Positions 1-64,000 of a stretch of DNA of 64,000 nucleotides are shown here, one piece after another (within the stretch, counting starts at the first letter, position 1; the number at the start of each line of letters is the position of its first letter). Origin of the DNA: Tubulanus polymorphus (Eukaryota > Animalia > Nemertea). The DNA is taken from the NCBI RefSeq assembly GCF_964204645.1, contig NC_134028.1:11083263-11147262 (forward strand), given 5' to 3'. The notes beneath the pieces are model-generated. The model had not been told where the DNA came from. It did no database searches and saw only the letters and a list, made by a program, of their open reading frames with translations. Both the position numbers and the translations under genes were made by a program.

Positions 1-2404
1 GCACTTGTATTAAGGGCAATATGCCCTTGTTAATCTCCTCCTTTGGTGGCCGGTTGGCCATCTTATCTACCTTAAATGTTGTAAATAAGAGATAACCTCG
101 AGGTTGTGTATATATTGTTCATTGTTCGAATATTTCCAAGAAATAATAAATAGTATTCAAGAGAATATTATCATATACATAAAATTCTAAATCTTTGCCT
201 TTTTCCCTAAACTATTTTTGTGGTGTCGGATTTACTATCAATTGAGGAAAGGATTTTCTTGTGCATTTTTGGGATTCTGTGACACCATAAAATATTCTTG
301 AAGAATCTTGTGGGTTGGAGAGTTTAGGGCATCATGTAAGTCTTCAAAAAGGGGAAGCATTGAGGGCACCCTCTAGTGGGAGAGGCCAAATATTGGTGAA
401 TGCTCCTCGTTTTATTTAGTTGGTATCTATTATTCTTTTTGAAGCTAAACGCCTGATCAGGTCGGCTGTGGAGGCTGGAAATACTTGTAGCGCTGGACGC
501 AGTCCTGTATTTCCTCCTCAGTCGGAGAGAAAGCTAGGGGATTTTTATTTCATTTGACTCATTCATGATTCTTCTATTAATTCTTTTGGTCACAGTTTTT
601 CATACATGCACACGCCTTTTTCATGGGTGATTTGTGAGGACATTCAGTCACCCGTGTTACCATTATGACCTATCACTGAGAATTAGGACTCCTTTAAGTA
701 TTCTCACTCACCAGAGGAAGACTTGACATATTTTTGCGCGTTAAATCTCATGGAGGAAAACAAGAGAATTTCCCCCTTCTAGCTTCTCTACCTCCCAGAT
801 GCTAGTGACGTGAGCGAACCCTAGAAGCGACGCCTATATGCAACTTTTTCCTTAAATGTATAGGATTATAGAAAGAGAGAGAGAGAGTTACCTGTATTCC
901 CTCTTGGTCGAGGAAATTCCGAGAGTTGAGACCTTAGACTTGACATTATGAATTTTAACGGAAACGGAAGTAGATTTTTGTAGTCACTTGCCAGAGCACG
1001 CTACCCCGAATCCCGGTATTCCGCTTCATAGTATTCAATTGCAAAGTATTAAGTATTATTATTGAGTCGCCACATCATTGTGATGCTGGGACTGGGACAC
1101 GGCGAGGGTTATCCCTCTCCGTCTCCCAGTCGCTCATACTCCGAGTTAGTCTAGTTCAAACTTGTGACAATCAGGCGGTTTAGCCACCTGTCCGTTAGTA
1201 TTATGAACCTGCGGGATCTAACCGTTCGGGCTTCCTCGCATCAATCCGCGTATATATCATATGGGTAGAATTAACCCCCCTTATTATTTTAGTCGGGTGC
1301 CGTCAATGGCCTTAGTGCATTTATACCCGCAAGCAAAGCTGCGTGCGGTATTTTTTTCGAGCTATTAAATGAGAGAAAGGTGTGAGAGTACCATTCCAGT
1401 TGCATTATAATACGTTGGTTTCACTAAACCTCTTGAGTCTCGGAATTTGTCGGGTGACGATTAGCCATTCAGCCAGTGGTAGTCCAGGTCGAAACCAAGT
1501 CTTCCCTTGATGTGTTACTTCCTAAGAGGACCGGAGATGAGTGTCCCGAAGAAAGAATGGAGGGCCAGGGAACTGATCAGTCCCTGCGTCGGACCACCAG
1601 TGAAGGCGAATTCCAACCAAGATGAAGAATCCCTGTAGTGGTAGTTCAAGAGGAGGTGTTATCGAGTCGGCCCTGGGGCCGGGTTCAGATATTGGGATCT
1701 GTCCATCGTCACTGACATTTCCGCTTCAGACTCAAGCCTTTTATTTATTTAATTTCATAGTTGTACCTCTCACGCCCCTCTCCCCTAGATGTTCTTTCAT
1801 AGCGTGAGTTAACCACATTTCGTACGAAAAATTAGTTGAACATGATTAGGCTGACGAGCCGTCATTTAGTGAGATATTGTGACCTTATCCTAGGGGTCTA
1901 CTAGTATTACGAGTATTAAGAGTATTACGAGTATTAAAAGTATTACGAGTATAAAAAGAATTACTACGAATGAGCACTACGAGTAGCGAGCAACATTCCA
2001 TTTATAAATTTTGCGTTGTTGAGGCAATAAACATGTCTAACGTTACGTTTTACGAATAACGGTCTTATGTCTTTATTGAGTGGATTTCTGAGTCCGAGTC
2101 AGTTCAACCAGTTTCGGGAACAACTCTCTGGAACCGATAAGGACGCGCTACCCAGAACGAAGGAGTCCGAGTTGTTGTTGGTCGCCTTCAGGTTAAGGAC
2201 GATTGGACCCGAAGACCCACCAAGAATTGATAGAATTGATAGGAGGCACGACGTGTGGTGGGGATCCCCGACGAAGTTATTTGGCCCGGCCCGTGCGTTA
2301 GGGAAGCCAAGCTGTAGACCAGTACTGAGCGGCGGTATATTGTCTGGCGCAGCCGTTGTGAGAAAATCTGGCCCGGAGAGCCAGTCGGTTACTGTGCCCG
2401 GCCT

Positions 2405-4150
2405 ATTCGGTTACATAAGGAGCGCCATCTAGGGGACAGCTGATAACATGGATACATTGATCCACATGGGCTACTACGCGAAAAGTTCTAATGTACCAAG
2501 GTTAGGGGAAATGACACCGAGAATAACAAAGATACGGTACTTTTACCGTGCCCAAGTGGCCGGGAATTTGCCGGTTAGCATACTACTGAATTAAAATCGA
2601 AAAAAACTGATGCTAGAATGAGTTTTCAACCTTAACACCCCCTAGTGGTTAGAATAGGAACTCATTATGTTAGGAATTCGTTGTATCTTATATCCAGGTA
2701 TATGTATATCAATTTTCATTGAAATCCCTTTATCCGCTTAGTAGATATCAATTAAAATGCATTTCCAGCAACTTGTAGGTGGCGCTCCTAGAGAACCATA
2801 TGAGTAACCTACTTAAACCATACATCAATCCAAGTGTCTTGTAAAGGGCTACTAACCACACATTTAAACAACAATTCCATTGGCAACGGTTAAGAGCCTA
2901 CGAGCAGAAATCGTTGTTTTCACGGTCCCCTGGTGGTAGTTGTATGAACTAATCATGCAGGTTGGCATATTACACACATTTCTGTGTACTTATACCAAGT
3001 TTTGTGATTTGCATAATAATCAGACCGCAACATGCGAAAAATGGATGCTGAAATGAGTTTTTAAAATTTACGCCCCTAGTGGTTAAAATAGGAACTAATT
3101 ATGTGAGGGTTCTTTGTATTTAGTAACCAGGTACATGTGTATCAATTTTTATAGAAATCCATCCACACGCTTAGTCGATATTGATGAAAATGCGTTATCC
3201 AGCATATTATAGGTGGCGCTACTGGAGAACCAAATGAGTTACATGGTTAAACCATACATCAATACAAGCGTCTTGTCAAGGGCTACTGATCACTCATTGC
3301 AACCACGATTCTATCTCCAACGGTTAAGGAGCTAGGAGCAAAAATCTCATTAAAAATATTTGGGGCCCATTTAAGAGCCCCTAGAGCCCGAACGGTTAAT
3401 CGCAGATCGGGCGTGCCATTGACTTTTTTAACCTGCGGGCTGTTATGAACAACTTTCGTGCTCGCCCGAAGCTGAAAAGTCAAAGACAAAAATTGTTCTC
3501 ACACAGTAACTTTTCGATGTCGGAATTTTCAGAAGTAAAACGCCTCCTGGTGGGTGAACGGGGTTCCCAATAAAAGATCCCTTCGACTTACCTCAAGGTA
3601 CCTGTGTTCCGTACATCTCGCGTAAGTTTCAAGTTAATCCGTTACGAAATAGTCTTGTTACTAGCCGAATTCGAAGTATTAAAGCCTATATACTGATATA
3701 TGATGCTCTCTTACTTGTGTATACGACACAAACAAGCTATAAAAATTCCTCAGTTGCGTTCAGTCGAGCAATGTCCTAATTCAACAATCGACTCTTAGAG
3801 GAGATAAAAATATCACTACTGCTTATGTGTTTACTACAGATCTAGAACAACCCAGCTCTATCAATATAAGGACACAAACACACGTACGTAGGAGGCGCTG
3901 TGGGAATAAGGCACGTATACAATACATACACGTATATGAATGCTGTTTCAATCGGGCTTAAATTTCGATGTTTAGAGGCTTACAGTGAGTAAACAGTGCA
4001 ATTCTGATTAATATCACGTACAGTATTTGTCAATGCAGCGTACTACTTGTGATACAGAATGGTTTCACCGACAGTGAAAGTAAGTTGCAGTTGTTTATAT
4101 CCTTTCAGTAAGATCCAGTGTGAAAAAGAATATAATAATAATAATAATAA
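2405..4150 (-). repeat. Helentron-associated (HINE/DINE-like) non-autonomous repeat, copy 1 of a tandem ~1.77-kb pair
   Basis: Aligns along its length with 4190-5945 (e.g. TAAGGAGCGCCA.CTAGGGG.CAGCTGA at ~2416 and ~4195); internal sub-repeats; ends in (AAT)n. Confidence 0.6.
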
Positions 4151-6150
4151 ATATAGCTGCAAAGCAGCGATAACGGGTTTCTGCCTTGCTGGATAAGGAG
4201 CGCCACCTAGGGGTCAGCTGATTACATGGCTATGTTGATTCACATGGGATACTACGCGAAAAGATCTTATGTACCAACGTTAGGGGAAATGACACCGAGA
4301 ATAACGAAGATACGGAACTTTTACCATGCCCAAGTGGTCGGTAATTTGCCGGTTAGCATACTACTGAATTACAATCGAAAAAACTGAATGAGTTTTCAAC
4401 ATTAACGCCCCCTAGTGGTTAGAATAGGAACTAATTATGTTAGGGATTCGTTGTATCTTATATCCATGTACATGTATATCAATTTTCATAGAAATCCCTT
4501 TATCCGCTTAGTAGCTATCAATGAAAATGCATTTCCAGCAAAATGTAGGTGGCGCTCCTGGAGAACCATATAAGTTACCTACTGGAACCATACATCAATA
4601 CAAGTATCTTGAAAAGGGCTACTAACCACACATTGCAACCGTGATTCTATCGCCAACGGTTAAGGACCTAGGAGCAAAAATCGTTTGTTTTCACAGTCCC
4701 CTGGTGGCAGTTGTATGAACTAATCATGCAGGATGGCATATTACACACATGTCTTTGTACTTATACCAAGTTTTGTGATTTTCATAATAAACAGACCGCA
4801 TTAAATGCGAAAAATGGATGCCTAAATCGATTTTTCAAAATTTACGCCCCCTAGTGGTTAAAATGGGAACTAATCATATGAGGGGTTCGTTTCGTTTAGT
4901 AACCAGGTACATGTGTATCAATTTTTATAGAAATCCATTGATACCCTTAGTCGATATAGATGAAAATGTGTTTTCCAGCGTCTTATAGGTGGCGCTACTA
5001 GAGAACCATATGAGTTACATAGTTATACCATACATCAATACAAGCGTCTTGTCAAGGGCTACTGATCACTCGTGCAACCACGACTCTATCTCCAACGGTT
5101 AAGGAGCTAGGAACAAAAATCTCTTTGAAAAATTTGGGGTCCCATTTTCGAGCCCGTAGAGCCCAAACGGTTAATCGCAGATAGGGCGTGCCATTGGCTT
5201 TTTAACCTCCAGGCTGTCATGAACAACTTTCGTGCCCGGCCGAAGCTGAAAACTCGAAGACAAAAATTTTTCTCAAACAGTAACTTTTCGATGTCAGAAT
5301 TTTCAAAAGTAAAACGCCCCCTGGTGGGTGAATGGGGTCCCCAATCAAAGATCCCTTCCACTTACCTGAAGATACCTGTGTTCCGTACATCTCACGTAAG
5401 TTTCAAGTAAATCCGTTGCGCAATATTCTTGTTACTAGCCCAATTCGAAGTATTAAAGCCTATATATGATCCTCTCTATCTTGTGTTGCCGAATTCGAAG
5501 CTATATATGATGCTCTCTTACTTGTGCAAACAAGCTATAAAAATTCCTCAGTTGCGTTTGGTCGAGCAATGTCCTAATTCAACAATCGACTCTTAGAGGA
5601 GGTAAAAATATCACTACTGCTTATGTATTTACTACAGATCTAGAACAACCCAGCTCTATCAATATAAGGATACACACACAAACACACGTACTTAGGAGGT
5701 GCTGTGGGAATAAGACACGTATACAAAACATATACGTATATGGATACTGTTTGAATCGGGCTTAAATTTCGATGTTTAGAGGCTCACAGTGAGTAAACAG
5801 TGCAATTCTAATTAATATTATATACAGTATTTGTCAATGCAGCGTAGTACTTGTGATCCAGAATGGTTTCACCGACAGTGAAAGTAAATTGCAGTTGTTT
5901 ATATCCTTTCAGTAAGATCCAGTGTGAAAAAGAATATAATAATAATAATCAGCAGGAATACAATAGGGTTTCTGCGTAGGCAGCAGAAACCCTAATAATA
6001 ATCAGCAGGAATACAATAGGGTTTCTGCGAAGGCAGCAGAAACCCTAATAACAATCAACAGAATTACAAGAGGGTTTTCGACGAAAGTCAGAAAACCCTA
6101 ATAATCACGCGAATTTCAATAGGGTTTTCTGTGAAGAAACAGAAAACCCT
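4150..6150 (-). repeat. HINE-like repeat copy 2 with a multimerised terminal hairpin
   Basis: TAGCTGCAAAGCAGCGAT hairpin at ~4153; (AAT)n microsatellite; four ~52-bp units with TAGGGTTT(C/T)...(G/A)AAACCCTA stems at 5948-6150. Confidence 0.6.
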
Positions 6151-6439
6151 AATTAATGATGTTATAACACATATTAAAAATATTACATTTTTTAATGAAA
6201 CAACATTTGATTTTGAAACAACAATAAATAAAGAAACTTTTTATGTAGAAAAGATTACCGATTTAATTAGAGAGTCATTAAGATTTTATGAATTAGATGA
6301 AGATTTCATTATTGTAGATATTAAAAAAATAATAACTGAAATATATAAAAATGAAACTAATAATATTATAAATGTTGAAATAATTATAACTAAGATAACT
6401 AAATATTTTGAAGATAGTAATTTTTTGATAAATAAATGA
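6150..6439 (+). pseudogene. 5'-truncated homologue of viral ORF 42531
   Basis: INDVITHIKNI...ESLRFYELDEDF is near-identical to 42531-42827. Confidence 0.85.
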
Positions 6440-7101
6440 GTGATAATAAGTAGATAATAACTGGATTATATAATGGTGCCTTACTATCAGTTGGAACTGT
6501 TAGTTATTCAATGGTATTAAAACAAGTATTCAAAATGGGAAGTGTTATGTTGATAGATTTGATATAAATGATATTTTAAAATTAACGTTAGCAGTTACTT
6601 TATCTAATTGAACTATTGATTATTTAGAAAGACAAAAATATATTCCTCCTATATGAATGCGTAATTTTTTTGCTAAATAAATGGCATCTACAATTATAAC
6701 TATGATAGGGTCAGCAATAGTTAACGCTTTGGCATTTACTGGAGGTGGATATTTATTTAAACATATTGATAAAAATCGATCATTAACTAACAAAGAAGGC
6801 ATAATTTAACCTTAGAAAAGTATAATAAAGCAGCAGAAGAATATAGAGAAAAGAGGCAAAATTATATGGATTACATTAATAAAGAATTATATAATCAGAA
6901 AATTACACATAGAGATTTTCAATCAGTTGATGAAGCTATGAGTTTATATAATGCAGTAACAAATAAAGAAAAACTACATCTATATAAACCTAAATTATCG
7001 GATTATTATACCCCAAGTAAAGAATAACAGAAATATGAAATAATATGGATTTTAGATGGAACAGTTATTGTTATATTTGTTGCATATAAATTTACTAATT
7101 A
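6436..7101 (+). pseudogene. Disrupted homologues of small membrane genes 42828 and 43069
   Basis: Nucleotide similarity to 42828-43491; TAAATG starts at 6436 and 6681; internal stops and frameshifts. Confidence 0.8.
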
Positions 7102-7121
7102 GAAATTTCTTTTCTAAATAA

Positions 7122-7545
7122 ATGGATGATAAAATTGATAATATTGATATTATTCCTCATGATATAAATGAAACTAAATTAAGAATATATTTGGAAAAAC
7201 AATTATTAGAATTTGAAAGTGACTTAAAGATAAAAAAGAAAAAATATTTAAAATCTGAAATTATATATTATTTTATTATTAGTGGTTCAGTTACAATTAG
7301 TTCTGTTATAACATTTCTAGCAACATTCAGTCCATTAACACCGTTAGCTATCTCAATTGGTGTGTTAGGATTAAGTTCAAGTGTTTTAACCGGTATAAGT
7401 TCAAAATTGAATATAAAAAGTAATAAAGAAAAAATAAAATCTAATATAAAAGAAATTAATAAATTAGAAAAATACATTAGATTATATAATAAGTTTAAAT
7501 GGTAATATAACAGTTGAAGAACAAGATAAATTATTAAAAGAATTA
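7122..7545 (+). pseudogene. Two-TM viral protein, homologue of 43511 (frameshifted near the C-terminus)
   Basis: IISGSVTISSVITFLA.FSPLTPLAISIGVLGLSSSVLTGIS shared with 43511-43936. Confidence 0.85.
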
Positions 7546-7570
7546 ATAAATACATTTTTTTATTATATAA

Positions 7571-8583
7571 ATGGGGTTTCCAAAAGCTGTCCAATATAAT
7601 AAATCAATTAAATATATTATTCCTGCAATAGATTTTAATAAAAATATTACATATAAAAATTTAGTTTTGAATTCATTAATTAACCTAGAAATTTATGTTA
7701 CTGAAACGCAGTTTTTTATTTCTAAAATGGAAAATATATTTAATACATATGAAGTTACTTTTACTCGAGATGAATATCATATATATAAAGTAAAATCTAA
7801 TATGAAATATTGGCAGAACCAATTAAATTTTGCTGTTTATTGTGCAAGAACTGGCTGTGGTATAAGTTGGAATGATCATTTAAATAACTTAGATAAAAAT
7901 TTGAATTATTCTGATTTAAAATTCATCCATACAATATTTAGATTTCACACATATTTTCAAATCAAAACTATATTAAATGAATTAGAATGTCCTTTGCCCG
8001 GATCTAAATATTTCAAAGAATTAGATAATAATATTAATCTATCTAAGTTTTATAAAATATGTAATGAATTTAATGTAAATATTAATTCCGATTTTAGAGC
8101 GCATGGTAAATTGCAAGGTATTGGTGAACAGTATGAAATAAAAAGAATTGATTATATGCATAGAATTGGAGCTTATCATAATTATAAAATTGATAATAAT
8201 AATGGTTGGATTAATTTCATTTTAGAAAATAGTGAAGGTTTTACAAAATGAGGTATACAAAGAATAAATCAATCTATAAGAATATGTTTAATTTGTATTA
8301 AAGGGGCGCATGTTGAAACAAGATCACCAATAGTTGGAAATGATAATACTCATTTGATACACAAAACAATTCAAAGTATTATTTGAAGATTCCATTCATA
8401 ATGATAAAAATAGATCGATTCCAGAAAATATAGTCAGGTACCAAAATTATTTAGATAAATCATATTATTATTCAACATGATATAATTAAAACTAATAATG
8501 ATAATAAATCCCATGAAAATGCTAAATTAGCTATAACTTGTATAGGAATTGTAATTGGAGGAATATTATATTTTAGATTTTAA
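7571..8583 (+). pseudogene. Homologue of viral gene 43953-45341 (WQNQLNFAV.C..T.CGISW), with stop and internal deletion
   Basis: Protein similarity to ORFs 43953 and 44757; TGA at 8249; deletion before the C-terminal TM segment. Confidence 0.85.
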
Positions 8584-8598
8584 TTTTTTATCATATAA

Positions 8599-9180
8599 AT
8601 GGATGAGGAAATTCCTTTGAATGACATGGATCCTTTAGATGAACCTGGTATAAGTGATGAACCACAACCTGATTTTAATGAAACTAATATTGATAATGAC
8701 GATAGAGCAGCATATAATACTAATTTAGGTGAAGATGATCCTAGTGGGCCTATATTATATGATTATGATAAATTTAAAGATGATACTGAAACAGATGAAA
8801 TATTAAAAAATTATTTAAGAAGCCGGGATGAGATAATAATTAAAACTAGACCAGAAAGAAAAGATGATAATAAAAGTGATAACTTTGATGAAATAATTCA
8901 ATATTACAGTTATGAAGATTTTTCACAAGTAAATTTTATTTATAACATCTAAAGATGTTATAAATAAAATTTAAAATGATGCAAAAAATAAATATAAAAA
9001 TATAAGTGAAGATCAATTAAATCAATATATCTATTTAAATCATGAATTGAATGCTAAATGTTTGAGGGCTAGCTATAGTTATCATACCAAACAATAAGGT
9101 GAAGTTGAAAATCACAAGAATTAAAAGATGCATGGAACAAATTGTTGTTAGAATTAGAATCAGAAAAGTAATCTAAAATA
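8599..9180 (+). pseudogene. N-terminal remnant of the 45358-type coiled-coil membrane gene
   Basis: DEPGI.DE..PDF.ET N-terminus shared with 45358; same syntenic position. Confidence 0.7.
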
Positions 9181-9225
9181 TGAATATAATACCCCCTTGT
9201 GTCTTTATGTCTTAAGTAGTTTTTA

Positions 9226-10533
9226 CGGAAGAGCAATGCAGCCAACAACATTTTATTTTCAGTTTAAAAAGTCGACTTTTCGACTTAGTAAGTCGACTTT
9301 TCGAGTTTAAAAAGTCGACTTTTCGACTTTAAAAAGTCGACTTTTCGAGTTAATAAGTCGACTTTTCGAGTTAGTAAGTCGACTTTTCAAGTTATTAAGT
9401 CGAATTTTCGAGTTCATAAGTCGACTTTTCGAGTTAGTAAGTTGACTTTTCGACTTTAAAAAGTCGACTTTTCGACTCTCACTTTTTGGGACTCGTACAA
9501 AACCGTCGCAAGCCTTTATCACGACGAAATTATGTCGAAAAACGAGATATATAGCGATTTATCGAAATGATTAAGTTGATACATCGCGTTAATGTCGTCT
9601 TATCGCAAAAACTTATCACGGTAAATCGTGATACGGATACATTCGTGATTCGTGATACGTGATACTGTATCTCGACATGACCGTACCATCGACATAATTA
9701 TCACGAGTTAACCTTAAAATGCATGTCAATTTATTGAGACAATATCGCAAAAAGTCGACATCAATATCACGACATTGTATAATTGATGAAGTATACTTAT
9801 TCATATTGATATATTGAGATCGCTGACCTAATTCCGGTTCATAGAACACTGAGGGATACCTCATCGAATTACAAGATACAGGGAGGTCTAAGGGCATTAA
9901 GGGTGTTCTCCCTTATTCCTACATTCAATTTCAAGCTAGTGTAATTTTTCAGCCCTTCATAGGCAAATACAAATGGTTACATATTCAATTTAATTTTCCA
10001 GATGATTGGCACATCACAGGGCTTTAGGGGCCATATACTCCTTGAGATTTTTGCCTGAACCCCCTCCCGTTTTACTATGGGGCCTTAAGTATGCATCTCT
10101 TTATTGAAATTAGGTCAGCTATAGGTCAGCAATATATTGGGTCGAACAACTATCACATCACTGCCGGCGGAAAGTCGACTTTCTACAGTCGAAAAGTCGA
10201 CTTATTAAGTCGAAAATTCGACTTTTTAAAGTCGAAAAGTCGACTTTTTAAACTCGAAAAGTCATCTTATTAAGTCGAAAAGTCGACTTTCTACAGTCGA
10301 AAAGTCGACTTTTTGAAGTCGAAAAGTCGACTTTTTAAACTCGAAAAGTCGACTTCTTAAACTCGAAAAGTCGACTTATTAAGCCGAAAAGTCGACTTTT
10401 TGAAGGGTCGACTTACTAACTCGAAAAGTCGACTTTTTAAAGTCGAAAAGTCGGCTTAATAACTCGAAAAATCGACTTACTAAGTCGAAAAGTCGACTGA
10501 AAATAAAATGTTGTTGGCCGCATTGCTCTTCCG
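9226..10533. mobile_element. Foldback-like MITE, TA target duplication, 21-bp GTCGAC-rich subterminal arrays
   Basis: TIR CGGAAGAGCAATGC.GCCAACAACATTTTATTTTCAGT at both ends; TA at 9224-9225 and 10534-10535; arrays at ~9265-9480 and, inverted, ~10170-10497. Confidence 0.85.
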
Positions 10534-10659
10534 TACTTAAGTACTAAAACGACTAAAGACAATAAAGACATAAGGGGGTATTAATTATTTGAAATGCCTT
10601 ATTTTATAAATTTATATTTATAAGGAAATTGAAGCCTCAGTAATAATTTTGAACATTTA

Positions 10660-10880
10660 TTACTTATTAATTATTAATTATTAATTACTTATTAATTTAT
10701 TCATATATTCATCATGTAATTCAGTAGGTATAATTTGATTTTCTTCCAGAGATTGTTGCATAGATTTTCTATCTTGTAGAATAAAACTAAAAATCTTATA
10801 TTCTCCCTAAAATCTTTAACAATTGAATTATATTTTGATTTAAAACCAATGTTGTTATCCCTATTATATGTTTTATTCAT
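10660..10880 (-). pseudogene. A32-like packaging ATPase C-terminal remnant
   Basis: Hand translation matches KYNSIVKDFRENIRFLVLFY...LEEN.I.P..LH.EYM.KL of 49243-49851. Confidence 0.8.
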
Positions 10881-10929
10881 TTCATAAATAAATAGATTTC
10901 ATAAATAAATAGAATAGAAATAACCTAAT

Positions 10930-11936
10930 ATTTCCTCATCTTTTAAATCTTCCAATTCATAAACAAATGGTTTAGTTAATATTATCTTTTTAATTTTGAA
11001 TATTTCTTCAGTAAAATTTGGGGTATAACCTTTATAAAATGTTTTTCAATATTTAGATATTCTAACATGTTGTCCTATCTTAAATTTAGGTTCTCCGAAA
11101 TACGGGATATCGACAAATTCAAGTTCTTGAATTACTCGTTCGATGGCGCTAGTCAGAACCGGAAATTGGAACCTAAATCCGCCATGTTCGAGTTCATTTG
11201 CAATAAAAATCTCTCGCTTCAGGTTTTTAGTTAGCGATATTTTACTTTCTATACAACGGCAACAAACGCTCCATATAAATTACTCCAAACTATTTCTAAA
11301 TTATATTCTTTTCCAGCTTGTATAGGTTTCATACCAATACTTGAATGTTTAGAATTATTATAACCTTTCACTAAATCATCTAATACATCGATATATTTAT
11401 ATGTTTCATTAGCAGTAAAATATTTCCACATTCTAGTTTTCAATGTTTTATTAAACCTTTATATAATAGATGCTTTTTTATCTGAGTGTGTTGAAAAATA
11501 ATCTACATCGTTTTCAGATAATAGTTTTTTAAAATGTTTATTATAAAATTCCTTACCTTCATCAAATTGTACCTTACCTGGAATAACTTGTTACTTCTAT
11601 ACCAGTTTTATTTTTGATTGGAATTGACCATGCCTATCTACTAATATATCTATAACATAGACATAGATTGTGTTCTTCTAAGTTCTTCATGTCAATTAAA
11701 TCTGCATGCCATTGTTGATCGATATATGAAACCATAACTTTTCTTGTTAAATAATTTTTATCCATTTTCTTATGGATTTGATATGTTGGTTGATTTTGTA
11801 ACCATAATCTTAATTCACTATATTTTATATTTTCTTTATCAGATTTAATTTTATCCCATAATTCTGTAACGCTCGAATATGATACTTCACTCTCTGGGTT
11901 ATAATATAACTCCTTTAAATATTGTTCCTTTTTCAT
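10930..11936 (-). pseudogene. Polinton rve integrase, frameshifted, with a ~150-bp foreign insert at 11101-11255
   Basis: YYNPES.V.YSS, QQW.ADLIDM, QFDEGKEF, RMWKYFTAN, YNNS.HSSIGMKP motifs shared with 48115-49242. Confidence 0.9.
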
Positions 11937-11942
11937 CTTCTT

Positions 11943-12302
11943 TTAATCCATTAATAATAATCTTGATTTAGTTTCAATGACTTTATCATTTGATTTATTT
12001 TCTGGTACAATAGGTTTATTATTATCATCATCTTTATCATCAGATTTATACTTATATTTATAAATTACACCGGAGAATATAATAACTGTTACTAATCTAA
12101 TTGTAATATATAATTTATTATTACTTCCAGCATTAGAAACATTAGATGGATTATTATTTGAATCAATATCAGATAATTTCTGTGATTCATTTATATCACT
12201 TAATTTATTTTTCTTAGCTCTTTTTAATTCTGCAGATCTTTTACCTAATTCCCTTGCCCATTTAATTTGTTTCTCAGATCTAGGCTTAACTTCTTCACTC
12301 AT
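11943..12302 (-). CDS. Small single-TM viral protein, homologue of 50661
   Basis: KPRSEKQIKWARELG vs KPRTQKQIEWSRQLG; hydrophobic central segment. Confidence 0.75.
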   Translation of the reverse strand: MSEEVKPRSEKQIKWARELGKRSAELKRAKKNKLSDINESQKLSDIDSNNNPSNVSNAGSNNKLYITIRLVTVIIFSGVIYKYKYKSDDKDDDNNKPIVPENKSNDKVIETKSRLLLMD

Positions 12303-12867
12303 TTATTTTAGTTAATTTTTGTTCTGATTCAATATCTTCTGATTCATTTTTATCTTTGTATTCTATAGGTTTGATATTAGAAAATGTTATAACTCCAGTA
12401 GAAATTAATGTCATTATTCCTCCTAATTGGAATGAAGCGTATCCAACCCATTTCTGTAATTCTGTCATTACTAAGTAGTCATTTTTCAAATCAGCATATA
12501 ATTTATTTTCATCACCAATTGGTATTACTCGATTACATAATTTAGAGTAACATTTTATAATACCACCACTTATAGAGTCATTTATTCCGGCTAATCTAGC
12601 TTCTTCATATATTTTGAAATGTTTTATTACTTTATCTGGTTTCGTGGCATCTAGTTCTTGAAAAGTTATAATTTTAGTGAGAAATTCCTTACATTTGCCG
12701 CTAGCAATAAATAATTCTAGATGGTGCTTACACGTCAAATAGTATTCATAATCAATATTATCATTTTGAATACAATTAGAAACAACTGTATCTTTATTAT
12801 CTGTTATACCTAAATCCTCAATTGTCTTTTCAATTTCGGTATTATTTTTACTCAATTTCTTTGACAT
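12295..12867 (-). CDS. Viral protein of unknown function, intact homologue of 50165
   Basis: YEYYL.CKH.LE..IASGKCK and DLKNDYLVMTEL motifs shared; TAAATG start. Confidence 0.8.
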   Translation of the reverse strand: MSKKLSKNNTEIEKTIEDLGITDNKDTVVSNCIQNDNIDYEYYLTCKHHLELFIASGKCKEFLTKIITFQELDATKPDKVIKHFKIYEEARLAGINDSISGGIIKCYSKLCNRVIPIGDENKLYADLKNDYLVMTELQKWVGYASFQLGGIMTLISTGVITFSNIKPIEYKDKNESEDIESEQKLTKINE

Positions 12868-13559
12868 TTATATTATAGAAAAGTGAAAAAAAATATATTT
12901 TAATACTAGCTAGTTAAAGTTAAAGAATTTTAAATACTAGCTATTTGAAGTTAAAGAATTCTTATTCAAATCTATTCAAAATATAAAGTATTCTCCTTTT
13001 GAAAAGAAATAATAGATTTTGAATAAAAATATAATAGAATTCACTATTTCTATTTGAAGTTATTGTATTTTTATTCAAATCTTATCAAAATCTATTCAAT
13101 CTAGTTTTAACTAGAATTGCAAAAGAAAATATTAAAAATATAATAGGATTTACTAGCTAGTTGAAATTATTGTTTTTTTAATACTTAGGATTTAGTCACT
13201 ACTTTTGTCTATCTATTAGGAGCAGTTAATATAACTGTCCAGATAAGTCATTTCGGATCCTCGATAATAAATCCTCAACTGAAAATCAATTCAAAGCAAC
13301 GACTGGTGGAAATACTATTTCATAAACGCATATATTTATTATGCAAATTGTAGCGATCGATGATAGAACAATAGAGAAGCGGTCCTAGAAGACCGCTTTT
13401 GCTCAGTGCGCATGCGTCAATTATATAATTTATTCTGTAAACTACAACATTCAAACATAGAACTGTAACCAATCAATACAGAACAGCCGTCACCATTAAT
13501 AACGGCCGAACGACTAATGCATAACAATACAATATTAAAGCAGATATACACAATCAAGA

Positions 13560-14358
13560 ATACATTTTTTTGAAATCTATATTACAAAGATCTTCAGCGT
13601 TATAATTTTTAATTTCGTCCAGAGCTCTTTAATCACTAAATCGTTTTCAATCATTTCTTCAATTTCTTCAATAGTTGACAACTTCACTAAATGTTAAACC
13701 TAATAATCCGAATTTTTCATATTTTATCAATCTTCCCACTCTTCTCAGTTTTCTTTCATGACTGGTGCTGATTTCTATGTTCTTTTTAACCCAAGCCCCC
13801 CAAGAAATCCCCTCAGTTACTTTATCGAACATTTCAAACCCTATATTCAAATAACTCCCGAAAATGATGTGATCCCATAAGTGATTTGCTTTTCTTTTTA
13901 ATATTGTCTTATAAATTATTTTTAATATACTAGTAATTTTTATTAGTAATTTTATCAAATGAATTAACTTCTTCACTTCGTATTTCTGGGAAGTTTAAAT
14001 AATCTGTTTCAATAATTAATTTTAAAAACTTATTCAACTCTTCTCCACTCATTTTCAATTTTTCGAGTCCCGACAGCAATTCAGATTCCTTGAGTCCCAA
14101 CAACAATTTCAGGTTTGTTGTCGGTAATTGTGGTAATTGTGGTTCGCGTGGTAATTGTTTATTACGAATTACGTCACCCAGCATTTTCACCATTTCGTTA
14201 TGATAATCCAAATGTTTTTGTAATTTGTTTAAAGTTTGATTGTCATTAACTTGAGTTCCTTCCTCCATTTCTGTTGAATCCTGTGAATAACTATCCATCG
14301 GCATTGGTTCCTCTTCCGATGGTTGGCTTGGAATTTCTGGTCGATCTCTGTATTCCAT
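13560..14358 (-). pseudogene. Accessory viral gene of unknown function, split by a frameshift (ORFs 13930-14358 and 13668-13976)
   Basis: Overlapping consecutive ORFs on the same strand inside the degraded element. Confidence 0.45.
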
Positions 14359-14707
14359 TTTAATCTAAAAGATGTCGTGAAAATGAATTACTGTACTTAA
14401 ATATGCTTAAAGGTTTCCCTACTTCATAATAACTACAAAAACGGTACTTACATTAAGATTAAGAACTGTAAACTGTGTTTTGAGAGAGAATATCCTATGC
14501 GTTCTGTGAATGTTGATTTCTAACTGCCAACGCGGCGCACTTTCGACCAAGCTGATTATTTCTGTACGTTTGCCTGGATGGTAACAGTACTTCTTTATGA
14601 TGAAATTAATTAATTCCTTACAATCGAAAGAGCACGTTCGATCAAGCGAGAGATGTTTTTGTAATCAACTATATACATACAGAGCTCAAATAAGAGTTGC
14701 CGGTTTT

Positions 14708-15405
14708 CTAACCACTGATTAAAACCTCAGAATGCGGTTGATTCTGTGAACTACTATTCCATAATTCAACAAATGTCTTTGCTTTAACCAGTTGATCTAA
14801 ATATAACTGTAAATCTAGTTTATTAGATTTAATTATATTTTCCTTCTTTTCTAAAGGTCTTAAATTTCTCCAGCTCCAGATTAGCGTCTTATTATAATCA
14901 TCACTCATGTCAAATTTAGAAATCGGCAACACGTGATCAATGTGGAAGTATTCACCATAATTATCTATATTCATTTTATCGTCGAATTGATATACAATCC
15001 ATGATTTTAAGAATTCATCTGTACAACCCAACAAATTAGATAGTGTTGCTGAATGCGTTTCTTTGTTGAATAATTGTGTTAATCTAGAACTTAAGCATTG
15101 CTTCAATTTAAAATTAAGATCTGTTTGATATCTTTCTTTTCGTGATTATTACTGTAATCATTATAATGTTCACGATTATTATTTCTCCATTCTCTCATAT
15201 ATTCTGTCATATAATCTGAGTGATTTGAAAAAAATATGTTTTATTTCCACTATGTTTTACAATTATTTCTTAAATCATCTTTCTTAGTTTTTTGTATGTA
15301 ATATTCTGTAAATGGCTTATTCAATTCACATTTTGAACATTTCTTATGATAAATATTAACAACACTATTTGTAATATTGATAGTTTGTGATTGTTCTGTC
15401 TCCAT
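14708..15405 (-). pseudogene. HNH endonuclease with N-terminal CxxC zinc motif (large-DNA-virus/phage type)
   Basis: HIDHVLP...NLRPL...EN..KSNK core; upstream METEQ...KKCSKCELNKPFTEYY lies in a frameshifted 5' part. Confidence 0.75.
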
Positions 15406-15574
15406 TTTAATAACATATCTTTCATTAAAATTGATTTTAAATATTATTAGATTAATATTTTAAGAGTAATAGGGTTTTAGTTGTTCTATAACAAAGGTTG
15501 AGGGGTCGAGTGAGTAAAAAATAAAAATAAATTCGAGCGTGCGAGAATTTATTTTTATTTTTTACGAGCGGGAC

Positions 15575-16265
15575 TCACAGGACGTCGGTGGTTGCAGGCG
15601 CATTTCGTGTATGACCTGGAACTTGAGTATCTGAGTGGAGAGAAGATGGTCGATGCTGATGTGCTCTCACAGAGTCCGAGAAACAGGGTCGCTTCAGATG
15701 TAGTCTCGGCTCTAAGCCAGTTCGCTCAAGGGAAAAGATTTATCTGAGGTATTTGTTCCTGTCAGATCCAGTCGCTGTCTGTGCTACTTTTGTATTCTAC
15801 GATTGTATTGTGTAAATTATTAGGTATTGACTCTGAGCTGGGAGTGTATTTTGACAAATTTAACCCAGAGAATGCATTATCCCTCGCCACAAGATTTAGT
15901 TCGCCACAAGAGTCTCGTTTCAGGAAAGTGACATTGTAGAGCTTCAAGGGTTTGATCCTGTAATCCAGCGCGTGAGGAATTGTATCCTACACAAACAGAA
16001 AATCCGTGCGGACAGTCCAGCAGAATATTGTGTCAGCCGAGTATTTAGACCACTCGAGGTCAAGGATGATATTGTTTACAGGAGGATTCATGAGCAGGAG
16101 TTGAAAGTATGGTTACCTCAATCGGAGGTTAGGGAAGTTTTAGAGACGCTTCATGACCAACTTGGACACCCTAGGAGAGACATGACGCTAGCACTTGTTC
16201 AAAGGAGCTGTTTCTGGCCTGGAATGTGGAAAGACGTTGAGGAATATCTACGAGGCTGTCTACGA
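15575..16265 (+). mobile_element. Ty3/Gypsy pol fragment (RNase H end to integrase zinc-binding domain)
   Basis: RRWL....YDLELEYLSGEKMVDADVLS; ETLHDQLGHP...FWPGMWKDVEEYLRGC. The 15730-15880 segment recurs inverted at ~29737-29882. Confidence 0.8.
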
Positions 16266-17085
16266 GAAAATCCCCCCATAATTGATTTCACTAAAATTTT
16301 CAACTACTATTATGTTTAAAAAAATATAGATTCGAAATTTTATTGCACATTATTGCTTTATTTAACTCTAGTATAGTAATTCCATCCATTAAATACGGTT
16401 ACCAAACGTTTAATAAAGAATAATAAGTGTAGAGACAAAATACTTATTCTAGGGGTACGAGTCAGTTGATTGAATTCGGTCATTTTAACTAGCCAACTTG
16501 CTAATTAAAGAGCGGCCACTGTTGAAAATGAATAATTATTACTTAAGAGTTATTTAGTCACGGAGCCAACCCATTTGATTTACAGTTATTAACTTCTTTG
16601 ATTTTTTGGGCACTGGAGTGATTACCCCTAAGTTAATTTAAGAATAATTACTGTAGAGACAAAATACTTATTCTAAGGGTACGAGTCAGTTGATTGAAAT
16701 TGGTCATTTAAACTAAAGTGGCTAATTAGGAGTTGCCACTGTTGAAAATGAATAATTATTACTTAAGAATTATCTCGTCGCGGAATTATCTAGTTTACAG
16801 TTATTAACTTCTTTGATTCTATGGGCACCGGAGTGATTACCCCTAAGATAATTTAAGGCATTTGAAATTATTAAACTTAAATAAAATATCTTATGTACTT
16901 ATGTATTCCTAAATAATGTTGTAAAAAGTTAATTTTTTCTACTCTAGTTTTATAGAAAAGTGGATATGGGGGGATTTTTACCAGGGGGGATTTTTACCTA
17001 GGGGGGATTTTTACCGGGGGGATTTTTACCTGGGGGGATTTTTACCTTGTGGGATTTTTACCGGGGGGATTTTTACCTACATTCA
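16264..17085. mobile_element. Non-autonomous MULE-like remnant with GGGGATTTTTACC subterminal repeats
   Basis: Tandem GGGGGATTTTTACC at 16966-17077; inverted AAAATCCCCCCATA at ~16267; internal ~235-bp tandem duplication. Confidence 0.55.
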
Positions 17086-17724
17086 TATTTGTCATTTAGA
17101 TACAGATTACGGGAAATTCGATAGAGTATTGCATTAAGCTTAGATTGTTTGCCAGATACGGTTTTACACCAAAAATTAATCATTCTACGCTTTACTTCAA
17201 TGAACAAAGGATAACGCCCTAACTCTGCTAATACCGGTAAATTATGAGAATACTTTGTTACCTTCATTAAAATCTTGCAAAAAAGACAATGAATATTTTC
17301 TAATAAGTCCAAATTTTCGTATCCCCATACCTCGCAACCCATACATGGGCAACAGGGGCAACGCACATAGCGAATAATCTAAACATTACGTCGATTGGAA
17401 GTTTCAGGCACCTACCCTTTTGAATAATCGAAAACATAGCTCTCATAGCTTTATCGTAAAGATATTTTCTTGCTTTAACAAAACTACCGTTCCAGTTAAA
17501 TTTAACTCCGAGGTACAAGTAATCTTCAACTATCTCCAATTCTTGGTTGCAAAACATAAATTTCGGAATTTGCTTAATTCTAGACTTACTTCGCGCAAAA
17601 ACTAATATTTTCGTTTTATCGACATTTACAGTGAGGCCGTTGACTGTGCAATATTCAAATAATGTATCTAAGTGTAACTGTAGTGATCTCTCATCCTCGG
17701 CAAGAATGACCGTGTCATCCGCGT

Positions 17725-20700
17725 GGTGTACGTTCAAAATCCCATAGATCAAAATCCCACAAGTCAAAATCCCATAGTCAATATCCCATTGTTCATAATC
17801 CCACATATTATGATCAAAATCCCATATATTTTTATTATATACTATGGGGTATCTTATTTTTTACTATACAGTGCCGAATACTGTAGAAATATGTATATGT
17901 TAATAGAATATAACCTATATGCTGTATATAGGGCCTAATATAGGCTAATGAATGAATACAGATTGGTCTTTGATCTAGAGGATTAGACTAATTATGATAT
18001 GCTTTGATCAAAGGTGATTAAGTTGAGATTAATCAGTGTTTAGTTAACCATAGCTATAGACAGGAAAAACCATAAGGAAAGGAAAACTAAAAGAAATGAT
18101 AAGATAAGAATTACGTATACTCAATTTTCTACTATAAACTTCTAATAATATTCTATTATTCACAGTTTCATTCAGTACAATTCTGTCTCACATACATTAA
18201 TCATTCTAAACACTTATTCTAAATCATTCTATATACAAACTTGGAAAAAACGATATATTATCACAAATCAGCACATTTTCTTTTCAGTATAGCATCTATT
18301 ATAAACTATTTTCAGACAGACAGGACGGATCTCGAGATTTAACTGGAGGATCTCACGAATTAACACAAGAGGCGCATATTGTGTGAAATGCCTCTCAAAA
18401 ACTGTGGAACACGTTTTTGTCCATTATCAAAGTCCTGACATAGATTTTTTAGCCGTTCTTGCAAGTCCACAAATTTCTTACGAACACGTTTCGCTGGGCG
18501 TTGCCCAACGTTGTCAAGAGCAATCAATGCAGACACAGAAGCATTGTCCATTTGAAATGCATTTATGGTTCTCCAAATTGAGGGATGACGATGTCCCACC
18601 ATGTTAAAATATTTACAATTCCAAGATTCACAGATATTATTGGTCCTTGCACTTCCGGTTAATGTAGCATGATTCACATTCCACAACTCTAACGAATACA
18701 ACGGATTTATCCTCTTCAAGCGCATTATTCCATTAGGCGCACGAACACTTTTATATCCACCTTGACATATGTAGCATCAAAATAACCTAGTAATTCCAAT
18801 CCATCATCTGGCGCAACACTACAGATATATGTAAGTCCTTCTTTAACATATGCCACAGGAAGGAATGCTAAACCGAAAATCATTCCAACAAACAGACGGA
18901 ACTCCTCATCCTCTCGATACTGCTTTGCGAGTCCTAGTTGCTGCACCTTTCTCCAAACCGACTGAGTCAAATGGAAGAAACACCCTTTCATCTGAACCTG
19001 ATTATCGAACAATACTCCCACTGCGTTGTGTATTGCTTTCTCAAAATCAGCCATGATGACTTCTGGCTCCGGGAAGATGCTTCTTTGTTCACACTCGTCT
19101 AAGAGAATCTGCAAATACAAAAAATAAAATACTAAGTTAAATCATGAAACTAAATATATGAAGTTCTATTTAATATGAGATGGGCATCTTGTCACTGTCT
19201 TTATGGTCTATCACTGACATTACCACCGTCCATATACCAATTCAATATTGCAAATCATATTCTACACCAGCTGTAAATAAACTTGAAAAAAGAATATATA
19301 ACTAACCTGTAACATTTCCTCGTATGTAGCTTGGTCTTTCTTTTCTAATAAACAATAGGCGACCGTAACTGCTGTTTCCCCAATCGGGACCCGTATCACG
19401 TAAACTTGCTCGAACATTGATGGTGCCATGGCGAAGTTCCCATCCATAAACCATTCTCGAGCATTCCCAAGTCTTTCTATACCATCATCTGCGGCGAATA
19501 CTACAACCCTCCGTCCAGTATGTCCATTGTCTTTCAGGAGAAACCGATTTCCACTGCCTTCTGATGTCTCCATCCATTTACCATCTATCACCAATTCATT
19601 CAAATCTTTTGGTTCTTTTGGTAAGTTTCTCCGTTTCTCGCGTCTTATCATCTGCTTACAGACTGCCGAACTTGGTATCTGGGCGAGAACATCTTCTTCA
19701 TGTATAGACGCTATAACATCAGAGTATATTTGTACTGGATTTGCTGCTACCGAATCTGCCGCCTTTCTTTTCATCTCCAGTCTGGTCTTAGTGACAGTTA
19801 TTGCTTTGTCATCTGTGGGATGGTCGTGTGGCACAGTTTCTCCCGGATTTTGCATCTCTGTGTCTGTTACTAATGTTCCCTTGCAGCCACCTGATCGATT
19901 CTTAACACAATTCCATCTTATCTGCTTCGGTGTCGAATATTTCTTGACGTACATGTAACCATTGAGACATATCTTGAATCCACCTTTACAAGTTTTAACT
20001 ATTTCTGATGCCATCTTAACGTATTGATAGCTGTTAAGAGACTGATATAATTTGCTAAGTTTTGGCCCCTTTTTATAGCAGTATAGCCATGAGTGATAAG
20101 TGTTCAAGTAATTAAAAAATCATAATTGCATCATGCTAATTAATCAATAACTTAATTATTGACACTGAACTGAAATCTGTTCTTTAATTAATTAACTGAC
20201 CTAAGTTTGCATTCAGATGTATAGATCAGTATACATAATGTTTATAAGATGCTTTAAAAACTAAATATCATGGATTTGCAATTTGAAGTTACCATTGCTT
20301 GTAAAACAAACCCCAACATGTGTGCACCCTATTTATGTGGAACAAATTTCGGATAAATTGTGGGATTCATATAATAATTAAGGAGATATAATGTGCCTTT
20401 CAAGAAAAAAAACGACCAACTTTTTCACTATATATAAAATGTGTCCTTTTTCAGAGGCGCCCTTTTCGAGAAATTAAGGACATGATTATCAGATTTTGTG
20501 TTAGATGTGCCCCTGAATAGCAATCTTGTCATACAAAATTGAGTGTTTAACATGCATTTTAACATGAGGTGACAATCAGTCAGTAATACTAACAACTTAA
20601 CAATTAGTCATCCTTTAATCTAATAATTTGTTTTGTTTGAAATTGGTCAAAGCAGTAACAGCCACTCAATTAATTATTATTAATTATCACTAACTAATTA

Positions 20701-21222
20701 ATTATTACACATGAAAGTCATGTTTGAAGTTGTCATGTTCAGCATGTGAACTGAAGTCAATATCAACAGTGTAATTTCCTTTTGTGAAATTATATAATAC
20801 ATAAATTAACAACTATCCTTTAATCTAATACATAAATCATGATCCTTTGATCTAATATCCTTTTGTTTTAAATAGATCAGGGCAGTAAATGATACAATAG
20901 ATTTAAAAACGGCCAATCAAAGGACAGCATCTGAACTGAAGTCAATTCCCCCTAATCCCTTACCCTTGGTTTTCTGAACAATACCTACCTAACTTAACTT
21001 AAATTTCAGCTGTTAGTGCTTCAACATATGTTTGTGTCTAAGATATCATATCATACATATGATGATAAGATGGGAAATACAATTTGGTAATACTAGTATG
21101 GGAGTATGGTATGGAATATTAGTATGGGATTTTGATCTTTATCTGTGGGATTTTGAATTATGGGATTTTGATTATGGGTTTTTGACATGTGGGATTTTGT
21201 AACTGTGGGATTATGACAGGGT
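17725..21222 (-). mobile_element. Mutator-like (MULE) DNA transposon
   Basis: ATCCGCGT duplicated at 17717-17724 and 21223-21230 (alternatively GG...CC ends with a shorter duplication); inverted arrays of AAAATCCCA/TGGGATTTT at both ends; transposase inside. Confidence 0.9.
18360..20014 (-). CDS. FLYWCH + MULE DDE transposase, one intron (19306-19109) and one frameshift (~18762)
   Basis: LNGYMY..WNC..CKG..HDH; MDGNF, ADFE, CFFH, TNNICESWN motifs; CAG|GTTAGT donor and TTTGCAG acceptor join EEMLQ to ILLDEC in frame. Confidence 0.88.
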
Positions 21223-24200
21223 ATCCGCGTATAGGATAATAAATAAATTCAGTAAAGCATCAAGATCCTGATTACACCCCGAGTTCAGATGTTCCATAAA
21301 CGATAAAGTTGAGTTACCACGGTTAATAAAAAATTCATCAATATCATTCAAAAATAAAGAAAAAAGAATAGGTGACAGGTTTTCGCCTTGTCCTAAACCA
21401 CGATCAGCTGCGAAATAATGCGATGTATTACCCTTAGATCTAACACATGATTTGACGGAGTCATACAAACTTTTTACTACATTCAAAAAATTACCCGTTA
21501 TACAATTAGCTATGAGTTTCTTCCATTAAGTAACCCTACAAACCGAATCAAAAGCTTTCTTGAAGTCGACAAAGGCGCAGAAAAGTCTTCTTCCTTGACA
21601 AAGATACAACTCGACGATGGTTTTTAGGGTGTAAATATGATCGATAGTTGAGTATTTAGATCTAAAACCAGCCTGAGCTTCACTAATAATGTTGTTAATA
21701 TCTAGGAATGAAGACAGTCTTTGATTTAATATACTTGTAAATAATTTGCCTAAACAGCTAACTAGTGTGATGCCTCTATAATATTCATAATTATCTGGAT
21801 TGGCGGGGTCTCCTTTGTTTTTAAAAATGGGTTTAATGACGCCAACAGACTACATCTCTGGTACATGACCAGTTTTAAGTACTAAGTTAAAAATATTTTG
21901 TAATATGCTTGCTATACATGGATACTCATTAACTTTCAGCATTTCATTGATAATTCCATCTATACCAGATGCCTTGCTGTTTTTCAATAAAGATATAGCT
22001 TTGCCTATTTCTTCAGTAGAAATTTCACAGTTTAACATGGAGTTGTCATAATCAGGTGGGTCATCATCTTGAGTTTCAGTAATGGTATCAGTCTGCTCGT
22101 TTATATTCAAATCATTCAGTCTCATGAAGTGTTCAAGGAAAGTATCGATATCGATATTATCTTTGTCAACTTTTGTTCCTGTCGCTGAGTTTAGCATAGA
22201 CCAGTATTTCTTAGGGTTACTAATTTTACATTCTCTTAATTCTTTGATAAAGTTTTCTTTCTGTCTTCTTTTATATTCTCGAATAATTTTTTTTATATTT
22301 CCTAGACGAGTTCTTTAAAAATTCTAAGTTTGCAGAATTCGGACAGCTCCTATATCTATTTCGCCTGTAATTATACTCTTTCTGCGCTATTCTACAATCC
22401 CGACTCAACCACCTATTATACGCTTGCTTTTTACGACTACTGCTTTTCCTATGCTGCATAAGATAACACTCATCGGCACTTTCTAATAATGACGATACAA
22501 ATTTATCAGTAAGTTCATTTATACAGTCAGCTGTTTGCGTATCTGCATTCTGAACCCGTTCAACAGTAAATCGTTCGGGTTAGCGTTACACAACTTTGAT
22601 TCAACGGTAACAAAGAATTGATCTGATTTTTCTTTGTCCCACCTCACTGACGGGATTTCTTCCGTCCGCCCATTATTTTCGTTATCAACAACAGTGTCCC
22701 TAATGCCCGCATACAAACAGAGCGAGATAGCATTGTGTCCATCGGATAATAAAGGATCGAAAGGCATTATTTCAAATTTAGAAAAATAATTAAACAACTC
22801 AACATCACTCAAACAATAATCGATAACACAAGTGCCCTTAAAGGTATAATTACCAGACTGGTCACTGCCACACCTGCCATCAAGAATAACTAACGATTGA
22901 TTTTTACACATGTCAACAAGCTGATAGCCAGAATTATTTGTCCTTTTGTCTCTATTGTTTCGTTTAGTGGGTATGACATGTTTATACAGCTGTTGCGAGT
23001 CTGAATGGCACAACTGATCATTGTCAATTACATAATTATCAGGTTCTAAAGGGTCAGGAACACAGGAAGTATGCGCATTAAAAGTTCAATATCATAAAAA
23101 GCATTTTCTGAATAGTATCTACTTCCCTCAGGGGGAATATAGACTGCACCTAAAATAACATTTTTCGAGTGATTAGTTAAAGTTTTGTCTAGACAATACC
23201 ACGATACGTAAGAACAATCGGTCGGTATTGGTTTAATTTTACCGCGTAAATTCTCTCTATAAATTATACCTATACCACCTGAACCTTTCTTCGACAACTT
23301 TTTTCTGTTTTTAAAGTGGGCCACATGAGACCCAGGTAAGCTACAAGCTAAATCACCGTCCGCATCATCAAGATGGGTTTCGCTTAAACAAACAATGTCA
23401 AAACAAGCAATAAATTCATTAAATTCAGGAAAATCAAGTTTGCGGGATAAACCGCACACATTTAAACCTGCGATTTTCAACGCTTCTTTCTGAGAGTTAT
23501 ACGCATCAGTTTTGCTCGTATTAACACGGTTATTTACACTAAGATCATCTACGAATCTTAACGCTTCTTTCTGAGGATTATTTACATCGGATTCGTTCGT
23601 ATTTACACTAAACTCATCATCAACGACACAGTCGTAACTATTTACACAATCACCGCTATAACCGATGAAATCAATCACGAAACAACGATTTCGAGATAAA
23701 ATAACGATCCGGTCCAAATATTCGATATACGAACCCTCCACAGCGTGCTAATAATGATCCATCGAATTATCATTATCGCGATGATCGCGCTGCTCACGTA
23801 TAATCAACTTGTCCCGGACGAAAAACGCACGCTTACCGCTCGCTTTTGCCGCTCGTAATTCGGGCAGTTTCTCTCGTCTGCGCGCAGCCCATTCCTCGGG
23901 GACGTGTTCGCTAAGTCCAAGTGACGTACCCCGGAGGTTACGCGCCGCTAATCTAACCTGTTCTCTATCCTTGTAATGCTCCAATTTAGCCACAATCGCG
24001 CGCGGTTTTTTCTGTCCCGTTTTTTTCTTTCCAAGACGATGTGAACGCGCAAATTGAATCGAATCGACAGTCGCTTTTTCGATTTTAGATCGGTAACGCA
24101 GAACTCCTTGATAAGCTCCTCGGTGTCTTCCGGTTCTGATTTTTCCTCGATTCCATAGAAAATGAGATTGTCTTTCATGCTTCTCCACTGTTGTTTAAGT

Positions 24201-24261
24201 AGTAACTCGAGATCCTTGGATACGATCTCCTCGTGATGCACCTGATAGCGTCCAATTTGCT

Positions 24262-27200
24262 GTACATGTACGAATACGAATATTTATTTACACTCCAACC
24301 ATTTCCATGGTATATGGAGGAAAAACAGTATTTACAATAATTACATAAACAGTAGATAAAAGCTACAAAACTTAATTAACTGGTTTCACACTTATGTACA
24401 TAATATACTATTTACTATTTACAATACATCTATTTACAATGCATATACTACCGGAGGGATTTATATACATCTAGACCTATTTTGATGAATTTAGCCATAT
24501 TTAAAGTTGGATTTTTTAATACATCTAAGTTCCGAAAGGTATTTATATCTAAGTGGTTTTCACGGAGTTCGGTTAGCAAATTACAATCGAAAATAAAATG
24601 TACTTCGTCTCCTAAAACGTTGCAGGCGGGGCATAATCTATCGGTTCTGGGTAAATGAAGGTTTGATAATCTATTTACAGGTAGGAGATAAGACCCAATC
24701 CTGAACTAGAATAAACTGGTCACTAAATCGTCATCAAGCTGATTAATATAGTTTTCAAATTTAATATCCTTCTTATATTGCCTAAAATTAGCGTATAGCG
24801 AGTTATTATTCAACTTAAATCTATCTCTTGTACGTGCTGGTCTCGGAGTACACATTAATACCGCAGTCATCAAAAATCTTCTTAATAAATAACAGCCAGG
24901 GGCTCTTAAACCTGTCATTAACATAAATTGAGAGATATTTTATAAAGGATTGAACTTAGTTTAGTTTGCTTGCACGATACCGTTTTAGCCCAAAAATTGA
25001 TCATTCTACGCTTTACGTCAATATACATAGGATAACGCCCTAGCTCTGCCAGCACTTGCACATTATGGGAATATTTCGTAACTTTCATAATAATTTTACA
25101 GAATAAGCAGTGGAGGTTTTCTAGTAAATCGAGATTCTCATAACCCCAGATTTCGCAGCCGTATAGTGCTACAGGAGCGACACACATGTCAAATAGTTTA
25201 AGCATTACATCTATCGGAAGTTTCAAACGTCTACCCTTCTGAATAATAGAAAACATGGCTCTCATAGCTTTATCATAAAGATATTTTTTTGCTTTAGCGA
25301 AACTGCCATTCCAGTTGAATTTTACTCCAAGATACAAATAATCTTCAACTACCTCTAACTCTTGGTTACCAAACATAAATTTTCTTGAAATTTTCTTGAT
25401 CCTACTTTTACTTCTAGCGAAGACTAATATTTTAGTTTTATCAACATTCACTGAAAGGCCATTGTCGGCGCAATATTCAAATAGTGTGTCTAAATGTAAC
25501 TGGAGAGATTTTTCATCTTCAGCAAGAATAACTGTGTCATCCGCATACAGGATAATGAATAGATTAAGTAAAGTCCCTAGTTTTGGATCACAATTCAGAT
25601 TCAGTTTTTCAATAAACGACAAAGTTGGATTACTGCGCGTGAGAAAAAACTCTTCAATATCGTTTAGAAATAGGGAAAATAGAATTGGTGATAAGTTTTC
25701 ACCTTGTCGCAAGCCTCTATCTGCAGCAAAGTATTGTGATGTGTTACCGTTAAATTTAACACATGACTTAACCGGGTTATAAATATTTTTAACTATATTT
25801 AAGAAATTCCCCGTTATGCTACTATCGATTAATTTTCTCCATAATGTAACTCGACAAACCGAGTCAAAAGCCTTCTTAAAATCAACAAAGGCGCAAAAAA
25901 GTCTCCTTCCCTGACAAAGGTACAATTCGACAATAGTTTTCAATGTATAAATGTGATCAATAGTTGAATATTTTGGTCTAAAACTGGCTTGGGCCTCGCT
26001 AATTATATCATTTGAATCTAGGAAAGCTGACAGTCTATGATTAAGTATACTAGTGAACAATTTACCTAGACAACTAACTATCGTAATGCCTCGATAATTA
26101 TCAGGATTAGTGGGGTCGCCTTTCTTCTTAAAAATAGGTTTGATTACTCCTACAGACCATGTTTCTGGAACATGTCCAGTTTTTTAAATACTAGATTGAA
26201 TAGGTTTTGTAGTATGTTAACTAAACAGGGATAACGGCTAAATTTTAATAACTCATTAGTGACTCCATCGATACCAGAAGCCTTATTGTTTTTAAGAAAG
26301 AGATAGCTTTAGTTACTTCATCGACAGTTATGTCGCAGTTAAGAATATGATTGTCATAGACAGGAGGTTCATCACCCGTATGTTCTACATGGTCATTTAT
26401 TTCGTTTGCATCGTTTAAATCATTTAGTTGCATAAAATTTTCGAAGAAGATATCAATATCAATATTAGCATTACTGTGTTTTGCACCAGTCGCGGAATTT
26501 AGCATAGCCCAGTACTTTTTCGGATTATTGATTTCGCAATCTCTTAGTTCTTTGATAAAAGCTTCTTTTTGTTTTTTCTTACTTTCTCGGATAATTCTTT
26601 TGTATTTCTTGGATGAGTTTTTAAGAGCGTCAAAGTTAGAAGGGGTTGGACGGCCCCTATAACGGCTTTTCCTATAATTATATTCTTTACGCGCATCCCT
26701 ACAGCTCCGTCCATACCACTTATTACGAACTGGGGTTCTACGACTCCTACTTTTCCTGTGATACATCAAATTACATTCTTCTGCACTTTCTAACAAGGAA
26801 GATACAAATCTATCAGTGAGCTCATTTATATTGTTCGGAGACTGGCTTACTAGGTCCTGCAGTCCATTCAAAAGTAGATCATTAAGGCCAATATCACATA
26901 ATTTAGATTCAACTTTCATGAAAAACTGATCCGATCTATCATTGTCCCACCTAATTGAAGGCTTTTCGTCTACTTGTTCATGGTTCTCATTATCAGCAAA
27001 AATAGGGACCTTAGAATTCTTAAGTAAACATAGTCTAAGTGGACTGTGCCCATCAGACAGTAAAGATTCAAATGGCATTATCTGGAAATCATAAACAGAT
27101 TCAAATAGGTCAATATCACATACAAAATAATCAATAACACTAGTTTTCCTAAAAGTATAATTACCAGACTGGTCACCACCACATCTGCCATTGAGGATAA

Positions 27201-29200
27201 TCAGAGAATGGTTCTTACAAAGATCAATTAGCTGATAGCCGGTATTATTAGTTCTTTTGTCTTGATTATTTCTAATAGTTGGGATATCTAAGTTAATTAA
27301 AAGCAGTGAGTCAATGGCAGGGTGTAAATCGTCCTCTATTGTCTGGTTATCAGGTTCTAGAAAGTCTGGTACACATGAGGTGTGAGCATTAAAGTCACCC
27401 GTAATTAGCACGTTAAAATCGTTTTCAATCTTTAGCTGTAATAATTCCAACTCTATTTCACTAATTGCTCTATTCGAATAGTATTTACTTGTTTCAGGGG
27501 GAATATAAACCACTCCTAAAAGTATGTTTTTATTGAACTTAAACAAATCCTTATCTAAACAGTACCAAGATACAAATGGGCACTCAGTAAGTATTGGATC
27601 TATCATACTATCTAAACAACGCCTATAAATGATACCGATTCCACCCGATTTCCTGTTCGAAATTTTCTCCCTGTTTTTTAAAATGTGATACACGAATCAG
27701 GCAAATCACGACTTAGATTCCCATCTACATCGTCGAGGTTGGTTTCAGATAAACAAATGAGATCATAGCTCCGAATAAAATCTTCAAATTCCGGGACACC
27801 GAGTTTACCATTAATACCACATATATTGAGACTCGCTACGTTGATGCTTTTGATTGGTTGATTATTATCGACGTCTAATTTGTTTTCTTCACTAATACTA
27901 GTATAATAATTGTCTAAATGGGTACCTCTAACGTTTTCAAGAGGGGAGACATCTTCAACTAAATTATCAATTACATCATAATCTTTATTTTCACTATTTA
28001 CATCTGAGTCATTATATCCATTATTTACAACACGATCATTAATTTCACTCTTTACATCAGGATAATCACAGAAAAGAGTAAAACTATCTACATAGTCCAG
28101 AGCATAGCACCGACCTTTCGAGAGCAACACTATTCGTTTGAGACATTCGATGCGTATAGTTCCCTCCGCCGCATCCTAATTGCTGTCCATGGGAGCGCGG
28201 TCCCGACGATCACGGATAACGAGCTTATCCTTAACGAAGTACGCGTTTTTCCCGCTGGCCTTCGCAGCCCTGAGTTCGGGTAGTTTCTCGCGCCAACGAT
28301 CGGCCCACTCTTTCGGCACTTGTTCGCTCAATCCCTTCGATGTTCAGGTTAAGTTTTTCGGTCTTTGAAATGTTCAAATTTCGCTACAATACCGCGTGGT
28401 TTTTTCTGATCATTCCTCGGACGCCCGAGTCGGTGAACTCTCGCAAAGTCGATAGACTGGACTACTTCGTCCTCCAGTCTAAGATCGTTCTTGCAGAACT
28501 CCTTAACCTTTTCCTCCGCGTCTTCGCCTACTGCTTCATCGATCCCGTAGAAAATCAAGTTATCTCGCATGCTCCGCCATTGCTGGTCTAACAAGAGTTC
28601 GTGATCGGAATTCGCGAGTATTTCTTGGTCCGCTACCTGTTTTTCTAGATGCTGAACTTTGTTACGCAGCATCTCATTCTCCTGCTTAAGAAGCCTCACG
28701 TCCTCGTGACAGTATTCGAGTGACTGCTTAACGTCATTCATGTTTTTCGAGATTGTCTAGCTTGTTGAGTTTACTAATAATCTCGTCCAGTTTCGCATAC
28801 AGCGCATGGTCGTCTCGCGGCGTCGTGGATTTCTGTTCAAGAATTTGCTTCAGTTGTTTTTCGGAGATGTGTATGGGTGTCGCAGTTGAGTTTCTGTTAC
28901 TGGTCTGGTTGCTCTTCGTCGTCAGTTTCGGCTGTTTTCTCGGAGGAGAAACGCTCTGCCGACTGCTACTCGCCATGACTCTCGTTGTTGGGTTGGAAGA
29001 GAGAGGGTGAAAAAAAACTTCGCGTTAAAATCGAAGATAAAACTTTTCTATTTCGAACAGGGTAATGCTCACACACAGCGTTAGGCGGTTAATGTATTGA
29101 TATTACTGGAAAATAGTTTTGATTATCAGTTAAAACTAACCTCGTTGCTTGTGTTCTATAGGAGCACACCGAGAGTACATGTCAACATCATAAATAGCGC
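24262..29200 (-). mobile_element. APE-RT non-LTR retrotransposon copy A (RTEX-like), near full length, frameshifted
   Basis: ORF1 ~28976-28176 (coiled coil plus L1-type RRM: MRDNLIFYGI, RVHRLG, RGIVAKF); ORF2 ~28150-24480 with GDFNA, SDGH, YADD and C-terminal C..C...DE.HF...C; 3' AATAAA then (TATTCG)2 tail. Confidence 0.9.
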
Positions 29201-30589
29201 CACCTGCGGGTTGAATATGAACTAAACGCACGGAGTGAAGGATAAATAGATGACTATTCCGCTAAATATTACGGCTAATTCGTGCTCCTTTTTTTCAATA
29301 AGTCACATCTCAGGTCGTTATATACTAAAGTTTCTTCTGGTTGATAAATCACGGAAAGTACAATTTTGATGGCATTTGCCCTTTAAGCCTCGATGAACGC
29401 ACGCGTTCGCAGTTTATCAACATAACATATACAAACAAAACCACATCAAATACCCGCCGACTTTTTCTACGATTTTACATCCTTACATGATTAAATCAAT
29501 TTCTACCAACGTTTTCGCATTTTTCATTCGTGTATCAAGTGTTTATCAGCATACCGTGTCGACCTCCAGTGATTAAGACGGATCATTTCCTCCTTTGAAA
29601 ATGATGAAAAATGATGGCGCTCGTGCTTGAAATGGAAACTAGTATCTTGTACGATGATGAGCGAGGAAAATAAAAGATAACAAGAGCCCCAAGGGGCACT
29701 ATGGCCAGCCTGTCAGCTTTTCATAAAATGGCAAATGATTATGCATTCTCTGGGTTAAATTTGTCAAAATACAGTCCCAGCTCAGAGTCAATACTACACA
29801 ATACAATCGTAGAATACAAAAGTAGCACAGACAGCGACTGGCTCTGGCAGGAACAAATACCTCCGATAAATCTTTTCCCTTGGTCTTATTGATCTTAATG
29901 CGGAATAGAATTAAATTTTCTGAAATTTGCTCAATAAAACAAAATAGAATTGGATTTGATGTTTTTATTTGTAATGATATTTTCTTTAGTGCTGATAAAA
30001 AATATTCCTCCCAAGAACCAAATCAACTAAAGCTTTCACAGGAATCGATCTTGAAATACAATTTTAGATCTGAAAATAAAACCCGGAAGTAAAACGGTAG
30101 ACGATACCGCAGGCTCACGTGAACACCTGCTGATTTCTGCGGCTAAGCCAATCATAGAGGAGTCTTTGCTTTCTGATTGGCTATTCAAAACCAATATTTT
30201 TGCGATCAGATATTCGCGAAAAAGCTCATATAAATTTTAACGAGGCCCTCTTTCAAAATTCAGCTACGTAGAGTTTGGAGCATGGATATAATGCTCTAAT
30301 GAATGATTTGTATGAATATATACTCAGTTGCACAGTAAAAGAGCCTTTACTCTGGAAACCATGTCGTTTAAATTCGCTCCATTTGTATAGTAATAGGCTC
30401 AGCCTACGGCTGGCCTAAAAATCTGAATCATTTATTTCTTTCTTGGAAAATGCGTGGTTTGGAAATCTGAATTTTCTGATGTATTTTGTAGGATTTCCTC
30501 AAAAAATGATCTGGGGGGGGGGGGGGCAAATTTCTAAGAGTCGTTAGATTCAACAACACAACATAACACATTTCTGTGTATTGTTTTAA

Positions 30590-32036
30590 AGGGTAACTGA
30601 CACTTTTTAAAAGATTTTCTACTTTTAACACTAAACGATATATTATAGTATACAATAAGGCTAGGTGATTTCATAATTGGAAAAATCTTTTCAATCTAGT
30701 CAGAATTGATGATTTTGATGTTCGCGCACCTGTTCAGTGTATACATTGCTTCTGCTGAACGCGTGGTACTGTGCCTATTAATAGAACGAAGTCACTAAAG
30801 TAAAGGCTCGGAAATGATGTCTATAGAAATGAATAGGAAATAAGCTACAAGAGCAATTCAACTTAATTTTATACCTATTTGGCATTCGAATTGAGACAAA
30901 ATGCCTCTTGATTTTGAAAGTCTACATATTAATGATTATAATTAACAGTTGAACGGACCATATCCGTTCAAACTAAGCGCAAAAATAGGATTTGAATAGC
31001 AATCCATGGCATTTTCTAGTAGACAGCAGGGAACATGGATGTTTAAATCATCGTTTTGTAATATCATTTAGGGATAGTAAGCTAGATCATGGTTAGATCT
31101 AAGAATATTTTGACTTATGAACTGATGATGAAACTTAGACAGAATTAGCCGCAAGAATAATTTCAATTCTTTTCTTGAAATATACCTCGTATTGGTAGCG
31201 GCTTTGGTCACAAAATAAGAATATTTCCTCATCCATCCTATTTTAAAACTTAGAAATAATGTTTGTGAAAGATTTGTGATGTTATCTAGCAACACTCTTC
31301 TGCAGCGTGTAACTTTAATCGAAAAACATTAATCCTTTGAATATTTGTTGTAAAGGCTGTTGAAATTTATGAAAGTTTTTGTTGAGTTTTGAAGTGTTAG
31401 TTTTCAAACTAGGCCTACTTAGTCTTAATTAATGACTTTGAAAAATAGTAAATAGTAAACGAATATGAATCTATTTATTCTTTAGCGAGATCGAAATCTG
31501 TGATCACATAAGACACTGTAGTATGCTTGAGGTGCTGAACTATAGGTGAACTATGGAGCAGCAGTAACAGTGCTGAGAGCTTAGCATAGTGTACTTTAAA
31601 ATAGCTTCATAGCAGCGGATTGAAATCTGCATCTTCAATTTGATCGATTTAGCCTATTCAAATTACTCATTGATTCTTTGAAATAGGTTTATGCAATAGA
31701 CAATAGATCCTTTACCTCCCTGGCCAGTTTCAAAGCTGTAAAACAATCTGGCATTGAGATATAACAGAAAATACACGCAGTTTCCTCAAAATTCAACGCA
31801 TTTCTATAGACGCTATTTCTCAGCTCTGCCTGTAATGACGTTGCAGCGCGCACCTGCTGATTTAGCCGACGCTGAACAGTAAGCGATGTAAACAACGAAA
31901 TGAGGTCAAAAATCTTGTTACAAAATCACAAATTGCGCGTTAACTAAACATTTTAGAACGGAACGGTTGAAGATGAGTGTATAGATCAATAGAATACATC
32001 ATATTTTGAAATAAAAAAAAAAGTGTCAGTTACCCT
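30590..32036. mobile_element. Kolobok-like MITE with TTAA target duplication
   Basis: TIR AGGGTAACTGACACTTTTT / AAAAAGTGTCAGTTACCCT flanked by TTAA at 30586-30589 and 32037-32040. Confidence 0.8.
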
Positions 32037-32063
32037 TTAAACATTTTGATCGAGTAAGAAAAC

Positions 32064-32663
32064 GCAGCGCTATTGCATTTCGTAACCCCCTACCAAAAAC
32101 TTTCATTTCAGCATATTTATTATCAGGGAGGTCTAGGGATTCAAAATCAGAAATTTTTTACCCAAAAAACTTACTTTTCTGAGTTAAAATTTTGATATTT
32201 TGGGCCCTAATTCGCATGTAAATTCGCCGATTCGGGACGTCAAACACGCCATATTGGATGTCAATCAAAGTTTCTAACCCTCCACTGAAATGTCATGACA
32301 TTAAAAGTTTGCAAAAACCATGTTTTCAAACATAACCATCTCTGAATCTGACGCGTATGTTTGCATCATTTTCATACGTAGCTATTGATTAATGGATGTT
32401 CTGATGAAGGAAAGTTATATGCCCATAAACGAAATTTTTAATTCAATTAAATTTATTGAGACATATTTATTCAGATGTTTTTAGGTGGTAATTAGTGCGG
32501 AAACATGGCCGACCCGTCAGTTTGATCGGCCCAAATTATTAGAATTTGACTCGTACAAATTTTTTTTTGTCAAAAGTAATTTATTTTGACTCTACAGACC
32601 TCCCTGATTAATAATATACAGAAATAAAAATTTTTGGGATGGGGCACTAAGTGCAACAGCGCC
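32064..32663. mobile_element. ~600-bp MITE with ~70-bp imperfect TIRs
   Basis: C.GCGCT.TTGCA...ATCAGGGAGGTCT at the left end; reverse complement at the right end; target duplication unclear. Confidence 0.55.
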
Positions 32664-33899
32664 GAAAACACTTCGCCCGGGTTTGATAAGGAGGTTTTCC
32701 ATCAGATAAGTAGAAGACCGTGCGTGGTACACGTATGTATCAGTGTGTTAACAGTAGTGGCTGACACTACAGTGACACAGTTCTCGACGGTGTTCAGCGA
32801 TTCCACGTGCATTTATTTGCAAATACAGCGGAGCGCGCACTGCAAACAAAATGGCGGAAACTCTTGTATGAAAAAAATCGCCCACCAGCGGTTCGGGAAC
32901 AGCTTTTGATCTTAAAATAGGGATTGTCCCCATTATTTATTTATTTGGCTGGTAAATTTTGTTTGATTTTTCGATTGAGTGTCCCTTACAGACCCACCAC
33001 ACCTGCCGGGAGCGAAACAGGGGGTTTGATTTTGAAATCGGAAATCGAAGTACTGATATAGATGTGTGATCGGCGGTCGAGTTAACAGAATATTTTAAAA
33101 TCGAAGTACATAATTGGAAATTCGGTTCCGGTTCATCCAAACAATCTTCCATTCAGTCTGAACCGGCAAGCGACTGATTGGGATGAATTTTTCTGGCTGC
33201 CTAATTTAATACAATGAGATTCTGGAAATAGCTATATTACAAGATCATTTTGTCCATTTTTATATTTTTTGGTCGTTTTCTACGTGTAAATAGTCCGATA
33301 GTTTATTGTGTTTTTTTTTTCTCGGGTAGATGTTGATGTAGAAGTCCTCTAAGTTGATGATCCCGCGTGTTGACTAGATAGGAAAAAGGCACATTTCGAA
33401 ACGCAAATTTTCCAGATAAGAGTATGGCCCTGGGGTATCCGAAGTGTAGTTGTATGACATCGACGGTGCAGCTCCAATGAGGATGGGTTTCTCCGTCAAG
33501 GGGTGCGCAGTTGGTACTTCACATCTGGTGCTGAATTTGCCTAAAAGTATAAGTTTTACACTGGGAGCAGTTATGTGTTTCTAATATACAGTGAGTTAGG
33601 TCCGTGAATGTATCGCAATCAAACGGACAGTGCTATGCGTATTGATAGACCGTCAGTAAGAAAGCGGCACAGACACGTGAATATTGAATACATGTTTGTA
33701 CACTTACATATATACAGTCTTGATCGGGTTTTATTTACATTGTCACGATTAGGTTTTTGGTAGCTTTTAATGAGACTGATGTCAAGAGGCAACTTTCCAG
33801 TCACCATTGCGCGTAGATAGACTGAGCTTGCTATCCTAAGGTCACAAACGGAGGCAGCGTTCCAGCTATCGTGGCAATGAGACTGAGTTTACAGTCAAA

Positions 33900-35193
33900 A
33901 CATCAGAAACAGTAAACTAATAAACTAAACTAATGCGTATGTGATGATATAGAGCAAAAGTGGTCAGACAGTTCTATGCGTATTGATAGACCGTCCTCCC
34001 TGTTCGATCTAAATCAGAACATACCTCAAGTGTCAAAGTCGGGATATGTAGGTGTAAGTAATAAAAAAGGCGTTGGGTTTAATTAATAGACTACGCTAAT
34101 GGTGTCGATTGTGATTCTGTTTACTACGTTCAGTCCGTTTGCATCCAGGTGTATAAGTACATTGTTAAGAGTCCAAATATGAAGGTTTTGTTGAAGCATG
34201 ATTTCTTGGTTTAGGCGAACTATTAGCGAGTTTTTGAAATAAATTATAGTGTTCATGCGGCCAGAGCCTTGTTCTAAATTGTAGTGATTTTTGTACAAAA
34301 TGGATTGTGCGACAAAAGGTAGTTCGCGAGTCTGCGTTTGAAGAAATCTGTTTCTATTGTTTTAGTAATTCCTGTGTAGACGATGTCTTGAGTGATATTT
34401 ATTGGTGTGTCTAGTATGCGTTGAATGATTGGTTGTATAGATGAATATAATTGCTGTGCTTCTGTGCATGAGAATACTACATGGTCATTCGTTGCCGCGA
34501 GTCCACAAATTTTACAATTTGGATCAGTTTTTATTTTCCAAAGTACTAGTTTTGAAGCTGTTGCCAGAGTATTATGCAGTAATTTCCAATGAATATCACT
34601 AAATCAATATGTTTATTATAAACTTCATTCCAAATTTCCGGCCAGTTCAGATCAGCAGTTAACATTTCAGTAATTTTGGTTTGCCCTATCGGTGTGATTT
34701 GATGGAGATTTTTTAATAATAGAATTCGATAAATTTGAGATGATAAAAGTTTTCCTGTAGTACACACTATATTACCAAATTGTACATAGATTTTTGGTAA
34801 TTCATCGGGATCTAAATTTTGGTCAGACAGAATTAGTTTCCAATGTTGCGGTATCGCATTGTATATACATGTGTGTTTAAATTTATTTGTTAATGGAATT
34901 TCGTTAAATGCTTTGTAGTTTCCACGATTATCGAATAGATGTCGTAGATTGATTATACCGTGATGTATGTATTCCGTGAAATTGGTTTTCTTGTTGAGCT
35001 TAATTTTTGGGTTGCCAAAAATAGGTTTTTGCAGAATTTCGGTAATAGTCTCAGTTGTAACTAGATGTTGTTGAAAAACTGTCCATGATTTTAATAAATG
35101 TCTGTAGTAGTCATTTGTAATGACTTTTTGGGGTATTTCATTGTGAATGATGTTTGAAATATTCCAGCCTGGGCCTAGATATTTTTGCAGATT
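33900..35193 (-). mobile_element. L1/Tx1 LINE ORF2 C-terminal remnant (3' flank of the Polinton target)
   Basis: WKLLHNTLAT....WKIKTDPNCKICG....DHVVFSC zf-RVT-like motif in hand translation. Confidence 0.75.
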
Positions 35194-35278
35194 AGTAATT
35201 GGGAAAGTAGGCTTTCATACCAGAGGTCGAAGGTCGACCACTCATCACCACAAGTAATTTTTTTTCCTTATAAATGGG
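35194..35278 (+). repeat. Left terminal inverted repeat
   Basis: Exact reverse complement of 52465-52549. Confidence 0.97.
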
Positions 35279-38200
35279 GGAGAATGAACACCAACCAGAA
35301 AATAATAATGTTAATAAAAATCAATATTATTGCACATATTGTAAAAAATACATCGATAAATCCCAAAAATCACGACATGAAAAATCTGCAAATCATATAA
35401 AAAATGTAATAGATTTTGAAACTCCAAAAAATTCCAATGAAAGAAAAGAACGATTAGAAAATATGAATGTGGATGAAATAAAATGTGAAGTTTGTAATGA
35501 ATTTATAGTAAAAAGGAATTATAATAGACATCTCGAATCACAAAAACATTATAAAAATTTAAATAAAAATGTTTTAGGAACAGAATATTTTGATAATAAA
35601 CCTCAACAAGTAAAAAAATCAACCTCAAAAACTAAATCCATTTCAAATAAACCTTACATGGAAAATGTTAGAAATTATATTGATTCACTAGAAATAAAAG
35701 ATACAATTGAAATTTTAGAAACATTACGTAGTAAAATTGGTCCAGCAGCTATTATATTTAGATTTTTTAAAGGAACAACAATAGAAGATTATAGCAAATT
35801 TAGTGAAGTAATAGAAAAGATACTAGATTTGATAACAGATGTTGAATATCCAAAAATTAGTATCTCTGGGAAAGTAAGTTTTTTAAAGTCAGAAGATAAA
35901 ATGGATTATAATATTCAAACACTCTCTGAAGAAAAAATTTCAAAAACACAAATAAAAGAGAAGTTAGAAAAAATATTTAATGAATTTAAACGTCATATTG
36001 AAGAAAGATATTTTGAGGGTTCTGGCTTAACATTGAATGAAATTATATATTTAGATTTAAATGTTTATAATACAAAAAGGAATAAAACATCAAAAAGTAA
36101 TAAAATGTTTAAAAATGATTCAAACTTTACAACAGAAAAGGATATTAAAGCATCATCTTATATTAAATTACCATTTACAACAAAAGCAGTAATAAATATT
36201 CAAAATGAAGATAATAAATGTTTTCTATGGTCAATTATTAGTTGTTTACACCCAACAGAAGATATGACGCATAGTTTTAGAATAACAAATTACCGGAAAT
36301 ATGAAACATTATATAAAATTGATCAATATCCAGTAACTATAAAAATGATTCCTAAAATAGAAAAAGTTAATAATTTAAAAATAAATGTATTTGAATTAAT
36401 GCAATTACCAAAGACAAAAGGTGAAAATATTAAAGATTATACATTGGAAGCTTTATATTTAACAGAATATTATGATGATGAAAATGCTATAGATTTGTTA
36501 TATTACAAAAAAGATGAAAATGAACATTATACGTGGTTAAAACAAATTGATTTATTCTTTAGAACAGAAAGTGATCATCATAATAAAATTTATCTATGTA
36601 GAAAATGTTTATCTAAATTTATGACTGAGAATGCGTTACTAAAACATAAAGAATTATGTGATAATAAAGATTTTTGTAAATTAATAATGCCAACAGAAAA
36701 CGATTATAAATTGAAATTTACTAATCATAAATTTAAGAATATTGTTCCATTTGTAATTTATGGGGATTTTGAATCGTTGAATAAAGAATTAACTGATCAA
36801 GATAGAAAAGAAATATATAACAAAAAGCAATTATTAAAATCAATGGATAAAGGAAATGAATTAAATGAAGACACAATACAAGACCCGCCAATTATAAATA
36901 CAATTAAAAAAGTTCATCAAAGAGCTGCTGCTTATGGAATTTATATAAAATCAAATTATCCTGAATTATATGAAAGTCAATATATTTCTTTTAGAGGTGA
37001 AAATGTAATTAATGATTTTTGTGATAAAATGATTGAATTAGAAAGTGATTTTGCAAAATTATTAAACAAAAATAAAAGAATAGTTATGACAAAAGAAGAT
37101 GAAATTGATTTTAATTATGCAACTCATTGTTGTTATTGTGAAAAACGTTTTTATTCATTTGATAAAAGAGTTAGAGATCATGATCATTTGAATTCAAAAT
37201 ATCGTGGAGCTGCTCATGAAGATTGCAATTTACAAGCTAAAAAAGTAAATTTCGTACCAATATTATTTCATAATTTATCAGGATATGATACCCATCTATT
37301 TATAAAACAATTATCGGGAAAATTGGGCGCAATTAATCAAGAAATAGAAGAATATAATGCTATGAATGAAGCAAATGTAAGAAAATATGATTTTAAACTA
37401 TTAGCTAAAACATCTGAAAATTATATTTCATTTCAATTTGGTTGCATTAGATTTTTAGATTTTTATAGATTTCTAGCAAGTTCATTAGATAATTTATCAA
37501 AAAGTTTAGTGATAATGATTTTGTTATAACTCGATATTATTATCCAAATGAACAAGATTTTAAATTATTGAGATATAAAGGCACAATTCCTTATTCATTT
37601 TATAAAACACACAATGATTTTAATGTAACAGAATTATTAAAAGATCAATTTTATGATCAATTAAAAGAGGAGTATGTGAAAGACGAAGTTTTTAATAGAA
37701 CATTAAATATTTGGAACCATTTTAAGATGAAAAATCATGGCGAATTAGTTGATTTATATTTAAAATCAGATGTTATGATATTGGCTGACATATTTGAAAA
37801 ATTTAGAGAAGTTAATTTGAATCATTTTGATCCTTGTTATTGCTACTCTAGTCCTGGTTTAACCTGGCAATGTGGTTTAAAATATACAAATGTAGAATTA
37901 GATTTATTAAAAGAACCAGATATGGTTTTATTATTTGAAAAATCAATTAGAGGTGGAATTAGTGGTGTTATGGGAGATAGATATTTTAAAGCAAATGATG
38001 AATATAAATTATTATATATTGACGCCAATAATTTATATGGTTGGGCAATGATGCAACCTCAACCATATAAAAATTTTATATTAACAGAAGTTGAAAATGA
38101 TAACAAAACTGATTCGGAAAGCGCAATTGCGAGTTTAAAAGATGAAGCACCAATTGGTTATTTCTTCGTAGTTGATTTAGAATATCCTGAAAATATAAAG

Positions 38201-40332
38201 TTTAAAACAAGAAACTTACCTTATTGCCCAGAACATTTAACTGTAGATGATAGTTATTTAAGTGAATACCAGAAGAAAATAAAACCGAAAGATCATGTTT
38301 TTACAGAAAAATTAATACTTACTCAAAATAATAAATACAATTATATTGTTCATTATAGAATGTTAAAATTTTATCTAAAACAAGGAATGAAATTAAAGAA
38401 AGTACATAGATATATTGAATTTAATCAATCGAAGTGGTTAGAAAAATATATAGATTTCAATACTCAACAGAGAACAATATCAAAAACAGATTTTGAAAAA
38501 GATTTCTTCAAATTAATGAATAATAGTTTTTATGGTAAAACATGTGAAAATATTAGAAATAGAAATGATATTGAATTAGTAAATAATTCTGAAAGATTAA
38601 GACATTTACAATCAAATCCTAGACATTTAGGAAATAAAAGATTTGAAGATTATTTAACAGCAGTTAAATTAAAAAGAACATCAATGAAATTTAATAAACC
38701 TATATTTATTGGTTCGACTGTTTTAGAAGTATCAAAATTATTAATGTATGATTTTTATTATAATGTTTTACAACCACTTTTTGGGGAAAAGCATATTGAA
38801 ATATTATATTTTGATTCTGTAACAGCTGACACCCCAATATTATTAAAATGTAATGATAAAATGTTGATAAGAAGAATTTCAGAAATAATTCCAAAACAAA
38901 ATGAATGTTATATTTCATATGGAGAAAAAGAATTAATACAAATAAATGGTTTAATGGATGTTTGGACAAGAAATGAATGGAAAAAATTAAAGAATATTAT
39001 TAGGCATAAAACAAATAAGAAAATCTATAGAGTTAGAACTAAATTAGGATTTGTTGATGTTACAGAAGATCATAGTTTAATTAAACGAAATGGCGATGAA
39101 ATAAAACCAACTGATATAAAAATTGGAGATGAATTATTGCATAAAAGATTTTCCCAAAGAATGAATCATATGTCATTTGATGAAATAATTGATAATATTT
39201 ATAATATAGAACCCGAAACATTAGAAGAAAAAGAATATTTTATCAAAGGATTTTTCATGGGTGATGGTTCAGCAGGTGTGTATAATTATGTTAATCGCAC
39301 TCAATATTGCTGGTATTTATGCAATCAAGACTTAAAATTATTAGAAAGAATAAAGAAATTCTGGGAAGAAGTTTATCCAAATAAAACATTTAAAATCATG
39401 GATGTTATGAAATCAACAGCAGTTTATAGAATACTTGTAAATAATCCTAGAGTTTGCTATAAAATATAATGATGAATTCTTTATTCATGCAATAGTTAAA
39501 AGTAATACTTCAACAAAAGAAAAGATAGTTCCAGATTATGTATTAAATGCAAAAAATAATTTAAGAAAATGGTTCTTCATTGGATTCTATGCTGCAGATG
39601 GTTCAAAAAGTTTCAAAAATCGCAAAACAATATTTTAGCTCAAAAAGGAAAAGTTGCTATATCAGGATTGAATATATTATGCAGTTCATTAGGATTTAAT
39701 ACGAATATTGGATTGATTAAATCTAAACCAAATTGCTTTAATTTAAGACATGTAGAAAATGAGTTAACAGAAGAAGTTAAAGATTTATTTGAAATATATA
39801 ACCCAACTGACTATGTTTATGATTTATCAACAGATGATGGAACATTCAATTCTGGGTTCCCATTAATCCAAAAAATACCGACGCCTACATACTAAAAATC
39901 AAGACAAATGACATAACAAAAGACTTAAAAACATTAAAACATTATTTTGATTTTAGCAATTATCCCAAAGATCATGAACTATTTAGCAATGATAATAAAA
40001 AGATTCCTGGGAAATTTAAAGATGAATTAGGGGGTGATGAAATGATTGAATTTGTCGGGATAAGAAGTAAAATGTATAGTTACAGAACAAAAGATCATGA
40101 AGCTAAAAAGTTAAAAGGAATAACAAAACATGTGGTTGATAAACATATAGAATTTCAAGATTATATAAAGTGTTTATATAAATCAATTGTAATGAAACAC
40201 AAAATGAATTGTTTAAGATCAGAAGATCATGAGATGTACATTAATGAAGTTGAAAAAACTAGTTTAAATCCATTTGATGATAAAAGGCATATTTTAGATG
40301 ATGGTATAAAAACATTACCTTATGGTTATTAA
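35274..40332 (+). pseudogene. pPolB: Protein-primed family B DNA polymerase (zinc fingers, OTU-like protease, exonuclease with EndoVII/HNH insert, polymerase), intein-containing, frameshifted
   Basis: NKCFLWS...EHY; YGDFES, FHNLSGYD, YLKSDV; RDHDH...AH..CN; YIDANNLYG, KLMNNSFYGK, YFD|TDA, RSKMYSY; frameshift at ~37510 plus three in the intein. Confidence 0.95.
38816..39876 (+). mobile_element. Intein with LAGLIDADG homing endonuclease, inserted at polymerase motif C
   Basis: Block A SVTADTPI; block B VDVTEDHSL; blocks C/D/E FIKGFFMGDGS, KIVPDYVLNA, FFIGFYAADGS; block F YVYDLSTDDGTFNSG; end LIQKN followed by +1 Thr. Confidence 0.92.
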
Positions 40333-40592
40333 AATGGATCTATATCATCAAACTCGAAATCACTATTGGTTTCTTCATTTTCATTTAATTGTTTAGTTTC
40401 TTCTTCCATTCCATTTTTTTCATTTAAATAAAGTTCTATCTTGTTCCACATTTCATCTCGCTCTCTTTGTTTCTTTTTGTTTGTTAATTCGTCAAATGGA
40501 ATTATAATATCTAGGTTTAAATAATTTACAATCTTATTTAAAAAGAATTCATAATTTATTGAATCTGTTATTCTATTTTCCAAATGATACAT
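40329..40592 (-). CDS. Small acidic-tailed viral protein (or C-terminus of the zinc-finger gene)
   Basis: ORF coupled by TAATG to the upstream ORF; converges on the pPolB stop. Confidence 0.5.
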   Translation of the reverse strand: MYHLENRITDSINYEFFLNKIVNYLNLDIIIPFDELTNKKKQRERDEMWNKIELYLNEKNGMEEETKQLNENEETNSDFEFDDIDPF

Positions 40593-41627
40593 TAATATTT
40601 GTTTGAATATTTTTTTATATTTTCCATATCTTCTTTAAATTTAGGTTTTTCATAATAATCGTTAGATAATAAATATAAATACATTTTCTTTTCTTTTGTG
40701 TTAAATGTTGACGGAATAATTGTATTTATAATATCTTTTTTAGTTATTTCACCATTTTTATTTTCTATTATTTTCATTTTTTCAAGCCATTGCATATATT
40801 CTGGTGTATGATCTTCCATAGAAAATATTTTAAAAATTTCATCTAGATAATTTAATTTTGGTTCTATGAGAAAATCTCTAGTTTTTTCTTCACCCCATAA
40901 ATTCCTTTGCCATCCACAATCAACACAAAATATCTCAGTACCCTCTTGTCTTAAGGTCGCATAAATACATTGTGGGCATTTTTGTTTATAATTTATTGGT
41001 AATAGATCTTCATTAAGCTCTTGGTATTTTCTTACGTTTTCTTTATGTTTTATTGTTCTATTATGTAGATTTGAATTACTTGCTGTAATAATCAATTTAC
41101 AATATTTACAATAATATGTTTTTCTTGTTTTTCTTTTCTAACTTTTCAACTGTTTCTTCATTATCTGGTAACGTTTTCTCATATTTTATTTTTTCTAATA
41201 AATTATTTTTTCTTTCATTAAATTCAGTTTCAAATTTATTATAAATTTTATCTATATGTACTTTACGAAATTGATGATTCTCCCAATCTTCTATATTTTC
41301 AGGGCTATATTTTATTCGAGAAGGCTCGCAGAAATGATCTTTTATATTATCCTTATCATAGAATAAGAAAGGTCTTTTCCAAATAACTTCAGGTTCAACT
41401 TCAGCAGAATTACTATTACTTTCATTACTATCAACATTAGCCGTTGCGCCATTAATTCTACACTTCTCTGAATGTTTTTTAACATAATTTCTTGAGAATA
41501 ATTTATTACATTTTGGACAGTTTATTTTAGGGGGTTTATAATTTTCATCATGTTTTTTCATATGTCGAGCCATATTACTTTTTCTTAGAAGTTCACCACA
41601 AATTTCGCATGCTATCTTCTCATCCAT
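40592..41627 (-). pseudogene. Multi-zinc-finger viral protein, single frameshift near 41130
   Basis: CEIC..H...H, CPKC..H...C, YYCKYCKLIITASNSNLHNRTIKH upstream of and in frame with the second ORF, CPQC..CVDC ribbon; TAAATG start. Confidence 0.7.
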
Positions 41628-41695
41628 TTATTTAGGAAAAATTTTATTAAAATTAATTTTTAGTGATGATCGGTAATTTTTTTATGTTATAAATA

Positions 41696-42454
41696 ATGGT
41701 AGAATTAAAAGAATACACAATATTTGTAGATTCTAGAAAACTTACAAATTATAAATCACATAATTTACTAGTACAATTAGATAGAGAATTTAAGAATTGT
41801 GTTGATTTAAAATTAGTAAATATAAGTTTATGTAACTCATTTTACAATATATCGGATAAAAGTCTAGAACATTTAATTTTTTCAATCTTTTACAAAAAAA
41901 TGAATGAATGGTATTTTATATATTTAAAACCAGGATTATATAATTTAGATACATTAGCACAAGAAATTAATAGAAAAGCTCGAGCTAAATTAGGAAGTGA
42001 TTCTAAATTTAATATTAGAATTTTAAAAAGTGATAGTTCTAATAAAATAAAGATTAGGTTAGATAATAACGAACAATTTAAATTTACAGTAAGAAAACCT
42101 TTAGCTAAACTGTTAGGAATTAACCCAAATATTGTTACAGCACACGCAGAAGGTAGATCAAACTTAATACCTTTTACACACTTTTATATTTATTGCAATT
42201 TGATTGACCCAACAAAAACATTTGAAGCAACTAAAGATACAATTTGTAATTCTGGTTTATTAAATATTTTACCATTAAAAAATGTCAAACAATTTGGAAC
42301 TCAAATAAATTATAATTTAACTGAATGTGATTTCAAACCTTGTATTCCACATTTCAATAATTTTAAATTAGAAATAAGAAATCATAATGGTTATTTAATT
42401 GATTTGAATAACTTTCCTGTAATTTATGAATTAGTTATAAGATGTAAAGAGTAA
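41696..42454 (+). CDS. Putative minor capsid protein (penton, single jelly roll)
   Basis: VDSR, KLVNISL.NSFYNI, KPGLY, LAKLLGI, YIYCNLID, LEIRNHNGYLIDLN pattern typical of Polinton/virophage pentons; 252 aa. Confidence 0.75.
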   Translation: MVELKEYTIFVDSRKLTNYKSHNLLVQLDREFKNCVDLKLVNISLCNSFYNISDKSLEHLIFSIFYKKMNEWYFIYLKPGLYNLDTLAQEINRKARAKLGSDSKFNIRILKSDSSNKIKIRLDNNEQFKFTVRKPLAKLLGINPNIVTAHAEGRSNLIPFTHFYIYCNLIDPTKTFEATKDTICNSGLLNILPLKNVKQFGTQINYNLTECDFKPCIPHFNNFKLEIRNHNGYLIDLNNFPVIYELVIRCKE

Positions 42455-42470
42455 TTTTTTCACTATATAA

Positions 42471-42827
42471 ATAATTATAACTGTTGGACCGAGTATATGT
42501 TTTGGATTTGATTTTAAACGTGAGAAAGAAATGAAATTTAACATTAATGATGTAATTACACATATTAAAAATATTGCATTTTCTAATGAAACAACATTTG
42601 AGTATAAAACAACAATAGATAAAGAAACTTTAAATGTAGAAAAGATTACTAATTTAATTAGAGAATCTTTAAGATTTTATGAATTAGATGAAGATTTTAT
42701 CATCGATGATATTAGAAAAATAATAATTGAAATATATACAAATGAAACTAGTAATAAAATAAATGTTGAATTAATCATCACTAAGATAACTAGATATTTT
42801 GAAGATAGTAATTTTTTTGATAAATAA
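42471..42827 (+). CDS. Small viral protein of unknown function
   Basis: ORF 42531 extends in frame to TAAATA at 42471, a probable mutated TAAATG start; homologue at 6150. Confidence 0.65.
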   Translation: MIITVGPSICFGFDFKREKEMKFNINDVITHIKNIAFSNETTFEYKTTIDKETLNVEKITNLIRESLRFYELDEDFIIDDIRKIIIEIYTNETSNKINVELIITKITRYFEDSNFFDK

Positions 42828-43044
42828 ATGAGTGATAATAAGTGGATAATAACTGGATTATATAATGGAGCATTACTATCAGTTGGAACTGTTGGTTATT
42901 CAATGGTATTAAAAAAAGTATTCAAAATGGGAAGTGTTAATGTTGATAGATTTGATATAAATGATATCTTGAAGTTAACATTAGCAATTACTTAATTTAA
43001 CTATTGATTATTTGGAAAAACAAAAATATATTCCTCCCATATAA
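42828..43044 (+). pseudogene. Small hydrophobic viral protein (not in the ORF track)
   Basis: MSDNKWIITGLYNGALLSVGTVGYSMVLKK...DYLEKQKYIPPI; lesion near 42993; homologue at 6436. Confidence 0.7.
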
Positions 43045-43068
43045 ATGCATAATTTTTTTACTAAATAA

Positions 43069-43491
43069 ATGGCCTCTGCAATTATAACTATGATAGGATC
43101 GGCAATTGTTAACGCTTTGGCATTTACTGGTGGTGGATATTTATTTAAACATATTGATAAAAATAGTTTATTAGGAGAACAAAGAAGACATAACTTAGCA
43201 TTAGAGAAATACAATAAAGCAGCAGAAGAATATAGAGAAAAGAGGCAAAACTATATGGATTATATTAACAAAGAATTATATGATCAGAAGATTTCACATA
43301 GAGATTTTCAATCAGTTGATGATGCAATGAGTTTATATAACGCGGTAACAAATAAAGAAAAATTACATCTATACAAACCCAAATTATCAGATTATTATAC
43401 CCCAAGTAAAGAACAACAGAAATATGAAATAATATGGATTTTAGGTGGAACTATTATTGTTATATTTGCTGCTTATAAGTTTACTAATTAG
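43069..43491 (+). CDS. Small membrane protein with hydrophobic N-terminus, ExxRxNxxxE motif and C-terminal TM
   Basis: MASAIITMIGSAIVNALAFTGGGYLF; EQRRHNLALE; IIWILGGTIIVIFAAY. Confidence 0.8.
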   Translation: MASAIITMIGSAIVNALAFTGGGYLFKHIDKNSLLGEQRRHNLALEKYNKAAEEYREKRQNYMDYINKELYDQKISHRDFQSVDDAMSLYNAVTNKEKLHLYKPKLSDYYTPSKEQQKYEIIWILGGTIIVIFAAYKFTN

Positions 43492-43510
43492 TAATTTTTT
43501 TTCTAAATAA

Positions 43511-43936
43511 ATGGAAGATAATATTGATATTATTCCTCATGATATAAATAAAACTAGATTAAAAACATATTTAGAAAAACAAATATTAGAATTTGAAAGT
43601 GACTTAAAGATAAAAAAGAAAAAATATTTAAAAAGTAAAATTATATATTATCTTATTATTAGTGGTTCGGTTACAATTAGTTCTGTAATAACATTTTTAG
43701 CAATATTCAGCCCATTAACACCTTTAGCTATATCAATTGGTGTGTTAGGATTAAGTTCAAGTGTTTTAACCGGTATAAGTTCAAAATTGAATATTAAAAG
43801 TAATAAAGAAAAAATTAAAACTAATATAAAAGAAATTAATAAATTAAAGAATACACTAGATTATATAATAAGTTTAAATGGTCATATAACAGTTGAAGAA
43901 CAAGATAAATTATTAAAAGAATTAGTTAATTATTAA
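43511..43936 (+). CDS. Two-TM viral protein with flanking coiled coils
   Basis: Hydrophobic hairpin in the middle; homologue at 7122. Confidence 0.8.
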   Translation: MEDNIDIIPHDINKTRLKTYLEKQILEFESDLKIKKKKYLKSKIIYYLIISGSVTISSVITFLAIFSPLTPLAISIGVLGLSSSVLTGISSKLNIKSNKEKIKTNIKEINKLKNTLDYIISLNGHITVEEQDKLLKELVNY

Positions 43937-43952
43937 TTTTTTAATTATATAA

Positions 43953-45341
43953 ATGGTAGATAGTTTTCCAAAAGCTTTCCAATATGATAAATCAATTAAA
44001 TATAATATTCCAGCAATAGATTTTAATAAAGATATTACATATAGAAATGAAGTTTTAGATTCATTAACTAATTTAGAAATTTATGTTACTGAAACTAATA
44101 ATTTTAATGCAAAGATGGAAAATATATTTCATGTATATTTAATTAATTCTAAAAAATTGAAAGATGAAAAACAATGGTTATTAAAATCTAATATGAAGTA
44201 TTGGCAGAACCAATTAAATTTTGCAGTTTATTGTTCAACAACAGCATGTGGAATTAGTTGGAATGATCATTTGAATAATTCTAAATATAAACTAATTCAA
44301 AGTTTATTTAGATTTCATACATACTTTCAAATCAGAATAATATTAAATGAATTAGAGTGCGCTTTACCAGGATCAAGATATTTTAAAGAATTAGATAATA
44401 ATATTAATTTATCTAAGTTTTATAAAATTTGCAATGAATTTAATATAGATATAAATAATTCTGATTTTAGAACAAAAATTGGAGCAATAAGATCACTTCC
44501 TTGCCCTAAAAAGATTGCAGAATATTGTGCACTTCCCATACCATCTAATAGTTTTTATAATATCTATAATAATAAATTAGGTTATGGTAAAATAGAAACA
44601 AAGGATTTAGAAACATAAAATTTCAATAAATTACCGAAATTTTATGATTATTTAAAACAAGAAAACAATAATGGTTGGGTTTATTTTATTTTAGAAAATA
44701 GTGAAGGTATTACTAAATCAGGTATAGAAAGAATAAATCAATCAATTAGAACTTATTTGATATGTATTTTAGGTGCGCAAGTTGAAACAAGATCCCCAAT
44801 AATTGGAAATTTAAATACATCATTCGATACACAAAAACATTTTAAAGTTTTATTTGAAGATTCCATACATAATGATAAAAATAGATCGATTCCAGAAAAC
44901 ATTGTAAGATATCAAAATTATTTAGATAAATCACATATTAGATTAAATTATTGTATAGGCCCTAATCTATTAATTATTTCTAATGATTTAGTATTAAAGA
45001 TGGGAAACATAATTGGTTATAATAATCTAATTAAAACTGCAACAATAAATAATTCATTTGGATTGAATGATATAAATAAAAAGATAATTACTGCTCCAAA
45101 ATTAATGGAAGGTGAAAAAAATAAAAAACATTTTCAATCAACAGAAACTAAAACTAAGAATATTAAATTGGATAATGATTCCAAAATAAAAGATTACAAT
45201 ACTACAGAAAATATTAAAACTGATAATATTCAACATGATATAATTAAAACTGATAATGATAATAAATCCCATGAAAATACTAAATTAGCTTTAACTTGTA
45301 TAGGAATTGTAATCGGAGGAATATTATATTTTGAATTTTAA
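43953..45341 (+). pseudogene. Conserved viral protein with C-terminal TM anchor; one in-frame stop at 44616
   Basis: ORFs 43953 and 44757 are in the same frame and open between them; homologue at 7571. Confidence 0.8.
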
Positions 45342-45357
45342 TTTTTTTATTATATAA

Positions 45358-46815
45358 ATGGATGTAGAAGGTGGAGAAGATATTGGAATGGATAATTTTG
45401 ATGAACCTGGCATAACTGATGAACAACCACCTGATTTTGATGAAACAAGTTTTAATGATGGTAATGAGCCAGAATATAATAATAATTTGAATATGCCTGA
45501 TTATATTAAAAATGCTGAATCACAATTAGATCCTGAAAATTTAGATCCAGATTTAGTAAAACAAGATTTAGATAATTTAAACAAAATACCTAAATTAGAA
45601 CGTATAATTGAAAATTCTAAACTTAACATAAATGATGAAGACGTTGGACCTTTAGCAGATCAATTAAAATTTTTAGATAATGGTAAATGGTATTATCATT
45701 TGAAAGGTAATTATTATATTGATATCACTTATAAAAATAATAAAAATAAAATATTATCAGAATCAACTTTAGAAAAATTAAAACCAGATAGAATTAAAAT
45801 AATAAGTAATAGTAATGAAATAACTGATGTTACACAAAAAGAAATAGATGATAATATAGATGTATTTAAACAAAGAATTAAAGAATTATTTGAAATAATC
45901 AAAAAGAAATCAGAAACAGAAACAACTTCTGAACAGAATAAAACTTCCAAAAATAGTAAACTTAAATCAAATAAAGTTTCAATTGAAAAACTTTTACCGA
46001 ATGGATTAATTGATGCAACAGATCAACAATTAGAAGATGTAAATATATTTTCTGATGAAGCAATTAGAGAAATTATTAGTATAAGAAATGAAGCTGATAA
46101 AATTGCACATAATAAAAGTATAAGAGATCAAAAAATTATGTATTTGGAAAAAGAATTAACAAATGCAAATAAAGAAATAGAACAAATAAAGTCTGATTTA
46201 GATCATCAAGTAATTGAAGAAATAGAATATACGCAAAGAGAATTACGTTTAGAAAAAGAAATTAGTAATTTAAAAGATAATTTAGAAGTACAGAAAGAAG
46301 AAATTAAATTATTATTAAAATCATATGATTATAATATAAATAGATTAAAAGTTATTTTTAAAGATTTGTTGATTAAACCAAATTCTGAAATTTCACTGAA
46401 AGATAGAATAAAGTTATTATTTAAATTAGAAGGAATAACAATTCTTTCAATTCTAACAGCTGTAACTATGTTATTTACAACAATTGGTTTAGCAATATCA
46501 AATGCTTTGAAATCTACTCCTACTCCCAATAAACCGGATAAACCCCCGAATGATAATAATTCTATACAAGATAAAGTTAAGGATGGTTTAAAGAAATTAG
46601 CAAAATATTTATGGGAACTATCTAAAAAATCTGCTGCAGCTTTACCAGGAATTAGTGCATCAATTGTTGGTTTTATATTGAAATCTGCTGGGAATATTCT
46701 TAACCTTGCTGCTGAACATATTATTTTATTTTTAATTACAGTTGTAAGTGCTATAATTTTTGGGTTAGTAAATATGATATCAAAAAGATATCAAGAAAAA
46801 AATAATAAAAAATAA
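45358..46815 (+). CDS. Acidic/coiled-coil protein with several C-terminal hydrophobic helices
   Basis: 485-aa ORF; heptad region; GITILSILTAVTMLFTTIGLAI, PGISASIVGFIL, IILFLITVVSAIIFGLV. Confidence 0.8.
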   Translation: MDVEGGEDIGMDNFDEPGITDEQPPDFDETSFNDGNEPEYNNNLNMPDYIKNAESQLDPENLDPDLVKQDLDNLNKIPKLERIIENSKLNINDEDVGPLADQLKFLDNGKWYYHLKGNYYIDITYKNNKNKILSESTLEKLKPDRIKIISNSNEITDVTQKEIDDNIDVFKQRIKELFEIIKKKSETETTSEQNKTSKNSKLKSNKVSIEKLLPNGLIDATDQQLEDVNIFSDEAIREIISIRNEADKIAHNKSIRDQKIMYLEKELTNANKEIEQIKSDLDHQVIEEIEYTQRELRLEKEISNLKDNLEVQKEEIKLLLKSYDYNINRLKVIFKDLLIKPNSEISLKDRIKLLFKLEGITILSILTAVTMLFTTIGLAISNALKSTPTPNKPDKPPNDNNSIQDKVKDGLKKLAKYLWELSKKSAAALPGISASIVGFILKSAGNILNLAAEHIILFLITVVSAIIFGLVNMISKRYQEKNNKK

Positions 46816-46839
46816 ATAATTAATTTTTTTGTTTAATAA

Positions 46840-48084
46840 ATGAGTGGGAGTTATATAAGTCCTTCTAAGATTTCTAGAATATCTAATGCTATTAAAGCAG
46901 AAAGATCACATCATATAATTACTCATAACCCTTCAAATATTAATCCCGATGAAACTTTATATGTTAGAATTCCTAGATTAACACAAAATACTTTTTATGT
47001 TCCAAATAGTATTTATTTATCAGCCGATATAAAAGTAACTGGTCATGATAACAATTATGTTGATGATAATGTTGGAAGATATTTGATTAAAAAATCAACT
47101 ATAAAGATTGGTCCAGAAACAGTTTTCTCATTAGATGATTATAATTTATTTATGCATTATAAAGATTTATGGTTAACTAAAGAAAATAGAAATAATATGA
47201 TATTTCAGGGTATTCAATCAGAAAACCATAATAAATTAAGATCAGGAGCTAATGACGCAATAGTAACTCGTGCCACAGATAATTTGATTAAAAAGATTTA
47301 TGGAAGCAAATATAAAATTCCATTAGACTTTGAATTGATAAATAATAATGCACCTTTATATAAATACGCAATTCAAGATATTATATTTGAGATAACATTT
47401 GCTCCTGTAAATGAAATTGTATTATCTGGCGTTGTTAAAGATATGGGTTATAAATTATCGAATATATGTTTAGAATATAACACAGTAACTAATGAAAATA
47501 TTGCTAGCACAATTCAAACTCAATACAATCAAGGATTTTCATTATCATATGATTATATTGATAAATTTGAAACTGTAACTATTAATGCAAATGATGAAAT
47601 AATTAATGAGAATATTAACTTCCCAAGAAGATCTATTAAAGGTATATTAATATTTTTTACCATTGCAACATATTTTAATGGTGCAATAAAGGTAGATAAT
47701 TATTACAATCCTGAAATAACAAAAGTTGAAATAACTATCGAAGGAATAGCAAATAAAATATTTTGTCAAGGAATGAGAATGATTGATCAATGGCCAGAAA
47801 TTAGAAAACATTTTATGAATGAAAAAGTAAAATCATTTGAAAATTGTAATATTAATCAAATTGATTATTATACCGGTAATAAATATGCATTATGGTTAGA
47901 TTTTAGAACAACAGAGGATAATTCATTACATGGTTCTGGGAAAAAACTACAGAACACTAAAGATGGAATACAATTATTCATGAAAAAGAATAGAGGGGAC
48001 AAAAATTTTAAAATGCATATTTATATTATATCTGATGCACAATTAAATATTGTAAATTCACAGTTAGATAGTATTCAATATTAG
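46840..48084 (+). CDS. Putative double jelly-roll major capsid protein
   Basis: Intact 414-aa beta-rich ORF; THNPS.I...ETL.VRIP, KIPLDF, LWLDFRT, C-terminal MHIYIISDAQLNI; position next to integrase and ATPase. Confidence 0.75.
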   Translation: MSGSYISPSKISRISNAIKAERSHHIITHNPSNINPDETLYVRIPRLTQNTFYVPNSIYLSADIKVTGHDNNYVDDNVGRYLIKKSTIKIGPETVFSLDDYNLFMHYKDLWLTKENRNNMIFQGIQSENHNKLRSGANDAIVTRATDNLIKKIYGSKYKIPLDFELINNNAPLYKYAIQDIIFEITFAPVNEIVLSGVVKDMGYKLSNICLEYNTVTNENIASTIQTQYNQGFSLSYDYIDKFETVTINANDEIINENINFPRRSIKGILIFFTIATYFNGAIKVDNYYNPEITKVEITIEGIANKIFCQGMRMIDQWPEIRKHFMNEKVKSFENCNINQIDYYTGNKYALWLDFRTTEDNSLHGSGKKLQNTKDGIQLFMKKNRGDKNFKMHIYIISDAQLNIVNSQLDSIQY

Positions 48085-48114
48085 AAATATAAAGTTAAAA
48101 TTAACGATATATAA

Positions 48115-49242
48115 ATGGGAGGTAAAAAAACTCCTAATACTAAAGAACAATATTTAAGAAATTTATATTACAACCCTGAGAGTTCGGTTGCTTATTCTTC
48201 TACTAAAAATATATGGCGTAAAGTAAAACAAGATAAATTAGATAAGATAATCCCACACAATTTAGTTAAATATAAAGATATAAATGAATTTATGTTAGAA
48301 CAACCAACATACACAACACATAAAAAAATTGTTAGAAAATATAAAACTCGTAAAACTATGGTAAGTTATGTAGATCAACAGTGGCAAGGAGATTTAATTG
48401 ATATGAAAAATGTTAAGAAAGATAATGATGATTATTGGTGGTTATTGAATATAATTGATATTTTTAGTCGTTATGTATGGAGTTTCCCACTTTATAGAAA
48501 AGATGCTGTACAAACATCAAATGTTTTAAGAAAATTTCTTTCGGATGATTAACTAAAACCAGAAAAAATACAATTTGATGATGGAAAAGAGTTTGATAAT
48601 TCACTTGTTCATGAACTCTTAGACAATCATAATATTAAATATTTTTCAACAAAATCGGATAAAAAAGCAGCAGTTGTTGAACGATTTAATAGAACATTAA
48701 GAACAAGAATGTGGAAATATTTTACAGCAAATAATACTTTTAAATGGATTGATGTTTTGCCAAAATTGATAGAAGGATATAATAATTCTTATCATTCTTC
48801 TATTGGAATGAAACCTATTGATGCTAGAAAACCTGAAAATGCTGAAATTGTTTGGAATAATTTATATGGAGCATTTCTTGTAGATGATTTTGGTGAACCT
48901 AAATTTAAAGTTGGTCAAAATGTTAGAATTTCTAAGTATAAAAAGATATTTGATAAAGGATACGATCGAAATTTTACTAGAGAAATATATAAAATAAAAA
49001 AGGTAATAACAACAAAACCATATGTCTATAAATTAGAAGATTTAGATGGTGAAGAAGTTGATGGTTACTTTTACGAAGAAGAATTAAGTTTAACTACTGA
49101 AAATCTAGAACAAGAATATAAAATTGAAAAAGTATTAAAAACAAAAACTATTAAAAGAAAAAAATATTCTTTAGTAAAATGGGTTGGATGGCCAGATAAA
49201 TTCAATGAATGGATATTATCAAGTAAAATTAAAAATATATAA
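48115..49242 (+). pseudogene. Retroviral-type (rve) integrase with C-terminal chromodomain; in-frame stop at 48550
   Basis: WQGDLID, QFDDGKEF, VVERFNRTL (D,D,E); YKIEKVL...LVKWVGWPDKFNEWI. Confidence 0.95.
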
Positions 49243-49851
49243 ATGAATAAAGAATTATTTATATTTGAGCCTCATAATATGTTAATATCTGGCGTAACAA
49301 ATTGTGGAAAAACTTATTTTATATTAAATTTATTAGAAAGTGTTTATGAAAACTATTTTGATAATATAGTATTATTTTGCCGAACGTATGAATTTAATCA
49401 AACTTATGATAGAAATATTACTAGAAATAATAAATTTATTATATTAGATCCTAAAACAGTAAAAGAAAATTTAGATAATTGTATTAAAATAGCAATTGAT
49501 ATTTATAAAGGATCAAATACATTATTCATTATAGATGATTGCGCAAATTTACATGATTCAAAAGTTAGAGAAAGTGAGTTATGCTATTTAGCTTTCTCCG
49601 GGAGACATTTTGGGATAACAACTTGGGTTTTAAATCAAAAATATAATTCAATTGTTAAAGACTTTAGAGAAAACATTAGATTTCTAGTTTTATTCTACAA
49701 TAAAGATAGAAAATCGATGAAAAATGCACTTGAGGAAAATGATATTATTCCACATGATTTACATAATGAATATATGGATAAGTTGAAAAATATTAAAAGA
49801 TCAAAATTACTATTTAGATTACAACACCCATTTAAATATGAATTTATTTAA
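49243..49851 (+). CDS. A32-like genome-packaging ATPase
   Basis: Walker A GVTNCGKT, Walker B LFIIDD, GRH and LNQ motifs. Confidence 0.92.
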   Translation: MNKELFIFEPHNMLISGVTNCGKTYFILNLLESVYENYFDNIVLFCRTYEFNQTYDRNITRNNKFIILDPKTVKENLDNCIKIAIDIYKGSNTLFIIDDCANLHDSKVRESELCYLAFSGRHFGITTWVLNQKYNSIVKDFRENIRFLVLFYNKDRKSMKNALEENDIIPHDLHNEYMDKLKNIKRSKLLFRLQHPFKYEFI

Positions 49852-50115
49852 ATTCAATTAGTTTGTTAATCTAGTTGAATTCTAGTTATTGGTAGTTGTA
49901 ACAAAAATCAAATAGATTTAACAATATTTTAACTAGCTTGTTAATCTAGTTTAATTCTATTTACATTATAGTTGAATTCTAGTTGTTAGTAGTTGAAACA
50001 AAAATCAACTAGATTTAACACGAAATAAACAAAAACAACAATATTTCAACTAGCTTGTTAATCTAGTTGAATTCTAGTTACATTCTAGTTGAATTCTAGT
50101 TGCAACATCACAACT
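49850..50115. repeat. AT-rich CTAG-containing internal repeat array
   Basis: Recurrent CTAGTTGAATTCTAGTT / AACTAGCTTGTTAATCTAG units. Confidence 0.7.
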
Positions 50116-50133
50116 AATTTTTTTGTTATATAA

Positions 50134-50728
50134 ATAGTAGGTGAAAAGAAAATAAAATCTAAAAATGGTGATGTTCCAATTTAGGAATTTAGGAATAACA
50201 GAAAACAAATTAATTCCAGATGATGGTGCTTTAAATAATGTTACAACAAATAATAATTATGAATATTATCTTTATTGCAAACATCAATTAGAAATATTAA
50301 TAGCATCTGGAAAATGTAAAAATTTTGTCGATAAAAATTTAACTTATAATGAACTAGATATAATGAAATCAGTTGAAATTATTAGATTATTTAAGATTTA
50401 TGAAGCCTCGAGAACAGCTAGAATTAATGACGCGATATCAGAAAATGCAGTAAAAGGTTATAGTAAATTATGTTATTATATACTACCAATTGAAGATGAA
50501 AATAGATTATAATCCGATTTAAAAAATGATTATTTAGTTATGACTGAATTAAATAAATGGATTGGATATTTATCGTTTCAATTAGGTGGATTTATGACAT
50601 AATTATCAACTGGGGTTATAACATTTTCAAATATTGAAAGTAAAAATATTTCTATAATAAATGAGCGAGGTGAAAGAAGTGAAGGAATTAACTGTGAAGA
50701 AAAAACCGAGAACACAGAAACAAATTGA
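50134..50728 (+). pseudogene. Homologue of 12295-12867 with two nonsense codons and a damaged 5' end
   Basis: TAA at ~50510 and ~50600 align to Tyr and Leu in the intact homologue. Confidence 0.8.
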
Positions 50729-51029
50729 ATGGTCTCGGCAATTAGGAATTAAATCACAAGAATATAAAAAAGCTGTAAAAGAAAAAATAAGTAATAAAAA
50801 TGTTAATAAAAATGGTGAAAATATTGTTATTTCTACTCCTTCTGATAATAGAATATTTGATAAATGTCTATATTTTACAGTTGGATTTGTAATTGTATTC
50901 ATTTTGATTGGGTGTAATTGGTATAAGAAATCAAATAAAATTCATGATATTAATAATTCTGAAACAACTGCTATCAAAAATGAAAATACTTCTGAAATTC
51001 CAAAATTGATAATAAAAAAAATGGATTAA
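50661..51029 (+). CDS. Small single-TM viral protein
   Basis: Basic N-terminus, LYFTVGFVIVFILIG; homologue at 11943. Confidence 0.75.
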   Translation: MSEVKEVKELTVKKKPRTQKQIEWSRQLGIKSQEYKKAVKEKISNKNVNKNGENIVISTPSDNRIFDKCLYFTVGFVIVFILIGCNWYKKSNKIHDINNSETTAIKNENTSEIPKLIIKKMD

Positions 51030-52144
51030 TATTTTAGAAAAAAAGCAAAAAAAATAATTGAATATCTCACTACTTTTGTCTATCTATGTGGAGCAATTAA
51101 ATTGTCCACATAAGTCATTTCGGATTCTAGATATTCATTATTTTTATTAATTTATTTTGTTTTTACTTGAATATTGTATTACAGTCGTTTCTTATTATTA
51201 GTTTTTTCTTAAATTGAAAGATGGCAGCACTGGGTGTGATGCTAAAATGAATATTTGAATTTGAATTTGAATTTGTTTATCAATTAACATAGTAATTGAT
51301 TACTAATTTGATTAAAAATTATATCATAATTAAGTTAAAAATCCATAATTTATTTATCAGTTTTCATTCTTATATTCTTTTCATTCGGAATAATTTATAA
51401 TTTCAAATTTCACATATTTTTTTAACACCAGCAACATTTACTTAGGTGTTTTAGCTAAGTATATAACGCAATTCATTCAACCACTGGAGTGCCGCCGGGC
51501 TTGGCTTGCAGGGGCATTTCGAAAATGCACCTTTGTCCACCCTCCGTGGTTCTCCTTCAGTTTCGACTTTCGATCCTCCTTTCGGGGGTAAGGGGTTGAT
51601 AGGAAATGCATTAGGCGTCTTTAATATAATGTGTTTCCTGTCAACCATTGAAGGAGAATTGGTGAGGTGTGGGTCACAGGGGTGTAAGTAGAAATGCTTG
51701 GGGATAGGTATCTCGTGGCGCTTCTCAATAACGGGATGCTTATCCCCTAAAAACTCTGCGAGTCAAGCCGGGTGGTTTTGCTAAAACTTACCGTAAAAAC
51801 ATTGAAATATTCCTTTTAATCACGAGAGAGAATGATGACTATCCTCCTGTCGTCACGGCCGAGCTAATTTAAATAAACCTCGCTTTCAGCAACCAATGAA
51901 AACGTGGTAGTTCAATGCCGGCTAACTGGCCTGTGTGTATTGTATGTACTGCGTGCTTATTATATAACTGCTAGCTATCCAATATAACAACAACGTTGTG
52001 CAACACCTGTTTGATTGATCAATATTCAAATGAAGCACTCTCTTATAATAACATGTAACAGATGTTTGACTGTATGATTGTAGTTGTTTATAAAACGACT
52101 AAGGTCATTTTGGATTCTAGATATTCATTATTTTTATTTCTTAT

Positions 52145-52469
52145 TTAATCAACAATTTCTAAATCATGATGACCGTCTTCATTTTTTCCATGATATATTA
52201 TTTTAAATCCTACTAAATCTTTCAATTCCTCTGTACTCAATGAAACCCATTTATCGGGTAAAAACACTTTAAATTCTCGTGATGTACTAACATTACAGTA
52301 GCTTAAATTAGCTGATACTTTCTCTCCATATTTAGTTTTTATCTTTTCTAATTTCAATATCTTATGTTCAATTTCTTGTAACATCAACTAACTTTTTTAT
52401 TTCAAATTGTTTTTTTGTTGGTTTAATTCTGTTATTTATTGTTGCTAAGAATGCTTTTCTATCTCCCAT
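52145..52469 (-). pseudogene. Right-arm gene starting at the ATG inside the right TIR, frameshifted
   Basis: MGDRKAFLATINNRIKPTKKQFEIKKL from 52469 continues in another frame into ORF 52145-52387. Confidence 0.6.
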
Positions 52470-52549
52470 TTATAAGGAAAAAAAATTACTTGTGGTGATG
52501 AGTGGTCGACCTTCGACCTCTGGTATGAAAGCCTACTTTCCCAATTACT
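52465..52549 (-). repeat. Right terminal inverted repeat
   Basis: Exact reverse complement of 35194-35278. Confidence 0.97.
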
Positions 52550-52760
52550 CAGATTGTAGTTGATAAGTGGTTTCCAGTGTGTTGGTTTTAGCGCATGTTT
52601 AAGTCTTCGACACCAAATGTCTCAAGTCACCCTGATTTACGGTACCCGTACTGAGCCGTCTGTACTGAATGTGTTTGTAATTCCTTTATTTTACTGTGTT
52701 TTTGGTTTTGTTGAATGGAACTGGCTAAATGCGTTGGCTTACCTAACAATGGGTTGAATC
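52550..52760 (-). mobile_element. L1/Tx1 ORF2 remnant (5' flank of the Polinton target)
   Basis: Joining across one CAGATT copy restores the frame WCRRLKHALKPTHWKPLINYNL-QKYLGPGWNI. Confidence 0.75.
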
Positions 52761-53226
52761 TGAACTGTAGAGACCGGCAACCAGTCTAAATCTCTACCGG
52801 GAGGATGCGGTGTTGCCTTGCCTGAATATTCTCGGAACTATCCGCGCTTCCAAATTGACAATTCAATTCAATAAGATTTTTATTATATACGCCCTATTAT
52901 ACGCTAAGGTGAGTCCAAATTATGCAAAATACAGCCCAGAAAATGTGTTTCCCGAGATTTTTAAGATTAACACCTGAACTCGAATTTGTCCACACGAAAT
53001 AGCTCCAATCTTACTGAAAGAAAGCTTGTTGGAATGGGGAGGGCTCAAATAACAATATATTTTTAAATTTTTGAATTATCTTCAGTAGTTTTCGAGATAT
53101 CGCAAATTGAAGTTTGAAAATTTGAGCGAAAAGTGTCTTCATGTTTCAATACACAAAAACTGTGATCTAAGAAGGCAATATTTCATGTAAACAAACTTCA
53201 ATATCTCTTAAACTAAAAGAGATAGA

Positions 53227-53774
53227 CTAATGTCTATTTATTAATTGATGAGACCTGTTTTTCTTGGATATTTTGCTTACTTTTTGGGGTACATACCTCA
53301 TTTATGTCTTAACAGAATGCCAAAAGTCGCGGACAACAACTGAATATCCGATATATTTCCAGTTCTGTACCAATTAGATGGATTGGCAAAAAGACTCCTT
53401 AAGTCCAGTTGAATGAGAGAGAAAATCCTCCATTTTGTGAAATTTCTTGAATTTTTACATTGTCACCATGCCTACGAAATGAAGTTATTTTTCTTGTGGG
53501 GTCTCAACAACTAAATCAGGGTGGCGTAGGCATGGTAACAATGTTCAAATCCAAGAAATTTGACAAAATGGAGGATTTTCTCTCTCATTCAACTGGACTT
53601 AAGGAGTCTTTTTGCCAATCCATCTAATTGGTACAGAACTGGAAATATATCGGATATTCAGTTGTTGTCCGCGATTTTTGGCATTCTGTTAAGACATAAA
53701 TGAGGTATGTACCCCAAAAAGTAAGCAAAATATCCCAGAAAAACAGGTCTCATCAATTAATAAATAGACATTAG
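53227..53774. repeat. 250-bp near-perfect inverted repeat with a 48-bp spacer
   Basis: Arms 53227-53476 and 53525-53774 are reverse complements with few mismatches. Confidence 0.9.
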
Positions 53775-53780
53775 AAATTT

Positions 53781-55105
53781 AAAGAGCAATACTCTCATAG
53801 CACTTTCAGGTGACAGTTGAAAGACCCAAAATTTTTATCTGATTCCAAATGCCTATGGTTTCCATGGAAACCAGCCGAAAAATGGTAAAATAATGAAAAT
53901 ATCGATGTTAGATCAAAAGTTATGATGTAGAAAGGGGATAGAATAACTAGTTATCAATAGTTAATGTTTGCCCTAAGTTTATCTAGGAATATCTATTATT
54001 ATGTAGATTATTATTATTAGGTTTCCATGGTAACGGCAAGAAAAAATGTGAAATATTGAGAAATATTGATATGATTTCAGATGAAATTATTTTTTTCACT
54101 ACATAATTTTTGAAATGAATAAACATGATTATCAAGGCCTGTCAGTTAGGTCTATAGCCATAGGCTCCTATTGCAAATTGATTTAAATATACCAATGTTA
54201 TATATTATTTGCTAGATGGATTTTAGTTAAGAAAAGCAGAAAATTAGGCTTGGCCTAGCTCAAAACGCTGAAATTTGAAATATATTCATGATATCATAAT
54301 AAAATCAATCAGTTTGGAAACATAAACCAAGCAATAGTAATAATACTACTAATAATAACTAAATAATAATCCATTTGTTTTGTTTTGAGCTAAATTTCAA
54401 CAATATTTTATATATATTTCAATTTTGCTGCTTTTGGAAAATCCCCTCGGGAATCACGCGCCTCTATTTTTGCCCGTCACAAGCCTCAATTCATCCCATT
54501 TGACGCCTCCCTCTTTGAACAGCCGCTTTACCGACGGGAGCGTAGTGGCGATCCGCGCGCAAAAAAAAAATTTTGCCGATCATTTCGCTAAATCTGTCCT
54601 AATATTCAGAAATATAGTGATGAATAATTATGAATCGGAAAATAAATACAATAATTCACCGCTAGACCGATGAATAATTGTTGAATATTGATCTCATCAC
54701 GAGCAGCGCTGCGCGTCGTCATTCAATAACAAGTGCCGGCCGCCATTTTGTATCGCTCGCTTCAACGCAAAACTTAGACATTGAATTTTCCGGCAGCGAT
54801 CGCTCAGCCCCGACACGAAATAAAATCATGCGGTCTTCAGTATTTGAATTTTAAGATCCTAAACCTTCCGATTCCTGATGATTCGTCGCTTATTCCGGGT
54901 CCTAAGCTGACAAATTTTGCTCTTGAAAAAGGGTATATTTCGATTTCTATTTTCTTCGTCTAAAATGCGGATTGATACACTAAACCAACCCCCAAGTGAT
55001 TAAGATCGATCTTATTGGTTGATTCCAAAAGATTTTAGCTCATTTGCATTGATAGACAGGTTTTATGAATGATTTTACTACGCGATGTCAAAACGCGTAG
55101 TAAAA
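53781..55105 (-). repeat. Possible HINE-like element
   Basis: TTTTACTACGCG...CGCGTAGTAAAA hairpin at ~55073-55105; short degenerate palindrome at ~53781. Confidence 0.35.
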
Positions 55106-56093
55106 ACGCGCATCACACTTTTCCTAATCAATAATGGTCGTCACAATCGATAGTGGCGCCCCGTGCGGACATGAACATACCTACCCAAGTCTTGGAGTCC
55201 CCAACTCATAGTATCCTTGGTACTATTAATCGTTTAGTATATTTATAATATATACTATATATATAGTACCGGTACTAATTTTTTGCCAATACCAATGCCG
55301 TGAATGCGGCAAAAACTGTAATGTTTCCAAAGTCTCCGTTTTTAACGCATGCACATTTCCATTAGCGAGTGTTGGGGAAATTCTTTAAGTTCAGAAATCG
55401 GTTAAGTGCGCAGCCGCGGGCGTCACTACATCACATGTCAGAACTTTCAAAACTGGGTCATGTCCGTGTATGCATAATGAATGTGTTTTGATGACTCCAA
55501 TGTTTCCGTTTCTATTAGATTCGAATCCCACAATAAATAATTCTCTTATTTCAATTTGATTTGAACATTGATGACCCCAGTGTCACTAGTTTATTTTAGC
55601 GGCGCGACCAGATTCGAGCCCCGAAAAAATACTGATCTTATTTCAATTCAATTTTGAACTTTGATGACAGCGTCCTAGTTAGTTACCTAATCGTTCGTAT
55701 CGTATCGTATTGGTTACAACCAATGGGAGGCATTGTATGCCTATTTCGTTGGTGGTAAGCTTTTTATAATCGGATGGGCTTATCCGTAGCCAACGTTAGG
55801 GATGACAAGGGCCAAAACACGGTTGAAAAAAGTAACACTTCAAAGATATACTTTCTATTCACTTCAGTCCACAATTAATGGCTTAATTCACAAACTAACA
55901 CAGTTACCTTTCGAAATAATCCAATTTTATGTATGTTTCGAGTGATTAATCAACATTATTTTGAGAAATTAATTAATTTCTCCACAAATTCCGCCATTGG
56001 CCGCCATTTCTCTGTATTGCATACATGTGGCATGATAGACAAGGTGACCTACAAGGATTTATATAAAACTTTGAAGACGAAATGACAATTTTT

Positions 56094-57370
56094 ATTAGCC
56101 CACTTGGGACTTTAGTCCCAGCGGGCTATTGCGTTCACTTTTCGTCCGTCGTCCGTCCGTAGCGTCCGTCCGTCCGTAGACGGAATCCAGTTGTTTTGGG
56201 AAGTTTTGAAGACGCTTCAAGGTAATGTCTTGATATTTGGTTTACACATGTATCTACCCTAGACACATCTTCAGCCCAAAAACTGGCCCTGTCAGATTCA
56301 AGATGGCCGACTGGCAGCCATTGTTGTTCGCCAAAATCAGCACTTTTTACACATTTTTGAACTTTTTGAGGGAAATTTTGAAGATGCTTTGATCAATTAC
56401 CTTGATCTTTCGGATATATGTGAATTCCCCCAGGGTTCATCAGCATAACAAAAATTGGGTCGATCGGACTCAAGATGGCCGTCCTATGACCTTTTTAGTG
56501 CCCAAAAATGTTAATTTTGGCCCAAATTTTGAGTCCTGTAGCTTCCTACTGGTTTATCATTTCTCATTGCAATTTGTGATGGGTATTCTTTGGAAAGGGA
56601 TGTTTTATACCTGAGACAGGTATTTTTCATCAGCCAATTATGACGCAATTGGCGGCCATCTTGGTGTAAGCAGTACTCATTCGTAAGTGGGAAAAAGTTT
56701 TTCCACATTATATTGATATCTAAGCGTATTTTGTTACCACAATCATTTAGAAAGTTGTAGCTCATAACGTGTTCTATGATTGTGGTGAGTTTCAAGGTCA
56801 TTGGTTTTTGTATATGGCCACCAGGGGGCGTTGAATAATGCAATATCTTAGTATTTCTATATTATATTCGTATCAATGCATATTTTGTAACCACAATCAA
56901 TTGCAAAGTTGTTGCTCATGACATCATCTATGATTGTGGCAAGTTTTAAGGCCATTAGTTATTCTATATTGTCACCAGGGGGCGTTGAATAGTAGAATAA
57001 CTTAGTATTTCCTTATTATATTGGTACCTAGGCATATTTTGTTACCATGATCAATTACAAAGTTATAGTTCGTGACATGTTCTATGATTGTGGTGAGTTT
57101 CAAGGTCATTGGGTTTTGAATATGGTCACCAGGGGGCGTTGAATAGTAGAATAACTTAGTATTTCTATATTAAAGTGGTAACGAGGCATATTTTGTTATC
57201 ACAATCAATTACAAAATCGTAGCTGCTGACATGTTCTATGATTGTGGTGAGTTTCAAGGTCATTGGATTCTGTATGTGGTCACCAGGGGGCGTTGAATAT
57301 TGAAATTGTTAGATTGTTGAGCATTTGGAACCACTTCCCAAGTGGGCATGGTGTCCCTGGACCCCTAGTT
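56094..57370 (+). repeat. HINE/DINE-1-like element, complete
   Basis: TTAGCCCACTTGGGA...GGGCTA 5' hairpin, (CCGT)n, ~155-bp CACCAGGGGGCGTTGAAT tandem units, 3' TCCCAAGTGGGC plus short hairpin; flanked by T tracts. Confidence 0.8.
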
Positions 57371-58021
57371 TTTGATGGTTTTCCAACATGTATTTCAAAT
57401 CTTCGTGCTTTCCATGATAAATAATGAAATAATAAATTCTGGATGAAGAAAAATGTGAATTAGTGTTGATTTCTTAATTTTTTCAATTTCGTCATTTCGC
57501 TTCGTAGTTTGTGCTGTTGTCCTGGCCTTAGTCCACAGGTGCCAGCACCCTCCAGTAATTTTCAAAATGGCAGCTGTTGACTCGACAGAAATTTACTCTC
57601 ACTTTACGGCCGATTTGCACATGGATTAAGATCGTCAGGTGAGGCATTATAGGTATCAGACAAACTACGAATCTGTTGTGCATCGATTACAACAAAAATC
57701 AGGCGGATATCTTAAACGACCAGAAAATGCCAGGCAAATTACCCGTCAGTCAAATTGGCTGACGAAGATTGCATACAAGAATGATGTTCCTATTCCTGAC
57801 TGTGGTTTGTGAAAATATCCGATCGTGAAACTAAACCACAGACAAGTTACTGACTAACAGCGTCCAGTGTAGCTGGATGCTTTATTTCATACGGCGCTAT
57901 CATGTTCGAATCCCGAAAATGCTGATCTCGAAATGCTAACCATTATGAACTTTGGTGCACTTTCTATGGTGATCCCAATGTCACTGTTAAATCATTTGGA
58001 CAATTTATTTAATTGTATTAA

Positions 58022-58241
58022 GGCTAAACAAAAATGATACCTTATTTCTCCGCAGCGGCCGGGTCATTTTTGTAAAATATGATAAAATTTATAAACAGTT
58101 CATTTCTATAGCGGCTGGGTCTGTTATGGTAAAATTGATCACGATTTTAAAAAAAGTAATGTATAGGGTAGATAGGCGGCCGGCCGGGTCAACATTTAAG
58201 CTCAGCAGAGCGGAGAAACAAGGTATCAATTTTTTTTAGCC
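58022..58241. mobile_element. PIF/Harbinger-like MITE
   Basis: TIR GGCTAAA.AAAA.TGATACCTT.TTTCTCCGC; TAA on both flanks. Confidence 0.65.
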
Positions 58242-58654
58242 TAACATATGATACACAAGCATATGATACATGAGATTATTTAGACATCACATCCTGCGGC
58301 CAAAGTTCACGCTGGTTCATTTCAAGCGAAAACCGTACTGACATGACCCAGTTTTGAAACATGTAAACACTGTCATAGCACCTGGGCACTGTACTGATTT
58401 TTCGACTTGGACATTTCCAACATGTACTGAGCCTAATGCGCATGCGTTAAAAACGGAGACATTGGAAACATTACGGTTTTTGCGGGAATGTGGCAATGGC
58501 TAAATATTGGGTTAGGTTTGTTTTTTTAAACTGGCTCCAGTTACGGGGGAATCTGCACTTTGTCTATATCTATGTACGCGCATCGGGAAGGAATAGGGTT
58601 AGGGTAAGGTGAGGATATATATGAATTAACTCATCCAGCTTCCAGATGTAGCTA

Positions 58655-59168
58655 ATGACATGGTCTAAGATCGTGGTGAGTTTCAAGGTCATTGGTTTTT
58701 GCATATGGCCACCAGGGGGCTTGAAAAATGCAATGACTTAGTATTCTATATTATATTCGTTCCTTTGCACATTTTGTTACCACAATCAATTGAAAAGTCA
58801 TAGCTCATGACATGTTCTATGATTGTGGTGAGTTTCATGGACATTAGTTATTCTATATGGTCAATAACTAGGGGCGTTGAATAGAAGAATAACTTTCCTT
58901 ATTATATTGGTACTTAGGCATATTTTGTTACCGTGATTAACAGCAAAGTTGTAGCTCATGACATGTTTTATAATTATGATGAGTTTCAAGGTCATTGGGC
59001 TTTGCATATCGTCACCAGGGGTTGTTGAATAGTAGAATAACTTAGTATTTCCATATCATTTTGGTAACTAGGCATATTTTGTTACCACAATCAATTACAA
59101 AATTGTAGCTGTTGACATGTTCTATGATTGTGGTGAGTTTCAAGGTCATTCGATTTTTTCAAGGTCAT
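58655..59168 (+). repeat. Fragment of the same HINE internal tandem array
   Basis: Repeated GTGGTGAGTTTCAAGGTCATT units as in 56780-57300. Confidence 0.75.
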
Positions 59169-59243
59169 GCGCTAACCGTACTCCGTAACCGGAGCTATCG
59201 CATTCCGTTTATGGACTCCGTAACTGGGGCCACATTGTTGTAT

Positions 59244-61332
59244 TTTAGCTCCGCTGTGACCGAAGGTCAGTGGAGCTGATGGGTTAGAGTGATTATCCGT
59301 CATCGTCTGTCCGTCCGTCAACTATTGCTTCAATTTGCTACTAGTGCTACAGTTCTTTCCTAATCTTGACCTAACTTGGTATGAAGCTAATATGGGCCAA
59401 GGGCTAAAAAGTTATAGAGCCGTTTTCCCAATTTGATCTCTAGGGGGCGCTGTCCGGGTGGCGCGTGTAAAATCTTTAAATCGCTACTTGTCCTACAGAT
59501 ATTGTACGATGTTGACGTGCAGATACTACAAGCCAAGGACTAAAATGTTAAAGAGCTGTTTTTAGTTCCGCTGTGACCGAAGGACCGAGGGAGCCGTCGT
59601 CATTCGTCCGTTTGTTCGTTAGTTCATTCGTCGTTCGTGCTCCGTCAACTTTTTCTTCAAATCGCTACTAGTCCTACAGTTTTAATCAGATCAATTCCAA
59701 ATTTGGTATGAAAGTTCTATGGACCTAGGCCTGTAAAGGTACGGAGCCATTTTTTGGATTCGTCACCCAGGGGCGCTCCTGAGGGGTGGAGTTTCTATTT
59801 CTTCACATAGTGGTTTTGTTGGAAAAAGGCTACTAGTCCTACAGTTTTCAGGGATGAGCATTTCCCGCTTTCTGCAATTTCCCGCTTTTTTTTGTGATGA
59901 GAAATTTTAAAATACAAGCTTTCCAAATTGTCCAGATCCATTGAGAAATGGGGTAGGGGGTTGGAAGGTCTGCTGTCTCTGGCATTATGTTTCTGCTCAC
60001 AAAACTGAGTATTTTTAGCATGCTTGACGGTGCTCAGCCCAAAAAAGATGTTCGTTATGTGTTGCAATCTGGTATTGCCAATATAAACTACTGTGAAAAA
60101 ATAATCAGTTCGTGCTGCCATCTAGAATGGAACCAAGACTGTTTTGGAAATCATGCTGGGAACACCCACCTTCAGCTTCGTGCCTATGTTGCAGTTTAGC
60201 TGCAATTTCAGTAATTATCAGAAATTTCATCAAAAGTCCCGCTTTTTTCATAAACCCTGGTTCTCATCCCTGAGTTTTAATCAGATCAATTCCAAATTTG
60301 GTATGAATGTTATATGGAGAGGCCATAAAGTTACAGAGCCATTTTTTGGATTCTTCCCCCTAGGGGCGCCTCTTGGGGTGGAATTTCTATTTCTTCAAAT
60401 TGCTACTAATCCTACAGTTTTAATCAGATCAAGTCCAAATTTGGTATGAATGTTCTATGGACCAATACCTACAAAATATTTTTTGGATTTGGCCAAAAGG
60501 GGGCACCCCTATGTATGCAGCTTCTATTTCTTCAAATCACACAGCAGAGCTATATAAGCCGATAGGCTCCTTGTCCCAATTTGATCTCTAGGGGGCGCTG
60601 TACAGCTTGTCCTACTTGCTACTTGTCCTACAATTATAGTCTGAAAAAGTTATGGAGCCATTTTCCCAAGTTGATCTCTGGGGGCGCTGTAAGGGTGGCG
60701 CTTGTTAAATCTTTAATCTACTTGTCCTACAATTAGGCTATAATCCGATCTTGATGAAACTTGGTTTATGGATACTACAGGCCAGGGGACAAAATGTTAT
60801 AGGCCTAGAGCCATCTCCAATTTGACCTTAAGGGGGCGCTGTACAGGTCACACTTGTTAAATCACTATCCATCCTACAAATATAGTCTGGTGTTGACGAA
60901 ACTTGGTATGTATATACTATGGGCCAAGGGCTAGAAACTTATGGAGCGGTTTTCCAAATTTAATCTCTAGAGGGCGCTGTATGGGTGGCGCTTGTAAAAT
61001 CTATAAATCGCTACTTGTCCTACAATTATTATCCAATCTTACGAAATATGGTGTGTCAATATTTTTGGCCATGGGCTAAATGTTACTGAGCCATTTTGCA
61101 AATCTGATATCTAGGGGGCGCTGTACAGGTCACACTTGTAAAGATCTTTCAATTGCTACCAGTCCTTTAATCATTATCTGATATTGACGAAGCTTGGTGT
61201 GTAGATACTATGGGCCAAGGGCTAAAAAGTTATAGAGCTGTGGATTTGAACTTTTGAGAGTGCTGTGTAGGCGGTCCTTGCAAAATCTTATCAAAAACCA
61301 GCGGAGCTGTATCAGCCGATAGGCTGCTTGTT
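59244..61332 (+). repeat. Second HINE-like family with a related copy nested at ~59560-60573
   Basis: TTAGCTCCGCTG...GGAGCT 5' hairpin, CCGT repeats, AGGGGGCGCTGT tandem units, 3' CAGCGGAGCT...AGCCGATAGGCT; both ends occur twice. Confidence 0.7.
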
Positions 61333-62186
61333 TGGGATATTTCACCTAAACTTTGACCACAAACCTCAATTTTGCCTTGATATGATGACCAGTGAAACTG
61401 CAGTCTAAATAAACCATCGTTTCTATATCCATTTTGTAATAAATTAAAGCAATGGAAATAGACTCCATTTTATGTAATAAATCAATTTTAACAATATATA
61501 TTTCCATGCCTACCATTTAAAATTATTTTCAAATCTATCAAAATTCGTAGTTCACATAGGTTCGTTGGTGGAATTTCAAAAATGGCTGATCTCCTTTCTC
61601 ATTTCAAAATGAGAAAATGAAGGCTTTTTGTCAATCCTACAATACAATGTGGTTTATTTAGACTGCAGTTTCTTAATTTCATAAAGTTCAAACATAAAGC
61701 AAAAATCCCCAAAAACCAATGTCACACGAAAATAAGTAGATATAAGTGGAAAGAAGCCTATTAGTCTATTTTTTGTCTGCCAGTACTTATTAGGCTATGT
61801 ATAGGCCTATTATAGACACTGGATTAACTGATTATCATTTTTACAGTACCTACAACTCTGATACGAGCCCTGCGGCACCAACCAGCAAATGAAATGTTAT
61901 TGAAATTTATTGCAAAACGAAATATTTTGCAACTTTCAAGCATAAGGTATGAAATTTTAGCCCAATGTCTTTTTATTTTTGTGTGGGGTAGATTTTTTGG
62001 GGTTATTTCTCTTAATGTTTGGACACATACCAATAGCCCATTTTGGTCTTAACACAACCAGTGAAACTGCAGCGCATGAATGAACCATCATTTTTATATC
62101 CATTTTGCACTGGAAGATTGCCAAAAAGTCTTATTTACCGTAACGCATTCGAATGAGAGAAAAGAGACCATAATTTATATGATAAT

Positions 62187-62609
62187 CTATATATTATTAT
62201 CATTAGTTTCAATAATATTATGATAATTAATCTTTTCTTTTTCTACATATTTCTTTGATTTCTTATTTGATGCCCAATTTTTATATAAAATATATTTCTT
62301 ACATGTATCACAATATTTTGGATTATAATAATCTTTTTTTGATTCAATATCATATGTAGAAGGGATATCATTATTAGATGCAGAAGTGAAGGGTAGAATA
62401 TTGTCTTCTATTTTAGATTCAATATTATCTTCTATTTTAGATTCAATATTATCCTCTATTTTAGTTTCAATATTCTTTTCTATTTTACTTATTCTATACT
62501 TGAATTGATAAAATTCTCCAAAATACTTACTATATTCATAAGGTATTATATAATATATATCTGATATCATTTCACTTGGAGTTTGTATTTCATATATTCC
62601 ACATTCCAT
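62187..62609 (-). CDS. Orphan Polinton-style gene with IESKIEDN repeats and a degenerate zinc finger
   Basis: Very AT-rich; TAAATG start; YCDTCKKYI resembles YCTYCKKYI at the pPolB N-terminus. Confidence 0.5.
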   Translation of the reverse strand: MECGIYEIQTPSEMISDIYYIIPYEYSKYFGEFYQFKYRISKIEKNIETKIEDNIESKIEDNIESKIEDNILPFTSASNNDIPSTYDIESKKDYYNPKYCDTCKKYILYKNWASNKKSKKYVEKEKINYHNIIETNDNNI

Positions 62610-62734
62610 TTATTATAAAATTTTTTATTAAAGATTAAAATTTTAATACATAACACAGTGTAATTGTGAATTTGTTATATTTAATCCCGCGTCAGATATG
62701 ATATAAAAATGCATTTTATAATTGTTGCCTCCTT

Positions 62735-64000
62735 TTTAGCCCACTTGGGACTTAAGTCCCAGCGGGCTATTGCGTTCATTTTTCATCCGTCGTCCGTCGT
62801 CCGTCCGTTCGTGCGTCCGTCCGTCCGTAGACGGAATCCAGTTATTTTGGGAAGTTTTGAAGACGCTTCAATGTAATGTCTTGATATTTGGGTTACACAT
62901 GTATCTACCCTAGACACATCTTCAGCCCAAAAACTGGCCCTGTCAGAATTAAGATGGCCGACTGGCAGCCATTGTTGTTTGCCAAAATCAGCACTTTTTA
63001 TACGTTTTTGAACTTTTTGAGGGAATTTTTGAAGACGCTTTGATAAATTAGCTTGATCTTTCGTATATATTTGAATCCCCCAAGGGCCCATAAGCATAAC
63101 AAAAATTGGGTCGATCAGACTCAAGATGACTGTCCTATGACCTTTTTAGTGCCCAAAAATGTCAATTTTGGCCCGAATTCTGAGTCCTGTAGCTTCCTAC
63201 TGGTTTGCCATTGTTCACTGCAATTGCTGATGGGTATTCTTTGGAAAGGGATGTTTTATACCTGAGGTAGGTATTTTTGATCCGCCAATTATGATGCTAT
63301 TGGCGGCCATCTTGGTGTTATCGGTACTCATTCACGGGTGGGAAAAAGTTTTTCGACATTATATTGATACCTAAGCATATTTTGTTACCGCAATGAATTA
63401 GAAAGTTGTAGCTTATAAGGTGTTCTATGACTGTGGTGAGTTTCAAGGTCATTAGTGTTTGTATATGGCCACCAGGGGGCGTTGAATAATATAGTATCTT
63501 AGTATTTCTATATTATATTTGTACCAATGCATATTTTGTTACCACAATCAATTGCAAAGTTGTAACTCATGACATCGCCTATGATTGTGGTCTGTTTTAA
63601 GGACATTAGTTATTCTATATGGTCACCAGGGGGCATTGAATATTAGAATAACTTAGTATTTCCTTATCATATTGGTGCCTAAGCATATTTTGTTAACATG
63701 ATCAATTGCAAAGTTGTAGTTCATGACATGTTCTATGATTGTGGCGAGTTTCAGGGTCATTGGGTTTTGAATATGGTCACCAGGGGGCGTTGAATTGTAG
63801 AATTACCTAGTATTTCCATAATAAATTGGAAACGAGGCATATTTTCACAATCAATTACAAAATGGTAGCATATGACATGTTCTATGATTGTGGCGAGTTT
63901 TAAGGTCATTGGTTTTTTGTATATGGTCACCAGGGGGCGTTGAATATTGAAATTGTTAGATTGTTGAGCATTTGAAACCACTTCCCAAGTGGACATGGTG
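62735..64000 (+). repeat. Second copy of the 56094-57370 HINE (runs to the window end)
   Basis: Collinear similarity along its whole length. Confidence 0.85.

Follow-up and report, generated by a model that had tools for sequence, protein, structure and literature searches.

How are animal Mavericks/Polintons transcribed, autonomously or with the polymerase of a helper? The question is raised by a 17.4-kb element at positions 35194-52549 of a window from the nemertean Tubulanus polymorphus (the whole stretch of 64,000 nucleotides that was analysed), in which almost every viral gene had been noted to start at a TAAATG motif resembling a poxvirus late promoter. A pox-late-type initiator at every gene makes the question of autonomy testable.

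Structure and gene content of the element

The element carries both terminal inverted repeats and a 6-bp target-site duplication, the hallmarks of a Maverick/Polinton, and an empty-site joint (35187/52550, six shared letters) was seen in three of the four runs compared. Genes encoding a DNA polymerase B of the protein-primed type (pPolB), an rve integrase, an A32-type packaging ATPase and a double jelly-roll major capsid protein (MCP) are all present, those for the polymerase and the integrase being broken in this copy. Two decayed relatives lie in the same window. The features are as follows.

35188-35193: left target-site duplication, 6 bp (CAGATT)
35194-35281, forward: left terminal inverted repeat, 88 nt, 99% identity, starting AGTAAT
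35255-35276, forward: TAA-T8-CCTTA-TAAATG, head of the polymerase gene
35274-40332, forward: pPolB gene, broken, at least four ORFs (35274-37529, 37727-39469, 39569-39895, 40042-40332)
38816-39895, forward: broken intein inside the polymerase gene; its C-terminal end is approximate, set by eye
40329-41627, reverse: zinc-finger and VLTF3-like late transcription factor gene, TAAATG head; at least two breaks (about 41110-41130 and about 40592)
41674-42454, forward: T7 and ATAAATA head with 252-aa ORF, divergent from the VLTF3-like gene
42452-42827, forward: T6 and ATAAATA head (about 42468) with 98-aa ORF, which ends on the TAA of the TAAATG that follows
42809-42995, forward: TAAATG head with 55-aa ORF; T-tract within the preceding ORF
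43050-43491, forward: TAAATG head with 140-aa ORF
43492-43936, forward: TAAATG head with 141-aa SLATT-like two-helix membrane protein (SLATT_fungal, weak, E 0.0035)
43934-45341, forward: TAAATG head with gene split by a single stop at 44616-44618
45339-46815, forward: TAAATG head with 485-aa ORF, no family assigned
46821-48084, forward: TAAATG head with double jelly-roll MCP, 414 aa
48096-49242, forward: TAAATG head (A-rich upstream) with rve integrase and chromodomain, broken after 48552
49224-49851, forward: TAAATG head within the integrase end (its TAA is the integrase stop) with A32-type packaging ATPase
50115-50512, forward: T7 and ATAAATA head (about 50131), gene with broken 5′ part
50643-51029, forward: TAAATG head with 122-aa ORF (orf122)
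52145-52488, reverse: TAAATG head inside the right repeat with short broken ORF
52462-52549, reverse: right terminal inverted repeat
52550-52555: right target-site duplication
6152-15459: second relative, rearranged and decayed, 69-87% DNA identity; TAAATG heads at 6436, 6681, 7122, 7571, 8599, 12302 (reverse) and 12867 (reverse)
62187-62630, reverse: third fragment, TAAATG head with 140-aa ORF; its homologue in the metagenome relative L001 is a 408-aa gene

The left repeat holds a full promoter-like site, so that one site is duplicated at both ends. The ORF at 41696-42454 may encode the minor capsid protein and has a weak DUF5901 match (E 0.002). The element's pPolB shares 38-45% identity with most pPolB loci of viral contigs and had no resolved placement in the pPolB tree, and its MCP had no Pfam match. 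Scans of the element's ORFs against Pfam, NCBIfam and PHROGs gave no protease match, the adenovirus-like cysteine protease of group 1 Mavericks/Polintons included, several ORFs having no family match, and no RNA polymerase subunit, capping gene or helper was found among the ORFs scanned. This gene content (SLATT, VLTF3 and no protease) is only suggestive of an affinity to group 2 Mavericks/Polintons.

TAAATG is strongly enriched at gene starts

All 20 sites listed in the initial annotation proved to be genuine, each coordinate marking the first letter of the ATG within a TAAATG on the strand given, and intergenic gaps are mostly short as it had described (0-30 nt at seven of nine junctions checked). 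The near-universal occurrence of the motif at gene starts was borne out by a motif-blind test, in which the first ATG after a stop in all ORFs of at least 100 aa was compared with every other ATG on both strands. TAA preceded the ATG at 10 of 16 ORF starts in the element compared with 34/650 among the remaining ATGs (p = 3e-9), at 5/6 against 14/246 in the second copy (6100-13300; p = 8e-6), and at 1/15 against 39/1425 in the remaining window (p = 0.35). The element's six exceptions are 37727, 39569, 48709, 45000, 41696 and 50165. The first two are downstream fragments of the broken polymerase gene, which in intact relatives is a single ORF of 1250-1300 aa, and 48709 is an integrase fragment across which an intact relative aligns; 45000 is in frame with 43953 behind one stop, and 41696 and 50165 have a variant T-tract and ATAAATA upstream. 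Homologues of the gene at 50115-50512 start at TAAATG at 12867 (reverse) and in L001. One clear miss was found outside the element, where the second copy's integrase begins (11936, reverse). All 15 annotated gene heads, that of the late-factor gene included, fall into one promoter class of 12 TAAATG and three TAAATA variants.

An origin by chance, from AT richness and an A-biased start context, could draw on the 76% AT of the element. AT content and Kozak bias are nevertheless not the cause, since 23 control loci that carry a related pPolB show the motif at 13/216 starts, and the six of these with at least 70% AT at 4/39, while two metagenome relatives keep it at 7/8 (L001) and 7/7 starts (L006, with 62% AT). 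The base fixed at −3 is moreover T and not A; control starts (n = 216) have A in 133 and T in 47. Taken with the low frequency at non-start ATGs, these counts refute chance, the probability of which is practically negligible.

The signal has the geometry of a poxvirus late promoter

We compared 11 non-redundant element starts with 32 non-start TAAATG sites. The layout consists of a T core, a spacer of 5-7 nt and TAAATG overlapping the start codon. A run of at least five T in −19 to −6, which had been claimed for most starts, is present at 8/11 against 2/32. Its placement just after the previous stop holds at only some sites (43511, 43953 and 45358); 35274, 52469 and 41627 have no same-strand upstream gene, and at 42828 the run lies inside the preceding ORF. 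Starts also differ from non-start sites in A at −4 (11/11 against 11/32), T at 10 nt (10/11 against 11/32, p = 0.0014) and 11 nt (11/11 against 13/32) upstream of TAAAT, and TAA at −19 to −17 (10/11 against 1/32). In vaccinia late promoters, likewise, TAAAT(G) overlaps the start, the 10th nucleotide upstream is a conserved T and a T core lies at a distance of 5-7 bp (PMC11980589, PMC5294985). The integrase and ATPase heads are A-rich variants that look like the poxvirus intermediate class (PMC11980589, PMC5294985, PMC4542343).

The motif might instead serve RNA processing or translation, as an upstream poly(A) signal, a TATA box, a trans-splice acceptor or a stop-start coupling on polycistronic RNA. 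Every site overlaps either AATAAA (6/12) or TATAWAWR (6/12), and at 42828 and 49243 the TAA doubles as the stop of the upstream gene. The motif is also carried, however, by the 12 listed terminal or divergent heads without a same-strand upstream gene (11 TAAATG, one TAAATA), and its TAA terminates a long open frame at only 2/11 starts in the element, 0/7 in the second copy, 0/7 in L001 and 1/7 in L006. AG is absent from −16 to −1 at 12/12 sites, so the motif is no trans-splice acceptor. Met1 of the MCP is invariant in 33/33 aligned sequences and the next Met is residue 105; the ATG of the motif is therefore the needed start, and a TATA box over it would put the RNA start downstream of this Met1. 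We regard a processing or translational role as quite unlikely, and the motif as very probably a functional start signal.

Conservation of the motif among relatives

The promoters might also be relics of an ancestor that parasitised a pox-like virus, the present copies spreading by host-level transposition while the motif decays. In line with this, several genes of the copies in the window are broken, the head is TAAATA in three cases and one integrase head has no such motif, and the exact motif is missing in the more distant capsid relatives L003 (0/4, with TATATAAAATG at its MCP) and L004 (0/4). Against decay, A at −4 is identical in 12/12 orthologous head pairs and positions −40 to −18 match in 3-7/12, a comparison in which −3 to −1 are circular, the pairs having been picked for TAAATG. 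The motif also persists in L001 through gene rearrangement and 25% protein divergence. We consider a relic improbable, though somewhat less so than a processing role. Other parts of the signal are less constant: the T5 run is weak in L001 (3/7) and mostly missing in L006 (1/7), T at the 10th nucleotide is weaker in both (3/7 and 2/7), and the TAA at −19 is kept in 3/7 starts of L001 and 0/7 of L006.

A candidate late factor and the case for nuclear transcription

New here is a broken zinc-finger/VLTF3-like late-factor gene with the same promoter as the other genes. Its C-terminal piece matched Pfam Pox_VLTF3 at E 4.4e-5 and 23.7 bits, under the cut-off of 25. The gene's three pieces all match a single intact protein, P0300, residues 320-520 of which group with VLTF3 clusters (Atlas 0.93; 27/30 matches VLTF3; 201/256 features); intact P0300 and P0301 had no Pfam VLTF3 match. 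The factor is likely to be a divergent member of the VLTF3 (poxvirus A2-like) family. The intein, which had been put forward as of giant-virus type, is real (TIGR01445, 33.7 bits, above cut-off), but this type was not borne out, as its look-alikes are mixed with scores below 0.9; against PI-PkoII it gave E 5.6e-6.

Such a factor could belong to an autonomous nuclear element, read by host Pol II with its own zinc-finger/VLTF3-like protein, perhaps along with TBP or YY1, from an initiation site at TAAAT or at an Inr-like TAATT about 18 nt upstream. We hold this main rival to be less likely than not. The factor fits it as well as it fits a helper, because mriyaviruses keep VLTF2/3 without an RNA polymerase and have been argued to be nuclear (PMC11253617).

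The TAA fixed at −19 to −17 resembles an Inr, and AAATGG, found at 7/11 starts, a YY1 core. TBP and YY1 at vaccinia late promoters are named in titles of the reference list of PMC5294985. Yet no separate early promoter class was seen that could make the factor first, the factor's own gene having the same motif, and the −19 TAA is poorly kept in the relatives, as given above. If the mRNA includes it, a T at −3 would also be a poor context for ribosomal scanning. Nor is internal AATAAA avoided: it occurs at 5 per kb within element ORFs (70 against 63.9 ± 4.1), with 26 against 26.7 in L001 and 12 against 7.1 in L006, a weak argument given an underpowered nuclear control (host transposon ORFs, 2 against 2.3). 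AATAAA is missing after several free 3′ ends.

A poxvirus-like helper polymerase as the leading reading

The leading reading, about evenly balanced between right and wrong, is that a poxvirus-like helper RNA polymerase reads the element's promoters in the cytoplasm, the element being an integrating satellite, or provirophage. Of the initial proposal to this effect, the lineage-specific start signal and its poxvirus-late geometry stand, and the terminator part is not supported. TTTTTNT, the poxvirus early terminator, follows only one of five free gene ends in the element (present after the VLTF3-like gene; missing after polB, ATPase, orf122 and the right-end ORF) and 0/7 in L001, and its scarcity within ORFs belongs to a shortage of homopolymers in general, which extends to A-runs.

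With a helper polymerase, transcription would start within the AAA of TAAAT, and slippage would add an untemplated 5′ poly(A) leader, supplying a leader absent from the DNA and removing the unfavourable T at −3. Since polymerase, integrase, capsid and VLTF3-like gene all share one promoter class, the element would stay silent until the helper's late machinery arrives, with the zinc-finger/VLTF3-like protein perhaps steering the helper polymerase to it. There is precedent in mavirus, which shares the late motif of CroV and is silent until CroV infection (PMC8547959), and in yeast pPolB elements, with a TAAAN initiator and slippage (PMC6211774).

Points against the helper are that access to the nucleus and the germ line is needed for integration with a 6-bp duplication and for what appear to be many related copies, and that L003 and L004 lack the exact motif and the T-tract fades in L001 and L006. 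No RNA run containing the element was found, and in the one that was compared, matches spanned only 18-26 nt. Most invertebrate groups are not known to have a poxvirus.

More boldly, and with a probability somewhat short of even, a lineage of animal Mavericks may be integrating virophages of poxviruses, silent in the germ line until an undiscovered poxvirus-like virus of invertebrates activates them with its late polymerase, which they divert through their own zinc-finger/VLTF3 adaptor. The promoter would then predict that animals possess a heritable defence against poxviruses and that the helper exists, a pox-like virus in a host that showed none here. If transcription is nuclear instead, it would be a case of Pol II using a pox-type promoter together with a viral VLTF3, with a bearing on factor use by small viruses that lack a polymerase. 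The motif is also a sequence signature by which Polinton families could be grouped according to life cycle.

Comparison with known systems

The yeast virus-like elements pGKL1/2 replicate by protein priming and, to our knowledge, have no capsid and do not integrate. They are linear elements whose initiator is TAAAN and whose 5′ poly(A) leaders arise by slippage, but have their own pox-related RNA polymerase and capping enzyme and a separate UCS element (PMC6211774). Poxvirus late promoters share the geometry described above; the element differs in being a 17-kb integrating unit without an RNA polymerase, whose promoters also have fixed bases at −19 (TAA) and −4 (A).

Provirophages (mavirus/EMALEs with CroV, and the PLV Gezel-14T with PgV) are likewise integrated small dsDNA viruses with one promoter motif common to a larger cytoplasmic virus (PMC8547959; bioRxiv 2022.07.28.501842). 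They differ in that they belong to protists, their motifs are of Mimiviridae type (TCTA, AAAATTGA) and their helper is known, and the element's capsid lies outside the virophage family. Membership of the virophages (Lavidaviridae) was rejected, there being neither a virophage-family MCP match nor a protease in the element; L005, unlike the element, matches Sputnik MCP families. The entomopoxvirus-associated PLVs (AHEV_PLV1/2 and CBEV_PLV1) differ in being about 12 kb, with a protease and without rve, and are tied to poxviruses by co-occurrence (Barth et al. 2024). The terms "promoter" and "TAAAT" are absent from the main text of that study, and its supplement holds no promoter analysis.

SLATT and VLTF3 genes have already been reported in Mavericks/Polintons (PMC8502044, PMC11131425, bioRxiv 2026.06.19.733378). 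The word "promoter" is absent from the main text of these three papers, and our literature search found no paper reporting the motif in Polintons; no virions of Mavericks/Polintons have been observed (bioRxiv 2026.06.19.733378). The element agrees with animal Mavericks/Polintons (Polintoviricetes, "adintoviruses"), and apparently most with group 2, in a size of 15-20 kb, repeats starting AG, a 6-bp duplication, pPolB, rve, A32 ATPase and a double jelly-roll capsid; it differs from them in having no detected protease and in the single pox-late-type signal that heads all of its genes.

A shared signal at gene starts

The initial annotation had placed a T-tract followed by TAAATG, with the start codon inside the motif, at the head of almost every viral gene in the window, and all of the sites that it listed proved to be real (20/20). 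As an enrichment test, we compared starts of ORFs of at least 100 aa, chosen without using the motif, with other ATGs. In the Maverick/Polinton element (35194–52549), TAA preceded the ATG at 10/16 ORF starts versus 34/650 of the remaining ATGs (p = 3e-9). The corresponding counts were 5/6 versus 14/246 for the second copy, whose integrase start is without the motif, and 1/15 versus 39/1425 for the rest of the window. Of the six misses in the element, two have a T-tract with ATAAATA, and the other four open downstream fragments of broken genes. The 15 annotated gene heads comprise 12 with TAAATG, in which the terminal head counts twice, once per end, and three with TAAATA. The shared TAAATG start signal is a real feature.

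The signal is longer than was initially described. When 11 non-redundant starts were compared with 32 non-start TAAATG sequences, A at −4 was present at 11/11 starts versus 11/32, TT at −14/−13 at 10/11 versus 4/32, a T5 run at 8/11 versus 2/32, and TAA at −19 to −17 at 10/11 versus 1/32. The vaccinia late promoter has TAAAT(G) over the start with a T core 5–7 bp upstream (PMC5294985), and the 10th nucleotide upstream is conserved as T (PMC11980589). That T is found at 10 of the 11 element starts versus 11 of the 32 non-start sequences, and, as judged by sequence, the element signal matches the published promoter.

Chance arising from AT content or Kozak bias is ruled out by the counts at starts and other ATGs and by control loci. 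A poly(A) signal or a stop–start junction was rejected as the general cause because the 12 listed terminal and divergent heads have no gene upstream; TAA closes a long frame at 2/11 element starts. The motif is not a TATA box of its own gene, since all 33 aligned sequences of the major capsid protein (MCP) keep Met1, which no further Met follows until residue 105. Nor is it a trans-splice acceptor, since AG is absent at 12/12 sites. The T-run had also been linked to the TTTTTNT early terminator, a reading that failed: TTTTTNT comes after 1/5 of the element's free gene ends and 0/7 ends in the related viral contig L001, and the scarcity of TTTTTNT in ORFs (8 versus 15.2) is not specific, as A-runs are scarce too (58 versus 89). 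Splice-site-like motifs in ORFs showed neither depletion nor enrichment and are uninformative at these counts.

The signal in relatives and control loci

Two viral-contig loci share the motif. L001 (MCP identity 75%, other gene order) carries TAAATG at 7/8 starts, the sole miss being a cut-off gene, and L006 (62% AT, pPolB 39% identical) carries it at 7/7; the T-tract fades to 3/7 in L001 and 1/7 in L006. As controls, 23 other viral contigs with a related pPolB (a protein-primed DNA polymerase B), many with rve and protease, showed the motif at 13/216 starts, these loci being not all independent (L024 and L025 are identical in polB, and L021 and L026 are close). Six control loci at ≥70% AT gave 4/39. 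A is the commonest −3 base at control starts (133/216). L010 was left out as it lies on the same contig as L005, and L001 and L002, which form one 90% MCP cluster, were counted as one lineage. The capsid relatives L003 and L004 gave 0/4 each, which counts against the generality of the motif, as do its absence from the integrase start of the second copy and the fading T-tract in L001 and L006. The pPolB tree (25 rows, row L028 off-frame) lacked resolution and has no bearing on whether L006 is the closest relative.

L006 is an IMG/VR contig of 9034 nt and 38% GC with a protease-like/integrase/chromodomain fusion and almost no T-tract. In L005, L023, and L029, a virophage-type MCP is paired with a pPolB related to that of the element. 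Capsid and ATPase homologues are filed under Bartonella (P0044, P0235, P0252), and the capsid loci L003 and L004 lie in a Burkholderiales MAG and an archaeal MAG; all of these are probably eukaryotic contamination.

Anatomy and class of the element

The element spans 17,356 bp, with 88-nt terminal inverted repeats and a 6-bp duplication (CAGATT). An empty-site joint was seen in 3/4 runs, with a possibly repeated flank, and so fixes the ends of the element but not polymorphism. Both the pPolB gene, which contains an intein, and the rve integrase, which has a chromodomain, are broken; an A32 ATPase is also encoded. A 414-aa protein is predicted to adopt a double jelly-roll capsid fold (pLDDT 84), and the best structural matches of the model are iridovirus and PBCV-1 capsids. 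The host is probably an animal, as FLYWCH and LINE-like ORFs lie on either side of the element and a named relative of the MCP comes from a bivalve, Mactra antiquata (39%). Nothing was found by a PDB sequence search with the MCP, in phage records for the MCP, or when viral contigs were scanned with the MCP and ATPase; an Rfam search of the element gave no match, and RNA run X5 gave short matches only. Summed contig depth, which is not a copy number, is far greater on the element than on its flanks. Other features of the window are as follows.

38816–39895: intein in the pPolB gene, with a LAGLIDADG-like motif (by eye); three pPolB relatives in the alignment run on as DT at this site and appear to be without an intein
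49860–50102: repeats of the TCTAGTTGAAT type, lying between the ATPase gene and the one that follows
about 6150–15460: rearranged second copy
9255–9477 and 10137–10501: two inverted arrays of 21–22 bp repeats with GTCGAC, flanking a 93-aa ORF and interrupting the second copy; probably a small inserted transposon
14708–15145 (−): gene resembling HNH/endonuclease VII, found in the second copy and in L001 (5568–6083) and unmatched in the main element
15727–29882: 14 kb between inverted repeats of 88 and 66 nt, carrying ORFs of LINE-like, RT, and FLYWCH type; a nested DNA transposon is probable
53227–53774: near-perfect palindrome, arm 250 nt
56696–57303, 58644–59189, and 63347–63954: three arrays of a 154-bp repeat
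62187–62630: third fragment

The element belongs to a known class, Maverick/Polinton, and its gene content suggests placement in group 2; it is not a Lavidaviridae virophage. In the literature searched, mostly from listings and with few subscription journals, we found no published report of a pox-late-type motif in Polintons (related work: PMC8502044; bioRxiv 2026.06.19.733378; bioRxiv 2024.03.23.586382; bioRxiv 2022.07.28.501842; PMC11788076; PMC12917281). The promoter system was likewise not found in print, where supplements of Polinton papers could hold motif analyses.

A VLTF3-like gene

The gene with its TAAATG head at 41627(−), whose VLTF3-like nature was absent from the initial annotation, is broken into three pieces that match one intact 697-aa protein. 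In the Atlas, residues 320–520 of that protein group with VLTF3 clusters (0.93, 27/30 hits). The C-terminal piece gave a sub-threshold Pfam match, and a search for its longer relatives found none. Because the intact homologous proteins escape Pfam, which made no VLTF3 call on them, we consider the product only likely to be a VLTF3, and a divergent one. VLTF3 has already been published for some Polintons (PMC11131425).

At 40329–41627 (−), and in the intact homologues P0300 and P0301, the fusion places several C2H2/U1-type zinc fingers ahead of the VLTF3-like domain. A search of 1.84 billion proteins turned up only two representatives.

Transcription of the element

No RNA polymerase gene was detected in the element, and the signal must therefore be read either by a helper, a hypothetical poxvirus-like virus supplying the polymerase, or by host Pol II. 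Nuclear reading by host Pol II is a serious rival, which we regard as possible if somewhat unlikely. The TAATT at −19 resembles an Inr. Integration requires the element to reach the nucleus, and mriyaviruses, argued to be nuclear, keep VLTF3 without a polymerase (PMC11253617). That the promoters are a relic seems to us quite improbable.

Reading by a poxvirus-like helper polymerase, to which we assign about an even chance, is favored because one promoter class spans replication, integration, capsid, and late-factor genes, with no early class, and because the putative initiator contains the start codon, which has T at −3. It is also favored because AATAAA is not avoided in ORFs (5 per kb; 70 versus 63.9), the nuclear control being too small (2 versus 2.3). 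In poxviruses, slippage at the TAAAT initiator gives transcripts a poly(A) leader at the 5′ end (PMC4542343, PMC6211774, PMC12722222); such a leader would solve both the T at −3 and the start codon within the putative initiator. [quoted passage not shown]

Follow-up and report, generated by a model that had tools for sequence, protein, structure and literature searches.

The closest described counterparts of the intein studied here are the pol-c inteins of Mimivirus and archaeal PolB (Ogata 2005, PMC549080). According to the accessible sections of that paper, they occupy the same site, YGD|TDS there versus YxD|TD here, and have in common with ours Ser1, the terminal Asn, the +1 Thr, the Thr/His of block B and a LAGLIDADG endonuclease. 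As set out in the available parts of two papers (PMC7765530, PMC549080), the active site is restored once an intein has been excised, empty sites are cleaved by its endonuclease, and repair copies the intein into them. Here, however, the host is a protein-primed Polinton polymerase (pPolB), with exteins that are barely alignable to RNA-primed PolB, and it belongs to an integrated multicopy element. Carriage into a nuclear genome by a virus-like element has likewise been described, for the inteins of endogenous viral-like DNA polymerases in Klebsormidium, Tetrabaena and a labyrinthulid (Gallot-Lavallee 2023, PMC10710043, available sections); those hosts are algae and a protist, whereas ours is very likely an animal, and the words 'polinton', 'maverick' and 'metazoa' have 0 occurrences in the accessible text and two supplements of that paper.

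Nucleases inside pPolB are also on record, namely the HNH and VSR inserts (Jeong 2023, PMC10748475; Krupovic 2024, PMC11071308), and Krupovic 2024 speculates that these stem from intein invasions. In the available portions of both papers, the inserts come without a described splicing domain and lie elsewhere in pPolB, and unlike them the element described here has an HNH-like insert and a complete intein together; 'intein' and 'LAGLIDADG' have 0 occurrences in the accessible text and supplement of Jeong 2023. Animal Hedgehog/Hint domains also place a Hint fold in animal genomes, but they lack a homing endonuclease and are not inserted in the active site of a polymerase. For Metazoa, the accessible part of a 2018 survey counted 660 Hint proteins, 522 Hedgehog proteins and 0 inteins. 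The intein of Chilo iridescent virus, cited in PMC549080, is also from a virus of an animal, yet the available text describes it as glutamine-type, in a non-integrated giant virus and not in pPolB. The writer of the earlier note on this DNA knew of no such intein described from animal Polintons. This held within the literature searched, where we found no description of a Hint-plus-LAGLIDADG intein in pPolB or any other protein-primed polymerase or in an animal genome, and none in the accessible parts of PMC12220804, PMC8502044, PMC5718144, PMC13768754, PMC3671162, PMC5784728, PMC11071308, PMC10748475 and PMC10710043; subscription journals, Repbase notes and bioRxiv supplements, which were beyond reach, may mention one. 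The Polinton intein family is apparently undescribed.

We analysed a stretch of 64,000 nt, hereafter the window. The polymerase and its insert are laid out as follows.

35274..38815, + strand: N-extein of pPolB, with zinc finger, HNH-like insert and exonuclease/palm (Pfam DNA_pol_B_2 E 1e-14, Endonuclease_7 E 0.03)
38816..39876, + strand: intein from Ser1 to the terminal Asn, Hint plus two LAGLIDADG motifs, 1061 nt, three frame breaks
39062..39073, + strand: block B (TEDH; T-x-x-H) in three-frame translation, kept in 10/10 intact Polinton inteins checked
39248..39268, + strand: LAGLIDADG motif 1, acidic residue retained
39582..39602, + strand: LAGLIDADG motif 2, acidic residue retained, frame shifted
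39812..39876, + strand: blocks F and G (block F 39812-39832, terminal Asn 39874-39876)
39877..40332, + strand: C-extein of pPolB, first residue +1 Thr, 74-79% identity to the intein-less P0146, P0147 and P0149

In three-frame translation, motif C of the polymerase was interrupted as ILYFD / SVTADTP at 38815/38816 and KN / TDAYILK at 39876/39877. The nucleophiles of an intein were present, that is, Ser1 at the N-terminus, the terminal Asn, and the +1 Thr at the start of the C-extein; the penultimate residue was Lys, which many relatives share. Three pieces of the insert, in different frames, matched the intact intein of P0001 in order, with 63%, 58% and 59% identity over 207, 60 and 88 aa. Because they align separately, the frame of the insert is broken at three places (near 39450, near 39635 and, within block G, near 39870), so that the window copy has no single open frame with its host protein, as found in P0001, P0004, P0138, P0139, P0140, P0148 and P0414. 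The first 210 aa scored 33.8 bits against the NCBIfam intein N-terminal model TIGR01445 (cut-off 24.5), and the matches to Pfam Intein_splicing (E 6e-5) and LAGLIDADG_3 (E 0.006) both stayed under the Pfam cut-offs. Insertion is between the Asp and the Thr-Asp of motif C, and the nearest kin are inteins at that same site. These results bear out what had been proposed from the letters alone: a motif C split by a 1061-bp insert with blocks A, B, F and G and both LAGLIDADG helices, an open reading frame hidden by three frameshifts, and YxD|TD as the pol-c site. The suggested profile search was positive with the NCBIfam N-terminal model and fell short with the two Pfam models. The insert at YFD|TD of the protein-primed polymerase is confirmed as a true Hint plus two-motif LAGLIDADG intein of pol-c type. 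We also considered a Hedgehog-type Hint domain as the identity of the insert; the endonuclease, the insertion site and the existence of empty alleles ruled this out.

Comparison with intein-less pPolB gave colinear alignments of the exteins. The N-extein was colinear with the intein-less P0143 and P0141, and the alignment to P0143 ran colinearly to 38818 and restarted at 39874 on the same residue. The exteins closest to the window polymerase (72-79%) are intein-less. The N-extein is itself broken once, near 37505, which makes a fourth break of the polymerase, absent from the earlier note.

Polintons/Mavericks are recognized by terminal inverted repeats, AG...CT ends, a 6-bp target-site duplication and a length of 15-25 kb. 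We found all of these, together with pPolB, a retroviral-like integrase and a packaging ATPase, in an element of 17,356 bp, a length within the Polinton size range. Its further features are as follows.

35188..35193, no strand: left 6-bp target-site duplication, identical to 52550-52555
35194..35281, + strand: left terminal inverted repeat, starts AG, 88 nt, 99% complementary to 52462-52549
40329..41137, - strand: VLTF3-like late transcription factor gene, in two frames (Pox_VLTF3 E 2e-5, 24.7 bits versus a cut-off of 25, on the 40329-40634 piece)
46840..48084, + strand: likely double jelly-roll major capsid protein (ESM Atlas matches 0.97-0.98, a lead)
48115..49242, + strand: retroviral-like integrase that carries a chromodomain and is interrupted by a stop (rve E 4e-5 and Chromo E 1e-4, each under cut-off)
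49243..49851, + strand: A32-type packaging ATPase (Pox_A32 E 3e-11)
52462..52549, + strand: right terminal inverted repeat, ends CT, pair of the left repeat
52550..52555, no strand: right 6-bp target-site duplication, matching the left copy

The terminal inverted repeats, the AG...CT ends and the 6 bases repeated on either side show that the element is an integrated Polinton; it is inserted in a LINE remnant (zf-RVT). The capsid candidate had no Pfam match and no PDB sequence match, and some of its matched ESM Atlas clusters have capsid families on 10-24% of their members. An ORF at 41693-42454, which gave no clear match in a Pfam search, may resemble a minor capsid protein. Among the ORFs scanned, which covered short ones in part, Pfam gave no match to any protease, nor to the Adenain protease or the OTU domain on PolB that are adintovirus traits (Starrett 2021), and we do not class the element as an adintovirus. 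The VLTF3-like gene, directly after pPolB, is a second link of the element to giant viruses. Besides the breaks of the polymerase, stops interrupt other genes of the element, a point likewise absent from the earlier note. Given the three breaks of the intein, the fourth near 37505 and these stops, the whole window copy is non-functional.

To look at other copies, we used raw whole-genome reads with the same species label (run X6, about 12 of every 100 reads). Reads of this one labelled species covered both element and flank. At the left terminus, 35194, 720 reads had unrelated loose ends, which points to many insertion sites and shows that the element is a multicopy family that carries the intein in this species. 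Read depth was 309-506x over the 14 bins before the intein, 139-291x over its own five bins and 231-361x beyond. Under the assumption of a 1-Gb haploid genome, the depth on the intein would correspond to on the order of 100 copies. The lower depth within the intein fits empty copies or faster divergence alike, and no read joint that skips the intein was found among the 15 of 78 joints listed. Reads differed in length from the window copy in 193/251 cases near 37505, 120/159 near 39450 and 26/94 near 39870, the break near 39635 lying outside the 12 of 40 read differences listed; decay is therefore at least partly particular to the window copy.

In successive homology searches, the same intein turned up in the Polinton-type polymerases of about 30 clusters (90% identity), namely 9 + 5 + 15 + 1, the set of 15 counting only clusters with a visible junction. 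Full-length, single-frame examples were P0001, P0004, P0138, P0139, P0140, P0148 and P0414. In 10/10 intact Polinton inteins checked, Ser1, T-x-x-H, both LAGLIDADG aspartates and the terminal Asn were kept. A predicted model of P0003 (mean pLDDT 68.6, mostly >80 over the intein) best matched the endonuclease-bearing inteins TliVMA, PI-PfuI and PI-SceI (best E 6e-15); the predicted Hint fold with an inserted two-motif endonuclease thus belongs to this intact relative, not to the broken window copy. The nearest relative of the window intein was P0001, at 63%, versus 46% or less for the four RNA-primed PolB inteins compared.

Several members of the wider family deserve mention. In the 55-member cluster P0287 (P0287, P0398, P0399, P0401, P0406, P0293), on long contigs, the intein forms an ORF of 362-365 aa that has a start of its own, with flanks of about 11 residues on the N side and, up to the stop, 4-7 on the C side, and it is possibly free-standing or ectopically homed; P0415, of another cluster, looks similar to this near free-standing intein. 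Outside Polintons, the same family occurs in T4-like polymerases, in the PolB of archaeal-labelled contigs and, at QD|TD, in viral-type topoisomerase II (P0007, P0053, P0081, P0085, P0014, P0023, P0024; loci L178, L179). Its non-allelic spread is wide. None of the 198 loci from viral, metagenome and prokaryote-genome scans had a pPolB (0/198). P0288, an intein-bearing pPolB, is filed under a bacterial symbiont MAG with a name that points to a clam, and is likely host-animal DNA in the MAG bin.

At a probability of about 0.72, we read the insert as a decayed copy of a selfish Polinton-pPolB intein that is predicted to splice, likely homes to empty copies and is likely of old giant-virus origin. 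This reading builds on what we observed of its anatomy and site, on the integrated multicopy element, on the intact relatives, on plus and empty alleles in two clusters and on a short intein-linked flank tract; splicing and cleavage of empty sites by this family are predicted from sequence. An intact copy would be translated as a precursor from one reading frame. Ser1, the Thr/His of block B, the Asp of block F, the terminal Asn and the +1 Thr would then excise the insert and rejoin YxD-TD, and with the rejoined polymerase active the insert would be of little cost. Once released, the LAGLIDADG domain would cut the empty site of other copies, whether integrated or replicating. When the break is repaired from an intein-plus copy, the intein would be transferred with some flank, and empty copies with an altered site sequence would resist cutting. 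By integrating, Polintons would bring the intein into the chromosomes of their hosts, among them this germ line, which is probably that of an animal.

The most direct signs of homing came from two clusters with both intein-plus and empty members, P0138 and P0006. P0138 has 136 members, of which 15 were listed and 13 usable (7 plus and 6 empty, on contigs of 0.09-1.0 Mb). Its protein alignment had 1121 columns, 114 of them variable and 10 without a residue common to the plus and empty groups. All 10/10 of these fixed differences lay within -7 to +44 residues of the site, and with 4 empty members instead of 6 there were 11. In the plus copies, the first downstream residues matched intein-plus members of other subfamilies; Val at +8 was found in the plus members P0003, P0012 and P0289 and in 0/8 listed empty members of those subfamilies. 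The empty members of P0138 had three different site sequences. According to the available part of PMC10643990, co-conversion accompanies intein invasion. A tract near the site and varied empty sites are thus as predicted by homing with co-conversion and resistant alleles. The tract is one linked block in one cluster, seen at the protein level in 13/136 members, and could stem from a single recombination event. The other cluster, P0006, included a plus and an empty member with flanks identical over 37 + 44 residues. We also noticed that Cys replaces Thr after the first Asp of motif C in 10/129 empty pPolB rows, clustered in the intein-richest lineage; escape from cutting is possible for these sites. 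The earlier note had proposed homing among Polinton copies, and the two mixed clusters give signs of it between Polintons; in the species of the window, no joint skipping the intein came up among the 15/78 listed.

Homing was also considered between polymerase types. The intein of P0004 was 42-49% identical to seven intact main-clade Polinton inteins and nested within the Polinton clade (98/95), with exteins about 20-30% identical or unalignable. An intein of this kind in a polymerase type with barely alignable exteins suggests that transfer between Polinton polymerase types is likely. In an extein tree, the intein was present in 13/110 rows and required 12 changes, a number as low in 179/500 shuffles, so that presence appeared scattered and unclustered; the set was enriched for intein-plus rows because the query carried the intein, and it omitted P0004 (no match at E 1e-20) and proteins in which the site could not be located.

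An account in which the intein entered a Polinton ancestor once and was inherited vertically with many losses, still splicing but no longer homing, and in which the P0138 tract reflects ordinary recombination between subfamilies, strikes us as unlikely, though it is the strongest of the alternatives. Within the main polymerase type, identity is about the same for inteins as for exteins (61/64/59% for the window and P0001), and such equality fits old vertical descent with many losses too. Also in its favour, the window groups with P0001 as its sister in the intein tree, and the exteins of both fall in one clade of 11 rows. Against this, many precise losses would be required, the starred branches forcing at least 8 changes; P0004 would be left unexplained, as would the centring of all 10 fixed differences on the site; and both LAGLIDADG aspartates are kept in 10/10 intact copies, contrary to decay.

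Returning to a homing intein of old giant-virus origin, we built separate intein and extein trees, as the earlier note had proposed. The intein tree comprised 57 inteins, with archaeal pol-c inteins as a long-branched outgroup and the window represented by its N-terminal piece; both trees omitted near-duplicates and inteins outside 315-440 aa. Eight Polinton inteins, the window included, formed one clade (100/100), in which the window was sister to P0001 (100/98). The nearest group to this clade was a sister (97/92) of 12 RNA-primed PolB inteins, and both lay within a wider viral-type radiation. The sister group includes the inteins P0014 and P0023 of T4-like polymerases, a label that is our reading of their motifs, the profile search giving generic PolB matches; NCBIfam left the sister-group polymerases unclassified. 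In IMG/VR, 13 of the best 20 matches were giant-virus MAG contigs, with identity up to 43%. Among 134 new representatives were 65 inteins of RNA-primed viral-type PolB versus 1 of Polinton type. Since the nearest kin are other Polinton inteins (63% versus 46% or less), the best reading is that entry from giant viruses into Polintons was old, probably at the base of a Polinton-wide family. Of the crossing that had been claimed from a giant-virus PolB into a Polinton pPolB, kinship to giant-virus PolB inteins is thus retained, and a one-off jump into this element is not. We infer that giant virus and Polinton may have co-infected the same cell. P0148 lay apart from the main clade in the trees, and a second, independent entry was considered for it; this was not established, an AU test keeping a single clade of all nine acceptable (p 0.244).

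The direction from giant virus to Polinton depends on a tree rooted with distant archaeal inteins, and with T4-like polymerases in the sister group the donor need not be a giant virus. A reversed or indirect route, in which a phage-like or cellular PolB supplied the intein or giant viruses received it from Polintons, would agree with P0014 and P0023 in the sister group, with related inteins on archaeal-labelled MAG contigs and with the long-branched root. We nevertheless hold it to be quite improbable, since Polinton inteins are a small clade in a far wider RNA-primed viral-type set (65 versus 1 among 134) and the best viral matches are giant-virus MAG contigs.

Considering a homing Polinton intein in its host, no host gene was identified within the 64,000-nt window. 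A FLYWCH-MULE transposase (E 1e-9), LINE remnants and satellites in the window make an animal host very likely, a conclusion drawn from these neighbouring elements and not from a host gene; the FLYWCH domain is described as mainly animal in the available part of PMC1702500. That the contig is from a protist or other contaminant, which would make this one more protist viral intein, is very improbable: it would accord with the missing host gene and with a small share of the stretch in one marine metagenome, but not with the transposase, LINE remnants and satellites, nor with an element lodged within a zf-RVT LINE remnant and spanned, with its flank, by reads of one labelled species.

The intein is of a known allele type; its host protein is of a new kind, and its host chromosomes are very likely those of a new kingdom. 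Homing needs donor and recipient DNA in one compartment, and so the intein would mark encounters of giant viruses with Polintons and of Polinton types with one another. This marker is relevant to the questions of whether Polintons replicate as viruses and whether they rely on giant viruses. With plus and empty copies in one multicopy family, the homing cycle of invasion, resistance, decay and loss may be countable inside single genomes. For annotation, intein inserts break pPolB alignments and escape notice in frameshifted copies. Going further, we tentatively suggest, at slightly less than even odds, that animal germ lines host active homing, in which a giant-virus-derived intein converts Polinton copies within and between genomes, selects cut-resistant empty sites, jumps between polymerase types and has become a near free-standing gene in one family. 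If true, this would be the first family of inteins to reside in the chromosomes of animals, and it would provide a dated trace of giant viruses and Polintons that replicated within one cell.

Lastly, the surroundings of the element showed several minor features. The window at about 6000-14400 is a rearranged remnant of a related Polinton, 89-94% identical to 42500-43800 and 71-79%, inverted, to the integrase/ATPase region; no pPolB match was found in it, and it holds inverted arrays of a 22-bp repeat at 9255-10500. Bordering this remnant, at 14708-15145 on the - strand, is a free-standing HNH-like ORF (HNH_4 E 0.016). Inverted repeats of ~160 bp, at 15727-29882, flank the FLYWCH-MULE transposase together with nested LINE copies. 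Satellite arrays with units of 154 bp and about 143 bp occupy 56696-63954, and these units contain a motif that we take to resemble a CTCF site.
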